Shown here in pieces: positions 1 to 64,000 of a stretch of 64,000 nt of DNA (within the stretch, counting starts at the first letter, position 1; each line of letters begins with the position of its first letter). The translations under genes and the position numbers were made by a program. The notes beneath the pieces were generated by a model, which did no database searches, was not told where the DNA came from, and saw only the letters and a list, made by a program, of their open reading frames with translations. Origin of the DNA: Selaginella moellendorffii (taxonomy: Eukaryota; Plantae; Lycopodiophyta); contig NW_003314303.1 in assembly GCF_000143415.4 (NCBI RefSeq), positions 434,460-498,459 on the forward strand, in the 5' to 3' direction.

Positions 1-2199
1 TAGAGTCCATGATGATCGCATCCCATGAAATCACGCCACTGTCAGAAAAGAGCTCCGTGAAACTTGGTAAATTTACGAGCTTCCTCCAATGTTTGCATAC
101 GCTCCTCACCTTGATAACGCCTGAAATAGGAAGCCTTAGAAAGATGGCTTCCAGAACCTCTTCTGGCAGGCACAAGATCCTCTTCATTATTGAATGGTAC
201 CCTAACAATCTTTACTTCGTCTTTATATATAACCAAGATTACCTTTTCGTAAACCATGGTTATCATCAAAATAAGATCCGAATATTCACACATAAAATCC
301 GGTTGGACTATTCAAAGGATAGAGTGGGGTTATAAATCTTTGCACTCCTAGATGCAGTTGTGTTGATTGAGGGGTGTTTAAGAAGTGAGGAGATCTCCAG
401 CTGAAAGTAACAAGCATTAAAAAAGTTGTAACAAAATGAAACTAAATCTTACCATTCTTGATATTTACACAACTGTCAATCTCCAACTGTTTGTAACTGC
501 CCTCACATGTCGTTTTATATATATATTCCGTTTTCAGAATTCTTGTGTATGAATTGCTGAGCTTGCATCGGTCAGGAAAGGCAGGGATTTGCATTGGACT
601 GGAAGACAGCAATCTAAACAAAACACGCAAGCATGCGCACAAACAGTGTTGTGGGGGCGGCAAACGCAAATCAATCGATTCAATGAAAACCCTTCAAGCA
701 TCATCCGGTCTTTAATAATTCATTCCAATGTGACAAATCCCGCGAAGATGTACACATCGCTCCACATATTCTAGCCTAAACGCACTTATGCTCTTGATTC
801 TATCTGTCCGTGGAACGTGGGAAACTTCAGTGTGTGTTTGGATGGAACTCCCTGGCGCTTTGCAAATTGCCAGAAAGGCTGCCAATACAAATAAAAAAGT
901 AGGATGTTGATAGAGTGAAAATGAGTGCTGCCATGCAATGCAATGCTCATGACAACCTTGTGTGTTAGCGATTATTATTCCCTTGCCTTCCATTCTTCCC
1001 AAATCACAATTCTTTTCAATCTCGCAAAATCTCTCAATCCATTCTTTCCATCCCCCAAGTTGGTACAAAAGCAAAGATTCCCCCCTTTCCATTCTCTCCT
1101 TTATTTTTTGTTGCTTGTCACCGACTGTGTGACAATAGTATGAAGAGATATCGAAAAAATAGCTTGGGGATTGGTCCCGTGGACCCATGGGCGGTGCCGG
1201 CGGCCCCACCAACACGGTCCTCCCTGTCAGCATTGCTGACGTGTGACGGGGTCGACTGTTTCCTTTCGTCTCAGGCGCTTTCCAGTTGGGGCATATAGTT
1301 GTGCCCATCAACCTTTTCTTTAAATCAAAAGCGCGATTTCATACTAGAAAATAATTTCATGGTTTCTAAAGTGATAGTTTGCGATTCCATGGGCTGGAAA
1401 TGCAAAGATTCCACATGGTTTTAGAGGTTTTTGTAGAGATGAGGTGGATTAGGTTAGCAGACATTTTGGGTGCGAGCCTTCACATGGGGCCCTCGTGGCA
1501 ATTCCAACACGAATTCTAGTGGCCTTTCTTTTTTCTGAAAATGAGTATTATGCGCTATACAGTGACGGAATATTCGTTGTACTGGATACGATATATATAT
1601 ACGCCTTGCTTGAGGAGAGCTGGAGGTTTCTCTCAGTTTTTTTCATTGATCCATTGAGCGCGCTCGCGAGAGAGAAAAGGCGAGGAAGAAATCGATTAGG
1701 TTCTTCGGTGGCGAGAGAGATCCGGTAGCTCTCGCTTTGGATCGTTGGTCAAAGTTGTGAAGTGGTCGAAGGGAGTTTATGTGCATTCTTCCTGTTGGTT
1801 TTGGTCCGTCTGTGTGGTGGAGTGTATCGTCTGTGCTCTGCATTTTTTAGGAGCCAGGTCTATCTTGATCCACCGCTGGAAATTCTTTGATCCGCGATTG
1901 CGCTGCCTCGAGGCATCGCTCGCGCCAGTTTTGCTTTTTGCATATATCTTTCTTTCCCTCCTGGGATTGTTTGACAGACCCCGGGGTTTTGCGTTTCGAT
2001 TTTGTGCATAGTCGCGTCGAGAGGGATAAAGCTTCCAAGAAAATCGAAAAAAGAAAACATTTCGCCTGCGTGAGATTGATAGTGAGTCTGAGATCGATTT
2101 CGATCGAATCGATCCAAGTCCAGTATTCTAGTGTGCATAAACTCGCTCGTCCCAATCCCAATTTTGCTGTGTTGTATATTTTGCTTTGTTCTTAACATC

Positions 2200-5100
2200 A
2201 TGGGGAAGTGTTCTAGCAAAGAACGTGTTGGAAAAGCAATGGTCTCCAAGATCAATGCCGTCCAGAAATCTTCGGGGGCTTCGAGCTCGAATGACAACAA
2301 CAACAACAACAACAAATCCAACACAAAGCCACAGGTATGGATCATTCGGAAAACTTCTCCTTTCTCTCATTCCTTGTGTATCTCCAGTCCATTCCAAGCT
2401 CGAGTGGTAGCACCAGGGTCCAGGTACGATCAAGCCTTAAAAGACAATTTGGTGGATTCATAAAACATACTTCCAGGACAACAATTCTCCCAAGAATGTT
2501 GGGGTGGTGGTGCCACCAATCTCCATCCCTGCCCCTCCCGCCCCGGCTGTAGGCTCAAATATCCAACGAGGAGGCCCCGGCTCGGTGTCAGACAGATTCC
2601 ACGATGCACAAGAAGAACTCCCGGACTTCCCCACGCTCGACGCCCAAGGCAACGTCCCACCCGAGGAGCACCCAACTCCAAAGATGGGCTCCTCTTACAA
2701 GCAGCCATCCTCGTCGTCCCCAGCGTCGTCTCCCCAGGAAGTGAAAAAGATCCATTCCTACGCATACGTGGTGGCCCAAGCGCCACCATCCGCAAGTAAG
2801 TTGAGCTCGAGTTCTTCGTTTCCAGGTAAGTCGTCTAACCTCGAGGTCCTTAGCAGTAGTAATAGTAGCGCTGGTAGTTTCGGTAGAAGCCAGAGCCTTG
2901 AGACGTCTAGTAGAGCTAGCGAGACAACGTTTTCTCACACAACCACCAGAACACCATCGAAAACTCCAGAAACCGTCGTGAAGCCCGAGTTAGTTTCGAC
3001 TCAAACACCAAGTGCTAAGCCCGATCCTTACAAATCCGACTCGAAATATGCCAAGCCTGCTTCTACAACCAAGCTAGCTCCTGAATCAAAAACCAAAAGT
3101 GTTGAGACCATGAAGCCTGCCCCGGACACCAAAGGTAAGCCCATTAGTATCAAAGGTAACAAGCCGCCTCCTCCGGTTCAAGAGAAGGCCTCACCGAAAG
3201 CCAAGTCTCCGCCTAAGGCCAAGGCTTCCCCGACGCCAGTAAGAGTTACAGAGCCTGCGATGCAAAACCGCAAAGAAGAGAAAGCTGCCGGCGTTTCTCG
3301 TCGTGGCTTTGTTCTCGAGGACTGGGAACTTGTCTCCAAAGCCACTGAAACACCGGACGACAAACAAAAGGTGAGTGACATCTTTTTCGAGATCTGCTTA
3401 TATAACTTTGATGAACCAGGCATCAAGAACAGCAAATACAGAGACCACAAAAGCTGGGCCGGATAGGAAAGCAGTGGATAGTCTAGGAAAACCAGGTGGC
3501 GCGATCAGGCCTCAAGCGGGATCTGATGTATCATCAGAAAACCGAGTAGGAAAACAGGCAGCCCCCCCGGAGATTATAAAAGAACAGAAGGCCAGGGAGA
3601 TCCCAGCGATGGAGAAACGTTCATCACATTCTAAAGCAGCAACAGCAAAAAAAGTCAAAGCTACACCGGAAGTGCATGTGACAGCAACTGAGCCGGGAAG
3701 TGATAACTCCATGTCGAGCTTCAGTGGACCGTCTGATTCATCAAAAGTTGGCGAGGAAAAACAGCATGCTCAAAAGCGTGAAGCTGCTCAAGTTGGCGCT
3801 GGAACGAAGAGAAATTCGGGACAGGAGGAGCCAGTAAACATTGCGAAAGAAGTACCAGGTAATGCTACAATCAAGGATGTTACAAGGGATTTTGACAAGA
3901 AAACTCCACAAGGAGCTCAGAACAAACGAGAAGATGATACGCCAAAGCAGGAAGCTAAGATAGATCAGATCGGCATTGGCACATCGGTAACAACTTTAGG
4001 AGAGATACAAGAGAAACCACAAGCAATTGCCGCTCTGCGTAAGGAAGAAAAGGCACCTGTGCCACAGGAAGCGCCAATATCAGCTACAGTGGCAGATGCC
4101 ACATCCAAATCAAATCTTGATGTGCCTACGGACAAAGCGCAGCACCGGGCGATAGCTCCATATGCGATAGTGAAGCGGGAAAATGATGATTCGTGCGTGG
4201 AGGAAAAGCCCGCTGACAAATTTACAATGAAATTGGAAGACAACGTAGAGAAGCCAGCCGTTTCTGAGCATGAGCTCAAGCTACCAGACAATTTTTACGG
4301 TGCTCAGACAATTGCAGCTGCACAGAACGTACAAGTCGCGACTCCAGCAGAAATGCAAGTGCTATTGGACATATATCCTGAGACTGTGCAAAGAAATGAG
4401 GAGCAGACTGCAAGTGACGTTTTCCTGGATCCAAAAGCCCCTGTACCTTTGGAATACTTAGCAGGACTAGTCGAACACGTCATACGTACCACAACAGAGG
4501 ACCATGAAAACGTGACACCGCCCCAAATAAAGAGAAGTGCGCATCCCAACCAAGGAAAGGACAACAGAAAAGAAAGAGACGAAATGGTTTCGGAGGGCCT
4601 GCCCGTTCCCAAAGTCGTACAAGAAACATCGAAGGCCGTCGAGTTACAACAAGCCACGCCTTCAGAAGCCATGCCTGTGGTTAAAAAGAAGGCTGCAAGG
4701 GAGGCAATACCCGAGCCTCCAGCAGCAATACCTCCAACCCCGGAAAACAAGGAAAAAGAGAGCCATGACGCAGCCAAGTTGGCTGTAGAGCATGCTGAGG
4801 CCGAGGAGAGTGATCCCAAGGCGATTGTGAAGGAGGGAGAAAAGGTGGCAGACCAAGAAATTAAGAGGTCCCCGCTGGATTCCACACACGCGACAGATTC
4901 TGTGGTGAAGGAGACAGCAGCTCCTGCCAGTGACGATTTTGCTCAGCGAGTGGCACAGGAGAAGAAAGTCAGGGAGCTACAGATTTCTGAACGTGAGCTC
5001 GAGCTGCCTGTCCCAGTAGTCTCGCAGCACGCACAGCAGCACGTCAAGGAGCAGATACAAGCTGTACTAGAGGATGCAAAGGATGCCAAGGAGGTGGAAC

Positions 5101-8100
5101 AAGCTGAGCCAATAACAGCTCTAGCAGCAATGCCCGTGGCCGACGAGGTCTTGCCCGCAAAAGACAAACCTGAGAAGGCCAAGGTGGCTGTGGACGACCA
5201 GGTGGAGCATTCTGACACCCAGGAGAGTGCTCCAGAGCTGATCGTGGAGGAAGAAAAAGTGGCGGAGAGAGCCGTGCCGGATTCCACGCAGGCGATGGAT
5301 CCCATGGTAGAGGACACACTGGCAGCAGCTGCCAGTCTAGACATTCCCAAACAAGTAGCAGAGGAGGTAATCAATGTCGAGGAGCAAGTTTCTGAACGTG
5401 GGCACCAGCTGCTCGTCCCAGGAGAAAAAGTCCCACAGCCCACAGGCAAGGCTGTTAAGGAGCCACATGCTGTGCCTAAGGCAGTTCCTGAGGCTGCAAA
5501 GGAGGTGGAACTGGCCGAGCCACCTGCAGCTCCAGCAGCAATGCCTGCGGTCGAGAATGTATTTCCCGCACACAACGAAATCAAGGAGGAAGAGAGCATT
5601 GAGACGGCCGACGTGGCTGTGGAAGACAAGGAGGAGAATGCTGACGACAAGGAGAGTGTTCCAGATGCGATCGTAAAGGAGGGAGAAAAGTTGGCAGAGC
5701 CAGATATTGAGAGTCCTGTGCCAGAATACATGCATGCAACGGAACCCGTGCTGGAGACACTGCTAGCAGCCCCATCAAGAGAAGACATTCACGAGCAAGT
5801 GCCAGAGGAGGAAATCAAAGTCAAGGAGCCACAACAAGTTTCCAAACGTGAGATCAAAGAAGATGTCCAGCAGGCTGCGGACGAGGCTTTCCAAAAGACA
5901 GGCGAGCCTGAGGCCGTGCCTGAGAAAGCTGACGAGGCCGCTAAGAAAATGGAACTGGCCGAGCCAGTCGGAGCTCCAGCAGCAACGTCTGCAGTGGATG
6001 ACGTTTTGCCCACACAGGACGAAATCAAGGAGGAAGGGGGCATAGAGCCAGCTGCTGTGCACGACCAGGTGGAGAATGGTCACGCCGGAGAGAGTACTCC
6101 AGACGCGATCGTGGAGGAGGGAGAAAAGTTGATGGAGCCAGGGATCGAGAGTGCTCTGCTGGATTCCATGCATGTGGCAGATCCCGTTATGGAGGACACA
6201 CAGGCAGCAGCTCCTGCTAGTGAACACATTACCAGGCAAGTGGAAGATGAAGAAATCAAAGTCGAGGAGCCACAACAACTTTCCAAACGAAAGCTGAAGC
6301 TGCCCGTCCCAATAGAAGAACTCCCACACACGACGAACGAAACCGTCCAGGAGCCAGAGGCTGTGGCTGAGGTCGTTCCCGGGCCAGAGGCCGTGCCTGC
6401 GACTGCTGAAGAACCTGACCTGGAGGTGGAAACGGCCGAGCCACTCGTAGCTCAAGTACCAACCACCACAGTGGATGCCGTCTTACCCGCACACAAGGAA
6501 ATCGAGGCCGAAGAGAGCATAGAGCCGGCCGAGGGGGCTGTGGATAACCAAGTGGAGAATGTCGAGCCCAGGGAGAGTGCTTCAGTCGCGGTCCTGGAGG
6601 AGGGAGAAAAGTTTGCGGTGCCAGAGATCGAGAGTGGTGCACCGGATTCCATGCATGCGACAGATCCCATGGTGGAGGACACACAGCGAGCATCTCCTTC
6701 CAGTGAAGACATTCACGAGGTCGTGGAAGAGGAGCAAACCAAAGTCGATGTGCCACAGCAAGTTTCCGAACGCGAGGTTGAGCTCCCCATTCCAAGAGAA
6801 GAACTCCCAGAGTCGGCGAAGGAAGCCGTCCAGGAGCCACAGCCTGTGGCTGAGGCCGTTCCCGGGCCAGAGGCCGTGCCTGAGGCTGCTGAGGAACTTG
6901 CCCAGGAGGTGGAACTGGCCGAGCCACTCGTAGCTCAAGTACCAACCACCACAGTGGATGCCGTCTTACCCGCACACGAGGAAATCGAGGCCGAAGAGAG
7001 CATAGAGCCGGCCGAGGGGGCTGTGGATGACCAGGTGGAGAATGTCGAGCCCAGGGAGAGTGCTTCAGTCGCGGTCCTGGAGGAGGGAGAAAATTTGGCG
7101 GTGCCAGAGATCGAGAGTGGTGCACCGGATTCCATGCATGCGACAGATCCCATGGTGGAGGACACACAGAGAGCATCTCCTGCCAGTGAAGACATTCACG
7201 AGGTCGTGGAAGACGAGCAAACCAAAGTCGATGTGCCACAGCAAGTTTCCGAACGCGAGGTTGAGCTTCCCATTCCAGTAGAACAACTCCAAGAGTCGGC
7301 GAAGGAAGCCGTCCAGGAGCCACAGCCTGTGGCTGAGGCCGTTCCCGGGACAGAGGCCGTGCCTGAGGCTGCTGAGGAACTTGCCCAGGAGGTGGAACTG
7401 GCCGAGCCACTCGTAGCTCAAGTACCAACTGCCACAGTGGATGCCGTCTTACCCGCACACGAGGAAATCGAGGCCGAAGAGAGCATAGAGCCGGCCGAGG
7501 TGGCTGTGGATGACCAGGTGGAGAATGTCGAGCCCAGGGAGAGTGCTGCAGTCGCGGTCCTGGAGGAGGGAGAAAAGTTGGCGGTGCCAGAGATCGAGAG
7601 TGGTGCACCAGATTCCATGCATGCGACAGATCCCATGGTGGAGGACACACAGAGAGCATCTCCTGCCAGTGAAGACATTCACAAGGTCGTGGAAGAGGAG
7701 AAAACCAAAGTCGATGTGCCACAGCGAGTTACCGAACGCGAGGTTGAGCTTCCCNNNNNNNNNNNNNNNNNNNNNNNNNNNNNNNNNNNNNNNNNNNNNN
7801 NNNNNNNNNNNNNNNNNNNNNNNNNNNNNNNNNNNNNNNNNNNNNNNNNNNNNNNNNNNNNNNNNNNNNNNNNNNNNNNNNNNNNNNNGCCACTCGTAGC
7901 TCAAGTACCAACCACCACAGTGGATGCCGTCTTACCCGCATTCGAGGAAATCGAGGCCGAAGAGAGCATAGAGCCGGCCGAGGGGGCTGTGGATGACCAG
8001 GTGGAGAATGTCGAGCCCAGGGAGAGTGCTTCAGTCGCGGTCCTGGAGGAGGGAGAAAAGTTGGCGGTGCCAGAGATCGAGAGTGGTGCACCGGATTCCA

Positions 8101-11100
8101 TGCATGCGACAGATCCCATGGTGGAGGACACACAGAGAGCATCTCCTGCCAGTGAAGACATTCACGAGGTCGTGGAAGACGAGCAAACCAAAGTTGATGT
8201 GCCACAGCAAGTTTCCGAACGCGAGGTTGAGCTCCCCATTGCAGTAGAAGAACTCCCAGAGTCGGTGAACGAAGCCGTCCAGGAGCCACAGCCTGTGGCT
8301 GAGGCCGTTCCCGGGACAGAGGCCGTGCCTGAGGCTGCTGAGGAACTTGCCAAGGAGGTGGAACTGGCCGAGCCACTCGTAGCTCAAGTACCAACTGCCA
8401 CAGTGGATGCCGTCTTACCCGCACGCGAGGAAATCAAGGCCGATGAGAGCATAGAGCCGGCCGAGGGGGCTGTGGATGACCAGGAGGAGAATGTCGAGCC
8501 CAGGGAGACTGCTTCAGTCGCGATCCTGGAGGAGGGAGAAACGTTGGCGGTGCCAGAGATCGAGAGTGGTGCACCGGATTCCATGCATGCGACAGATCCC
8601 ATGGTGGAGGACACACAGGGAGCATCTCCTGCCAGTGAAGACATTCACGAGGTCGTGGAAGAGGTGAAAACCAAAGCCGATGTGCCACAGCGATTTTCCG
8701 AACGCGAGGTTGAGCTTCCCATTCCAGTAGAACAACTCCAAGAGTCGGCGAAGGAAGCCGTCCAGGAGCCACAGCCTGTGGCTGAGGCCGTTCCTGGGCC
8801 AGAGGCTGTGCCTGAGGCTGCTGAGGAACCTGCCCAGGAGGTGGAACTGGCCGAGCTACTCGTAGCTCAAGTACCAACCACCACAGTGGATGCCGTCTTA
8901 CCCGCACACGAGGAAATCGAGGCCAAAGAGAGCATAGAGCCGGCCGAGGGGGCTGTGGATGACCAGGTGGAGAATGTCGAGCCCAGGGAGAGTCCTGCAG
9001 TCGCGGTCCTGGAGGAGGGAGAAAAGTTGGCGGTGCCAGAGATCGAGAGTGGTGCACCGGATTCCATGCATGCGACAGATCCCATGGTGGAGGACACACA
9101 GAGAGCATCTCCTGCCAGTGAAGACATTCACGAGGTCGTGGAAGACGAGCAAACCAAAGTCGATGTGCCACAGCATGTTTCTGAACGCGAGGTTGAGCTT
9201 CCCATTCCAGTAGAAGAACTCCCAGAGTCGGTGAACGAAGCCGTCCAGGAGCCACAGCCTGTGGCTGAGGCCGTTCCCGGGACAGAGGCCGTGCCTGAGG
9301 CTGCTGAGGAACTTGCCCAGGAGGTGGAACTGGCCGAGCCACTCGTAGCTCAAGTACCAACTGCCACAGTGGATGCCGTCTTACCCGCACACGAGGAAAT
9401 CGAGGCCGATGAAAGCATAGAGCCGGCCGAGGTGGCTGTGGATGAGCAGGTGGAGAATGTCGAGCCCAGCGAGACTGCTTCAGTCGCGATCCTGGAGGAG
9501 GGAGAAAAGTTGGCAGTGCAAAAGATCGAGAGTGGTGCACCGGATTCCATGCATGCGACAAATCCCATGGTGGAGGACACACAGGGAGCATCTCCTGCCA
9601 GTGAAGACATTCACGAGGTCGTGGAAGACGAGCAAACCAAAGTCGATGTGCCACAGCATGTTTCTGAACGCGAGGTTGAGCTTCCCATTCCAGTAGAAGA
9701 ACTCCCAAAGTCGGCAAAGGAAGCCGTCCAGGAGCCACAGCCTGTGGCTGAGGCCGTTCCTGGGACAGAGGCCGTGCCTGAGGCTGCTGAGGAACTTGCC
9801 CAGGAGATGGAACTGGCCGAGCCACTCGTATCTCAAGTACCAACCACCACGGTGGATGCTGTCTTACCCGCACACGAGGAAATCGAGGCCGAAGAGAGCA
9901 TAGAGCCGGCCGAGGGGGCTGTGGATGACCAGGTGGAGAATGTCGAGCCCAGGGAGAGTGCTTCAGTCGCGGTCCTGGAGGAGGGAGAAAAGTTGGCGGT
10001 GCCAGAGATCGAGAGTGGTGCACCGGATTCCATGCATGCGACAGATCCCATGGTGGAGGACACACAGAGAGCATCTCCTGCAAGTGAAGACATTCACGAG
10101 GTCGTGGAAGACGAGCAAACCAAAGTCGATGTGCCACAGCAAGTTTCCGAACGCGAGGTTGAGCTTCCCATTCCAGTAGAACAACTCCAAGAGTCGGCGA
10201 AGGAAGCCGTCCAGGAGCCACAGCCTGTGGCTGAGGCCGTTCCCGGGACAGAGGCCGTGCCTGAGGCTGCTGAGGAACTTGCCCAGGAGGTGGAACTGGC
10301 CGAGCCACTCGTAGCTCAAGTACCAACTGCCACAGTGGATGCCGTCTTACCCGCACACGAGGAAATCGAGGCCGAAGAGAGCATAGAGCCGGCCGAGGTG
10401 GCTGTGGATGACCAGGTGGAGAATGTCGAGCCCAGGGAGAGTGCTGCAGTCGCGGTTCTGGAGGAGGGAGAAAAGTTGGCGGTGCCAGAGATCGAGAGTG
10501 GTGCACCAGATTCCATGCATGCGACAGATCCCATGGTGGAGGACACACAGAGAGCATCTCCTGCCAGTGAAGACATTCACGAGGTCGTGGAAGACGAGCA
10601 AAGCAAAGTTGATGTGCCACAGCAAGTTTCCGAACGCGAGGTTGAGCTTCCCATTCCAGTAGAACAACTCCAAGAGTCGGCGAAGGAAGCCGTCCAGGAG
10701 CCACAGCCTGTGGCTGAGGCCGTTCCCGGGACAGAGGCCGTGCCTGAGGCTGCTGAGGAACTTGCCCAGGAGGTGGAACTGGCCGAGCCACTCGTAGCTC
10801 AAGTACCAACTGCCACAGTGGATGCCGTCTTACCCGCACACGAGGAAATCGAGGCCGAAGAGAGCATAGAGCCGGCCGAGGGGGCTGTGGATGACCAGGT
10901 GGTGAATGTCGAGCCCAGGGAGAGTGCTGCAGTCGCGGTCCTGGAGGAGGGAGAAAAGTTGGCGGTGCCAGAGATCGAGAGTGGTGCACCGGATTCCATG
11001 CATGCGACAGATCCCATGGTGGAGGACACACAGAGAGCATCTCCTGCCAGTGAAGACATTCACAAGGTCGTGGAAGAGGAGAAAACCAAAGTCGATGTGC

Positions 11101-14100
11101 CACAGCGAGTTACCGAACGCGAGGTTGAGCTTCCCATTCCAGTAGAACAACTCCAAGAGTCGGCGAAGGAAGCCGTCCAGGAGCCACAGCCTGTGGCTGA
11201 GGCCGTTCCCGGGACAGAGGCCGTGCCTGAGGCTGCTGAGGAACCTGCCCAGGAGGTGGAACTGGCCGAGCCACTCGTAGCTCAAGTACCAACCACCACA
11301 GTGGATGCCGTCTTACCCGCACACGAGGAAATCGAGGCCAAAGAGAGCATTGAGCCGGCCGAGGGGGCTGTGGATGACCAGGTGGAGAATGTCGAGCCCA
11401 GGGAGAGTGCTTCAGTCGCGGTCCTGGAGGAGGGAGAAAAGTTGGCGGTGCCAGAGATCGAGAGTGGTGAACCGGATTCCATGCATGCGACAGATCCCAT
11501 GCTGGAGGACACACAGAGAGCATCTCCTGCCAGTGAAGACATTCACGAGGTCGTGGAAGACGAGCAAAGCAAAGTTGATGTGCCACAGCAAGTTTCCGAA
11601 CGCGAGGTTGAGCTTCCCATTCCAGTAGAAGAACTCCCAGAGTCGGCGAAGGAAGCCGTCCAGGAGCCACAGCCTGTGGCTGAGGCCGTTCCCGGGACAG
11701 AGGCCGTGCCTGAGGCTGCTGAGGAACTTGCCCAGGTGGTGGAACTGGCCGAGCCACTCGTAGCTCAAGTACCAACCACCACAGTGGATGCCGTCTTACC
11801 CGCACACGAGGAAATCGAGGCCGAAGAGAGCATAGAGCCGGCCGAGGGGGCTGTGGATGACCAGGTGGAGAATGTCGAGCCCAGGGAGAGTGCTTCAGTC
11901 GCGGTCCTGGAGGAGGGAGAAAAGTTGGCGGTGCCAGAGATCGAGAGTGGTGCACTGGATTCCATGCATGCGACAGATCCCATGGTGGAGGACACACAGG
12001 GAGCATCTCCTGCCAGTGAAGACATTCACGAGGTCGTGGAAGACGAGCAAACCAAAGTCGATGTGCCACAGCAAGTTTCCGAACGCAAGGTTGAGCTCCC
12101 CATTCCAGTAGAAGAACTCCCAGAGTCGGCAAAGGAAGCCGTACAGGAGCCACAGCCTGTGGTTGAGGCCGTTCCCGGGACAGAGGCCGTGCCTGAGGCT
12201 GCTGAGGAACTTGCCCAGGTGGTGGAACTGGCCGAGCCACTCGTAGCTCAAGTACCAACCACCACAGTGGATGCCGTCTTACCCGCACACGAGGAAATCG
12301 AGGCCGAAGAGAGCATAGAGCCGGCCGAGGGGGCGGTGGATGACCAGGTGGAGAATGTCGAGCCCAGGGAGAGTGCTTCAGTCGCGGTCCTGGAGGAGGG
12401 AGAAAAGTGGGCGGTGCCAGAGATCGAGAGTGGTGCACTGGATTCCATGCATGCGACAGATCCCATGGTTGAGGACACACAGAGAGCATCTCCTGCCAGT
12501 GAAGACATTCACGAGGTCGTGGAAGACGAGCAAAGCAAAGTCGATGTGCCACAGCATGTTTCTGAACGCGAGGTTGAGCTTCCCATTCCTGTAGAAGAAC
12601 TCCCAGAGTCGGTGAACGAAGCCGTCCAGGAGCCACAGCCTGTGGCTGAGGCCGTTCCCGAGACAGAGGCCGTGCCTGAGGCTGCTGAGGAACTTGCCCA
12701 GGAGGTGGAACTGGCCGAGCCACTCGTAGCTCAAGTGCCAACTGCCACAGTGGATGCCGTCCTACCCGCACACGAGGAAATCGAGGCCGATGAAAGCATA
12801 GAGCCGGCCGAGGGGGCTGTGGATGACCAGGTGGAGAATGTCGAGCCCAGGGAGAGTGCTTCAGTCGCGGTCCTGGAGGAGGGAGAAAAGTTGGCGGTGC
12901 CAGAGATCGAGAGTGGTGCACCGGATTCCATGCATGCGACAGATCCCATGGTGGAGGACACACAGAGAGCATCTCCTGCCAGTGAAGACATTCACGAGCT
13001 TGTGGAAGACGAGCAAAGCAAAGTTGATGTGCCACAGCAAGTTTCCGAACGCGAGGTGGAGCTTCCCATTCCAGTAGAAGAACTCCCAGAGTCGGCAAAC
13101 GAAGTCGTCCAGGAGCCACAGCCTGTGGTTGAGGCCGTTCCCGGGACAGAGGCCGTGCCTGAGGCTGCTGAGGAACCTGCCCAGGAGGTGGAACTGGCCG
13201 AGCCACTCGTAGCTCAAGTACCAACCGCCACAGTGGATGCCGTCTTGCCCGCACACGAGGAAATCGAGGCCGAAGAGAGCATAGAGCCGGCCGAGGTGGC
13301 TGTGGATGACCAGGTGGAGAATGTCGAGCCCAGGGAGAGTGCTTCAGTCGCGATCCTGGAGAAGGGAGAAAAGTTGGCGGTGCCAGAGATCGACAGTGGT
13401 GCACCGGATTCCATTTCTGCGACAGATCCCATGGTGGAGGACACACAGGGAGCATGTCCTGCCAGTGAAGACATTCACGAGCTTGTGGAAGAGGAGCAAA
13501 TCAAATTCGATGTGCCACAGCAAGTTTCCGAACGCGAGGTCGAGCTTCCCATTCCAGTAGAAGAACTCGCAGAGTCGGCAAACGAAGTCGTCCAGGAGCC
13601 ACAGCCTGTGGCTGAGGCCGTTCCTGGGCCAGAGGCCGTGCCTGAGGCTGCTGAAGAACCTGCCCAGGAGGTGGAACTGGCCGAGCCACTCGTAGCTCAA
13701 GTACCAACCGCCACAGTGGATGCTGTCTTACCAGCACACAAGGAAATCGAGGCCGAAGAGAGCATAAAGCCGGCCGAGGTGGCTGTGGATGACCAGGTGG
13801 AGAATGTCGAGCCCAGGGAGAGTGCTTCAGTCGCGATCCTGGAGGAGGGAGAAAAGTTGGCGGTGCCAGAGATCGACAGTGGTGCACCGGATTCCATGCC
13901 TGCGACAGATCCCATGGTGGAGGACACACAGGGAGCATGTCCTGCCAGTGAAGACATTCACGAGCTTGTGGAAAAGGAGCAAACCAAAGTCGATGTGCCA
14001 CAGCAANNNNNNNNNNNNNNNNNNNNNNNNNNNNNNNNNNNNNNNNNNNNNNNNNNNNNNNNNNNNNNNNNNNNNNNNNNNNNNNNNNNNNNNNNNNNNN

Positions 14101-17100
14101 NNNNNNCCAGGAGCCAGAGCCTGTTGCTGAGGCCGTTCCCGGGCCAGAGGCCGTGCCTGAGGTTGCTGAGGAACCTGCCCAGGAGGTGGAACTGGCCGAG
14201 CCACTCGTAGCTCAAGTACCAACTGCCACAGTGGATGCTGTCTTACCAGCACACAAGGAAATCGAGGCCGAAGAGAGCATAGAGCCGGCCGAGGTGGCTG
14301 TGGATGACCAGGTGGAGAATGTCGAGCCCAGGGAGAGTGCTTCAGTCGCGATCCTGGAGGAGGGAGAAAAGTTGGCGGTGCCAGAGATCGACAGTGGTGC
14401 ACCGGATTCCATTGCTGCGACAGATCCCATGGTGGAGGACACACAGGGAGCATGTCCTGCCAGTGAAGACATTCACGAGCTTGTGGAAGAGGAGCAAACC
14501 AAAGTCGATGTGCCACAGCAAGTTTCCGAACGCGAGGTCGAGCTTCCCATTCCAGTAGAAGAACTCCCAGAGTCGGCGAACGAAGTCGTCCAGGAGCCAG
14601 AGCCTGTTGCTGAGGCCGTTCCCGGGCCAGAGGCCGTGCCTGAGGTTGCTGAGGAACCTGCCCAGGAGGTGGAACTGGCCGAGCCACTCGTAGCTCAAGT
14701 ACCAACTGCCACAGTGGATGCTGTCTTACCAGCACACAAGGAAATCGAGGCCGAAGAGAGCATAGAGCCGGCCGAGGTGGCTGTGGATGACCAGGTGGAG
14801 AATGTCGAGCCCAGGGAGAGTGGTTCAGTCGCGATCCTGGAGGAGGGAGAAAAGTTGGCGGTGCCAGAGATCGACAGTGGTGCACCTGATTCCATGCATG
14901 CGACAGATCCCATGGTGGAGGACACACAGGGAGCATGTCCTGCCAGTGAAGACATTCACGAGCTTGTGGAAAAGGAGCAAACCAAAGTCGATGTGCCACA
15001 GCAAGTTTCCGAACGCGAGGTCGAGCTTCCCATTCCAGTAGAAGAACTCCCAGAGTCGGCAAACGAAGCCGTCCAGGAGCCAGAGCCTGTTGCTGAGGCC
15101 GTTCCCGGGACAGAGGCCGTGCCTGAGGCTGCTGAGGAACTTGCCCAGGAGGTGGAACTGGCCGAGCCACTCGTAGCTCAAGTACCAACGGCCACAGTGG
15201 ATGCCGTCTTACCCGCACACGAGGAAATCGAGGCCGAAGAGAGCATAGAGCCGGCCGAGGGGGCTGTGGATGACCAGGTGGAGAATGTCGAGCCCAGGGA
15301 GAGTGCTTCAGTCGCGGTCCTGGAGGAGGGAGAAAAGTTGGCGGTGCCAGAGATCGAGAGTGGTGCACCGGATTCCATGCATGCAACAGATCCCATGGTG
15401 GAGGACACACAGGGAGCATGTCCTGCCAGTGAAGACATTCACGAGCTTGTGGAAGAGGAGCAAACCAAAGTCGATGTGCCACAGCAAGTTTCCGAACGCG
15501 AGGTCGAGCTTCCCATTCCAGTAGAAGAACTCCCAGAGTCGGCAAACGAAGTCGTCCAGGAGCCACAGCCTGTGGTTGAGGCCGTTCCCGGGACAGAGGC
15601 CGTGCCTGAGGCTGCTGAGGATCTTGCCCAGGAGGTGGAACTGGCCGAGCCACTCGTAGCTCAAGTACCAACTGCCACAGTGGATGCCGTCTTACCCGCA
15701 CACGAGGAAATCGAGGCCGAAGAGAGCATAGAGCCGGCCGAGGGGGCTGTGGATGACCAGGTGGAGAATGTCGAGCCCAGGGAGAGTGCTTCAGTCGCGA
15801 TCCTGGAGAAGGGAGAAAAGTTGGCGGTGCCAGAGATCGACAGTGGTGCACCGGATTCCATTTCTGCGACAGATCCCATGGTGGAGGACACACAGGGAGC
15901 ATGTCCTGCCAGTGAAGACATTCACGAGCTTGTGGAAGAGGAGCAAACCAAAGTCGATGTGCCACAGCAAGTTTCCGAACGCGAGGTCGAGCTTCCCATT
16001 CCAGTAGAAGAACTCCCAGAGTCGGCAAACGAAGCCGTCCAGGAGCCAGAGCCTGTTGCTGAGGCCGTTCCCGGGCCAGAGGCCGTGCCTGAGGTTGCTG
16101 AGGAACCTGCCCAGGAGGTGGAACTGGCCGAGCCACTCGTAGCTCAAGTACCAACTGCCACAGTGGATGCTGTCTTACCAGCACACAAGGAAATCGAGGC
16201 CGAAGAGAGCATAGAGCCGGCCGAGGTGGCTGTGGATGACCAGGTGGAGAATGTCGAGCCCAGGGAGAGTGGTTCAGTCGCGATCCTGGAGGAGGGAGAA
16301 AAGTTGGCGGTGCCAGAGATCGACAGTGGTGCACCTGATTCCATGCATGCGACAGATCCCATGGTGGAGGACACACAGGGAGCATGTCCTGCCAGTGAAG
16401 ACATTCACGAGCTTGTGGAAAAGGAGCAAACCAAAGTCGATGTGCCACAGCAAGTTTCCGAACGCGAGGTCGAGCTTCCCATTCCAGTAGAAGAACTCCC
16501 AGAGTCGGCAAACGAAGTCGTCCAGGAGCCAGAGCCTGTTGCTGAGGCCGTTCCCGGGACAGAGGCCGTGCCTGAGGCTGCTGAGGAACTTGCCCAGGAG
16601 GTGGAACTGGCCGAGCCACTCGTAGCTCAAGTACCAACCGCCACAGTGGATGCTGTCTTACCAGCACACAAGGAAATCGAGGCCGAAGAGAGCATAGAGC
16701 CGGCCGAGGTGGCTGTGGATGACCAGGTGGAGAATGTCGAGCCCAGGGAGAGTGCTTCAGTCGCGATCCTGGAGGAGGGAGAAAAGTTGGCGGTGCCAGA
16801 GATCGACAGTGGTGCACCGGATTCCATTTCTGCGACAGATCCCATGGTGGAGGACACACAGGGAGCATGTCCTGCCAGTGAAGACATTCACGAGCTTGTG
16901 GAAGAGGAGCAAACCAAAGTCGATGTGCCACAGCAAGTTTCCGAACGCGAGGTCGAGCTTCCCATTCCAGTAGAAGAACTCCCAGAGTCGGCAAACGAAG
17001 TCGTCCAGGAGCCACAGCCTGTGGCTGAGGCCGTTCCCGGGCCAGAGGCCGTGCCTGAGGCTGCTGAGGAACCTGCCCAGGAGGTGGAACTGGCCGAGCC

Positions 17101-19312
17101 ACTCGTAGCTCAAGTACCAACCGCCACAGTGGATGCTGTCTTACCAGCACACAAGGAAATCGAGGCCGAAGAGAGCATAGAGCCGGCCGAGGTGGCTGTG
17201 GATGACCAGGTGGAGAATGTCGAGCCCAGGGAGAGTGCTTCAGTCGCGATCCTGGAGGAGGGAGAAAAGTTGGCGGTGCCAGAGATCGACAGTGGTGCAC
17301 CGGATTCCATTTCTGCGACAGATCCCATGGTGGAGGACACACAGGGAGCATGTCATGCCAGTGAAGACATTCACGAGCTTGTGGAAGAGGAGCAAACCAA
17401 AGTCGATGTGCCACAGCAAGTTTCCGAACGCGAGGTCGAGCTTCCCATTCCAGTAGAAGAACTCCCAGAGTCGGCAAACGAAGTCGTCCAGGAGCCACAG
17501 CCTGTGGTTGAGGCCGTTCCCGGGACAGAGGCCGTGCCTGAGGCTGCTGAGGAACTTGCCCAGGAGGTGGAACTGGCCGAGCCACTCGTAGCTCAAGTAC
17601 CAACTGCCACAGTGGATGCCGTCTTACCCGCACACGAGGAAATCGAGGCCGAAGAGAGCATAGAGCCGGCCGAGGGGGCTGTGGATGACCAGGTGGAGAA
17701 TGTCGAGCCCAGGGAGAGTGCTTCAGTCGCGGTCCTGGAGGAGGGAGAAAAGTTGGCGGTGCCAGAGATCGAGAGTGGTGCACCGGATTCCATGCATGCA
17801 ACAGATCCCATGGTAGAGGACACACAGGGAGCATCTCCTGCCAGTGAAGACATTCACGAGCTTGTGGAAGAGGAGCAAACCAAAGTCGATGTGCCACAGC
17901 AAGTTTCCGAACGTGAGGTCGAGCTTCCCATTCCAGTAGAAGAACTCCCAGAGTCGGCGAACGAAGTCGTCCAGGAGCCACAGCCTGTGGCTGAGGCCGT
18001 TCCCGGGCCAGAGGCCGTGCCTGAGGCTGCTGTGGAACCTGCCGAGCCACTCGTAGCTCAAGTACCAACCGGCACAGTGGATGCCGTCTTGCCCGCACAT
18101 GAGGAAATCGAGGCCGAAGAGAGTATAGAGCCGGCTGAGGTGGCTGTGGATGAGCAGGTGGAGAATGTCGAGCCCAGGGAGAGTGCTTCAGTCGCGATCC
18201 TGGAGGAGGGAGAAAAGTTGGCGGTGCCAGAGTTCGAGAGTGGTGCACCGGATTCCATGCATGCGACAGAGCCCATGGTGGAGGACACACAGGGAGGATC
18301 TCCTGCCAGTGAAGACATTCACGAGCACGTGGAAGAGGAGGAAGTCAATGTCGAGAAGGGACAACAAGTTTCTGAGCGCGGGCTTGGGCTGGCATTCCGA
18401 GTAGAAGAACTCCCACAGGTGACGAACGAAGCCGTCCAGGAGCCAGAGACTGTTCTTGAGGCCGTTCCCGAGCGAGAGGCCGTGCCTGAGGCTGCTGAAG
18501 AGGCTGCCAAGGGGGTGGAACTGGCCGAGCCAGTCGCAGCTCAAGTACCAACCACCACAGTGGACGCCGTCTTACGTGCACACGATGAAATCAAGGAGGA
18601 AGAGAGCATGGAGCCGGGCGAGGTTGCTGTGAATGACCAGGTGGAGGTTGTCCAGCCCAGGGAGAGTGCTTCAGTCGCGATCGTGGAGGATGGAGAAAAG
18701 TCGGCGGTGCCAGAGATTGAGAGTGCTGCTCCAAATTCCACTCGTGCGTTAGATCCCGTGGTGGACACACAGGGAGCAGCTCCTGCCAGTGAAGACATTC
18801 CCGAGCAAGTGGAAGAGGTGGAAGCCAATGTCGAAGAGCCACAGCAAGTTGAGCTCGAGCTGCCTGTCGAGAATGTCCCATGGGAGGCTGTTCAGGAGGC
18901 TTGGGACATCCCAAAGCATGAATCTGGTATTCAGGCTTTTGAGCTGGTGGCTGCCGAAAAAGATGTTTCCTTTTCACCAGCAACGGCCAGAGGCGTTCGT
19001 GATCCGACAGTTGACCCTTCTGGAGGAGGCGGTGGTGGCGGTGGCCTAGACATGAAAGTGAAGGATGAAAATCCATCTGGGGAATTCAGTGTTGTTGCAG
19101 TGACAACAATGACATGGGCAGATGGTAAGGAGCAGGTTTTGGGAGCTGTTGCTGTTCATCACGTGAAGGTGTTGTCATCTACTCTAGATGACGATTCTTG
19201 GGAGGAAGTGGCAGCTTCCGAACAATATGAACCAAATGGTCTTGGTAGCAGTAATGGTGGGACTCACAAGTTGGATTTGAACATCATTGAGGACTATGCT
19301 GGAGGCAAATAG
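2200..19312 (+). CDS. Giant (~5,600 aa) Glu/Ala/Val/Pro-rich tandem-repeat protein; exons 2200-2334, 2388-2423, 2477-3370, 3420-19312
   Basis: ATG at 2200 gives MGKCSSK. Three GT..AG introns (2335-2387, 2424-2476, 3371-3419) join in frame to the ORFs at 2504-3466 and 3375-14210. The frame continues in ORF 14153-19312 after the 100-N gap. No stops in the coding frame of the sequenced repeat units. Confidence 0.8.
7755..7888. other. Assembly gap (134 N) that preserves repeat register and frame
   Basis: N-run; flanking units remain 483 apart. Confidence 0.99.
14007..14106. other. Assembly gap (100 N, probably of unknown true size)
   Basis: Round 100-N run; flanking units are 515 apart and the frame shifts, so the true copy number is unknown. 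Confidence 0.97.
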
Positions 19313-19379
19313 TTGTAGTGTGATTGTTTACGAACTTCATAATGGCCATAGCATTGGCTTTGCTATTGTGGAATGCATT

Positions 19380-19839
19380 TGAAGTTATCAAACTGCAAAG
19401 TCGGACAAGCCAATCCAGATGTGTACCATTCTCTGCTCACATCATCAACGGGGTGCTGGAAGGCTACGATGGTTTCCGAAGCGTTGCTGAAGTGTAGGTG
19501 TAGAACATATTTTGCCGTGAGTCTGTTCCAAAAGGGGCGCTCAAGATAGAACTCTAACAGCAATAGAAACTGCAGAATGTTTTGCACAACGAAAATGCCA
19601 AAGTTGTACTCAAAAACTGCTACAATACACTGCCAGTCGGTGGGAAAATCATAATCACTGACCATCCGCACCAGAAGGCAGCCGTCGATCAAGATCTGAG
19701 GATGCTAGTTTTCACTGGAGGGAAGCAGAAGAGTACAAGCGAGTGGAAAGAGCTGCTCACGTCGCAAGGCTTCTCAAACGTCAACTTCAAACCTCTCCCC
19801 GCAGTCAAGTTTGCAGCTGTCATCGAGGCCGTCAAGTAA
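19380..19839 (+). pseudogene. Internally deleted O-methyltransferase copy
   Basis: Short pieces match 22845-23340 and 23495-23580, plus a near-complete last exon (LKNCYNTLPVGGKIII...VIEAVK*). Confidence 0.85.
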
Positions 19840-19929
19840 GAAAAGTCTCTGAATGCAATAAATCCTTTGTCATCTTGTTGGTGCACGCTCATATGGCCAC
19901 CTACCAAGAGACCCATTCTTACTTCTCTA

Positions 19930-20560
19930 GGATGACCGGGTATTGACGGCAACCCGAACCGGATGGACGTGATTGGGAAAGGCGAGCAAGTGCGTGAGGG
20001 CCAAAAGCGGAGCTTTTGGGTTTAGGGTAAGCCGACCCCAGTCCAACTCGTCTCCTAGGGGACATTCCCGGAGCAAAGCACAAGCCCCTGCTCACAAAAG
20101 CCGTGGCAAATGGAGCGTAAGCGATACAATGACGGGGACTCTTCCAGAGAGGAGGAGGTTTTATTGGAGCCCTCAAGAAGGAGGATACCACCAAAGCAAT
20201 AGAGCTTCCTTAAAGAACATATAAAAACAAGAAAAGCCGCGGTACCTTGTTTTACCATGGCTTTGTTAACTTATTATGTGTGCCAGCGTGGGAGAAAACA
20301 CGTCCACGATCAGGTACGTGAACTTCCAGGTCCAGTCTGTCTTTGGGCATCCCAATGTAGCATTACATGGTAGTACAGGACTTAACCTACTTTAAGGCTC
20401 ACAGTGGAATAGTGGCATAATGGAGCTTTTGAGTGACACAGAAAAGAGAAAAATCTTACCTGACTGTCATGTTGACCCTGTCCAGGATCTTTGTACCTGA
20501 GAACGTTATCAGTGACAGTGAGTGACAAATGCAGGAGGAAAAAATATTTTCGAACGTAAA
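19930..20560. pseudogene. Degenerate duplicate of the small Zn-finger gene (+) and the 3' half of TIM21 (-)
   Basis: Colinear similarity to ~24030-25090 (e.g. ggcaacccgaaccgg, aaacacgtccacgatcaggtacgtgaacttccaggtcc, aaaatcttacctgactgtc) with many deletions. Confidence 0.85.
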
Positions 20561-20569
20561 AAAGAAGTC

Positions 20570-22340
20570 AGTCACAAGCAGCAACGCCCACAGACGTCTT
20601 GCCTGCACACGACGAAATCAAGGAGTAAGAGAGCAATGAGGCAGGCGAGGCGGCTGTGGACGACCAGGTGGAGCATGCTGAGGTCGTGGAGGAGGAAAAA
20701 AAGGTGGCGTAGCCAGAGGCGGCGTGCTGGATTCCATGCATGCCACGGATCCCGTGGTGGAGGAGACACTGGCAGCAGCTCCTTGAAGACATTCCAGGTT
20801 TGGCCCTTTCACCAGCAACGGCCAGAGGCGTTCGTGATCTGACAGTTGACCTTTCTGCAGGAGGCGGTGGTGGCAGTGGCCTAGACATGAAAACAAAGGA
20901 TGAAAATCCATCTGGAGAATTGCCGTGACGACAATGACATGGGCAGGCTCATGGGAAAAGCATCTTTGAATTTGCTGCGAACGACCCTGTTTTTGCAGAC
21001 TTATGGTTCGGATTTCTTAATAGCTTTGGTCACACCATCAACGGGGTGCTGGAAGGCTACGATGGTTTCCAAAGCGTTGCTCAAGTTCTTGTAGATGTTG
21101 GAGACGGCACTGGCCTGAGTGTGTCAAATATTGTGCAAGCCTTTCCACAAGTAAACTTTGATCTTCCACATACAATTGGAAGTTGTGCTGTGTTTTTGAA
21201 CACTAAGGGTTTTTGTGCTGGAAACTGAATTGTTGGGCTTGCAAAATAATTCTACTAGATTGCTCACATCTACAGCTTGTTATGAAGTTTTCATTCCTCA
21301 AGAACGATAGTGCTTAGGTGGTGCTTTAGAAAACAAAGATGGTTTGAAGTAGTTTGTAACTTTCTTTCTCATTAGGACATTTTTTTTATATACCTTGATG
21401 TAGGTTCTACTTGAAATGATTTCTTTTGAGCTACTACAGGGTGAAGGAGAGCTCAACATTGCCAGAGATGGATATCCAGGGCCAAGAACCAAAGTGGCAC
21501 TCAAAACTTTCACAGTTGGAACAACGAAAAAGCTAAGGCTGAAACTGTTACAGAGCAGGTGGGAAAATCCTAATCGTGGACCTGAAGAAAGGGAAAAGAA
21601 AACAGGGACCTAATGTCCTCTGCGTTGATGGCGGCAACTACATTGTTGACATGCTGCCTCTCTCCGCTGGCGCAGTCGGGCGATTGATGCGCTTGAGGAT
21701 CGCCATTGCTCGAGATCGTTCTCGTCGAGTTATACGAATCAGCATCTTCTTTATTTATTTGCTCTCTCCTTCGAGTTATACGAATCGGCATCTTCTTAAT
21801 TTATTCGCTCTCTCCTTCGTTCTCGTCGAGTTATATGAATCGGCATCTTCTTTATTTCTTCGCTCTCTCCTTATACATCCTCTTCTTTTTTATAGATCCT
21901 TATTCTGTCGACCCCTTCTCGTGCCCTAATTGCTAAGGTGGCAGAAAAATATTCCGCGGATTTTCAATCCACACCAGAAGTCAGTCGGCGATCAAGACCT
22001 AATGATGCTAGTTTTCACTGGAGGGAAGCAGAGGAGTGCAAGTGAGTAGCAGTTCGCATTTCAAGGTTTCTCAAATGTCAACTTCAAACCTCTCCCCACA
22101 CGAGGCATTCAAGTAAGAAAAATCTTTGCATAATGGAGAAAGTCTCATTGTCAGCATCTTATGGCTAGCCTTAGTGATGACGGTGGAAGAGACTTTTGAT
22201 GATGTTATCATGAGGCAGGGATGCCAACTTATTGAAGTTCAGAGTGACATTAAGAAAGTTAAAGGTTCACCCACCAAGAGAAATCTGTAAAAGATCATAC
22301 CAATAAGAATCCAACTGCTCTAAGATAATATCATCAGGTT
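20570..22340 (+). pseudogene. Second degenerate block: giant-gene repeat/C-terminal fragment fused to OMT exon 1 fragment (~20946-21190), with OMT exon 3 fragment (~21960-22120)
   Basis: 20805-20945 matches ~18970-19120. 20946-21185 matches ~23180-23430. 21965-22115 matches ~23710-23890. Confidence 0.8.
21716..21870. repeat. Three imperfect copies of a ~55-bp motif (tcgagttatacgaatcggcatcttct)
   Basis: Motif visible at ~21726, ~21771 and ~21826. Confidence 0.75.
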
Positions 22341-22698
22341 GAGTATGGACCCTTACAAAAGAAGAGATTGCAAAGTAAGTTTTAAAATAAAGACTTCATC
22401 AAAAGTTATTGTTGATGGTGCAATGCCACTGGTGTTAACATTAGATTAGCATACCAAATCAGCTAGAAATAGAAAAACTGTACAATACAAGTTTTTCATT
22501 TCAAAGGGTGCATAATAAGAGAAGATCAAGCTTGCAAAGTTTGACCCGCAACTGCACTTTTCTATTTAACATTTTTTAAGTCTAAAATCCAGTGGCCCAG
22601 ACATGAAAGCGAAGGATGAAAATCCATCGAGGGAGTTACTGTCAACAATGACATGGGCAGATGGTAAGGAGGAGGTTTCGGGAGCTGTTGGTGTCCAT

Positions 22699-22727
22699 CA
22701 CGTGAGGGTGTAACTCCGCCTTATAAA
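22699..22727 (+). promoter_or_regulatory. G-box (CACGTG 22699-22704) and TATA box (TATAAA 22722-22727) of the OMT gene
   Basis: Motifs lie 40-70 bp upstream of the OMT ATG at 22768. Confidence 0.6.
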
Positions 22728-22767
22728 GGTCATAATCATTAAGTTTCCTATTGTGAACAACCTTACT

Positions 22768-23890
22768 ATGGAGGCGCTAGATAGCTATCATATGATGCTC
22801 TCTCTCGCTGAATCGTTTTCTACTCCATTTGTGATCAAGGCAATCATCAAACTGGGAATACCCAATATTCTGGCGAAGTCGGACAAGCCAATCCACGTTG
22901 ATGAGATGTGTACCATTCTCCAAGCTGCAACAGGCCAGGCTCACAACTCGGAAATTGTTCGAAGGCTCATGCAATCTCTTTGCAGGAAGAACATATTTGA
23001 AGAGCAGCCCGCTGGAGTCTTTGGGCACAACTCTCTATCGCGCTGGCTCATAGACGGCACTCCAAAATCGCTCGCATCCTTCTTCCTGTTGACAACCTCA
23101 GAGGCAGGGCAAGCTGCTTGGCACCATCTGCACGAACTGGCTTTGGAAGTGACTTCGTCTTCAACTTCTGCATTTGCTAAGGCTCATGGGAAAAGCATCT
23201 TTGAATTTGCTGCGAACGACCCTGTTTTTGCAGACTTATGGTTCGGATTTCTTGATAGCTTTGGTCACATCATCATCAACGGGGTGCTGGAAGGCTACGA
23301 TGGTTTCCAAAGCGTTGCTCAAGTTCTTGTAGATGTTGGAGGGGGCACTGGCCTGAGTGTGTCAAAGATTGTGCAAGCCTTTCCACACATCAAGGGAGTG
23401 AACTTTGATCTTCCACATACAATTGCAAGTGGCACTCAAAACTTTCCAGGTTCTCTCTCTCTCTCTCTCTCTCTAATCTTTCTTTGAAATTTAGGAGTAG
23501 AACATATTGCTGGGGACATGTTTGAGTCCGTTCCAAAAGGGGATGCGATATACATGCAGGTGCGTGTAAGCTCAAGATAAAAGACCCTGAGAGCTTTAGA
23601 ATCTGCAGAAAGTTTTGCACAATTGGAACGACGAAAAGGCTAAAGCTGTACTCAAAAACTGCTACAATGCACTGCCAGTCGGTGGGAAAATCATAATCGT
23701 GGACCATATATTCGATCCACACCAGAAGGCAGTCGTCGATCAAGACCTGGGGATGCTAGTTTTCACTGGAGGGAAACAGAGGAGTGCAAGCGAGTGGAGA
23801 GAGCTGCTCGCGTCGCAAGGTTTCTCAAACGTCAACTTCAAACCTCTCCCCGCAGTCAAGTCTCAAGCTGTCATCGAGGCATTCAAGTAA
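22768..23890 (+). CDS. COMT-like (class II) SAM-dependent O-methyltransferase; exons 22768-23449, 23495-23559, 23609-23890
   Basis: Dimerisation N-domain; motifs LVDVGGGTG, NFDLPH, GVEHIAGDMFESVPKGDAI, LHNW, GGKQRS; GT-AG introns, the first containing (CT)n. Confidence 0.92.
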
Positions 23891-24017
23891 CAAAGACCTC
23901 TGCATAATGGACCAAGTCTCACCCATGAAAAAATAAATAAATAAATTCTGTAAGAGATCATACCCATCTCTAATAAGAATCCTGCTTCTCTAAGATAATA
24001 ACCATCGGATAATAGTT

Positions 24018-24463
24018 ATGACCGTCTCGGAGGGCACGGCAACCCGAACCGGGTGGACGTGTCAGGAATGCAGGCGAGTGATTGGGAAAGGCGAGCAAGT
24101 CGTGGTGCGCGAGGGCCGAAAGCTGCGGTAAAAATCACTGACAAGTTATATATCATCTCTCCAAGGTGCCGCAACTTGGCATTTGCCAGATTCACACTCC
24201 ACAAGGAGTGTTTCAAGGGAGCCGACCCTCGATCCCAGTCCAACTCGTATCTCACGGAGGGGAGATTCCCGGAGCAAAGCTTCCAAGCTCAAGCCCCTGC
24301 TCACAAAGGCCGCGGCAAATGGAGCGTGAGCGAGTACGGATACAAGGACGGGGACTCTTCCGGAGGAGCAGGAGGAGCGGCAAAGTCTTGCGGCTCCTCC
24401 AAATCCCTGGGGGGCATTGGAGCCCTCAAGGAGGAGGATACCACTACCACCACCAGGCAATAG
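24018..24463 (+). CDS. Small 127-aa protein with CxxC...HxxC (PARP-type Zn-finger-like) motif; exons 24018-24127, 24190-24463
   Basis: A 62-bp GT-AG intron joins MTVSEGTATRTGWTCQECRRVIGKGEQVVVREGRKLR to FTLHKECFKGADPRSQ in frame. Confidence 0.7.
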
Positions 24464-24580
24464 AGAGCTCCCTTAAAGAACCATTGATCATTCATCACTG
24501 TAGCTGAGATAATATAAGAACAGGAAAAGGAAAAGCAAAACTGTCCCGCGGTACCTTGCTTTACAGAAACCATGGCTTTG

Positions 24581-25675
24581 TTACAAAGCAGGGACGTATG
24601 ACTCGAGCATTATGCGCGCCGGCGTGGGAGCAAACACGTCCACGATCAGGTACGTGAACTTCCAGGTCCGGTCCAGCTTGTCTTTGAACATCTCGGTGTA
24701 GACTTTGCCAGAGCCCTGAGGACCCCGGATGAAGAACATGATCTGCAACAAACACGATTAGCCTGTTGTGTATCCCGATTTGAACCAGTAAGTAATGTAC
24801 CTCAATTCTCTCGACACCATCCTCGTCTTTCCACACTCTGTTGCTGATCCGTTGCCTCGCTGCTCTGTGGCGGCTTTCTTGCCCATAGCCAGTTACAGGC
24901 GTCCCTATGCGCAGCGTGACCTGATAGTCCACCCAAGGTTGTGTGAGAACTCGGCACACAAAAGAGAAAAAAATCTTACCTGACTGTCGTGTTGGACCCT
25001 GTCCAGGGCTTTGCCAAAGATTTTGTACCTAACAGTGACAGTGAGTGACAAGGAAGACAAGAGGGAAAAACATTTTCGAACTAAAAAAGAAAAGCTTACT
25101 CCTTGGGTTGGAAAACAAGCTCCTTGAACACTGCATAAGCAGCAGCAGCAGCCACAGCCAGCCCAGCGAGGATGATGAGACCGTAGGATGCCCCCTCCGC
25201 AACCGTGACGGGCCTCTCCGGGATTTTATCGGTGATCGAGTCGAAAGGGTCTTCTTCTTGAGTAGAAATCCCTTTATCTTGTGTCTGCTAACGAAGAACA
25301 AAAAAAAATTGGATAGCTCATGATGGTCAGTGGCGACCGCGAGATTTTTGTTTTTACCTGCTGCTGAGTTGCGTAAGATGCCACGGGCGTCAAATGCGCA
25401 GACATTCGATAGGCCGAGCGGCTAGTTGGATAAGCAAGGAGCTCCCGGGAGCTGCTGGACGGGCAAAAACTATGTAGAGAGCGTGATCCTGGATAGAAAA
25501 AACCATGACTAAGATCGAAAGAGAAGAATATGACTCACCATGGATTTCTGGAGCACTCCGGGCTCCGTTAATAGCACGCACGGTCTGGAGCTGCAAATTC
25601 CGGCGATGAGAAAGAATGGAAGATCCATTACCACCATACCTTGCGCAAGATGGGTCGAAACGACCGCCATGACAT
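24581..25675 (-). CDS. TIM21: Mitochondrial import inner membrane translocase TIM21 (multi-exon)
   Basis: Spliced reading: presequence-like [12 protein letters not shown]..., [32 protein letters not shown]...[36 protein letters not shown]...MLESYVPAL*. These match plant TIM21. Confidence 0.92.
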
Positions 25676-25739
25676 AGCGCTGCCCTTGCACCCTAGAAAG
25701 CCCTATACCGAAAGGAAAAACAAAATAACGTTACCTCTT

Positions 25740-26911
25740 TTATCGTTGCATCTTGGGAAGCCTGATCGATCGTTTGGAGCCTGGAAAGATCTGCGAGGAG
25801 ATTCTGGATTGAGGCGCCGCTACCTCTGGCTCCGGTCCTGATGCTGTGCTTGTTTTCATGGGATTGATCGTGGTTGTCACTCCGCCAACCGGGACCGGGG
25901 CGAGGATGTTTTGGATGTTTTGGCAATGCTTGAGCGCTGTCCATCTCTCCTCGAGCTTCTTCCCGCAATCTTTCATGTCGTTGATTGTCGGGGGATTGTT
26001 CTTGACCTGGAACCGTTCTGTGAGAACGGCCATCGATGGATCGATCTTACGCTGGAGTAAACGTCTGTTGAATCCTCGAGATAGCTCCTCAAGCATTCCA
26101 CATCCTCTAGAAGCGCGTCCTAGAGATAGATCGATTCGAGTTAGCATAAAAATCTCCAAGAAAAAACAGAAGATCGGTTTCTTACATGCTCCGCGGCGAA
26201 TGCGTGGTGGAGGCGATCGTTGATGGCGTCGATCCCTGAGACATTCAAATGCGGCGCCATTTTCCTCACGATCAGCGATGGATCCATTGCGACCTTCCTG
26301 AGAACTGGATGATCGTCGCCGCGGGAGAAGATTTCACTTCGGCGAGGGGGAAACAGCGAGGGGTTGCCTTTCTTCTGCTTCTCCTGGATCGCATTCTTGC
26401 TCATCACGTAATCCAGCGTGCTCTTGCACCGGCCGTGAAGCGATAGCGGATTCTTGGCGGATTTCCTGGGAGAAACCTGGTGATCGGCCTTGGCGGCAAC
26501 AGGAGGAGACGAGCAAGAAGGGCCAGATCCCTGATCTACCGCCTGGGATCGAGAAGGAGAAAGATCGCCAAGCCCTAACGCCAGAGATTGCGACTGCTGC
26601 GCTTGCGCCTCGCAAGAATCGGTGGCCTGGATGTGCTCCACCAGGATCTTGATCTCCTTCTCCAGCATTTGCCTGGCAGGGGTATCCAAAATCTTGTGCG
26701 ACGCGACCTGGCGTTGCATGTCCTCGTCCACAAACTGGAGAATCTCCTCGTAGGCCACCGCTTCCCGAAAGAGCACCTCATTCTCCTCGATCACGGCCGC
26801 GCCAATGCTCTTGCGCACAACATCGCGCTCCCCTGGATTGAGCAGCGCCGCAATCTCGTTCCAGAGCAAGGATCGAACGCGGCGAAACGGCAAGCGACGA
26901 GGATCTTCCAT
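25740..26911 (-). CDS. CCDC24-like coiled-coil protein (3 exons)
   Basis: SLLWNEIAALL..ERDVVRKSIG, HLNVSGIDAINDRLHHAFAAEH|DALLEDVECLRSYLED and PTINDMK resemble conserved blocks of animal CCDC24 as I recall them. Confidence 0.7.
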
Positions 26912-27006
26912 GCTAGCCAGAAACGAGGGGAAAACAAACAGTGCTTAGGTTTGAAAAAAAATGCCTTCGTTGGAAAAAGAGAGGGAGGGAATAGAGCAAA
27001 TGGTTG

Positions 27007-27079
27007 CGCCGCCCGTGGGGCTCGAACCCACGACCACAAGGTTAAGAGCCTTGCGCTCTACCGACTGAGCTAGGGCGGC
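27007..27079 (-). tRNA. trnK-CUU: tRNA-Lys (CTT)
   Basis: GCCGCCCTAGCTCAGTCGGTAGAGCGCAAGGCTCTTAACCTTGTGGTCGTGGGTTCGAGCCCCACGGGCGGCG folds as a full cloverleaf with A and B boxes. Confidence 0.97.
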
Positions 27080-27129
27080 AAGCTTGTGCTCTTGATAATG
27101 GTTTCCTTCATATAAACGAAAGACAGCAT

Positions 27130-29299
27130 TTACTTTTTAAAGAGAGAAGACAATGGAATGCGGCATTCCTGAGAACCTGAGCCTTGGAGGCACTTGCAAA
27201 AGCTTTCGCCGTCTCGAGGAATAGCCTCTGGCAATGGACGATCTGGAGAAACACCAACCTACGTATGAAAGAGAAAGAATCACGTAAACTTTGAAAAAAC
27301 TGTAAGAAACTTACTTTGTCAATGTCAATCTTGTCCGGCGTTTGGTATCGAGCAGTAGTAACAACAAGCCCAGAGCCATCTGATAGTTCAAACACAGACT
27401 GGATCTTCCTGGCAAAGAGAAAGGCGAGAGTTGGAAAACAGCTATAAATGAAATCCATGCCTTCGTACCCCTTGCCAAACGTAGGCTCGCCGAGAACAGT
27501 AGCTCGATCGTTGTCTTTGAATGCTCCAGCGAGAATCTCACTCGCACTGGCAGTTCCTTTGTTCACCTGAGAGAAAGAAGAAGTTGAAAACTCAGAAAGA
27601 TCGTTTTTATACCAGTAGAGCCAGAGGTTCTGAAGGAGCTATGGCACTACCACCGTCCGCCTCGTAAATGTCTCGTATCCCTCTGTTGTCAGCGATGTAC
27701 ACGATAACTCCCTTGTCCAACCTAGAAAAACGTTTGGTTTCTACGCAAAGAAGGGCTACTGCAAGAAACTTTACCACATTTTTGCAATGTCGATCACGGC
27801 AGGGAAGTATCCACCGCTGGAATCAAAAGCCCGCTGTGAAAACAAAGATAAGTGAAATGCATACCCGTTGTTTCGGATGTCAAGCACGTAACCAGACGCC
27901 CCGCTTTTGTGCAGTGCCTCCAGCGCCTGCTGTACAGCACCTACAAGCGATGCGTTAAAATTACAAACAGGATTGGGAGAATCACTTACGAACTGAGTTC
28001 TGGTTAAATGTTGACAAGCGGATGTATCCCAGCTTTTGATAGGAACTGACTTCGCAGAGCTTCCACGTCACGGGATTGACGACGATTTTTTCTCTTCTGA
28101 ACGACAAACCATGTCAAACATCAAGAACTCAAGCCAAAACACGTACGTCAATGTCATCGTGTTCTCCATTCTGCTTTCTCTGTCGAGCACAGTCAGTATG
28201 ACGGATGAGTTCTCCGGACCCCTGCACCCATAGCCGGTGTCTCACTGAAAGCAAAAGATAAACAAGACAAACTTACTGGAGTTTTTTAGCAGCATCGTAA
28301 AGGCTCAAGCCTCCAACCTTCTCTCCATCGATCTCTAAAATAACATCTCCAGGCTGAATGCCTGCTCGAGCAGCAGGACCTCCGGCCACGGGCGTCACAA
28401 CTACAAGTTCGTCTGGCAAGCCGCTCGAGTTAGCGTCAAATCCAACTTCCAAGCCCACTCCCGTCAAAGCACCCGTAGTGCCAGACTGCCTACACAGCAA
28501 GAGCTCGGGAGTCAGGAGACGATCATCAGCGCTGCAACGTTTTAGCAACAAAACAAGCTGCTCACCACCAGGCTCTTAAACTTTTCTGGCTCCAAAAACC
28601 TCGTAAAGGGATCGTCCAAAGTTGCAAGCATCTTGCGAATAGCAGCATCTAATCGGAATAAGCCAAGAAAGTCAGTAGATGAGAGAATCCAGAAGCAAAA
28701 TACTCACACGTTTCTTCTCTGGTATTCATGGGCTCGTTCCGAAGCACATTTTCGCGATATCTAAACCAGCTTTGTCCGTTGAAGCTCTTGTCAACGTAAG
28801 CCCGATCGATCGTTCTCCATGCTTCCAAGAACAGCAAATTCTCCTCCGTAAGAGCCCCTAGGAAATACCGAGAGAAAAATCAATCCAAAAGCCATAGAAA
28901 AGAAGAACTTTTCAAGGGAAAAACACTCACAGGCGGAGAGATTGTTTGGTACCGAAGCGATCAACGCAATGCTCAAGGCAGAAGTTACTAAGAACAGCAG
29001 CCACTGTCTCCTTCTCAGCCTATCGATGTGATACGTAACAATCTCGAATCTTAGCAGCTTTCGTCCCCATACACAAGCTCGAGAAGCTGCTTCTTCTGAC
29101 AAAACCTTTACAATTCTCAGCCTCTCACGGTTTCTCAAGCTAATCTTCTGTCCCCTCGCGAATATTGCCCCCTGCAAGACAAAAGAACACGCAATGCGGC
29201 CCTGATTTCGAGATTTCCCATTGCATCATTGCCTACCTTGCAGAGTTGGAGCCGAGCGCCTGGCGCGGCGGCAGGCGCCTGCCATATCCCGGTCGCCAT
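27130..29299 (-). CDS. CtpA: Chloroplast C-terminal processing peptidase (D1-processing, S41 family), multi-exon
   Basis: [28 protein letters not shown]; PDZ ([20 protein letters not shown]); [11 protein letters not shown]; [14 protein letters not shown]; GEPTFGKG. Confidence 0.95.
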
Positions 29300-29407
29300 A
29301 GCCGGAAGGAGCCCTAAAACTGTGGGCAAAAAATTTGAATTTTTGTGGGCAGAGTTTAGGGTTCTTGGGTTTAGGGCTTGTGGAGAAGAAGAGAAGAAGA
29401 GGCGGCA
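29300..29407. promoter_or_regulatory. Very short divergent intergenic region (CtpA/RPB5) with telo-box-like motifs
   Basis: Divergent ATGs at 29299 and 29408; CCCTAAA and TTTAGGG motifs on both strands. Confidence 0.6.
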
Positions 29408-30176
29408 ATGGCGCAGCTGGATGACAGCACGAATCGGCTCTACAGGATCCGGCGGACGATCATGCAGATGCTGCGCGACAGGGACTACCTGGTGGCCGAT
29501 TACGAGGTATCGCTCACCAAGGAGCAATTCAGGGACAAATTTGGGGACGAGCCCAAGCGCGACGATCTTGTCATCAGCAAGGCCAAGCGCTCAGACCAGT
29601 CGGACCAGATCTTCGTCTTCTTCCCGGAGGAGCCCAAGGTGGGGGTGAAGACGATCAAGACGTACGCCGAGCGCATGAAATCGGAGCTCGTGTTTCGCGC
29701 GATCATGGTCGTCCAGACGAGTCTCACGCCATTTGCAAAGCAGTGCCTGTCGGAGATGGCTCCAAAGTACCAGATCGAGGTGTTCCAGGCAAGTGTTCTT
29801 CCCGGATAGAGTGTTCTTCCTGGATAAGTTTTCTTCTCTAATCTTTCTTCGTTCTTTTTTCTTCGTTCTTCCAGGAAGCGGAGCTACTGGTGAACATCAA
29901 AGAGCACACTTTAGTGCCCGAGCACCAGGTTCTCTCTGCGGAAGAGAAGAAAACTCTGCTCGAGCGTTACACTGTCAAGGAAAGCCAGGTAACTCATACT
30001 CGCTCTCGTTGCTCGCCTTGATCGATTAACCATTCTTTTGCTCGTGACAGCTTCCTCGTATGCAGGATCGCGATCCAGTGGCTCGATACTACGGTCTCAA
30101 GCACGGCCAAGTCGTGAAGATCATCCGGCCGAGTGAGACTGCCGGACGATACGTGACTTACCGCTACGTTGTTTGA
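29408..30176 (+). CDS. RPB5: RNA polymerase shared subunit RPB5 (3 exons; first intron GC-AG, 29789-29874)
   Basis: [76 protein letters not shown]. Confidence 0.97.
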
Positions 30177-30334
30177 GGCAAGAGTAAGAGTGGTCTGGTC
30201 TTTTAACATTGATGGCCTTCTGCTGTGCTAGAAACAAAGGAGTATAGAATGAGAGAAGCTACGAACTAAGAAAGCTAGAGTCATCGAAAGGATCCATATA
30301 CTTTGGGAACGATCGCTCTCGCTTCACACAGCGC

Positions 30335-30828
30335 CTAAGTCGCCGATTTCTTGGCGAAATGTGGGCTGAGGAGTCCTGGGATTTCGGTCATGTCGATCCG
30401 ATCCTTGCAGCTCAGGAACTGCTTGAGCTTCTCGTCGGGCAGGATATTCCTCTTCTTCTCTGGGTCCTGTGGAAAAAACCATTCGATCATTGATAACGAA
30501 AAAGCTATGAAAAATCTTCCATTTATCTGAGAAGAAGAGAGAGAGAGAGGAGAGGAAGAGACCATACCTGGAGATTGTGGCTTTTAATGTAGACCCACAT
30601 CTGCTTCATCGCATCGATCCTCGACATTTCCTGGAGTCCGAAGAACTTCCTCCCAGCGGCGGAGATTGGCACCACCAAGTTCAAGCCCCCGGCGGCCTTG
30701 CGCCCCTCGCCGCCCGCCGCCGCCGCCGCTACTGCCGTTCCTGTCCCGGCCTTCTTGGCCGCCGCCGGCGCCGCCGCCCTGGCGAGCTTCACGGCCTTGG
30801 ATGCCGCCGAACCAGACGCGGACGCCAT
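30335..30828 (-). CDS. Stand-alone SWIB/MDM2-domain protein (organellar nucleoid type likely), 2 exons
   Basis: Ala-rich leader, then GGLNLVVPIS...SRIDAMKQMWVYIKSHNLQ|DPEKKRNILPDEKLK...GLLSPHF. Confidence 0.88.
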
Positions 30829-31014
30829 AGCCACGAAGAACACAAGACGCGCAAAACCCCAAAACCCTGAAACGCTGTGCTAAGCGAGGAAGCTGGCTAT
30901 CAAAGCACTAAGTAAATATGACATATCGCCTGCCGTACATCTCTCCCGGCTTTCGGCCAGGGGCCCATTACCATTCCGGACAGCCTTGGAATAATGCTAG
31001 CATCTTTTTGAAAT

Positions 31015-32374
31015 TCAAAAATTTAGCGCGGCGATGGCGCGGAAGAGCTTGCTGGTGAGCTCCTCGCCTAGAATCGCGTTTAGGGCTCGATTCACCATGA
31101 TCGATGGCGGCTTCCCCACCAGCGTCGCGCGCGGTAGCCATTCCATGAGCTCCGGGGCGAAGGCTCGGTAAGGAAGCCAGGAAGAGTACCAGCTTGGGAC
31201 GATCGCGTGGCGTTTCCTCGAGATGCTGGCGTCCACCACGGCCTTGGCGGCGTCCCCGCTCGGTATCATCGGCCACCACCATGGTATGTGCCCCTGGAGG
31301 ACGTAGGGTTTGAGAGAAAAATAATGAAACGAAAAAGTTCTTGGCGTGATTGGATTTGTACCTCTGCGTGGGCTGTCATCTCCGATGCTACGAAGCCCGG
31401 CATTACGATTGTGATGTCGATCAATCGACCGATTGGTTCAGTGCGAAGGGTGTCGAAGAACTGGACCAAGGCAGCTTTCGCGGCCTGGAAAGGAAAAGCT
31501 TACATAGTTGTAGATGGTGCCAAGTAAAATTGGATGAAAGTTTCATACGTTGTATGGAGCCTGGCGAGGATATGGACAATAGGCTGCGACTGATGCTACC
31601 ACCACCAGCTGACCTTTGGCTCGCGCGAGATGTTCCAATGCATGCTTTGTGGTGAGCACGGCCCCCAGGAAATCGACGTCCTGGAATTTAATCAGGGAGA
31701 AAAAGTAGCGCAGAAGAAAAAAAAAACGATTTTTTATACCATTGTTTGTCGAAAGCTGCCAGTAGTTTCATAATCCTCAAAAAGTCCGCTCTCGGCCATG
31801 CCAGCATTGTTGACGAGAACATTAACTTCAATGCAGTAAAAAGTTAGCAAAGGAACTTGAGTAGAAAACATCGACAAAGCAGAAGAATCTAACAAAAAAA
31901 TGGAAGGAAGAAATACCTCGACCAAATCTAGAAACTGTGAACTCCACGATGCGTCGGCAATCGCATTCCTTTGTGAGATCAGCTGGACACACGGCTGCGT
32001 CCATAGCTCCAGCCTCCAAGCACGCTTCCGCCACTTCTCTTAGCTTGTTCTCTCTTCGTGCCACCAGCACCAGCCTTGCACCATATCTTGCGTACTCCAA
32101 AGCTATGAACTGCAAGCCCAATCACAGGGAGAAAGAAGTTAGCTTCCATCCGCGAAAAAAAAATAACAAAACTTACGCTGCCGATTCCAGACGAAGACCC
32201 CGTAACAATCACCACATTGCCTCTAATCGTCTTGGAGCTCGTGAAAGCGCTGCGGATCTTACGAAACCCCACCATGCAAGGCACCACCAACGGAAATATC
32301 ACAAGCAAAAACGCAGCCGCGATCCAGCCGAGGAACCACCTTACCGCGACCTTGACACCAAAGTCTATGTCCAT
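31015..32374 (-). CDS. Short-chain dehydrogenase, 11-beta-HSD/steroleosin-like, multi-exon
   Basis: Hydrophobic N-terminal anchor with prolines, VTGSSSGIG, LVNNAG, catalytic YNAAK, FFDTLRTE, MPGFVASEMT. Confidence 0.9.
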
Positions 32375-32453
32375 CGTCGGAGCGAAAGGAAGACTCTCCC
32401 TTCTCAAGCACATATAGTCTCTTTTTCACGCATGCAAACATGCATGGCCGGCT

Positions 32454-34316
32454 TTAGCTCCCTATAGATCCTGCGAGACCTTTATCGGCATAGCTACATT
32501 CGTTCTTCCTCCTCCTCGACTTTGGGCTCAAGCTTCTTTCTTTCAGCTTCTTTCGCATGGCTCTCGAGTACTTGCTCGTAGCGGAGTAAATGTTGGCCAG
32601 CGTCAGGTAAGATGCTGCATTCTCCGGCTCCAGCTCCATGAGCTCGTTCGCTGCTCGGGCACCGCAGTTGGGATCTCTGTGAACTCTACAAGCCGCGAGA
32701 AGGGCCGCGTAAGTGACCGAGTCGGCACGGAAAGGCATCCGCTTGACGAGCTCTTCCGCAACACCCAGCAATCCCACTCGACCGAGAATGTCTACCATGG
32801 AGCAGTAGTGCTCCACTCCAGGCGAGAGATCGTGATCTTCCTTCATCGAGTTGAACTGCTTCCACGATTCCTCCAAGAGCCCGAGGTGGCTGCAAGCGTT
32901 GAGGATGCTCATGAAGGAGATCTCGTCGCGACGAACACCCTCCAGATCCATGCTTCGAAACACGTCCACCGCCCCGGTGTTGTAGCCCGCGTGAGCGTAA
33001 ACTCCGATCATGGCACTCCAAGACTTTACGTTCTGCTCCGGCATCATCTCAAACAAGTTCTTGGTTCTCTCAATCAGACCAAGTTCCGAGTAGGCTGAGA
33101 GCATCGCGTTCCACGAGACTAAGTTTCGTTCCGGCATCGTTTCAAAGACCTCTCTCGCTTCTCTCAAATGCCGGCTCTCGGCAAATGCAGTAAGCATTGC
33201 GGTCCAAGAGACAACGTTTCTCTCTGGCATTTTTTCAAAGAGAGTTTTAGCCTCATCCAAGAAGAAGTTCTGCGCGTACATGGTAAACATTGCTGTCCAC
33301 GAGATAACGTTCTGCTCGGGCATAGAATCAAACACCACCCTGGCCTCCTCTAGACAAGCGCGCTGCGCAAACGCGCCAACCATCAAGGTCCACGAGCCAA
33401 GATCACGCTCCTCCATAGTATCAAACAGCACCTTTGCGGATTCAACATTGCCACCCCGGGAGTAAGCCATGATCATCGTGTTCCAAGTCGTGACGTTCCT
33501 CTCGACCATTTGGTCGAAGATCGCCCGAGCCGCGTCGAGATTCCCTTCCTGGACGTGTGCCTGGATCATCATGTTCCACGACACGACGTCACGATTCGCT
33601 CGCTCATCGCCCACAACCGATTTGAAGAAGGATTTGGCCCCTTCCAGATGCCCGTGCTGGACGTAGGCCTGCAGCATCGAGTTCCAGAGAATCCCATCCT
33701 TCTCCGGCATGCTCTCGAAGACGAGCTTGGCATGATCGATTCGTCCGGCGCGAGCGTAGGCCTGGATGATCGGCGTGCACGCCACCGCGTCCTTGTCGGG
33801 CATCTCATCGAACAGTCTCTTTGCAGACTCCAAATGCCCAGTTTGAGCAAATGCTGATATCAAAAGAGTCCACGACACAAGATCTCTTTCCGGCATCGAG
33901 TCGAAGAGCTCCTTGACGCGCTCGACGTCGCCCGCGCGAGCATACGCAGTCATCATCGCGTTCCATGACACAAGATTGAGCTCGTGCATCGAGTTGAAAA
34001 CCCGCCGCGCTTCTGTCACCTGTCCGTTGTGCGCGTAGGCGGTGAAGAGGATGTTCCACGAGAAAGTGTTGGGCTGCTCGATCGCGTCGAAGACACGCCG
34101 CGCCTCCTCCAGGCTGCCGCATCGCCCATACATTTGGACTGCCAAATTCGCCAGGTACTTGTTCTTGCGGAGCTTGGGGCTGCGCTGGATGATCTCCTCG
34201 ACGACAAATTTGCCTTGCGCGAGATCTCTGGAGCCGCCGCACTGCCGCAACCGAGTTGCGAGCTCCTCCACCGTCTCTGTATCGATCGCAGCGATCGCCA
34301 AGGAGGAAGAACACAT
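32454..34316 (-). CDS. PLS-class pentatricopeptide repeat protein with E-domain, no DYW
   Basis: Single exon with many short (~31-aa) 'ARxxFDxMPERxVVSW' motifs, then [18 protein letters not shown] and LLAACRVH...[10 protein letters not shown]. Confidence 0.95.
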
Positions 34317-34409
34317 CACATAAGAATGCTTGCATTGTTAGATTAAAGGGCTATAAAGCAGCTCATCTTTCCAATTTAGGGTTCTTGGTTTTAGGGCGAA
34401 GGAGCGGGA

Positions 34410-36452
34410 ATGTCGTCCGTGTACGTGCTCGAGCCTCTCACCAAGGGGAAGGTGGTCCTCCACACCTCCTCCGGGCCTCTGGACATCGAGCTCTGGGCCA
34501 GGGAAGCTCCGCAAGCTGTAAGTTCGTGAGATTTCTCATCGATTTTGTGCTTGACAATGCGAGCGTTTCCTATCGCTTCCAGACCCGGAATTTCGTCCAG
34601 CTCTGTATGGAAGGCTATTACAACAACACATTGTTCCACCGAGTGATTCCAAGCTTTCTTGTTCAAGGGGGCGATCCCACGGGCACTGGCAAAGGTGCGT
34701 TCTTTTAGTTTCTTCTTGTGTTCTTAGTATTCGTTTGTGGAACTTAGGTGGTGAGAGCATCTACGGAGAACCTTTTCCCGACGAGATTCACACGCGATTG
34801 AAGTTTCGACATCGAGGTTTTGTTGCCTGCGCAAACGAGGGAAGGCCAAACTCGAATGGCAGCCAGTTCTTCATAACTTTGGATCGCTGCGACTGGATCA
34901 ATGGCAAGCACACGATCTTTGGAAAGGTTTTCTTCTTCTTTTTTCTGTTGTTGTAGATGTTCTCAAGTGAGTTACAGGTAACGGGAGATACGATTTACAA
35001 TCTGTTGAAGATTGCAGAGTGTGATCCTGACGAAGATGACCGGCCGACAGATCCTCACTCTGTACTTTCCACTGAGGTGAATAAGTGTGATCTTTACTCT
35101 TTTATTTGTTTTCTCCTTTCAGGCTCATGAAGGTTCTTCCAGGTCGTTTGGAATCCCTTTGATGATATTGTACCGAGAAAACTTCACAAACCTGTGGATA
35201 AGTCCGGAGCCAAGACAGAAGAAAAGCCAGTCAAGCAGAAAAAGTAAGATCAGATTTGGAGCTCTTGTTTGGTTCTCAAGATTTTTGCTGTATTCAGGAG
35301 ATTAAATCTATTGTCTTTTGGTGAGGAGGCTCTTCAGGAAGATGAAGAAGCGTCTGTCATCAAGGAGAAAATAAAAAGCAGCCATGATGTTCTGGATGAT
35401 CCGCGATTGCTGAAATCTCAGGTCCCTGGTCCCGAAACTAAGGTACGTGCTTTGGACTTCAACGCTTTTTTGTTTAGATTTGGAATCTCGTATCACACAT
35501 AGGAGGACAAACAACGTGAGCTAAGTGCAGTTCGCCAAGCCTTGGCAAACAAGAACCCTTTACCCGCACAGGAGGAAGAAGATGTTGCGAGTGATGGGGA
35601 AGACCAAGATCAAACTTTCGACGAGAAGATGAGGCAAAAGCTTCTTGAAAAGAAGAGGCTCTGGGATCCTCAACAAGAAACAAAAGGTACAACAAGATTT
35701 TCTTAAAAGATTTTTGTGACTAGCAGCGGATTGTTTGCTTTTGCAGCTAAAGCGGTAGCAGAAAACAAAAAGTACGTATCTGATAGTTTTCTCCCCGAAT
35801 CCTCGTTCTAAACGCTTCTGGCTGAGCAGATCCAAGGTCATCCAAAAACCGGAGAAAGACGATGACGATGACGAGGACGAGGACGAAGAGGAGGAAGAGA
35901 GTGACATAAGGAAAGACAAACTAGTGATCAAGAAGCGGGGATTGGGATCAGAAGCAAGGGCAGAGATAGCGCTCAAGACCGACGTCGAAATGCAGCTTCT
36001 AACTCCCCAAGAGCAACGACGGCAAAAGGTTAAGCAACACAAGCGGAATCTCGGCAGTCGGGAAGAAACAGTACGTGGTCTCGTTCACAAAACTTCTCCA
36101 TTGCTTACAATCTTTTGTTTTCCAGACAATGGCCTTGCTGGATAAGTTTCGGGAGAAGCTTTCCAGTCACAAAGCAGCCGAGCCTGACAAGGACGAAGCG
36201 TCGGATATTTTGAGTCACAAGCTCAAGTTCGAGCTGGACAGAAAGGTGAGAGCTCTAGACATATAGTTTGTGTGATATCGTGACGATGGTCTCTTTGTCC
36301 GCTCAACGCAGGATAAAATGGCCAGGAAGGAAGCGCTCGACCACTACGTAGTTGTGGATCCTTTGTTAGAGAAAGGCAAAGAGCAGTTTAACAAAATCCA
36401 GGCCAAGATGAAGAGACGCAACCGCGAATGGGCCGGAAAGTCCTTCACTTGA
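34410..36452 (+). CDS. CWC27: Spliceosomal cyclophilin CWC27/CYP57-like, multi-exon
   Basis: [83 protein letters not shown]. Confidence 0.92.
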
Positions 36453-36576
36453 AAGTCAGATGTCTGTAATTTAAAACCTTTGTTGTAAATATTTTAAAGT
36501 GTGATTTGTAAATATTATTCAAAAATGAAAACTATAGTTGTTTAAAAAGTAGATAAAAATTAATAAAGACAGAGTT

Positions 36577-36659
36577 TGCTGGCTGTGGGGTTCGAACCCA
36601 CGCACACTGTGTGTAGATGATCTTAAGTCATCCCCCTTAGACCACTCGGGCAAACCAGC
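36577..36659 (-). tRNA. trnL-UAA: tRNA-Leu (TAA)
   Basis: GCTGGTTTGCCCGAGTGGTCTAAGGGGGATGACTTAAGATCATCT...GGTTCGAACCCCACAGCCAGCA; long variable arm; anticodon TAA. Confidence 0.95.
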
Positions 36660-36761
36660 CACGCTGTGATTTTGACCGCTTTAAATTGTCACGTAGGTTC
36701 TTATATGCTGACCATCTAAGTCTCGACTTTGGACAAAGCTTGGAATATGGCCAAAAGAGAT

Positions 36762-39000
36762 TTACAAGTCGTTGGATGGTTTAACAAATGGAGTAGAAGC
36801 GACCGGCCCGAACAAAGCGTCTTCGTCATCGTCATTGTCTTCGTCTCCAAAGAGAAGGCTCGAAAGTGCGGTGCTCCGGAATGGCAGTGCCGCTGGCGGC
36901 TTGTTTAGCGTCGTTGGTGATGGACTCAGTGCTCCCAGCGTCTCGTTTGATCTCGATGGCGTCACGATTGGAGTCAGCGCTCCCGGCGTCTCGTTTGATC
37001 TCGATGGCGTCACGATTGGACTCTCGTTTGATCTCGATGGCGTCACGATTGGATTCAGTGGTTCCGGCATCTCGTTTGATCTCGATGGCGTCACGATTGG
37101 ATTCAGTGGTTCCGGCATCTCGTTTGATCTCGATGGCGTCACGATTGGATTCAGTGGTTCCGGCGTCTCGTTTGATCTCGTGGATGTTGCGATCAAGCTT
37201 GGTTGCGGTGACACCGGATTTAACTTGGACAGCTTTTCTTCTTCCTCCCCCCCCTCGTCATCCTCGTCCTCGTCTTCATCAAACAGGGACTTGTGTCTAG
37301 CAGAACTCGTGCTCGGCTCTGATGTATCTTTCGACACGAGCGCCTCGTCTGTAGAAGAAAGCCCACTCTCAAGTTTGCGTAAAGCTTATGAAATCACACC
37401 ACTCACCTGAGCTGCTCCCAGCTTTCTCGGCTGCTTGAGATCGCGATTCTCTGGAGAAAACAATTCACAAACTCAAAGGCGAACATAAAAGCTGGTAGCT
37501 TACTCTTGCCCGACGTCTGGAAACTCCGGTTGTGTGCCGGCAGGAAAAGAAAAGGATACTCGAGGTTCGTGGTGAGAGCTCGCGTCTTCCTCGCTCTCGC
37601 TCCAGTGGGAGGATTTGTCCGAAGAGCTCGCATCTGGCTGTACTGGAGGTGGAAGGATTTGAGGCTTTGCTTCTCGTCTTGCTCTCTCCTCCTCCAATTG
37701 TTGCGGAGAGTAGTGACGCTGGTCAGCTTCCCGCGCGATTTTGCCAAGTATGTCGTCAAGGGTAGCTTTTGCTTCGTTCACAATGTCATTGTTGCTCGCG
37801 CTTCCCAAGCCAGTCCTGCCATCAAACTTTAGAAAGCATGCATTGAGTGGAGCGACCAACAAAATGATACTAACTCATTTTCCGCGTTAAGATTTGCTGG
37901 TTCATATATGGGATCCATTCTTGAGCCATCGTCACCTAAGAAAACAAATCATAGACTAAATAGACAGAAAACCGATGCTTACTTGTTACATATGAAGCTC
38001 GCAGGGCCGCTTCAAGCATTGCTTTGAAGTCCATAGCAGCAGAGACGGCTGGTTCGTGGTGATCCTTGTGAACAAGAAAAAACACGAAGATAAGAGACTT
38101 AGAACGAATAAAACTCGCGCTTACTTGATCCTCAGGTGCCTCGTTACTGGGCTCTGACCATTCATCGTCCGAAATCACGCCACCGGCAACCATCTCAGCA
38201 GCCATGTTAACCCCATCCTTTTCGGCTTCAGAGTCGTATTCTCGTGTCACCGAGGTGGAGGCTTTGTGTCTCAAATCTGAACAACAAGAAAAGAAAAACT
38301 CGCTGTTCAATATTTCGAGAAATAAATGAACGAAACCTGGCAAGCCACAGTGAGGATCACGCATGAACTCCTCGCTTCCGATTATATAAGGCAAACTCCT
38401 GGGCCTCGCTTCCTGATAAGAGAAAGTAACATCTTCTCAACCACAGGAAAAGCTCGAGAGAACTGAAGAGATCTTACTCGGCTTCGAGAAAGCTTTAGAT
38501 GCTCGTTCCATGCAGTGGTAACAGCCTCCTTGTAGCGAGGAACAATATCACCCTCGTAGCTCTCCACACGCTGCGGTTCTCCATCCTTTTCTTGCTCGGG
38601 AGTCACGGTTTCGTCTTCCTCATAGACACGCTGCTCACAGAGTTGAGGCGAAATCTCTCAAACACATGAAAGGAAAAGAAAGACACTCACATTCTCAATG
38701 AACTGCGTGTTGGAGAGAAGCCTGAAAGAATTAAACGCGTTCTTTAGATCCTGCTCAACGGAGGCGGTGTGATCCGCGAGCCGATCAATCTGCGCTCGCA
38801 GATCCTCAGCTCTGCCCTTGACGCTCGCGGCAAACCTCTCCAGCCATTCCTGCAACTGGAGAGAAAAGAGAAAAAGCACAATCAACAGCTCCAGCTCGAG
38901 CACGAGAAGAGAGAAATGCTACCTGAGCACCAGATTGGAGAGAAAATCCCGATGTCGCGGAATGCTCTAGCAGCGCTCGGAGCTTCTCCCGCTCCTCCAT
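36762..39000 (-). CDS. FAM21: WASH complex subunit 2 (FAM21)-like protein, multi-exon
   Basis: N-terminal block NAFNSFRLLSNTQFIENRVYEE and LPYIIGSEEFM match the FAM21 head. The tail has LF-acidic motifs (SLFDEDEDEDD, LLFGDEDNDDDEDALFG). Confidence 0.85.
36935..37180 (-). repeat. Coding 48-bp minisatellite (PEPLNPIVTPSRSNEx), ~5 copies, one shortened
   Basis: tctcgtttgatctcgatggcgtcacgattgga recurs in the last exon of the FAM21-like gene. Confidence 0.93.
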
Positions 39001-39155
39001 TCCATGAGCCCTAGTTGACCTAGAAACAGAGCTCTAAAAGATTTTGGTCTCGAAGAGCTCCTGGCATCCCAAGTAGGAGCGAGCATGACATCCAAGAACG
39101 AGACGCTGGCGTCCGCAAAGAAGAAGAAGCCCCCTCGAGCAGCACGCAGTCCTCG

Positions 39156-39641
39156 ATGAATTGGCGGCAGCTTTGGTGTTGCGAGAATCGCATCGAGCAT
39201 TCCAAAAGCTTTAGTGTATCACAAGCAAAAGAAGCTGACAAGAACCGGGACCTTTCTTGTCGATTGAACCGCAGTCGAGCAGGACCTTATTCGTTGCCGG
39301 GGAGATCTTCGTGCTCGACGCCTTTGAGCAGCAGTGCAAGCGGCTCGCATGGAAAAGGGGCTGGCCCGCTCACGAATCGATCGCGAGGCGCCATGGATGG
39401 AAATCGTCTTGGAATGGAAGAAAAGTGTCCACCAAGTCTTCGGCAGATTTTCGGCGGATGGAAGGCTTCAAAAGCGCGAGAAGAAGCATTTCTCCTAAAA
39501 GACTACCATCAAGGAAAGAAAAAAAGCAAATGTCCTCGATCGTCATACTCCGGACAGACCCAGCTCGCGTCAGAATTCCGCAAGCGCAATGCAAATCACC
39601 ATTTATTAGTTAGAGAAAGCAAAATAGTTAAAGGTACGTAA
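39156..39641 (+). CDS. Hypothetical ORF at the edge of the retrotransposon nest, possibly a truncated gene
   Basis: 161-aa ATG ORF with gene-like GC content; no recognisable motif. Confidence 0.25.
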   Translation: MNWRQLWCCENRIEHSKSFSVSQAKEADKNRDLSCRLNRSRAGPYSLPGRSSCSTPLSSSASGSHGKGAGPLTNRSRGAMDGNRLGMEEKCPPSLRQIFGGWKASKAREEAFLLKDYHQGKKKSKCPRSSYSGQTQLASEFRKRNANHHLLVRESKIVKGT

Positions 39642-40156
39642 TTTTTATATTATTATAAGGAAACAAAAATTAAAATTGTGAAATTTTATGGTGTTATATA
39701 TTAATTTTAATTTTTAAATATTAGTTTCAATCTAAACCACTCGCTCTTGTATAAATTAAAGTTTGTAAGTTAATTAATATGTACATTTTTTTATTCCATG
39801 CATTTACATTGGTGGAGATAAGAGGTAATTTTAATTGTAATTGAGGAGTGTTTAGATTTAAGCTTTTGGTTTAAATCTAACTTTTGCATCATTTAGATTT
39901 CACTTTCCTTGTAACTTTTTTAATTTCTTTTCTTTTGTTTATTTTGTTTTCTTACTTCATCTTCATAGTAGAGCAACAGCCTTCTCTTTTAACTTTAGAG
40001 TAGCAATTGGTGTAATTATTCAATGTTATGTGGTTGTAGTTGAACAATCAGAATCAGTTAATATTAATATTCACAATGTGGTATAATTACTTTTGCTTTT
40101 GTTACAAAACCTCATATTTGGCTAAAGTTCTTTTGTAAGAATTCTATAGATGATAT

Positions 40157-40491
40157 TGTCAAGACCCCCAATAAGATCAAGACTGGAAAATGCAAAAGAC
40201 AAAGAGAAAAGCTAGTGGAAACAAAAAAGAAGCCTTAGATTGGTGTTGATTCAGATTGTGGAGAAATGGAACAAGGCTAACCTATATATACTATAGGTTG
40301 ATGAAGCTCCACCACTCTTGGATTGAGGACGGCCTAAATATAGCTGAGGTTGAGGAAGCACCACATCATCATCAGGAATGTGGCTCGAGACTCAGGAATC
40401 GTACAGGAAATCAAAGAGTCAGGAATAGGGAAGTGTCTCGAGAGTCAGGAATGTGGTTTGCAGGTTAAGAAGAATTGGGGGATTCTTGACA
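40157..40491 (-). repeat. 3' LTR of element A
   Basis: TGTCAAGA...TCTTGACA termini; purine-rich PPT-like tract adjacent on the minus strand. Confidence 0.95.
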
Positions 40492-40561
40492 GCACCCCGT
40501 CCTCAAGAACAAGTGGAACGAGGACGTGAACGAGAATGAAGAGGAGGATGAGATGAGCGGC

Positions 40562-43500
40562 TGTAGCGCACGTGGTTTTGACCCTTTATCCTATGGTGAT
40601 TTACCATAGGATAACACCACGAAGCGGAACCTAAACCCTCTTTGTGCCACGTGACAGATGCCACGTGTCACATACCACGTGTCCATGCCACGTGTCCATA
40701 GGAACCCGAGGTTCAGGGCCTTGGGCCACTGAACGAAGGAACGGTGCCAAACTCCCAAGCGTGACGCCAAGGAGTGATGGAACCGGACCACGGAGCAACT
40801 CCCGAGCATATAGCCCAAGGAGCGAAGGGACAGGAGCCCGGAGCGACTTGGAACAGTCCTGAAGCAACCAACATCCCAATGCCAGGACCAGCACGCAAAA
40901 CGGAGCCAAACGGAGTCTGGCGCTATTTCGGCATACCGGTGGCCTAACGTGAGAGTATGGGTACTCCACCAGCTAGCATGGAATGGAACTTGGGCTTAGA
41001 CCCAAGCCGGACGCAGAACAAGGACAGGCACGCAAGCGGGAGCTAGACTATGCCTCAGGTTGGTCGGCCATGCCCGACCTACCCACTATCCCTACTATAC
41101 ATTTGGAACCCCCCATAGCCCCCCCCCCCTTGAGGAACACACGCTTTGGGCTTTCACCCCAAGCCTCCCTTAGTATCAGGAGTTAGTCTCTGGGACAAGC
41201 TTAAAACTTACTAAATATGGAATGTCCTTAGAATGCGAATTTGGACACAGGACGAACACCATTGTGTTCAGGCCGACCTCTACATTCCGTAGATATGCCA
41301 AATGAGCGAATCTAGACACTTTCCATAAATAGCATTTGGGACCGAAATGAGACTAACACAAAGGGCATGATAGCGAGGGTGTTTGGCAGACACGGTAAGC
41401 TATCATGTAGCGATATTGAGGGACCAATCTCAATACGCGAGGGTTCTTGTCAAGCCAGTGCAAGACAGAGCAAAAGAGAACTAAAAAGCCAGGCCAAGTA
41501 TGCTTGGCTGAATAGACACTTAGGAATTCCGTCCTTATGCTCATTCGGCCAAGTACAGATGCAAAGTCCAGTTTACTAACACTTGAACAAGAGGGGCTGA
41601 TAAAGGGTCCAGCAATACCGACCTCCTGCCATCGTGGCAGTAAGGAAAGAGTGTCCGTAAGGACTAGCCGACAGGTAACTTTCGATACCCGAAGTCACAT
41701 GCGCGACACTCTCCCCCCCTTGGGAAGATCGACGTCCTCGTCGATGCATACTCGAGTCTAGAATACCGCGAAGGAAACAACTCCATAAAAAGTTCACGGT
41801 ACTCACACTATGTGAGAAATGCACCAACTTAAATGAGTTAGGGAGTAACCTCTTTGTCTAACGCGGATGCGCTACCAGCTCAGACACCTTCCGGCCGTCG
41901 CCGACAAGGAAATGACCAACGGAGTCAGCCACCCCTGCTGCTCTGGGAGTCACCCAGCTTACAAAAGTGTGATATGCCCTGCCCGCAGAGACATAGAGAG
42001 AGAAGCCAGAGGCCCCAACCCTCCTGAGCAAAGAAACCAAACCCGTCGGTAAGGTTTAGATAGACTACTGTCAACAGGCAGTTTAGAGTTGTTTACACGG
42101 TCACGCCCTTTCACGGAACAAGGAACATCGACAAAGAGGCGGGTTATGTGACCAGTCGACAATAGCTACCCCATGACTAGAGATTTCACCATGCACACGA
42201 AGTGCCGAAGCCAGTCTGCCTATACTGGCCCAAACTCAAAGATCAATAGATGGACAATATCAAAGTCATAGACAATGATATTTTAGAGATTTAATTATCA
42301 GGGAATAAAGCTTAGATTAGAACACAAAAGTATTCCAAGTAAGTTATCATCCGATAAACTAGTATTACAGTATAGGAACCACCAAGATCACTATCATTGG
42401 AAAACATAGGAATGACCATCCAACAAAATTCAATAGCTAGTATATCATCAAGGAAACTCAATGATGAAACTTAACTATCGAAGATAGTAGACAGTAAGCC
42501 AACAACTTACTAGAGAGAACTCAAAGAACACAAAGTATCATTGACTAACAAGCACAATGCTCGCGAATGTATCACCCAAGGGAAATAACATCCAAATCTA
42601 TCAAAACTAACTTGAGCAACAATCAACAGGAGAAAATGAATGCGGTAAGACCAACAAACACTCATTCCTGCCAACTATCACAAAAGCCAATCTGAATAGA
42701 TCCCAGCCAACAATACCAAGGAACTCAAGTTGCCTAAGCAAGTGTCAGCAACATCCTACTGACGTCTCAAACCCAAGAGACCAATCCAAAGCAAACCACA
42801 AAGAACATGTGGTATTGCAAAAAGCCATAAGCCATCAAAGAGAACAACTAACTATCATGAAAGATCGTCAATCAGCCCATCAATGTAGTGATGTATAATC
42901 ATTGTTGAAGAAAGAATTTACCATCCCGAAGAATAGCAAATAATTCCAAACCAACAATAATCAAGCAAAACTTGTGATAAGGACAATCAACTACCCTAGA
43001 TGATAGTCAATCATCACCAATGATTGCCAGATGCAAAAACCAACTTCAACATCGAAGCTAATGAGCCAAAATGCCTTCCCCAACAACTTCTAACAAATGG
43101 AACAATGAGCACAAAACTCAAAGAACCAAAAGCTCGAAGAAGCCTATAACTAAGTCTTGCCTAATAATGATCACGAGTCTCATAGAAGCTAACTTCAATG
43201 CTAAAGAAGAAATCATGGTGCAACCCACAATATCTTCCTCAACACATCCATAAGCCAAACTTCATAATGCCAAAGCTAATGAAGAGCATTTCTGCATCAA
43301 TCCAAAAGCTAAGCATAACGAAGCTATGCTTAACAAGTGATCACCAAACGATCCTCCATGAATCCATCTATAGCAAGACGTAACTCACTTCATAGCAAGC
43401 ACAAGAAGAATCATTAATGATTGATATATCTCAATTGAAATCCAAGAAGGATTCAATCACTTCAATGCCAATCACTAACTCTTCCTCTTATAGAGGTAGC

Positions 43501-46500
43501 ATTGTTCACGACTAAATCACTTTTCAAGGAAAAGCTAAAGCTCAACCTCAACTAAGCAATCTCGTCTAGAACACAACTAACCCAAACTTGCCACTCAGTT
43601 CATTTGAATGTCAATACAGTTGCTAACTAGCAATTGCACGAATGCCAACAACACAAAGCTATAGCCAAATCATCAACACTATCTTCATCAAGACTAACGA
43701 AACTCGACATCAATCTTGCGGAGAGACATCTCATTTCACTGAAATCTCAATATCAACAATATCAATGACAAGGCATCACTTCAATGCCATCAACAACAGA
43801 ACAAAGCTAGCAGAAAGCAAGAGTGAATCACCACTCGAAGCTTTCCAGCAACCAAGCTAACCAAAGTCGAAGATACTATACTTAGTATCCGAGACCAATC
43901 CTTCAGCAAAACTCAGTTACAGATAACACATCATCAAGGAATGATTCACCACGTCCAAGACTCAATGAAATCCAACACTACGGACTAAATGTAACCAAAT
44001 GATATCGACAGAGGTAGAGTCGACATGTCAACATGGAAAACCCATGTATGTCTAACGACACGATCCTCCGCAACACTATTCGGTAAAGCAAGCCCACCAC
44101 TGCTAAATCATCATCGAGCAAAGCAAGTGTCAACGGTCCTTGATGAAGTCTACAAGTAATCACTAGTCGCAAAGCAACTAACAATCACTCCTCAACTTGC
44201 CTTCACAAGACCCGAACACTAACTCATGTCATCGAGTTACATACTTATCCAACATGAATATAATACCCCAGGTACGAGATAAAAGTTCATAAACAAGCAC
44301 AAACTAAATGACCACTCGAATCCAACTCAACCGTAATAAGCTCACTAAAACATTTAGCCACTAGCTCTGAGCATGCCTTGAAGAGGCTAGCTATGCATGA
44401 TCAACACTCAGTCGAAACTAAAGTGAAGACCATGAGATGAACTCACATCGGTACACAACCTCCTCATAGACAAAACTATAGTACAGGTACCAACATCTCA
44501 ACCTCAAACAACTAAGTTGGACATCACCATCCTTAGCCAAGGTGCAGGGCTGCCAAGACTAAGTCAAGATCAGTGAGAGCTCACTACTCTCATAGAGTCT
44601 TAGCGAAATGCAAGGTGCAACCTGCCACCGAGCATAATGCTACAAAAGAAAGGCATAAGAGTCACCTTTCTTAGAAAAGTGCAGCGGCCACTTTTCTACA
44701 CCAACTCCAGACTCTATCCAACTCAATTGCTTTAGCCCCAAAAGTTAGCATCCCTTTCGGGTCACATCATACAAACTACCTACTAAGATCTAAGCCAACC
44801 GAAGTCAACTCCAACCCCTTCACTAGTTTGTACTGGCTTTCGAAAATGGAATGGTTTTCGAGCAAAGTGATCAATAGATCAGCCATTGGAAAAGTCTAAG
44901 AAAATTTGTGGAAAATTTTCCATCCTAGAGAAAGAATGACTCTCAGTCCAGGAATGCAAACTTTCAGGACTCAACCAACTTCCTCCTACCAACAACTTCA
45001 CATAGATTCACCTCAACACAAATTCTCATGACCCAATAGCATGCTTAAGCATCGAACATCTTTGCCCATTTTCCTGACATCCAACTCCGACATCCGCAAA
45101 GTGCAAAATGAACATCCAAGGCTTGATCACGAAGACCACATCTTCGGATATCCACATTTGCACTAACACTCTTCTTCAATCATCTTCAAGATCCAATATG
45201 AAGCCAAAACACTAACAAGAAAAATGACATGGAAAAATCAAGGTCCAAGGAAAATTCCTCATCACTCGAATCAATAATGCCACTTCCACTAACACAAGTG
45301 CTAGTGACGTCAATGCCCCAACTCCACATCTTCTCCATCCAACAATCTACTCCAAGTGCTAACGGATCAACCGACAAGCTATAGCAAATGAATGCTACAA
45401 CCCTTTTCCAACACATTAGTGGGCAAACTTAAGGAAACAAGGTACCTACTTAAGCTTAGCATAATGGACCACTATAGAGAATCCAATCAAAGCTACTACA
45501 ATGCTACTTCGTGTAAGTAGACTAGCTTGTCCATCAACCACTTTGGGGTTGATCATCATTTACCCAAGCAACTTCGTAAACACATTGCTCATTATCACAT
45601 GGATATGATATAAATCACAATGACTTGATCATCAATTGAGTAACGCAATGAGCAAGGCTTATGTCATTACTTCAAACGTTCATGTGAATATCAAATGCCA
45701 ACTCGATTCGACAAAATGTAACATAAATGCCACACTCCACCAATAGAGGTTTACGACACCCAACACCACTAACTTTTGTTCACAACACGGAAAAGCTCAT
45801 GCCACTCTCTTTCCGACCAAACTCAACACTAATCCAACACCAAGCTACTCAAGGAGCAATAGCAAGGTTCCTCGAAAAAGAATTGAGCATTGCAACCCAA
45901 GTCTTCCAATAGCAAGCTTAGACAAAATGGTTTAGCGCTTCACCGCTATCCATCCCACAACTCACTATTTGTAAGACTATCATTTCCAACACGCATCAAG
46001 ATAGGGACTCTTGATTGCATAATATGAACATAAGCAATGAGTTAACACCTCGTTGCGAATCATTTCTCCAAAAGAGAAGATGATTTACGTATTTGATCCT
46101 CCATCCCTGATGACTCTCTTTTCGGTCTCAACTTTGACCAAACCTCAAGCTTGCTTTCACACCGCCTTCAGTTCAATCGAAGAAAAGTTTATGAGAGAGC
46201 ACGGTCATGATTACTTGAACCAATAGATTAATCCCTATAGTCTTGATTGATCCACTTATAATCATGCCTAGGAAGGATCCACTAGTGCCGTGCTAAACAG
46301 CTACGGACCAGCCTATTTGCCACTCATAGCAAACTCAGGGAAAGTTTACTTTCACCCACGGTATATGGAACAACTCATGGAACCACCGATAGGCTAACAT
46401 TAATCCTGCCAACTCTAAGTGTAACCTTGAGTTGCTAATGTGCCTCACTCACGAGCCCAAGCGCAAACTCGTGCTACTGAAACAACTCAAGCCTTCCTAT

Positions 46501-47837
46501 GAGCCCAAGAGCAAGCTTATATAATACGGTACAAAACGGTAACCAAATCCATACTCAAGGAACAATTGCGAAGTCTTTGCACCAAAACGTGTACCCACTC
46601 GGATCATCATTTTCATCTCTGCGTATGCAACAAGACTAGTTGCCCAATCTCATTGAATAGTACTCGCTGAGACTCATCCTCTGATACCAAATGTAGCGCA
46701 CGTGGTTTTGACCCTTTATCCTATGGTGATTTACCATAGGATAACACCACGAAGCGGAACCTAAACCCTCTTTGTGCCACGTGACAGATGCCACGTGTCA
46801 CATACCACGTGTCCATGCCACGTGTCCATAGGAACCCGAGGTTCAGGGCCTTGGGCCACTGAACGAAGGAACGGTGCCAAACTCCCAAGCGTGACGCCAA
46901 GGAGTGATGGAACCGGACCACGGAGCAACTCCCGAGCATATAGCCCAAGGAGCAAAGGGACAGGAGCCCGGAGCGACTTGGAACAGTCCTGAAGCAACCA
47001 ACATCCCAATGCCAGGACCAGCACGCAAAACGGAGCCAAACGGAGTCTGGCGCTATTTCGGCATACCGGTGGCCTAACGTGAGAGTATGGGTACTCCACC
47101 AGCTAGCATGGAATGGAACTTGGGCTTAGACCCAAGCCGGACGCAGAACAAGGACAGGCACGCAAGCGGGAGCTAGACTATGCCTCAGGTTGGTCGGCCA
47201 TGCCCGACCTACCCACTATCCCTACTATACATTTGGAACCCCCCATAGCCCCCCCCCCTTGAGGAACACACGCTTTGGGCTTTCACCCCAAGCCTCCCTT
47301 AGTATCAGGAGTTAGTCTCTGGGACAAGCTTAAAACTTACTAAATATGGAATGTCCTTAGAATGCGAATTTGGACACAGGACGAACACCATTGTGTTCAG
47401 GCCGACCTCTACATTCCGTAGATATGCCAAATGAGCGAATCTAGACACTTTCCATAAATAGCATTTGGGACCGAAATGAGACTAACACAAAGGGCATGAT
47501 AGCGAGGGTGTTTGGCAGACACGGTAAGCTATCATGTAGCGATATTGAGGGACCAATCTCAATACGCGAGGGTTCTTGTCAAGCCAGTGCAAGACAGAGC
47601 AAAAGAGAACTAAAAAGCCAGGCCAAGTATGCTTGGCTGAATAGACACTTAGGAATTCCGTCCTTATGCTCATCCGGCCAAGTACAGATGCAAAGTCCAG
47701 TTTACTAACACTTGAACAAGAGGGGCTGATAAAGGGTCCAGCAATACCGACCTCCTGCCATCGTGGCAGTAAGGAAAGAGTGTCCGTAAGGACTAGCCGA
47801 CAGGTAACTTTCGATACCCGAAGTCACATGCGCGACA
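40562..47837 (-). mobile_element. Element B: young non-autonomous LTR retrotransposon (LARD-like) nested in A, TSD GCGGC
   Basis: LTRs 40562-41708 and 46692-47837 (TG..CA, ~3 differences by eye). TSD GCGGC at 40557-40561 and 47838-47842. iMet-type PBS TGGTATCAGAG (~46679-46689, minus). PPT at ~41709-41721. No long internal ORF. Confidence 0.95.
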
Positions 47838-50800
47838 GCGGCGAGGGATGGGAGATGGAGAAAAAGAATAAGGACTGGGATGAGAAGGATAGCGGCGGTG
47901 GAAGTCTTGAACAAGGTTAGGAGAATGAATTAGGTTGTCCATAGGTTCCCAAGTGCGTTCCTCAGGTCCATAACCCTTCCAGTCGACCAGATAGTAGAGT
48001 TTAGACTGTGAAATCTTGGAATCAAGGATGTCCTGAACCTCGTACTTAGACCCATCCTCGAGCTGCACTGGTGGAGGCGGAGGAATGACCCGATTTGGAA
48101 TAGGACTGGGAATATAAGGCTCAAGGAGAGAGGAGTGAAAAACGGGGTGAATTTGATATGAGGAGGGAAGTGCAAGGCGATAAGTGATAGGATTAATGAT
48201 GGCAGTGATAGGGAAAGGACTGAGGCGTTTGAAATCAAGTTTTGGATAGGGCCTGGTAATGGAGATATTTCGCTTGAGGAGCCAGACTTTATCCCCGATA
48301 TTGTAAGGGGGACAATCCTGACAATGGACATTGGCAAATGTTTTGTGAGATTCCTGAGCATGATGGAGGTGGAAGGAGATGGAGTTGTGGATTTCTTGGA
48401 GGTTGGAGACAAATGCCTTAGAGCGGGGATTTGAACGAGAGGATTCGGATGGAGAAGGAAGTGAGAGATTGAATCGGGGATTTCGGCCAGAGTTCGCAAA
48501 GAAGGGGGAAATTCGAAGAGAGGAGTGAACAGAGTTGTTATAGGAGAACTCAGCAAGGGGAAGGATATCGAACCAGTTATTCTGATGATAGTTGATGAAG
48601 CACCTCAAGAATTGTTCCAATGTTTGAATCATTCACTCAGACTGTCCATCAGTTTGAGGATGATACGCTGAAGAGAGGTTGGCCTTCACTCCAAGCAGCT
48701 GCAAAAACCGTTACCAGAAATGAGAGATGAATTGAGGTCCCCGATCCGAAACCACATCTGTAGGAATCCCATGAAGTCGGAAAATTTCCCTAAATACCAG
48801 TTTTGCCATGTCCTCACCTGAAAACTCCTTGGTACAAGGCAGGAAGTGAGCCATCTTTGTGAAGCAATCCACCACGACTAAAATGCTGTTGAAGCCTCCA
48901 AAACTTGGAAGATCACTCAAGAAATCCATGGAGATGGATTCCCAAGGACCTGAAGGGACCGGGAGGGAACGAAGCAAACCTGAAGGAAGGTGGCGAGGTA
49001 CCTTATTCTGGGCGCAAGTGTCACAGGAGGTAACAAAAGCTTTGATGTAGTTGTCCATGTGAGGCCACCAAAAGTCTCGTACAACTAGCTCATAGGTTTT
49101 CGCAATGCCGAAGTGACCAGCAGTCAGGCTATCGTGGCATGCCATCAGGACCAACCTTTGAGCATCACCTTCAGGAACGTAAAGCTGCTCCCCATGGTAC
49201 AATAAGCCATCTAAGAACTCGAACTCGTCAAATCGCCGGCAGTCGGGAGTCACTGGGTGTCTAGCTTGAAGATGGGGGAAAATGTCGCTGGCGAGATCAT
49301 CGGATTGAAGAGCGTTTCTGATTGCATCCATCAAGGAGGAGTACTGAGGAGCCAGGGAAATTGCCATAACTTGAAGTCGATCAGGACCGAGGATAACTTG
49401 ATTCTGTTGATCGAAGGTAGGATTACCAAGCCTAAGACTGAGATAAGAGCGCCTTGAAAGAGCATTAGGAAGGCCTTGAAGCTTTCCAGGTCTATACTTG
49501 ATAACAAAGTCAAACTGACTCAGGAATTGTGCCCACCTTGCTTAACGACGGCTCAAAACTCGGGAAGTGGCAAAGTACTCGAGATTTTTGTGATCCGTCC
49601 AGACTGTTGTTTGATGGCCCGCCCCCTCCAAGAAACGGTGCCACTCTCCAAAGGAATCCACGATGGCAAGGAGCTCTTTGTCGTGGATTTCGTAATTGAT
49701 CTCCATAGGTTGGAATTTTTGAGAATGGAAAGCGACTGAATGAAGTTCTTGATCCACGCCGAGTTAAGACAACACAGCACTGATGGCAAAGTCGGAGGCG
49801 TCAGCCTCGATGAAGAAAGGCTATGAGAGATCAGCGTGGATCAAGATGGGAGCAGAACTGAAGGCCGCCTTAAGTGTGTCGAAGGCTTGCTGGGCAGCAG
49901 CAGACCAAGAGAAGGGAACATCCTTGCGAGTGAGATGCGTGAGAGGAAGGACAATGTTAGAGTAGTGATCAATGAATTTGCGGTAGAAATTGGCGAAGCC
50001 AAGGAAAACCTGAACGTCCGACATTGATTGTGGAGGCTCCCATTCGAGAATAGTCTTGACTTTGGTAGGATCCATCGTGATACCCTCAGGAGTGACAATA
50101 TACCCAAAGAAATCCACAGACTGCTGATCGAAGGAACATTTCTCAAGCTTCGCGTATAGGCTGTGTTCTCGCAGCTTTGCCAGCACCTTGCGTACATGTT
50201 CGTCGTGCTCCTTCTGAGTTTCTGAGTAGATGAGGATATCATCGAGGTAGACGATCACCATCTGATCAAGAAACTCTAGAAAGACGTCGTTCACCATGTG
50301 TTGGAAAACTGTTGAAGCATTTGTCAAGCCAAATGGCATGACAGTGTACTTGAAGTGGCCATAACGGGTTCAGAACGCAGTCTTCCATTCATCACTAGGC
50401 CGGATCCGGATCAGGTTGTATGCTCCATGGAGGTTGATCTTGGTGAAGAAGCAGGCACCACCGAGGTGTTCCAGCAGGTCCGAGATCAGGGGCAACGGAT
50501 AACGTTTCGAATAGTCACCTTGTTCAAACCTCGGTAGTCAATGACTAGCGCAAACTCTCATCCTTCTTCTTGACAAAGAAGACAGGTGCTCCAGCCGGGG
50601 ACTGCGAATGCTGAATGTACCCCGAGGCAAGGTTCTCATCCACGTACTCTTTGAGGGCCTTAAGCTCGGACGGGGATAACCCGTAGATAGGCCCCCACGG
50701 AGGTGAGGCTCCTTCTTGTAAATCAATGGGACAGTCATAAGGCCAATGAACAAGCAGTACACTAGCTTTCTTCTTGTCAAACACATCCCCAAAATCATGA

Positions 50801-51506
50801 TACTTCTCAGGAAGACTGACAGGAGAAACATGCAAAGCAAAAAGGAAAATAGGTTCTTCATGAAGGAGTTCTTTCATAGTGATTGTGGAGATAAGAGGAG
50901 GCATACGACTAAATGGAATGATGAGACGAGGATACTGTCTAGTGTAAGATGGAAGAGAGGAAAAAGAAGAGGGTGAAAACTTCATAGAGTCAGGAACAGA
51001 ACCCCAATTTGAGTTTAGGGAACTTTTCCTGATTCGGACTCAATGAACAGTAGGGAAAGCCGTGGGAGATGGTGATGTGGGAGAGATGAGCTGTAATTCC
51101 TTCCAACAGATTTGAGCTGATGTAGTTGGAACCAAGGAAGATCGAGCATCACAGAGGAGGACTTTCTGTTGATGATGTTGAAGGCGATATTGGTGACGGT
51201 GGACCCGATGTGTACTCGAACAGGAAACGTTTCCCTAAGTCCAAAAGATGGAGACACAAAATACCCGCCGATGCCTTCAACCCTCAGATCCCGTATGGTA
51301 GGAGAAAGAGGAACATGATGTCGGGTAGCAAAGTCCGTGTCCATGAAGCAGGAAGTTGCACCCGAGTTTAGTAGCGCCAGAGCCTTGAGTCCTAATTGTC
51401 CGGTGAAAGAAAGGAGATATGGGATGCGGAAGTTGCAGGAATTGGTGGTGGCTTTGATGAAAGGTGGTGAGGAGCTTGATAAAGAAAAGTGATTTTTATT
51501 CGGGGA

Positions 51507-51551
51507 GTCCAAACAGACAGTTCCTACTCTGTTTGGACAGGGTCGTTTCCC
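51507..51551 (-). other. -1 ribosomal frameshift signal between gag and protease of element A
   Basis: G GGA AAC at 51551-51545 in the gag frame, a 6-nt spacer, and a perfect 11-bp stem (51538-51528 / 51517-51507). The -1 frame is the protease ORF. Confidence 0.85.
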
Positions 51552-52581
51552 GACTGCAACAGAGGTGGACTTTGAGGCAGAGTGAACTTGAGCAGTCGGG
51601 GAGGCTTCTTGGGACACACAACTGCTTTGTGATTAGGATCAGCATAGTAAAGGCAAAGATTATGAGATATTCGATGTTGCTTCTCAGCAGGACTCAACTT
51701 CCCTCTAATGAGTCGGGGAGTACCAGAAATATCCATTGGGACCGGAGCAGTAGGTTCAAGAGTATGCCCCAAAGACTCAAGCTGGGATTCCTAAGTCTGG
51801 GACGGAAAAACAGCGGTGCGGTGACTTTCCTGACGATGTTCAAAGAGACGATTATCACATCAAACAACTTTGTTGATGGCGTCCGACAGGTCCTTGGGAT
51901 CCTCCATGGTGAGCAACAAATCCTTGACACCGTTGTTGAGGCCGAAACGAAATTGGTCAATCAGAGCCCACTCATCCCATTGAGTGTCCAAGGCAAGGAG
52001 TTGGAACTCTGCAGCGTAGATCGAGGTAGGACGAGACCCTTGAGAGAGATGTCTCATCTTTGTGGTAGCAGCCCGAACCCAATCCGTCTCGCCAAAACAT
52101 GCTTCAAGCTTCTTTTTGAACAATTGAAGATCCATTAGCTCCAGAACTAGGACCCCTTTCATGCTCTTCTCTAGAAGAGGAGAAAACCATGACAAAGCTA
52201 CACCTTTGAGCAACGTCCCAATCATGCCGATTTGAGACTCGGGAGTGGGGTACTGCCGATATTGAAGTGTGAAGATCAGCTCCATCTGGTTCAGGAATCC
52301 GCAAAGCTTCGAACGCTTGCCTGAAAATTTCGCTGGGAAACTCACCTTCAATTCAGGAACTTTGCTGGATTCTTGAGCCGAAAGTGAAGCAAGCTCCTGC
52401 TGCATGCAAAGAAGGGTCGCCTTCAGCTCGGTATTCTCAGACTGGATTTTTGCAAGGACTTCAGCAAAGAAATCAGGATGGCTCGGCAAGAAGAAAGAAA
52501 AAAGGGGGAAAAAAGGCAAAGGTAGTCAAACAATCAAAACAAGCTAAAGCAAAAATGGAAAAAACACAATCTGAATCAAAC

Positions 52582-52916
52582 TGTCAAGACCCCCAACAAG
52601 ATCAAGACTGGAAAATGCAAAAGATAAAGAGAAAAGTTAGTGGAAACAAAGAAAAACCCTTAGACTGGCGTTGATTCAGATTGTGGAGAAATGGAACAAG
52701 GCTAACCTATATATACTATAGGTTGATGAAGCTCCACCACTCTTGGATTGAGGATGGCCTAAATATAGCTGAGGTTGAGGAGGCGCCACATCATCATCAG
52801 GAATGTGGCTCGAGACTCAGGAATCGTACAGGAAATCAGAGAGTCAGGAATAGGGAAGTGTCTCGAGAGTTAGGAATATGGTTTGCAGGTCAGGAAGAAT
52901 TGGGGGATTCCTGATA
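52582..52916 (-). repeat. 5' LTR of element A with TATA box (52708-52715)
   Basis: Direct repeat of 40157-40491, upstream of gag on the minus strand. Confidence 0.95.
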
Positions 52917-54689
52917 GATATATACCATTAGTTCGATTACTTTACAGTGATTGCCACTTATCATTTTTTGGATGATGTTCAGCATTTACCTAAGTTTCTT
53001 AAATATCTCCAAAGAACAGCATTGCAATGGTACAATAGTTTGATTGTGCAGATTGGAACATTCTCCTAGACGTTTTAAAGTGTGCATTTGACATGTTGAC
53101 GATTATAATGATGCCTTTTAACAATTGCATCATTTTCATCAAAAGCTATCTAAGTTAATAATGCAATTTAGTGTTCACTTTTGGAGCCTTTTGTTTCATG
53201 TTAAGCCCAATATGTCAAAGTGCATTAAGTTGGGAATATTATGGCAACACTTTATCAAGATTTTATAAGTCTTGTGCATGCACTTACTTTAACCAACTTT
53301 GGCAATGCTTTTTTATTGACACAATATAATGAGACATCACTTCTTCCACTTTTCATTGCACATCCTTTAATTAAATTTTATATGGGAAATGATTTTATTT
53401 TGATGAATATTAATGTTGTTGTTACTTGTGTTCAAAAACAAAGGTAAGGATGTAATCATGGTTGTGATGTATGCTATTGGGTGTATGATGAGGTTGGCCA
53501 TATATATCAGTGTTGTTAGCATTTTTTAGATTGGCATCCTGCATTTTTTGGGTGAAAGTCTTAGTATCAACAATGTTTTATTGATGGTGTTATAGTGGAA
53601 AGTTTAGCCACTAAGATTCTTTTAGGAAACAAAGAATGACATGCTTAATAAAGAGTCTTTGCACAACTAAGTTAGTGACCCCTCCATCCTTCTTTTTGGA
53701 GTATCATTTAGTTTATCAAGTGTTTAATTTCCAAACTCATTTTTATAATAAGAGGTTTTCCTATTATTCTTTCTGTGTTAGTTGAGACAATCTCAAATTT
53801 ATCTTCTATTACTTGGGTTGTTGCCATATATTCCCATCTATATTTGTGTTATGGGGTAGAGCCATTTTTTATTTTTTATGACAATAGCCATACACACATA
53901 TGTGCACGGGATGAGATGGACTTAGTTGTGCATGTGGGCAATCTTAGGTTTAAACTTTAGTTGTTATAGGTGGTGCTAAATTAAGTTTTCGACCTCATCC
54001 TTGGTAAAAATTGTTGGAGTGCAATCATGCTAAGTGTGCTTTTGAGGCTTCTTCCTCTTGTCCCATACTTCTTTATATTTCTTCCATTCTTTTAACTTTT
54101 GTTCCTCTTTGTCCTTGTACTTTTGCATTTTCTTTCATCACTTTTGTCTCCCTATTACTTCCTCTTATGTTTTCATCTTGCTCTTTTATTGAATTTTCAA
54201 ATTTATTCAACAATCTTTATGTTGTAGCAATTGATTGGCTCATGAAAAAGTAGGTTGATCCTTTTGAATTTGACTTATCATTTGGGCAAAAGATTGCAAC
54301 ATGTCATCTTATTCTAATTGGGGATGCTAATCTATTCAAGGTTGTTATTTGTTATTAACTACCAAAGAAGATTAAAAGTTTATACACAAACATTAATAGG
54401 ACGTTGGAAAATGGTGTTATCCGAAAGTCGTAAAGTCCTTGGGCATGTGAACTTCATCTTGTCATAAAGATTGATGGGAGTACTCACTTTTGCATCAATT
54501 ATCTATTGTTAAATGAAGTGACTATCTTGAATAAATATCCTCTTCTTCACACTATTGATCTTTTAGATCATCTAGGGAGAAGTTGTTTGTTCATCAAATT
54601 AAATTTTTGTAAGGAACCAACTCCCCGAGATGTCGTAGGCTAAAGGATCCCTAAAAGCATGATCGAAAGGACAAAGAGTTCATCGGATA

Positions 54690-54960
54690 AGACCGAGTCG
54701 AAGATCGAGTCCAAGACCGACTCTGAGACCGAGTTCGAGATAGAGTCTGGGATCGAGTTGAGGCCGAATCGGAGACCGAGTTCAAGACCAAGTTCAAGAA
54801 AGAGTCCAAGATCCAAATCGGGTCCGAGACCAAGTCCGAGGTCGAGTCCGAAGTCGAGTCCGAGATCGGGTCCGAGATCGAGTCCGAAATCGAGTCCGAG
54901 ACTAAGTCCGAAGTCAGGTCCGAGATCGAGTCCGAGATCGATTATGAGACTAAGTCCAAA
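54690..54960. repeat. 12-bp minisatellite (gagtccgagatc-like) in the left LTR of C
   Basis: Visible 6/12-bp periodicity; a longer array occurs in the right LTR (~61030-61390). Confidence 0.9.
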
Positions 54961-57900
54961 TACTAATACAGCTCAAGGGGTGAAAGCCCAAAGCGTGCGT
55001 CTCCCAGGGGGGGGTTGCAGGGGGTTCCAAAAGTATAGTAGGGATAGTGAGGTCTAGAAACTAGTCTTGAAGGAACTCTCCAGTGGTGCTTCCAAACTGA
55101 CTCGAGGTTGAGACTGGGGCCGAGGGGCCTTGGGTGGGAGTGAGCATGGGCTTGGGTGGTGCCGGAGGGGCCACCCAGGGAAGTGCTCAAGAGCAGCTCC
55201 CACTCCCGAAAGGGAAACCGACTGCGGTGCTCCCGGCTCATGTGGAGTGGTGCCTCACTTGAGTACCTTGTGGTTCATTGGTCCTCACCCTTCCTAGGGG
55301 CTTGGGCCTTCCCTTCGGGATGGAAGTGGGGGGGTAGAGGTACCCATACCGGGCCGTTAGGCCACGGTGTTTCGCCCCGTCGTCCCGAAGCAAGTGCTGC
55401 ACCCAAGGCTTGGGATTTAGAGGGTCCCATGATCAAGTCTTGTTGTACTAAGGGGTGTTAGGAATCTGGAGGCTTGGTGTGCTTGGCTGCTTGTGTCTGC
55501 GGGGAGTGTAGCCAAACCTTAAGTCCAGTCTAACTCGGGGAGGGGGATTGGGAGAGATTTGGGAATCCGTGGATGGAAGGCTAACGCTCCGTTGCTCGTG
55601 TAGTGAGTAGCTGAAACCAAGTAGGACCAAGTAGGAGCTGGTACAATAGGCGAGAACCTTGGCGAGGGAACTTAGCACAAGTCAAGGCAGTGTTGATCGG
55701 ATAGACGAGGTAAGCTGGTAAATTGGAAAGGAAAAATTTGTGGCTTACAATTCTTCTTCAGTTCTAGTGAAGGATAGAGGCGGATTGCTGGGAGATGGCA
55801 AAGGCAGGGCGTAAGCGAACCCAGGCGGAGATGGAACCTCCGCCAGAGTTGGAGCCTCCGGTCGAACAAGAGGCTATGGATGAGGAATCCATGGATGAGG
55901 AGGACTCCAGTGAGGAAACTTCTAAACAGGAGTCCGGTGGCGAGGTTCGGTCGTCCAAGGCTCGATTGGACGTTCTAGAAGGACAATTGGCATAGACCAA
56001 TGCCCTGCTGGAGACTCTCGTACGCAAGCTAAAGCGTGACGAGAAGTAGAAGAAAAAGCAAAAGACTGCGGATGCTGGTAGCGCAGAAGGTGCGGACCTT
56101 TCTGTAGGGACTGAGGCAAGACCAGACAAGGTTGAACAAACCGAAGTGGAATCAGTTCCTCATGCAGTTCCCAAGTACAAACCAAAGCCCCCACCGATCT
56201 TCAAGGGAGTGAACGACTATAAGGTGGTGGAGGATTGGTTTTATGATATGGAGGAGTACTTCCGAGCGTTGTGGTTACCGAGCTCGGAGAAGGTCCCATG
56301 TGCGAAACCATATTTGGCAAATAATGCCAAGTCTTGGTGGAGAATGACAGAGGCCAACGAAGGACCGGTGGCCACTTGGGACATGATGAAGGCAAGGATC
56401 TGCGTGACTTACATTCCTCCGAATGCTACTCTGCATCTAAGGGACGAGTTGAGTAGGCTGAAGCAAACCGGAACCATTCAAGAGTATGTGAATGGGTTTA
56501 TGGCAAAGAGGATACTTGTCACAGATATGGGGGATATGGATGCGTTCTATGCCTTCATATCAGGTTTGCAAACCTGGGCTCGTGGTGAGGTGATGCGGTG
56601 GAACTCGACCAACTACATGGAAGCGTTGGATGCGGCTATCAAGGTGCATTTCAACGATAACCTGCGAAAGGGGAACACGACGGGGTTGGGGTCCACGTTT
56701 AGCAAAGGGGCCAAACCAAGGGGAACGTATAGCTGAGGGAAATTCAAGAAGAGTTTCTCTAAGAATGAGTCCTCGGGGTTCCGGAAAGGCAAATCTGGTG
56801 GCCAGCAAGCGAGTACATGGGGGAGTCAAGCAAAAAGAGACAAACCCACGGATAAGAAGGTCAAGTCATATAGTAGATGGGAAATAACATATGCTACAAC
56901 TGCGGTGAAGCGGGACACTTTTCGAGGGAATGTCCCTACCCGAAGAAGGCCAGAGCCAATATGGCTATCAAGTCGGGTGAAGTCCAAACTGAGGTATGTG
57001 ATCCAGTCCCTAATTCAAAGTTACTCATTACACGAGCAACTTTGGTAGAGAGTCATTCGCGACATCTACTAGCCCTCCGAGGGAAGCTTGGAGGTAGCTT
57101 TGTTAAGATCCTTATTGACACGGGTGCTTCGGATAATTTTGTGGCTGCAGACATAGTCCGGCAAGCTGGACTAATGGTGCAGTGGCTAGGCGAACCAAGG
57201 ACTATAGAGTTTGTTCAAGGTAGCCAAAACACCGATGAGGTACTTCGACAAGCGAGAGTCGAAGTAGGGACTTGGAAGGTGGACATGGATTTCACCGTGT
57301 TGGACATGGCAGGATTTGACGTGATCTTCGGAATGGATTGGTTCAATCGGTTCGTGGTAGCCTTGCATGGACAAGGTAGGAACCTTGTGGTACTGGCGAA
57401 TGCCCAAGGAAGAAGATCTAGGGTGGAGGCCCAGGATCTAAAGGTAGGGCAAAACAAGGCCAAAGATTCTTGCTTAAACCTGGTGTCCACGAAAGGACAA
57501 CTCACTAAAGGAAGCCTTTTTGTGCTTGCTCTCGGTGAAGAGTGACAAAAAGACAGGAACGGAAGAAGTACCTTTAGTGATTTAGCGGATGTTGGACCAA
57601 TTCCAGGATACCATGCCGGAGGAGCTACCGATAGGGTTGCCCCCCGCACGACCGATAGAACATAAGATTGAGTTGGTCGAGGGTGCTGAGGCGGTGGTTT
57701 GTCCCCCCTATCGTTTGAACGAAAAGGAACTCAAGGAGCTCAAGTGCCAACTAAAGGAGTTGGTGGACAAAGGGTATGTTAGGTTGAGCAAGTCGCTGTA
57801 TGGGGCGCTGGTGTTATTTGTGAAAAAGAAAGATGGATCTATGTGCATATGCATAGATTATCGGTTGCTCAACAAGTATACAAAGAAGAACAAATACCCT

Positions 57901-59644
57901 TTGCCCAGGATTGAGGACCTATTCGATAGGTTGGGAAAGGCAAAATACTTCCGAGGATTGACCCTACCAAATCAGGGTAGCCAAGGAAGATGTCGAGAAG
58001 ACAACCTGTCGAACGAGGTATGGGAGCTTTGAGTTTCTGGTGATGCCCTTCGGGCTATGCAATGCGCCGGCAACGTTTTCGGCGCTAATGAACCACATCT
58101 TTGTACCCTATCTGGATCACTTCGTGGTAGTCTATATCGACGACATCCTGATCTATAGCTAGACACTAGAGGAGCATGCCGAACACTTGGCGAAGTGTTT
58201 GAGAAACTAAGGGAACACAAGCTATATGCTAAAGAGAGCAAATGTGACTTTGCTCAACAAGAGGTAAAGTTTCTTAGGCATGTGGTGGGCCAGGATAGGC
58301 TCAAGGTGGACCCGGAGAAGGTCCAAGCGATCCAGGAATGGGAGCGACCATCGAATATACATGAGTTGAGGGTGTTCTTGGGGCTATGCAACTACTACCG
58401 AAAGTTTATCAAACACTATTCAAGAGTAGTCTTGCCCTTAACGGACCAAACAGGAAAAGGGAAGATGGTATGGACAGCGGAATGTGAGGCGGCATTCGTC
58501 CACCTCAAAGGGAAGTTGAGGAAGGCTCCCGTGTTGGCATTACTAGACTTTAGTAAGGACTTTGAGGTAGAAACGGATGCTTCGGACTTTGCATTGGGCG
58601 CAGTTTTGAAGCAAGACAACCATCCAGTAGCGTTCTTCTCGAAGAAGTTGGACAAGGCTCAATGGAAGTGGCCTGCCCACGACAAGGAATTGTTTGTGGT
58701 GGTCAAGGCGCTCAAGGAGTGGCGACACTACCTTGGGAGACACTTCAAGGTTTACACGGACAATGTGGCAACAAAACACTTCTTGTCACAGCCCGACTTA
58801 AGAGGGAAACAGGGTCAGCGGGCCAATGCCTTAGCTGAGTTTGATTGCGAGATCCTGTACAAGCCTGGGAAGAGCAATATCGTGGTGGATACGCTAAGTC
58901 GAAAAGTGAGCTTGAGGTTGGCAATATCCAGCGCGATAGCAACCTTTTGGGACGATGTGCGGACAGCATATGAGAATGATGGTCTAGCACAAGAAGTGTT
59001 GCTGAGGAATCTAGAGGCACGGGAAGCTCACCAGAGAGGTGAGCTGCCAACGGAAGAGAAAACGGGCTATGCAGAACGCAACGGACTCATCTATTACAAG
59101 CAAACGAGGGTGTATGTTTCAGAAGGGGAACTAAAGAAGGTAGCCTTAGAAGAGTGTCATGACGGACCTCTTGCGGGACACGGCAGAGTGCCCAAGACAA
59201 TGGGCTTACTTAAGAGGAAGTACCATTAGCCAGATATGGCTAAGGACGTCCAAGACTATGTAAAGACATGTCCAACATGTCAGCAGGTCAAAGCCGTGAC
59301 TAAGGTTAGTGGGGGCTTGTTGCAAAGCATCCCAATTCCAGATCGTCCGTGGAAATGTCTTATGATGGACTTCATCACGGGACTCCCCCCAAGCGGGGGG
59401 TTTGATGCGATATTTGTGGTGGTGGATCGATTTTCGAAAATGGCATATTTCATACCCACCACAACGGAAGTGGATGCGGAAGGTGTGGCAAAACTGTTCT
59501 TCAAACAAGTGGTTCGAGTGCGGGGAAGGCCGGAAGAGATCATCTCAGATCGAGATAAGATCTTCACTAGTAGGTTTTGGAGGACTCTCCTGGAACAGTA
59601 TCGCACCAAGTTGAAATTCAGCACAGCCTATCACCCACAGACAG

Positions 59645-59691
59645 GTATGGGGTATTAAGTCAAGTTTGATAGCACTAACACTTCTTGACAG
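59645..59691 (+). other. Putative spliceosomal intron 1 in the integrase of element C (47 bp)
   Basis: AG|GTATGG...CACTAAC...TTGACAG|; removal restores HPQTDGQxERVN. Confidence 0.8.
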
Positions 59692-60109
59692 ATGGACAAA
59701 TGGAAAGGGTGAATAGGCAGCTGGAGGATTATTTGCGATGCTATGTCTCGGGAGACGAGACCGATTGGGTAAGTCATTTGGGACTTGCGGAAATGTGTTA
59801 TAACAACTCACCACATTCGAGTATCGGGGTGAGTCCATGGGAAGTCATCAATGGGCGAGCTATTGAAGGTCCTGTGGAACTCGGCGTGGCCGAGTATCAT
59901 GGAGAGCTACCCGCAGTGGAGGCATTCACGGCGGAAAGACTCAGCATTTGGAATCTAGTGAGGGATTCCTTGGAACGGGCTCAACAAAGGCAAACCAAAT
60001 ACGCGAACTAGAAGCGTCGGGATGTAGAGTTCCAAGCTGGGGAGAAGGTGTGGCTGAACACCAAGAACCTCAGGCTACCAAGTGGGATCAGCCGAAAGTT
60101 GACCCAAAG

Positions 60110-60161
60110 GTAAAAATGCATGTATTCCTGTAAATGAATTGATCTTGAGTTCCTTAATCAG
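60110..60161 (+). other. Putative spliceosomal intron 2 in the integrase GPY/F region of element C (52 bp)
   Basis: AG|GTAAAA...CCTTAATCAG|G; removal restores RKLTQRFVGPYEI. Confidence 0.8.
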
Positions 60162-63100
60162 GTTCGTGGGGCCTTATGAGATTGAGGCACGAATCGGTAA
60201 AGTGGCTTACCATCTCCGACTTCCTCGAGAGATGGGGAAGATGCATCCAGTGTTCCACGTGAACTTACTCAAGCTGTACTTTGGGGATCCGCTTCGCAAG
60301 GACCAAGTGAGACCTTTACCCGAGGTTATCCAAGGGGAAGAGGAATACGAAGTTGAGGCTATCCTCAATGCGCGCAAGAGCAAGTGACAAAGATGCGAGG
60401 TGAGAGAGTTCCATGTGAAGTGGAAAGGATTTCCACACTGCGAAGCAACATGGGAACCGGAGGAGAACCTAGCGAACGCGCGAGATCTAGTGGAGGAATT
60501 TCTACAAGGCAGAACTCTATGTACTTATGCAAAGTTCAATTAAAATATCAATTTGCAAAGTTGAGCAAGTGGCATATGTTGGGACCCGAAGGCGCGCCGA
60601 AGGTAAGCTAATTAGCATGGGTTAGCTATGTCGACTAGGCGTAGGGCACTACGCCTGACTCCCTATGGGGATGTCGAATCCGTAAACGTATTCTACGGAG
60701 GTTGGGTTTGAGTCCCAACCCCCTAGTAAAGCAAGGCTGGGTTCAAGTCCCGACCTCATACTAGGGCGTGGTGAGGTGAGGAGTATAGGGACACCTATAT
60801 TCCGTTGTCATGGGCTCTTGGCTGGGGAGGCTAACTTAGGCACACCGCTAAGTGGGGGGATGCCCCCGGAGACATGGTCAGGAAGTCGTAGGATAAGAAA
60901 GAGACGTTCGATGTGGGCATCGAACTTCTTCTATGGGTGGTGGAGTTGTAAGGAACCGACTCCCCGAGATGTCGCAGGCTAAAGGATCCCCGAAAGCATG
61001 AACGAAAGGACAAAGAGTTCATCGGATAGGACCGAGTCAAAGATCAAGTCCAAGACCGACTCTGAGACTGAGTTCGAGATAGAGTCTAGGATTGAGTCGA
61101 GGCTGAATCAGAGACCAAGTTCGAGACCGAGTTGAGACAGAGTCCAAGTTCCAAATCGGGTCCGAGACCGAGTCTGAGGTCGAGTCCGAAGTCGAGTCCC
61201 AGATCGGGTCCGAGATCGAGTCCGAAATCGAGTCCGAGACCAAGTCCAAAGTCGGGTCCGAGACCGAGTCCGAGGTCGAGTCCGAAGTCGAGTCCGAGAT
61301 CGGGTCCGAGATCAAGTTTGAAATCGAGTCCGAGACCAAGTCCGAAGTCGGGTCCAAGATCTAGTCTGAGATCGATTCTGAGACTAAATCCAAATACTAA
61401 TACAGCTCAAGGGGTGAAAGCCCAAAGCGTGCGTCTCCCAGGCGGGGGGGGGGGGGGGGGGGGCTGCAGGGGGTTCCAAAAGTATAGTAGGGATAGTGAA
61501 GTCTAGGAACCAGTCTTGAAGGAACTCTCCAGTGGTGCTTCCAAACTAACTCAAGGTTGAGACTGGGGCCGAGGGGCCTTGGGTGGGAGTGAGCATGGGC
61601 TTGGGTGGTGCCAGAGGGGCCACCCAGGGAAGTGCTCAAGAGCAGCTCCCACTCCCGAAAGGGAAACCGACTGCGGTGCTCCCGGCTCATGTGGAGTGGT
61701 GCCCCACTTGAGTACCTTGTGGCTCATTGGTCCTCGCCCTTCCTAGGGGCTTGGGCCTTCCCTTCGGGATGGAAGTGGGGGGGTAGAGGTACCCATACTG
61801 GGCCGTTAGGCCACGGTGTTTTGCACCGTCGTCCTAAAGCAAGTGTTGCACCCAAGGCTTGGGATTTAGAGGGTCCCATGATTAAGTCTTGTGGTACCAA
61901 GGGGTGTTAGGAACCTGGAGGCTTGGTGTGCTTGGCTGCTTGTGCCTGCAGGGAGTGTAGCCGAACCTTAAGTCCAGTCTAACCTGGGGAGGGGGATTGG
62001 GAGAGATTTGGGAATCCGTGGATGGAAGGCTAACGCTCCGTTGCTCGTGCAGTGAGTAGCTGAAACCAAGTAGGACCAAGTAGGAGCTGGTACAATAGGC
62101 GAGAACCTTGGCGAGGGAACTTAGCACAAGTCAAGGCAGTGTTGGTCGGATAGACGAGGTAAGCTGACAAATTGGAAAGGACAAAATTTGTGGCTTACAA
62201 TTTGGTATCGGAGCCTTTTCCTCAGTTCTAGCGAAGGATAGAGGCGGATTGCTGGGAAATAGCAAAGGCAGGGCGTAAGTGAACCCAGGCGAGGGAACTT
62301 AGCACAAGTCAAGGCAGTGTTGGTCGGATAGACGAGGTAAGCTGGCAAATTGGAAAGAAAAAATTTGTGGCTTATAATTTTGTATTGGTAAGTGCTAATG
62401 ACTAAGAATGATACTCATAAAATTTGTTTTTTATACACCAATTTGGTTTGTATGAGGTCTTGGTGATGCTATTCAATTTGAACAATACTTCAACGATTTT
62501 CCAATAGATGATAAATGAGGTTCTTTGCAATATGCCAAAGATAACTACTAATTTCATTAATGATATCTTGATCCATTCAAAGGGGATGTGAGAAGAGCAT
62601 ATCTATGATGTTCATAAGGTGTTAAATTGGTTATAGGTTGTTGGTTTAAAGCTAAAACAGTCAAAATGTATATTTGGGTCCAAAGACACAATTTATCTTA
62701 GGTCCTATATTTTTTTATGAAGGTTTGCAAATTAATCATAACAAACTTGTGGCTATTTTAAAGTTTCTTACTAAGAAGTGTGTGAATGATGTGTAGTGTT
62801 TTTTGGGCAAAGTGCAATATCTTGGTCATTTTGTTAATCATCTTTTGATTGCATTACACTGTTGCAAGTATTGTTAAAGTTGTTAACATCATTTTTCATC
62901 TAGTCTGAGGACTGTGAATAAACATTTACAAATCTAAAAAAGCTATTAATAATTCTTTCAATTTTGGCATGTTTCATTTTACATGTGGATGCTTTGGATA
63001 TCAATCTTGACAGTGTCTTAATGCAAGAGAGTATGAGTGTGCCTTGTCAAAATCATCCCATTGCATTCATTAGCCATACATTATAATTAATAGTTTAGGG

Positions 63101-64000
63101 TTTCAAGAAGCTTTATATGTATTTGTATAGTTCTCGAATGTTGATAAAAGGTGATTATGCTATGGCTACTTTGTTATTAAAGTGGAAGAATTATGTTGGT
63201 TGTACTCCTTAGTGGGCTCTAAAGTTTTGATATATAATTTCAAGATTGTTCATCACCCAAAGAATTTTATAGCTGATGTTGATGTGCTTTCTCAAGCTCT
63301 TCTCCCTTCTTCTTGATAAACTAGTTATTCTAGCATTTGTTAATTTTCTAGATGAGGATTCCATGCTAACAGTAATTGTTATACTTGATATTCAAAATTC
63401 ATAAGGTGTAGAGCAAAAATTACCTTCTGTTAAGCTCTATTTCGTTAAAGTGGGATTTATTTAGTAAAATGGGACTAGGTACAAATTTTCAAGTATTTGA
63501 AAATGACGTGAAATTATATGTTTTTTGTCCAGGGGCTAAACATATCTGGGGCATGGTGACTAGCGCGGTGACTTTGTGTCCAGACTGAGTCCATCTGGTT
63601 GTATAATAAATCTCATTGTCAAGGTGAACAAGCCGAATCTGAAGCTAAAGAAGAGCGATGGCATGCGCGCACTGGTGAGAACATTTAGATATTATTCAAT
63701 GTTATCTTTTTCTAACGAATCTAATTGTGAAGGTGTAGCAAGAGGCATTGCTAGTCTGGAGAAGTCATTTAACTCATTTGACCCTTAGTGTATTTTCATG
63801 AAACTAAATAACATTCATATTATTAAGGAATTTCTCTAGTACCTTTTTTTTACGACATAGAGGCTTGCATTTCTTTCACAGGTGATTTAGTAAAAGGCCT
63901 GAGGGCACATGCCATTCTATTTCTCAGACCGGTATTAAGATATACTAGTGCAAAGGGCCACATGCCATCACGCCTCCTCTGATTCAGATTCGGATTGTTC

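What the first reader, a model, noticed from the sequence alone, without database searches (positions are those of the whole stretch)
2200..19312. Giant (~5,600 aa or more) acidic 161-aa-repeat protein with an N-terminal dual-acylation motif
Seen: small exons missed by the ORF track supply an N-terminus MGKCSSK (Gly2, Cys4, Ser6, Lys7). This is followed by a basic S/P/K-rich region and a ~16-kb exon of Glu/Val/Ala/Pro repeats, open across all sequenced copies. Known: MGxCxS(K) is the plant N-myristoylation plus S-acylation consensus (as in CDPKs), and PEVK/MAP-like low-complexity repeats are typically disordered. Inference: a membrane-tethered, very long polyanionic spacer or spring, possibly cation-binding or linked to stress or the cytoskeleton. 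I recognise no family for the repeat.
Basis: partly seen in the sequence, partly recalled or inferred. Interest (0 to 1): 0.82.

Follow-up and report, generated by a model that had tools for sequence, protein, structure and literature searches.

The report
Giant acidic repeat protein, lipid-anchor start

Summary
The window is Selaginella moellendorffii. The gene is already deposited as EFJ19067.1 / D8S8M4 (hypothetical protein, 5,519 aa), and RefSeq splits it at the gaps into "titin, partial" and "titin-like".

- **Transcript:** contigs from four runs of four studies lack all three short introns (53, 53 and 49 nt). They join the MGKCSSK exon to the giant exon.
- **Gaps:** both are compatible with one reading frame. 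Gap 1 keeps the 483-bp period exactly. Gap 2 stands for 68 nt modulo 483.
- **Size:** the minimum product is 5,641 aa, made of a basic 355-aa head (pI about 9.5-10) and an exon-4 chain of pI 4.05 and net charge about -1,060.
- **Constraint:** the frame is kept open, but the unit sequence is only weakly constrained (dN/dS 0.4-0.8 for old pairs, about 1 for young ones).
- **Fold:** AlphaFold gives no structure for the unit.
- **Relatives:** Pfam, PDB, the Atlas and a search of 1.84 billion representatives found only S. moellendorffii fragments.
- **N-terminus:** GKCSSK fits the published NMT motif GKXXS(K). Acylation itself was not tested.
- **New here:** the last ~270 nt of coding sequence lie in a decayed O-methyltransferase copy, so this is a young chimeric gene.
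- **Caveat:** an unplaced scaffold carries one in-frame TAG.

Best reading: a membrane-tethered polyanionic disordered chain. The function is inferred only.

The parts
1652..2199 (+). 5' UTR (minimum extent), with a single uORF of 23 codons at 1779-1850
   Evidence: RNA contigs start at 1652-1754 in four runs. The uATG scan found one uORF. There is an in-frame stop at 2089 upstream of the ATG.
2200..2334 (+). Exon 1 coding part, 45 aa: MGKCSSKERVGKAMVSK... It has G2, K3, C4, S6 and K7, with 6 basic and 1 acidic residue in the first 25; pI 10.1
   Evidence: identical to the start of P0003 and P0007
2335..2387 (+). Intron 1, 53 nt, GT..AG, phase 0
   Evidence: In the contigs, 46 letters stand between window 2285 and 2385 against 99 in the genome. 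The tool skipped 2286-2327 as a simple AAC repeat, so the joint is inferred by arithmetic. It agrees with P0003.
2388..2423 (+). Exon 2, 36 nt, SIPSSSGSTRVQ
   Evidence: a piece at 2385-2418 in X1, X2 and X3; P0003
2424..2476 (+). Intron 2, 53 nt, GT..AG
   Evidence: The joint 'skips 53' is seen in all four runs.
2477..3370 (+). Exon 3, 298 aa. Basic S/P/K-rich region (pI 9.5); exons 1-3 together hold 12 SP/TP sites. It contains LEDWELV.
   Evidence: RNA contigs are continuous over 2472-3368, so the 30-nt 'intron' of the JGI model is not removed.
3371..3419 (+). Intron 3, 49 nt, GT..AG
   Evidence: The joint 'skips 49' is seen in all four runs.
3420..19312 (+). Exon 4, 15.9 kb, coding up to the stop TAG at 19310-19312
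   Evidence: RNA contigs cover 3418 to about 6460. The rest rests on the open frame and the public models.
3420..4652 (+). Non-repeat part of exon 4, 411 aa, near-neutral charge, no family
4653..6437 (+). Four old, diverged units D1-D4 (453, 411, 444 and 477 nt)
   Evidence: Alignment. dN/dS against other units is 0.40-0.84 for D1-D3 and about 1.1-1.5 for D4 against the canonical units.
6438..18526 (+). Homogenised core of the array: 25 units, 24 of 483 bp (161 aa) and one of 465 bp. Mean pairwise identity is 94.6% over the 21 clean 483-bp units. There are two sub-families, before and after about 13200.
7755..7888 (.). Assembly gap 1 (134 N); period and frame are preserved
14007..14106 (.). 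Assembly gap 2 (100 N); stands for 68 nt modulo 483 and is in frame once corrected
18527..18859 (+). Last unit, diverged and truncated (111 aa)
18860..19309 (+). C-terminal tail, 150 aa, with a Gly8 run, a predicted beta-hairpin of low confidence, and NVPWEAV and DDDSWEEV
   Evidence: no family
19041..19312 (+). Part of the tail that lies inside a decayed O-methyltransferase copy. 19041-19172 matches the stretch just upstream of the intact OMT ORF (82.6% over 132 nt), including its donor-like GATG|GTAAGG.
19395..19999 (+). Remains of the same decayed OMT copy (3' pieces, colinear with 22873-24091), downstream of the stop
   Evidence: Pfam Methyltransf_2 E = 1.2e-8 for 19603-19836
20595..22330 (+). 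Second decayed copy of [one repeat unit + tail piece + OMT], with stops
22592..23905 (+). Apparently intact O-methyltransferase gene: the reference copy for the recruited tail, not part of the giant gene
   Evidence: Pfam Methyltransf_2 and Dimerisation

Best explanation
This is a real, transcribed and spliced gene of Selaginella moellendorffii (SELMODRAFT_444278). Its product has two parts.

1. A 355-residue basic head. Its first residues, Met-Gly-Lys-Cys-Ser-Ser-Lys, suit co-translational removal of Met1, N-myristoylation of Gly2 by NMT, and then S-acylation of Cys4. Six basic residues among the first 25 would add electrostatic binding to acidic lipids.
2. A chain of at least 5,286 residues. 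Most of it is about 30 copies of a Glu/Ala/Val/Pro-rich 161-residue unit with no aromatic residues and about -37 charge per unit.

Shown here: the transcript structure at the 5' end, the open frame, the composition, the predicted lack of fold, and the lack of relatives.

Inferred: the head pins the protein to the cytosolic face of a membrane, most likely the plasma membrane. The tail then acts as a tethered polyelectrolyte with a contour length of about 2 micrometres. It would work as a steric and electrostatic brush or spacer and as a high-capacity, low-affinity sink for Ca2+ and other cations. Selection would act on charge, length and an open frame rather than on the exact sequence.

The gene is young and chimeric. 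The array grew by unequal exchange, with a homogenised centre and diverged edges. The stop codon and the last ~90 residues come from a decayed O-methyltransferase copy.

My odds: real expressed gene 0.9; full-length translation 0.65; lipid anchoring 0.55; brush or cation-sink function 0.3.
For: Splicing and expression.
- Contigs of four runs from four studies lack all three introns and run from the 5' UTR into the array.
- 20 runs from 11 studies hold the 5' region.
- The RefSeq model is identical to mine over 1,559 aa.

Frame maintenance.
- 0 stops in 21 units with 143 variant alleles, P = 0.006 if neutral.
- All unit lengths are multiples of 3.
- Both gaps are compatible with one frame.
- Old unit pairs give dN/dS 0.40-0.84 at dS 0.4-1.0.

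Disorder.
- AlphaFold2 with a 30-row unit alignment gives pTM 0.11 and no secondary structure.
- The charge-hydropathy test places every part except the tail on the disordered side, and the unit has no F, W or Y.

Anchor.
- GKCSSK fits GKXXS plus K7, the motif derived for G-myristoylation of K3 substrates.
- NMT prefers S6 and K7, and ARF6 (GKVLSKIF) is a substrate.
- Acylated Cys residues commonly lie next to a myristoyl-Gly, and the myristoylated acidic cation-binding protein AtPCaP1 is a plant precedent.

Polarity of charge: head pI 9.5-10 against exon 4 pI 4.05 and net charge -1,064.
Against: - No experiment shows acylation, location, cation binding or the protein itself.
- K3 is the less favourable context for NMT.
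- dN/dS is about 1 among young units, so the array sequence evolves almost freely.
- The gene has no detectable relative outside S. moellendorffii, and its 3' end is recycled from a decayed gene. Both fit a young gene of little consequence.
- The unplaced scaffold GL377978.1 carries one in-frame TAG in a unit. If real, that copy or allele is truncated.
- RNA cover beyond about 6460 and the 3' end were not tested. A donor-like GATG|GTAAGG at 19121-19130 could give a different C-terminus.
Confidence: 0.45

Rival explanations
1. Runaway repeat expansion in a young chimeric orphan gene. The mRNA is made and perhaps translated, but neither the length nor the sequence of the array serves a purpose. 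The open frame survives because the expansion is recent and because unequal exchange spreads intact units.
For: - dN/dS is about 1 between young units, and variable columns are spread 45/38/49 over the three codon positions.
- Only S. moellendorffii proteins match among 1.84 billion representatives.
- The tail and the stop codon come from a decayed OMT copy, with a second decayed copy nearby.
- An unplaced scaffold has a TAG in a unit.
Against: - The absence of stops is unlikely if neutral (P = 0.006).
- Diverged units D1-D3, at dS 0.4-1.0, are still open, in frame and keep the composition, with dN/dS 0.40-0.84.
- The mRNA is found in 11 studies.
- The N-terminus matches a specific enzyme motif.
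Confidence: 0.3
2. A soluble giant polyanion of the cytosol or nucleus. The MGK start is not acylated, or only weakly. The basic SP/TP-rich head binds microtubules, nucleic acid or another anionic surface, and the acidic array is a projection domain, as in MAP2, tau or MAP1B.
For: - K3 lowers NMT efficiency.
- The head is basic and Pro/Ser/Lys-rich, with 12 SP/TP sites.
- S-acylation cannot be predicted from sequence.
Against: - S6 and K7 are exactly the residues that rescue K3 substrates.
- No microtubule-binding or DNA-binding family was detected.
Confidence: 0.15
3. An ATG8-binding tether or selective-autophagy receptor. Three of the five native Trp residues sit in acidic W-x-x-V motifs (LEDWELV, NVPWEAV, DDDSWEEV) that resemble AIM/LIR motifs.
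For: The motif contexts are listed. The core W-x-x-[LIV] with acidic flanks is the AIM/LIR pattern (my own knowledge of the ATG8-interacting motif).
Against: - Short motifs arise easily by chance. With L/I/V at about 22% of residues, 3 or more of 5 has a probability of about 0.07 (my arithmetic).
- Two of the three lie in the C-terminal tail; DDDSWEEV lies in the OMT-derived stretch 19041-19312, NVPWEAV upstream of it.
- No orthologues exist to test conservation.
Confidence: 0.05
4. A pseudogene or an assembly artefact: the array is mis-assembled, or the true sequence is interrupted.
For: - The array contains two gaps.
- An 8.4-kb unplaced scaffold full of gaps holds about 17 more units, one with a TAG.
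Against: - Units carry distinct variant patterns and fall into two sub-families rather than being collapsed copies.
- Both gaps keep the unit register.
- The 15.9-kb frame is open.
- Spliced RNA exists.
Confidence: 0.05

Closest known systems
PCaP1 / PCaP2 (DREPP family; plant plasma-membrane-associated cation-binding proteins, also called MDP25 / MAP18)
   Same: An N-myristoylated Gly2 with a basic N-terminal stretch, followed by an acidic Glu/Val/Pro/Lys-rich disordered region. AtPCaP1 is listed as a myristoylated cation-binding protein in PMC3927097. Its composition and its microtubule and phosphoinositide binding are from my own knowledge.
   Different: No DREPP domain was detected. This protein is about 25 times longer, is built from 161-aa tandem units, has a Cys4 that PCaP1 lacks, and shows no sequence relationship.
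MARCKS / BASP1 (CAP-23) / GAP-43: animal acylated acidic disordered membrane proteins
   Same: An N-terminal fatty-acyl anchor plus a basic cluster, then a long Ala/Glu/Pro/Lys-rich acidic disordered chain (my own knowledge; not tested with tools).
   Different: Those proteins have 200-330 residues, no tandem repeats and are animal-specific. No homology was found in any search.
Titin PEVK region (the source of the RefSeq names 'titin, partial' and 'titin-like')
   Same: A Pro/Glu/Val-rich, disordered, repeated sequence that could act as an entropic spring. P+E+V+K make up 49% of the unit.
   Different: There are no Ig, fibronectin-III or kinase domains and no Pfam hit of any kind. The unit is Lys-poor and strongly anionic. 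The name is an automatic label, not evidence of kinship.
ARF6 and NCS1/hippocalcin N-termini (GK-starting NMT substrates)
   Same: The G2-K3-x-x-S6-K7 pattern. The published rule for G-myristoylation with K3 is GKXXS, helped by K7.
   Different: Only the first seven residues are comparable. Position 5 here is Ser rather than the hydrophobic residue that favours catalysis in ARF6. The published rule comes from human NMT peptide assays.

Membership tests
NMT substrates (N-myristoylated proteins), GK-starting class | Gly at position 2 after the initiator Met, at the true start codon | tested here: met
   ATG at 2200 is followed by GGG. An in-frame stop lies at 2089 with no ATG between. RNA contigs cover the start.
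NMT substrates (N-myristoylated proteins), GK-starting class | Ser at position 6 (GKXXS), with Lys at position 7 as a helper | tested here: met
   The sequence is G2 K3 C4 S5 S6 K7. The rule is taken and PMC7044312.
NMT substrates (N-myristoylated proteins), GK-starting class | No charged residue at position 5; a hydrophobic residue there is favourable | tested here: inconclusive
   Position 5 is Ser: uncharged, so tolerated, but not hydrophobic.
NMT substrates (N-myristoylated proteins), GK-starting class | Myristate actually attached | not testable with these tools
   This needs an NMT peptide assay, metabolic labelling or N-terminal proteomics.
S-acylated proteins | A Cys close to a membrane-targeting signal. 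No sequence consensus exists. | tested here: inconclusive
   Cys4 lies two residues from Gly2. PMC3927097 states that prediction from sequence is not feasible.
DREPP / PCaP (Pfam PF05558, accession quoted from memory) | Match to the DREPP domain profile | tested here: not met
   Pfam scans of residues 1-420 and 356-780, exon 3, 3420-5960, a unit and the tail at E up to 1-10 gave no DREPP hit.
Titin / PEVK | Immunoglobulin and fibronectin-III domains, a kinase domain, or a PEVK (PPAK) motif profile | tested here: not met
   No Pfam family reached its threshold in any part. The PDB profile search found nothing.
Intrinsically disordered polyanionic repeat proteins (a descriptive class, not a homology family) | No predicted stable fold, high net charge and low hydropathy | tested here: met
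   AlphaFold2 unit model: pTM 0.11 and no secondary structure. Unit |R| is 0.23 against a boundary of 0.134, with no aromatic residues.
Plant O-methyltransferases (Pfam Methyltransf_2), for the C-terminal tail only | The tail encodes an OMT domain | tested here: not met
   The tail shares DNA with the stretch upstream of the intact OMT ORF but gives no Pfam hit. The OMT domain remnants lie after the stop.

The most novel reading that the evidence does not exclude
The protein is made at full length and is fixed to a membrane by myristoyl-Gly2, palmitoyl-Cys4 and its basic head. That would make it, to my knowledge, much the longest lipid-anchored disordered polyanion described: about 600 kDa, about 2 micrometres of contour and about -1,000 charge. 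It would form a cytoplasmic polyelectrolyte brush that sets spacing and local cation activity at the membrane. It would also have been assembled within one lineage from a repeat expansion plus a tail captured from a decaying enzyme gene.
Probability: 0.3. Interest if true: 0.65.

Novelty: new variant of a known kind. Interest (0 to 1): 0.45.

Why it matters
If the anchor and the full-length product are real, this is a natural extreme of a design seen in much smaller proteins such as PCaP1, MARCKS and BASP1: a fatty-acyl and basic membrane anchor carrying an acidic disordered chain. It would be a useful test case for how the length and charge of a tethered disordered chain act at a membrane.

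It is also a clear example of how a very large gene can arise quickly. The array shows a gradient from old edge units to a homogenised centre. The coding end is borrowed from a decayed neighbouring gene.

On the practical side, the public records need correcting:
- The RefSeq names "titin" and "altered inheritance of mitochondria protein 21" have no basis.
- RefSeq splits one gene at the assembly gaps.
- The GenBank model removes a 30-nt stretch that the RNA keeps.

The limits are that the gene is an orphan of one species and that nothing about its function has been measured.

Tried and rejected
Searches that found nothing:
- Pfam on every part.
- A word-index protein search with the tail, for candidates of 954-3,034 aa.
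- The same with the first 1,000 residues of P0003, for candidates of 857-2,728 aa. It found only the query itself.
- The same with residues 1-640, for candidates of about 350-1,120 aa.
- ESM Atlas with the tail and with residues 1-770.
- A PDB profile search with the unit alignment.
- A paper search for the five accession numbers.
- Earlier findings of this scan, by words and by sequence.

The exhaustive search with window:18044-19309 returned three S. moellendorffii fragments. It also returned one bacterial surface protein at E = 1.4e-4 and 28% identity over 64 residues, which I take as a compositional match.

Readings I rejected:
- The joint "goes back 411" is not an extra unit. The 33 letters between its two sides are window 5901-5933, so the joint comes from ending my stretch at 5900.
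- The long minus-strand ORFs (up to 1,487 aa) are not an antisense gene. That frame has 4 stops in 21 units and dN/dS 1.47, and the GT..AG introns fix the transcript to the + strand.
- Titin kinship (see the membership test).

Attempts that failed:
- I tried to fill gap 2 from the unplaced scaffold GL377978.1. Its units are not colinear with the window and it has four gaps of its own.
- I did not use the model of the tail (pLDDT 39) for a fold search, because matches to such a model are meaningless.
- DNA for the 70%-identical second array (P0002) could not be fetched. P0007 is too long for the contig look-up.

Joined step: I handed no self-joined spliced model to any search tool. Searches across the splice junctions used the public protein P0003, which is identical to the spliced model. 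In scripts, exon translations were concatenated only to compare them with P0003 and P0007 and to compute composition.

Full report
**What is there.** Tandem Repeats Finder reports one array at 5950-18850, with period 483, 26.7 copies, 91% matches and no indels. ORF listing shows two very long + strand ORFs, 3375-14210 and 14153-19312, in different frames. Their translations are the same Glu/Val/Ala/Pro-rich 161-residue unit throughout.

**The gaps, tested first.** I anchored the units on a 20-mer, which gave 27 unit starts.
- All spacings are 483 bp except 477 and 465, both multiples of three, and 515 across gap 2.
- Gap 1 (7755-7888, 134 N) leaves the period at exactly 483 and the frame unchanged.
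- Gap 2 (14007-14106) is a conventional 100 N. The excess of 32 means it stands for 68 nt modulo 483. With that length, the codon register after the gap (position mod 3 = 2) returns to the register before it (mod 3 = 0).
- So the frame change between the two ORFs comes from the arbitrary gap length. Whole extra units hidden in either gap cannot be excluded.

**Gene model and transcription.**
- The sequence shows ATG at 2200 in a good context, with an in-frame stop at 2089 and no ATG between.
- GT..AG introns lie at 2335-2387, 2424-2476 and 3371-3419, all in phase 0.
- The 5' region is held by 20 public runs from 11 studies.
- I laid the contigs of four runs from four studies on 1600-5900. All four skip 2424-2476 and 3371-3419.
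- The first intron lies next to an AAC repeat that the tool masked, so I checked it by arithmetic. The contigs hold 46 letters where the genome has 99, which is a loss of 53. In X7 they hold 80 letters where the genome has 186, which is a loss of 106, or two introns.
- Because the contigs lack introns, they come from RNA. They start at 1652-1754 and run on into the array.
- The apparent joint "goes back 411" only reflects the end of my stretch at 5900. The 33 intervening letters are window 5901-5933.
- RNA cover beyond about 6460 and the 3' end could not be tested.

**Identity.**
- The exhaustive protein search returned only Selaginella moellendorffii entries.
- The gene is GenBank EFJ19067.1 / UniProt D8S8M4, "hypothetical protein SELMODRAFT_444278", 5,519 aa. 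It has the same MGKCSSK start and the same C-terminus.
- RefSeq breaks it at the gaps into XP_024540542.1 ("titin, partial", 1,559 aa) and XP_024540543.1 ("titin-like", 1,123 aa).
- XP_024540542.1 is identical to my model over its whole length. The GenBank model removes a 30-nt "intron" in exon 3 that the RNA contigs retain.
- No paper in the library names any of these accessions.

**The protein.**
- Minimum length is 355 + 5,218 + 45 + 23 = 5,641 residues.
- Exons 1-3 are basic (pI 9.5-10, net +17) and rich in Ser, Pro and Lys.
- Exon 4 has pI 4.05 and net charge -1,064.
- The unit has 37 Glu, 23 Val, 23 Ala and 17 Pro, and no Phe, Trp or Tyr.
- AlphaFold2 with an alignment of 30 units gives pTM 0.11 and no secondary structure. 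The last 261 residues give a mean pLDDT of 39, with only a weak hairpin.
- On the charge-hydropathy plot, every part except the 150-residue tail falls on the disordered side.

**Selection.**
- In 21 clean units, 132 columns vary (45, 38 and 49 by codon position). Mean identity is 94.6% and dN/dS is 0.76.
- No variant creates a stop, although 1.9% of possible transitions and 4.9% of possible transversions would. For the 143 observed alleles this gives P = 0.006 under neutrality.
- Three older units lie upstream of the array that TRF reports. With D4 they align to the canonical unit with in-frame gaps only.
- D1-D3 differ from other units by dS 0.4-1.0, with dN/dS 0.40-0.84. Young pairs are near 1.
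- So the frame, the charge and the composition are kept, while the sequence is only weakly constrained. This is common for disordered regions (my knowledge).
- The minus-strand ORFs are a by-product of codon make-up.

**A caveat from a second scaffold.** GL377978.1 is an unplaced 8,375-bp scaffold with four gaps and about 17 units, 97-99% like those of the window. One unit has TAG where the window's units have GAG or AAG. This may be a read error in a thin scaffold, or a truncated second allele or copy. A further array, about 70% identical, exists on a 17.5-kb contig (P0002). Its DNA could not be fetched.

**The N-terminus.**
[quoted passage not shown] ARF6 (GKVLSKIF) is a substrate (PMC7044312).
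- For substrates with K3 the derived motif is GKXXS. K3 is less favourable, and S6K7 is then all the more important (bioRxiv 10.1101/2021.06.22.449375).
- GKCSSK meets this motif. Position 5 is uncharged but not hydrophobic.
- Acylated cysteines commonly lie next to myristoylated glycines, but S-acylation cannot be predicted from sequence (PMC3927097).
- The anchor is therefore plausible and unproven.

**Origin of the 3' end (new here).**
- The tail region 19041-19172 matches, at 82.6%, the stretch just upstream of an intact O-methyltransferase ORF at 22592-22711. The match includes that stretch's ATG and a donor-like GATG|GTAAGG.
- Further pieces at 19395-19999 are colinear with the rest of that gene.
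- So the stop codon and the last ~90 residues of the giant protein are read from a decayed O-methyltransferase copy.
- A second decayed copy at 20595-22330 keeps one repeat unit, a piece of the tail and other OMT parts.
- The fusion of a repeat unit with the OMT 5' end therefore predates a local duplication, and the gene is a young chimera.

**What it is like.** By design it resembles plant PCaP1/PCaP2 and animal MARCKS, BASP1 and GAP-43: a fatty-acyl and basic anchor carrying an acidic disordered chain. It is about 25 times longer than these and is built from tandem units. It is a member of none of them. No DREPP, titin or other domain is detected.

**Verdict.** The gene is real but already deposited. 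The gene is an orphan with weak sequence constraint. Interest is moderate.

Noticed in passing
L001 (GL377978.1) 2979-2981: An unplaced 8.4-kb scaffold of the same array has an in-frame TAG where the window's units have GAG or AAG. This is either a read error or a truncated second allele or copy.
   Followed up: partly
window 19121-19130: The O-methyltransferase donor-like site GATG|GTAAGG is preserved inside the giant gene's coding tail. It could give an alternatively spliced C-terminus. Both public models read through it.
   Followed up: no
window 20595-22330: A decayed copy of [one repeat unit + tail piece + O-methyltransferase], with stops and deletions. It lies between the giant gene and the intact O-methyltransferase gene.
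   Followed up: partly
window 22592-23905: An apparently intact O-methyltransferase gene (Dimerisation + Methyltransf_2). A possible short first exon (MKAKDENPS...TWAD) could be spliced to ...DSYHMMLSLAESF. The exon structure was not verified.
   Followed up: partly
window 2797-2826: The GenBank model EFJ19067.1 removes 30 nt (LSSSSSFPGK) as an intron. RNA contigs and RefSeq keep them.
   Followed up: yes
window 1779-1850: There is a single upstream ORF of 23 codons in a 5' UTR of at least 520 nt.
   Followed up: partly
window 3211-3231, 18872-18883 and 19190-19201 (approximate): Three acidic W-x-x-V motifs (LEDWELV, NVPWEAV, DDDSWEEV) resemble ATG8-interacting motifs. Only five native Trp residues occur in the whole protein.
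   Followed up: partly
window 13827-18290, minus strand: ORFs of up to 1,487 aa lie on the opposite strand of the array. They are explained by the unit's codon make-up, not by a gene.
   Followed up: yes
window 21725-21872: A 46-bp tandem repeat of 3 copies lies in the decayed region between the two O-methyltransferase copies.
   Followed up: no
P0002 (XP_024523736.1, 17.5-kb contig): A second array in the same species, about 70% identical at protein level. Some of its units lack the central ~45 residues. This points to a small gene family or a diverged duplicate.
   Followed up: partly
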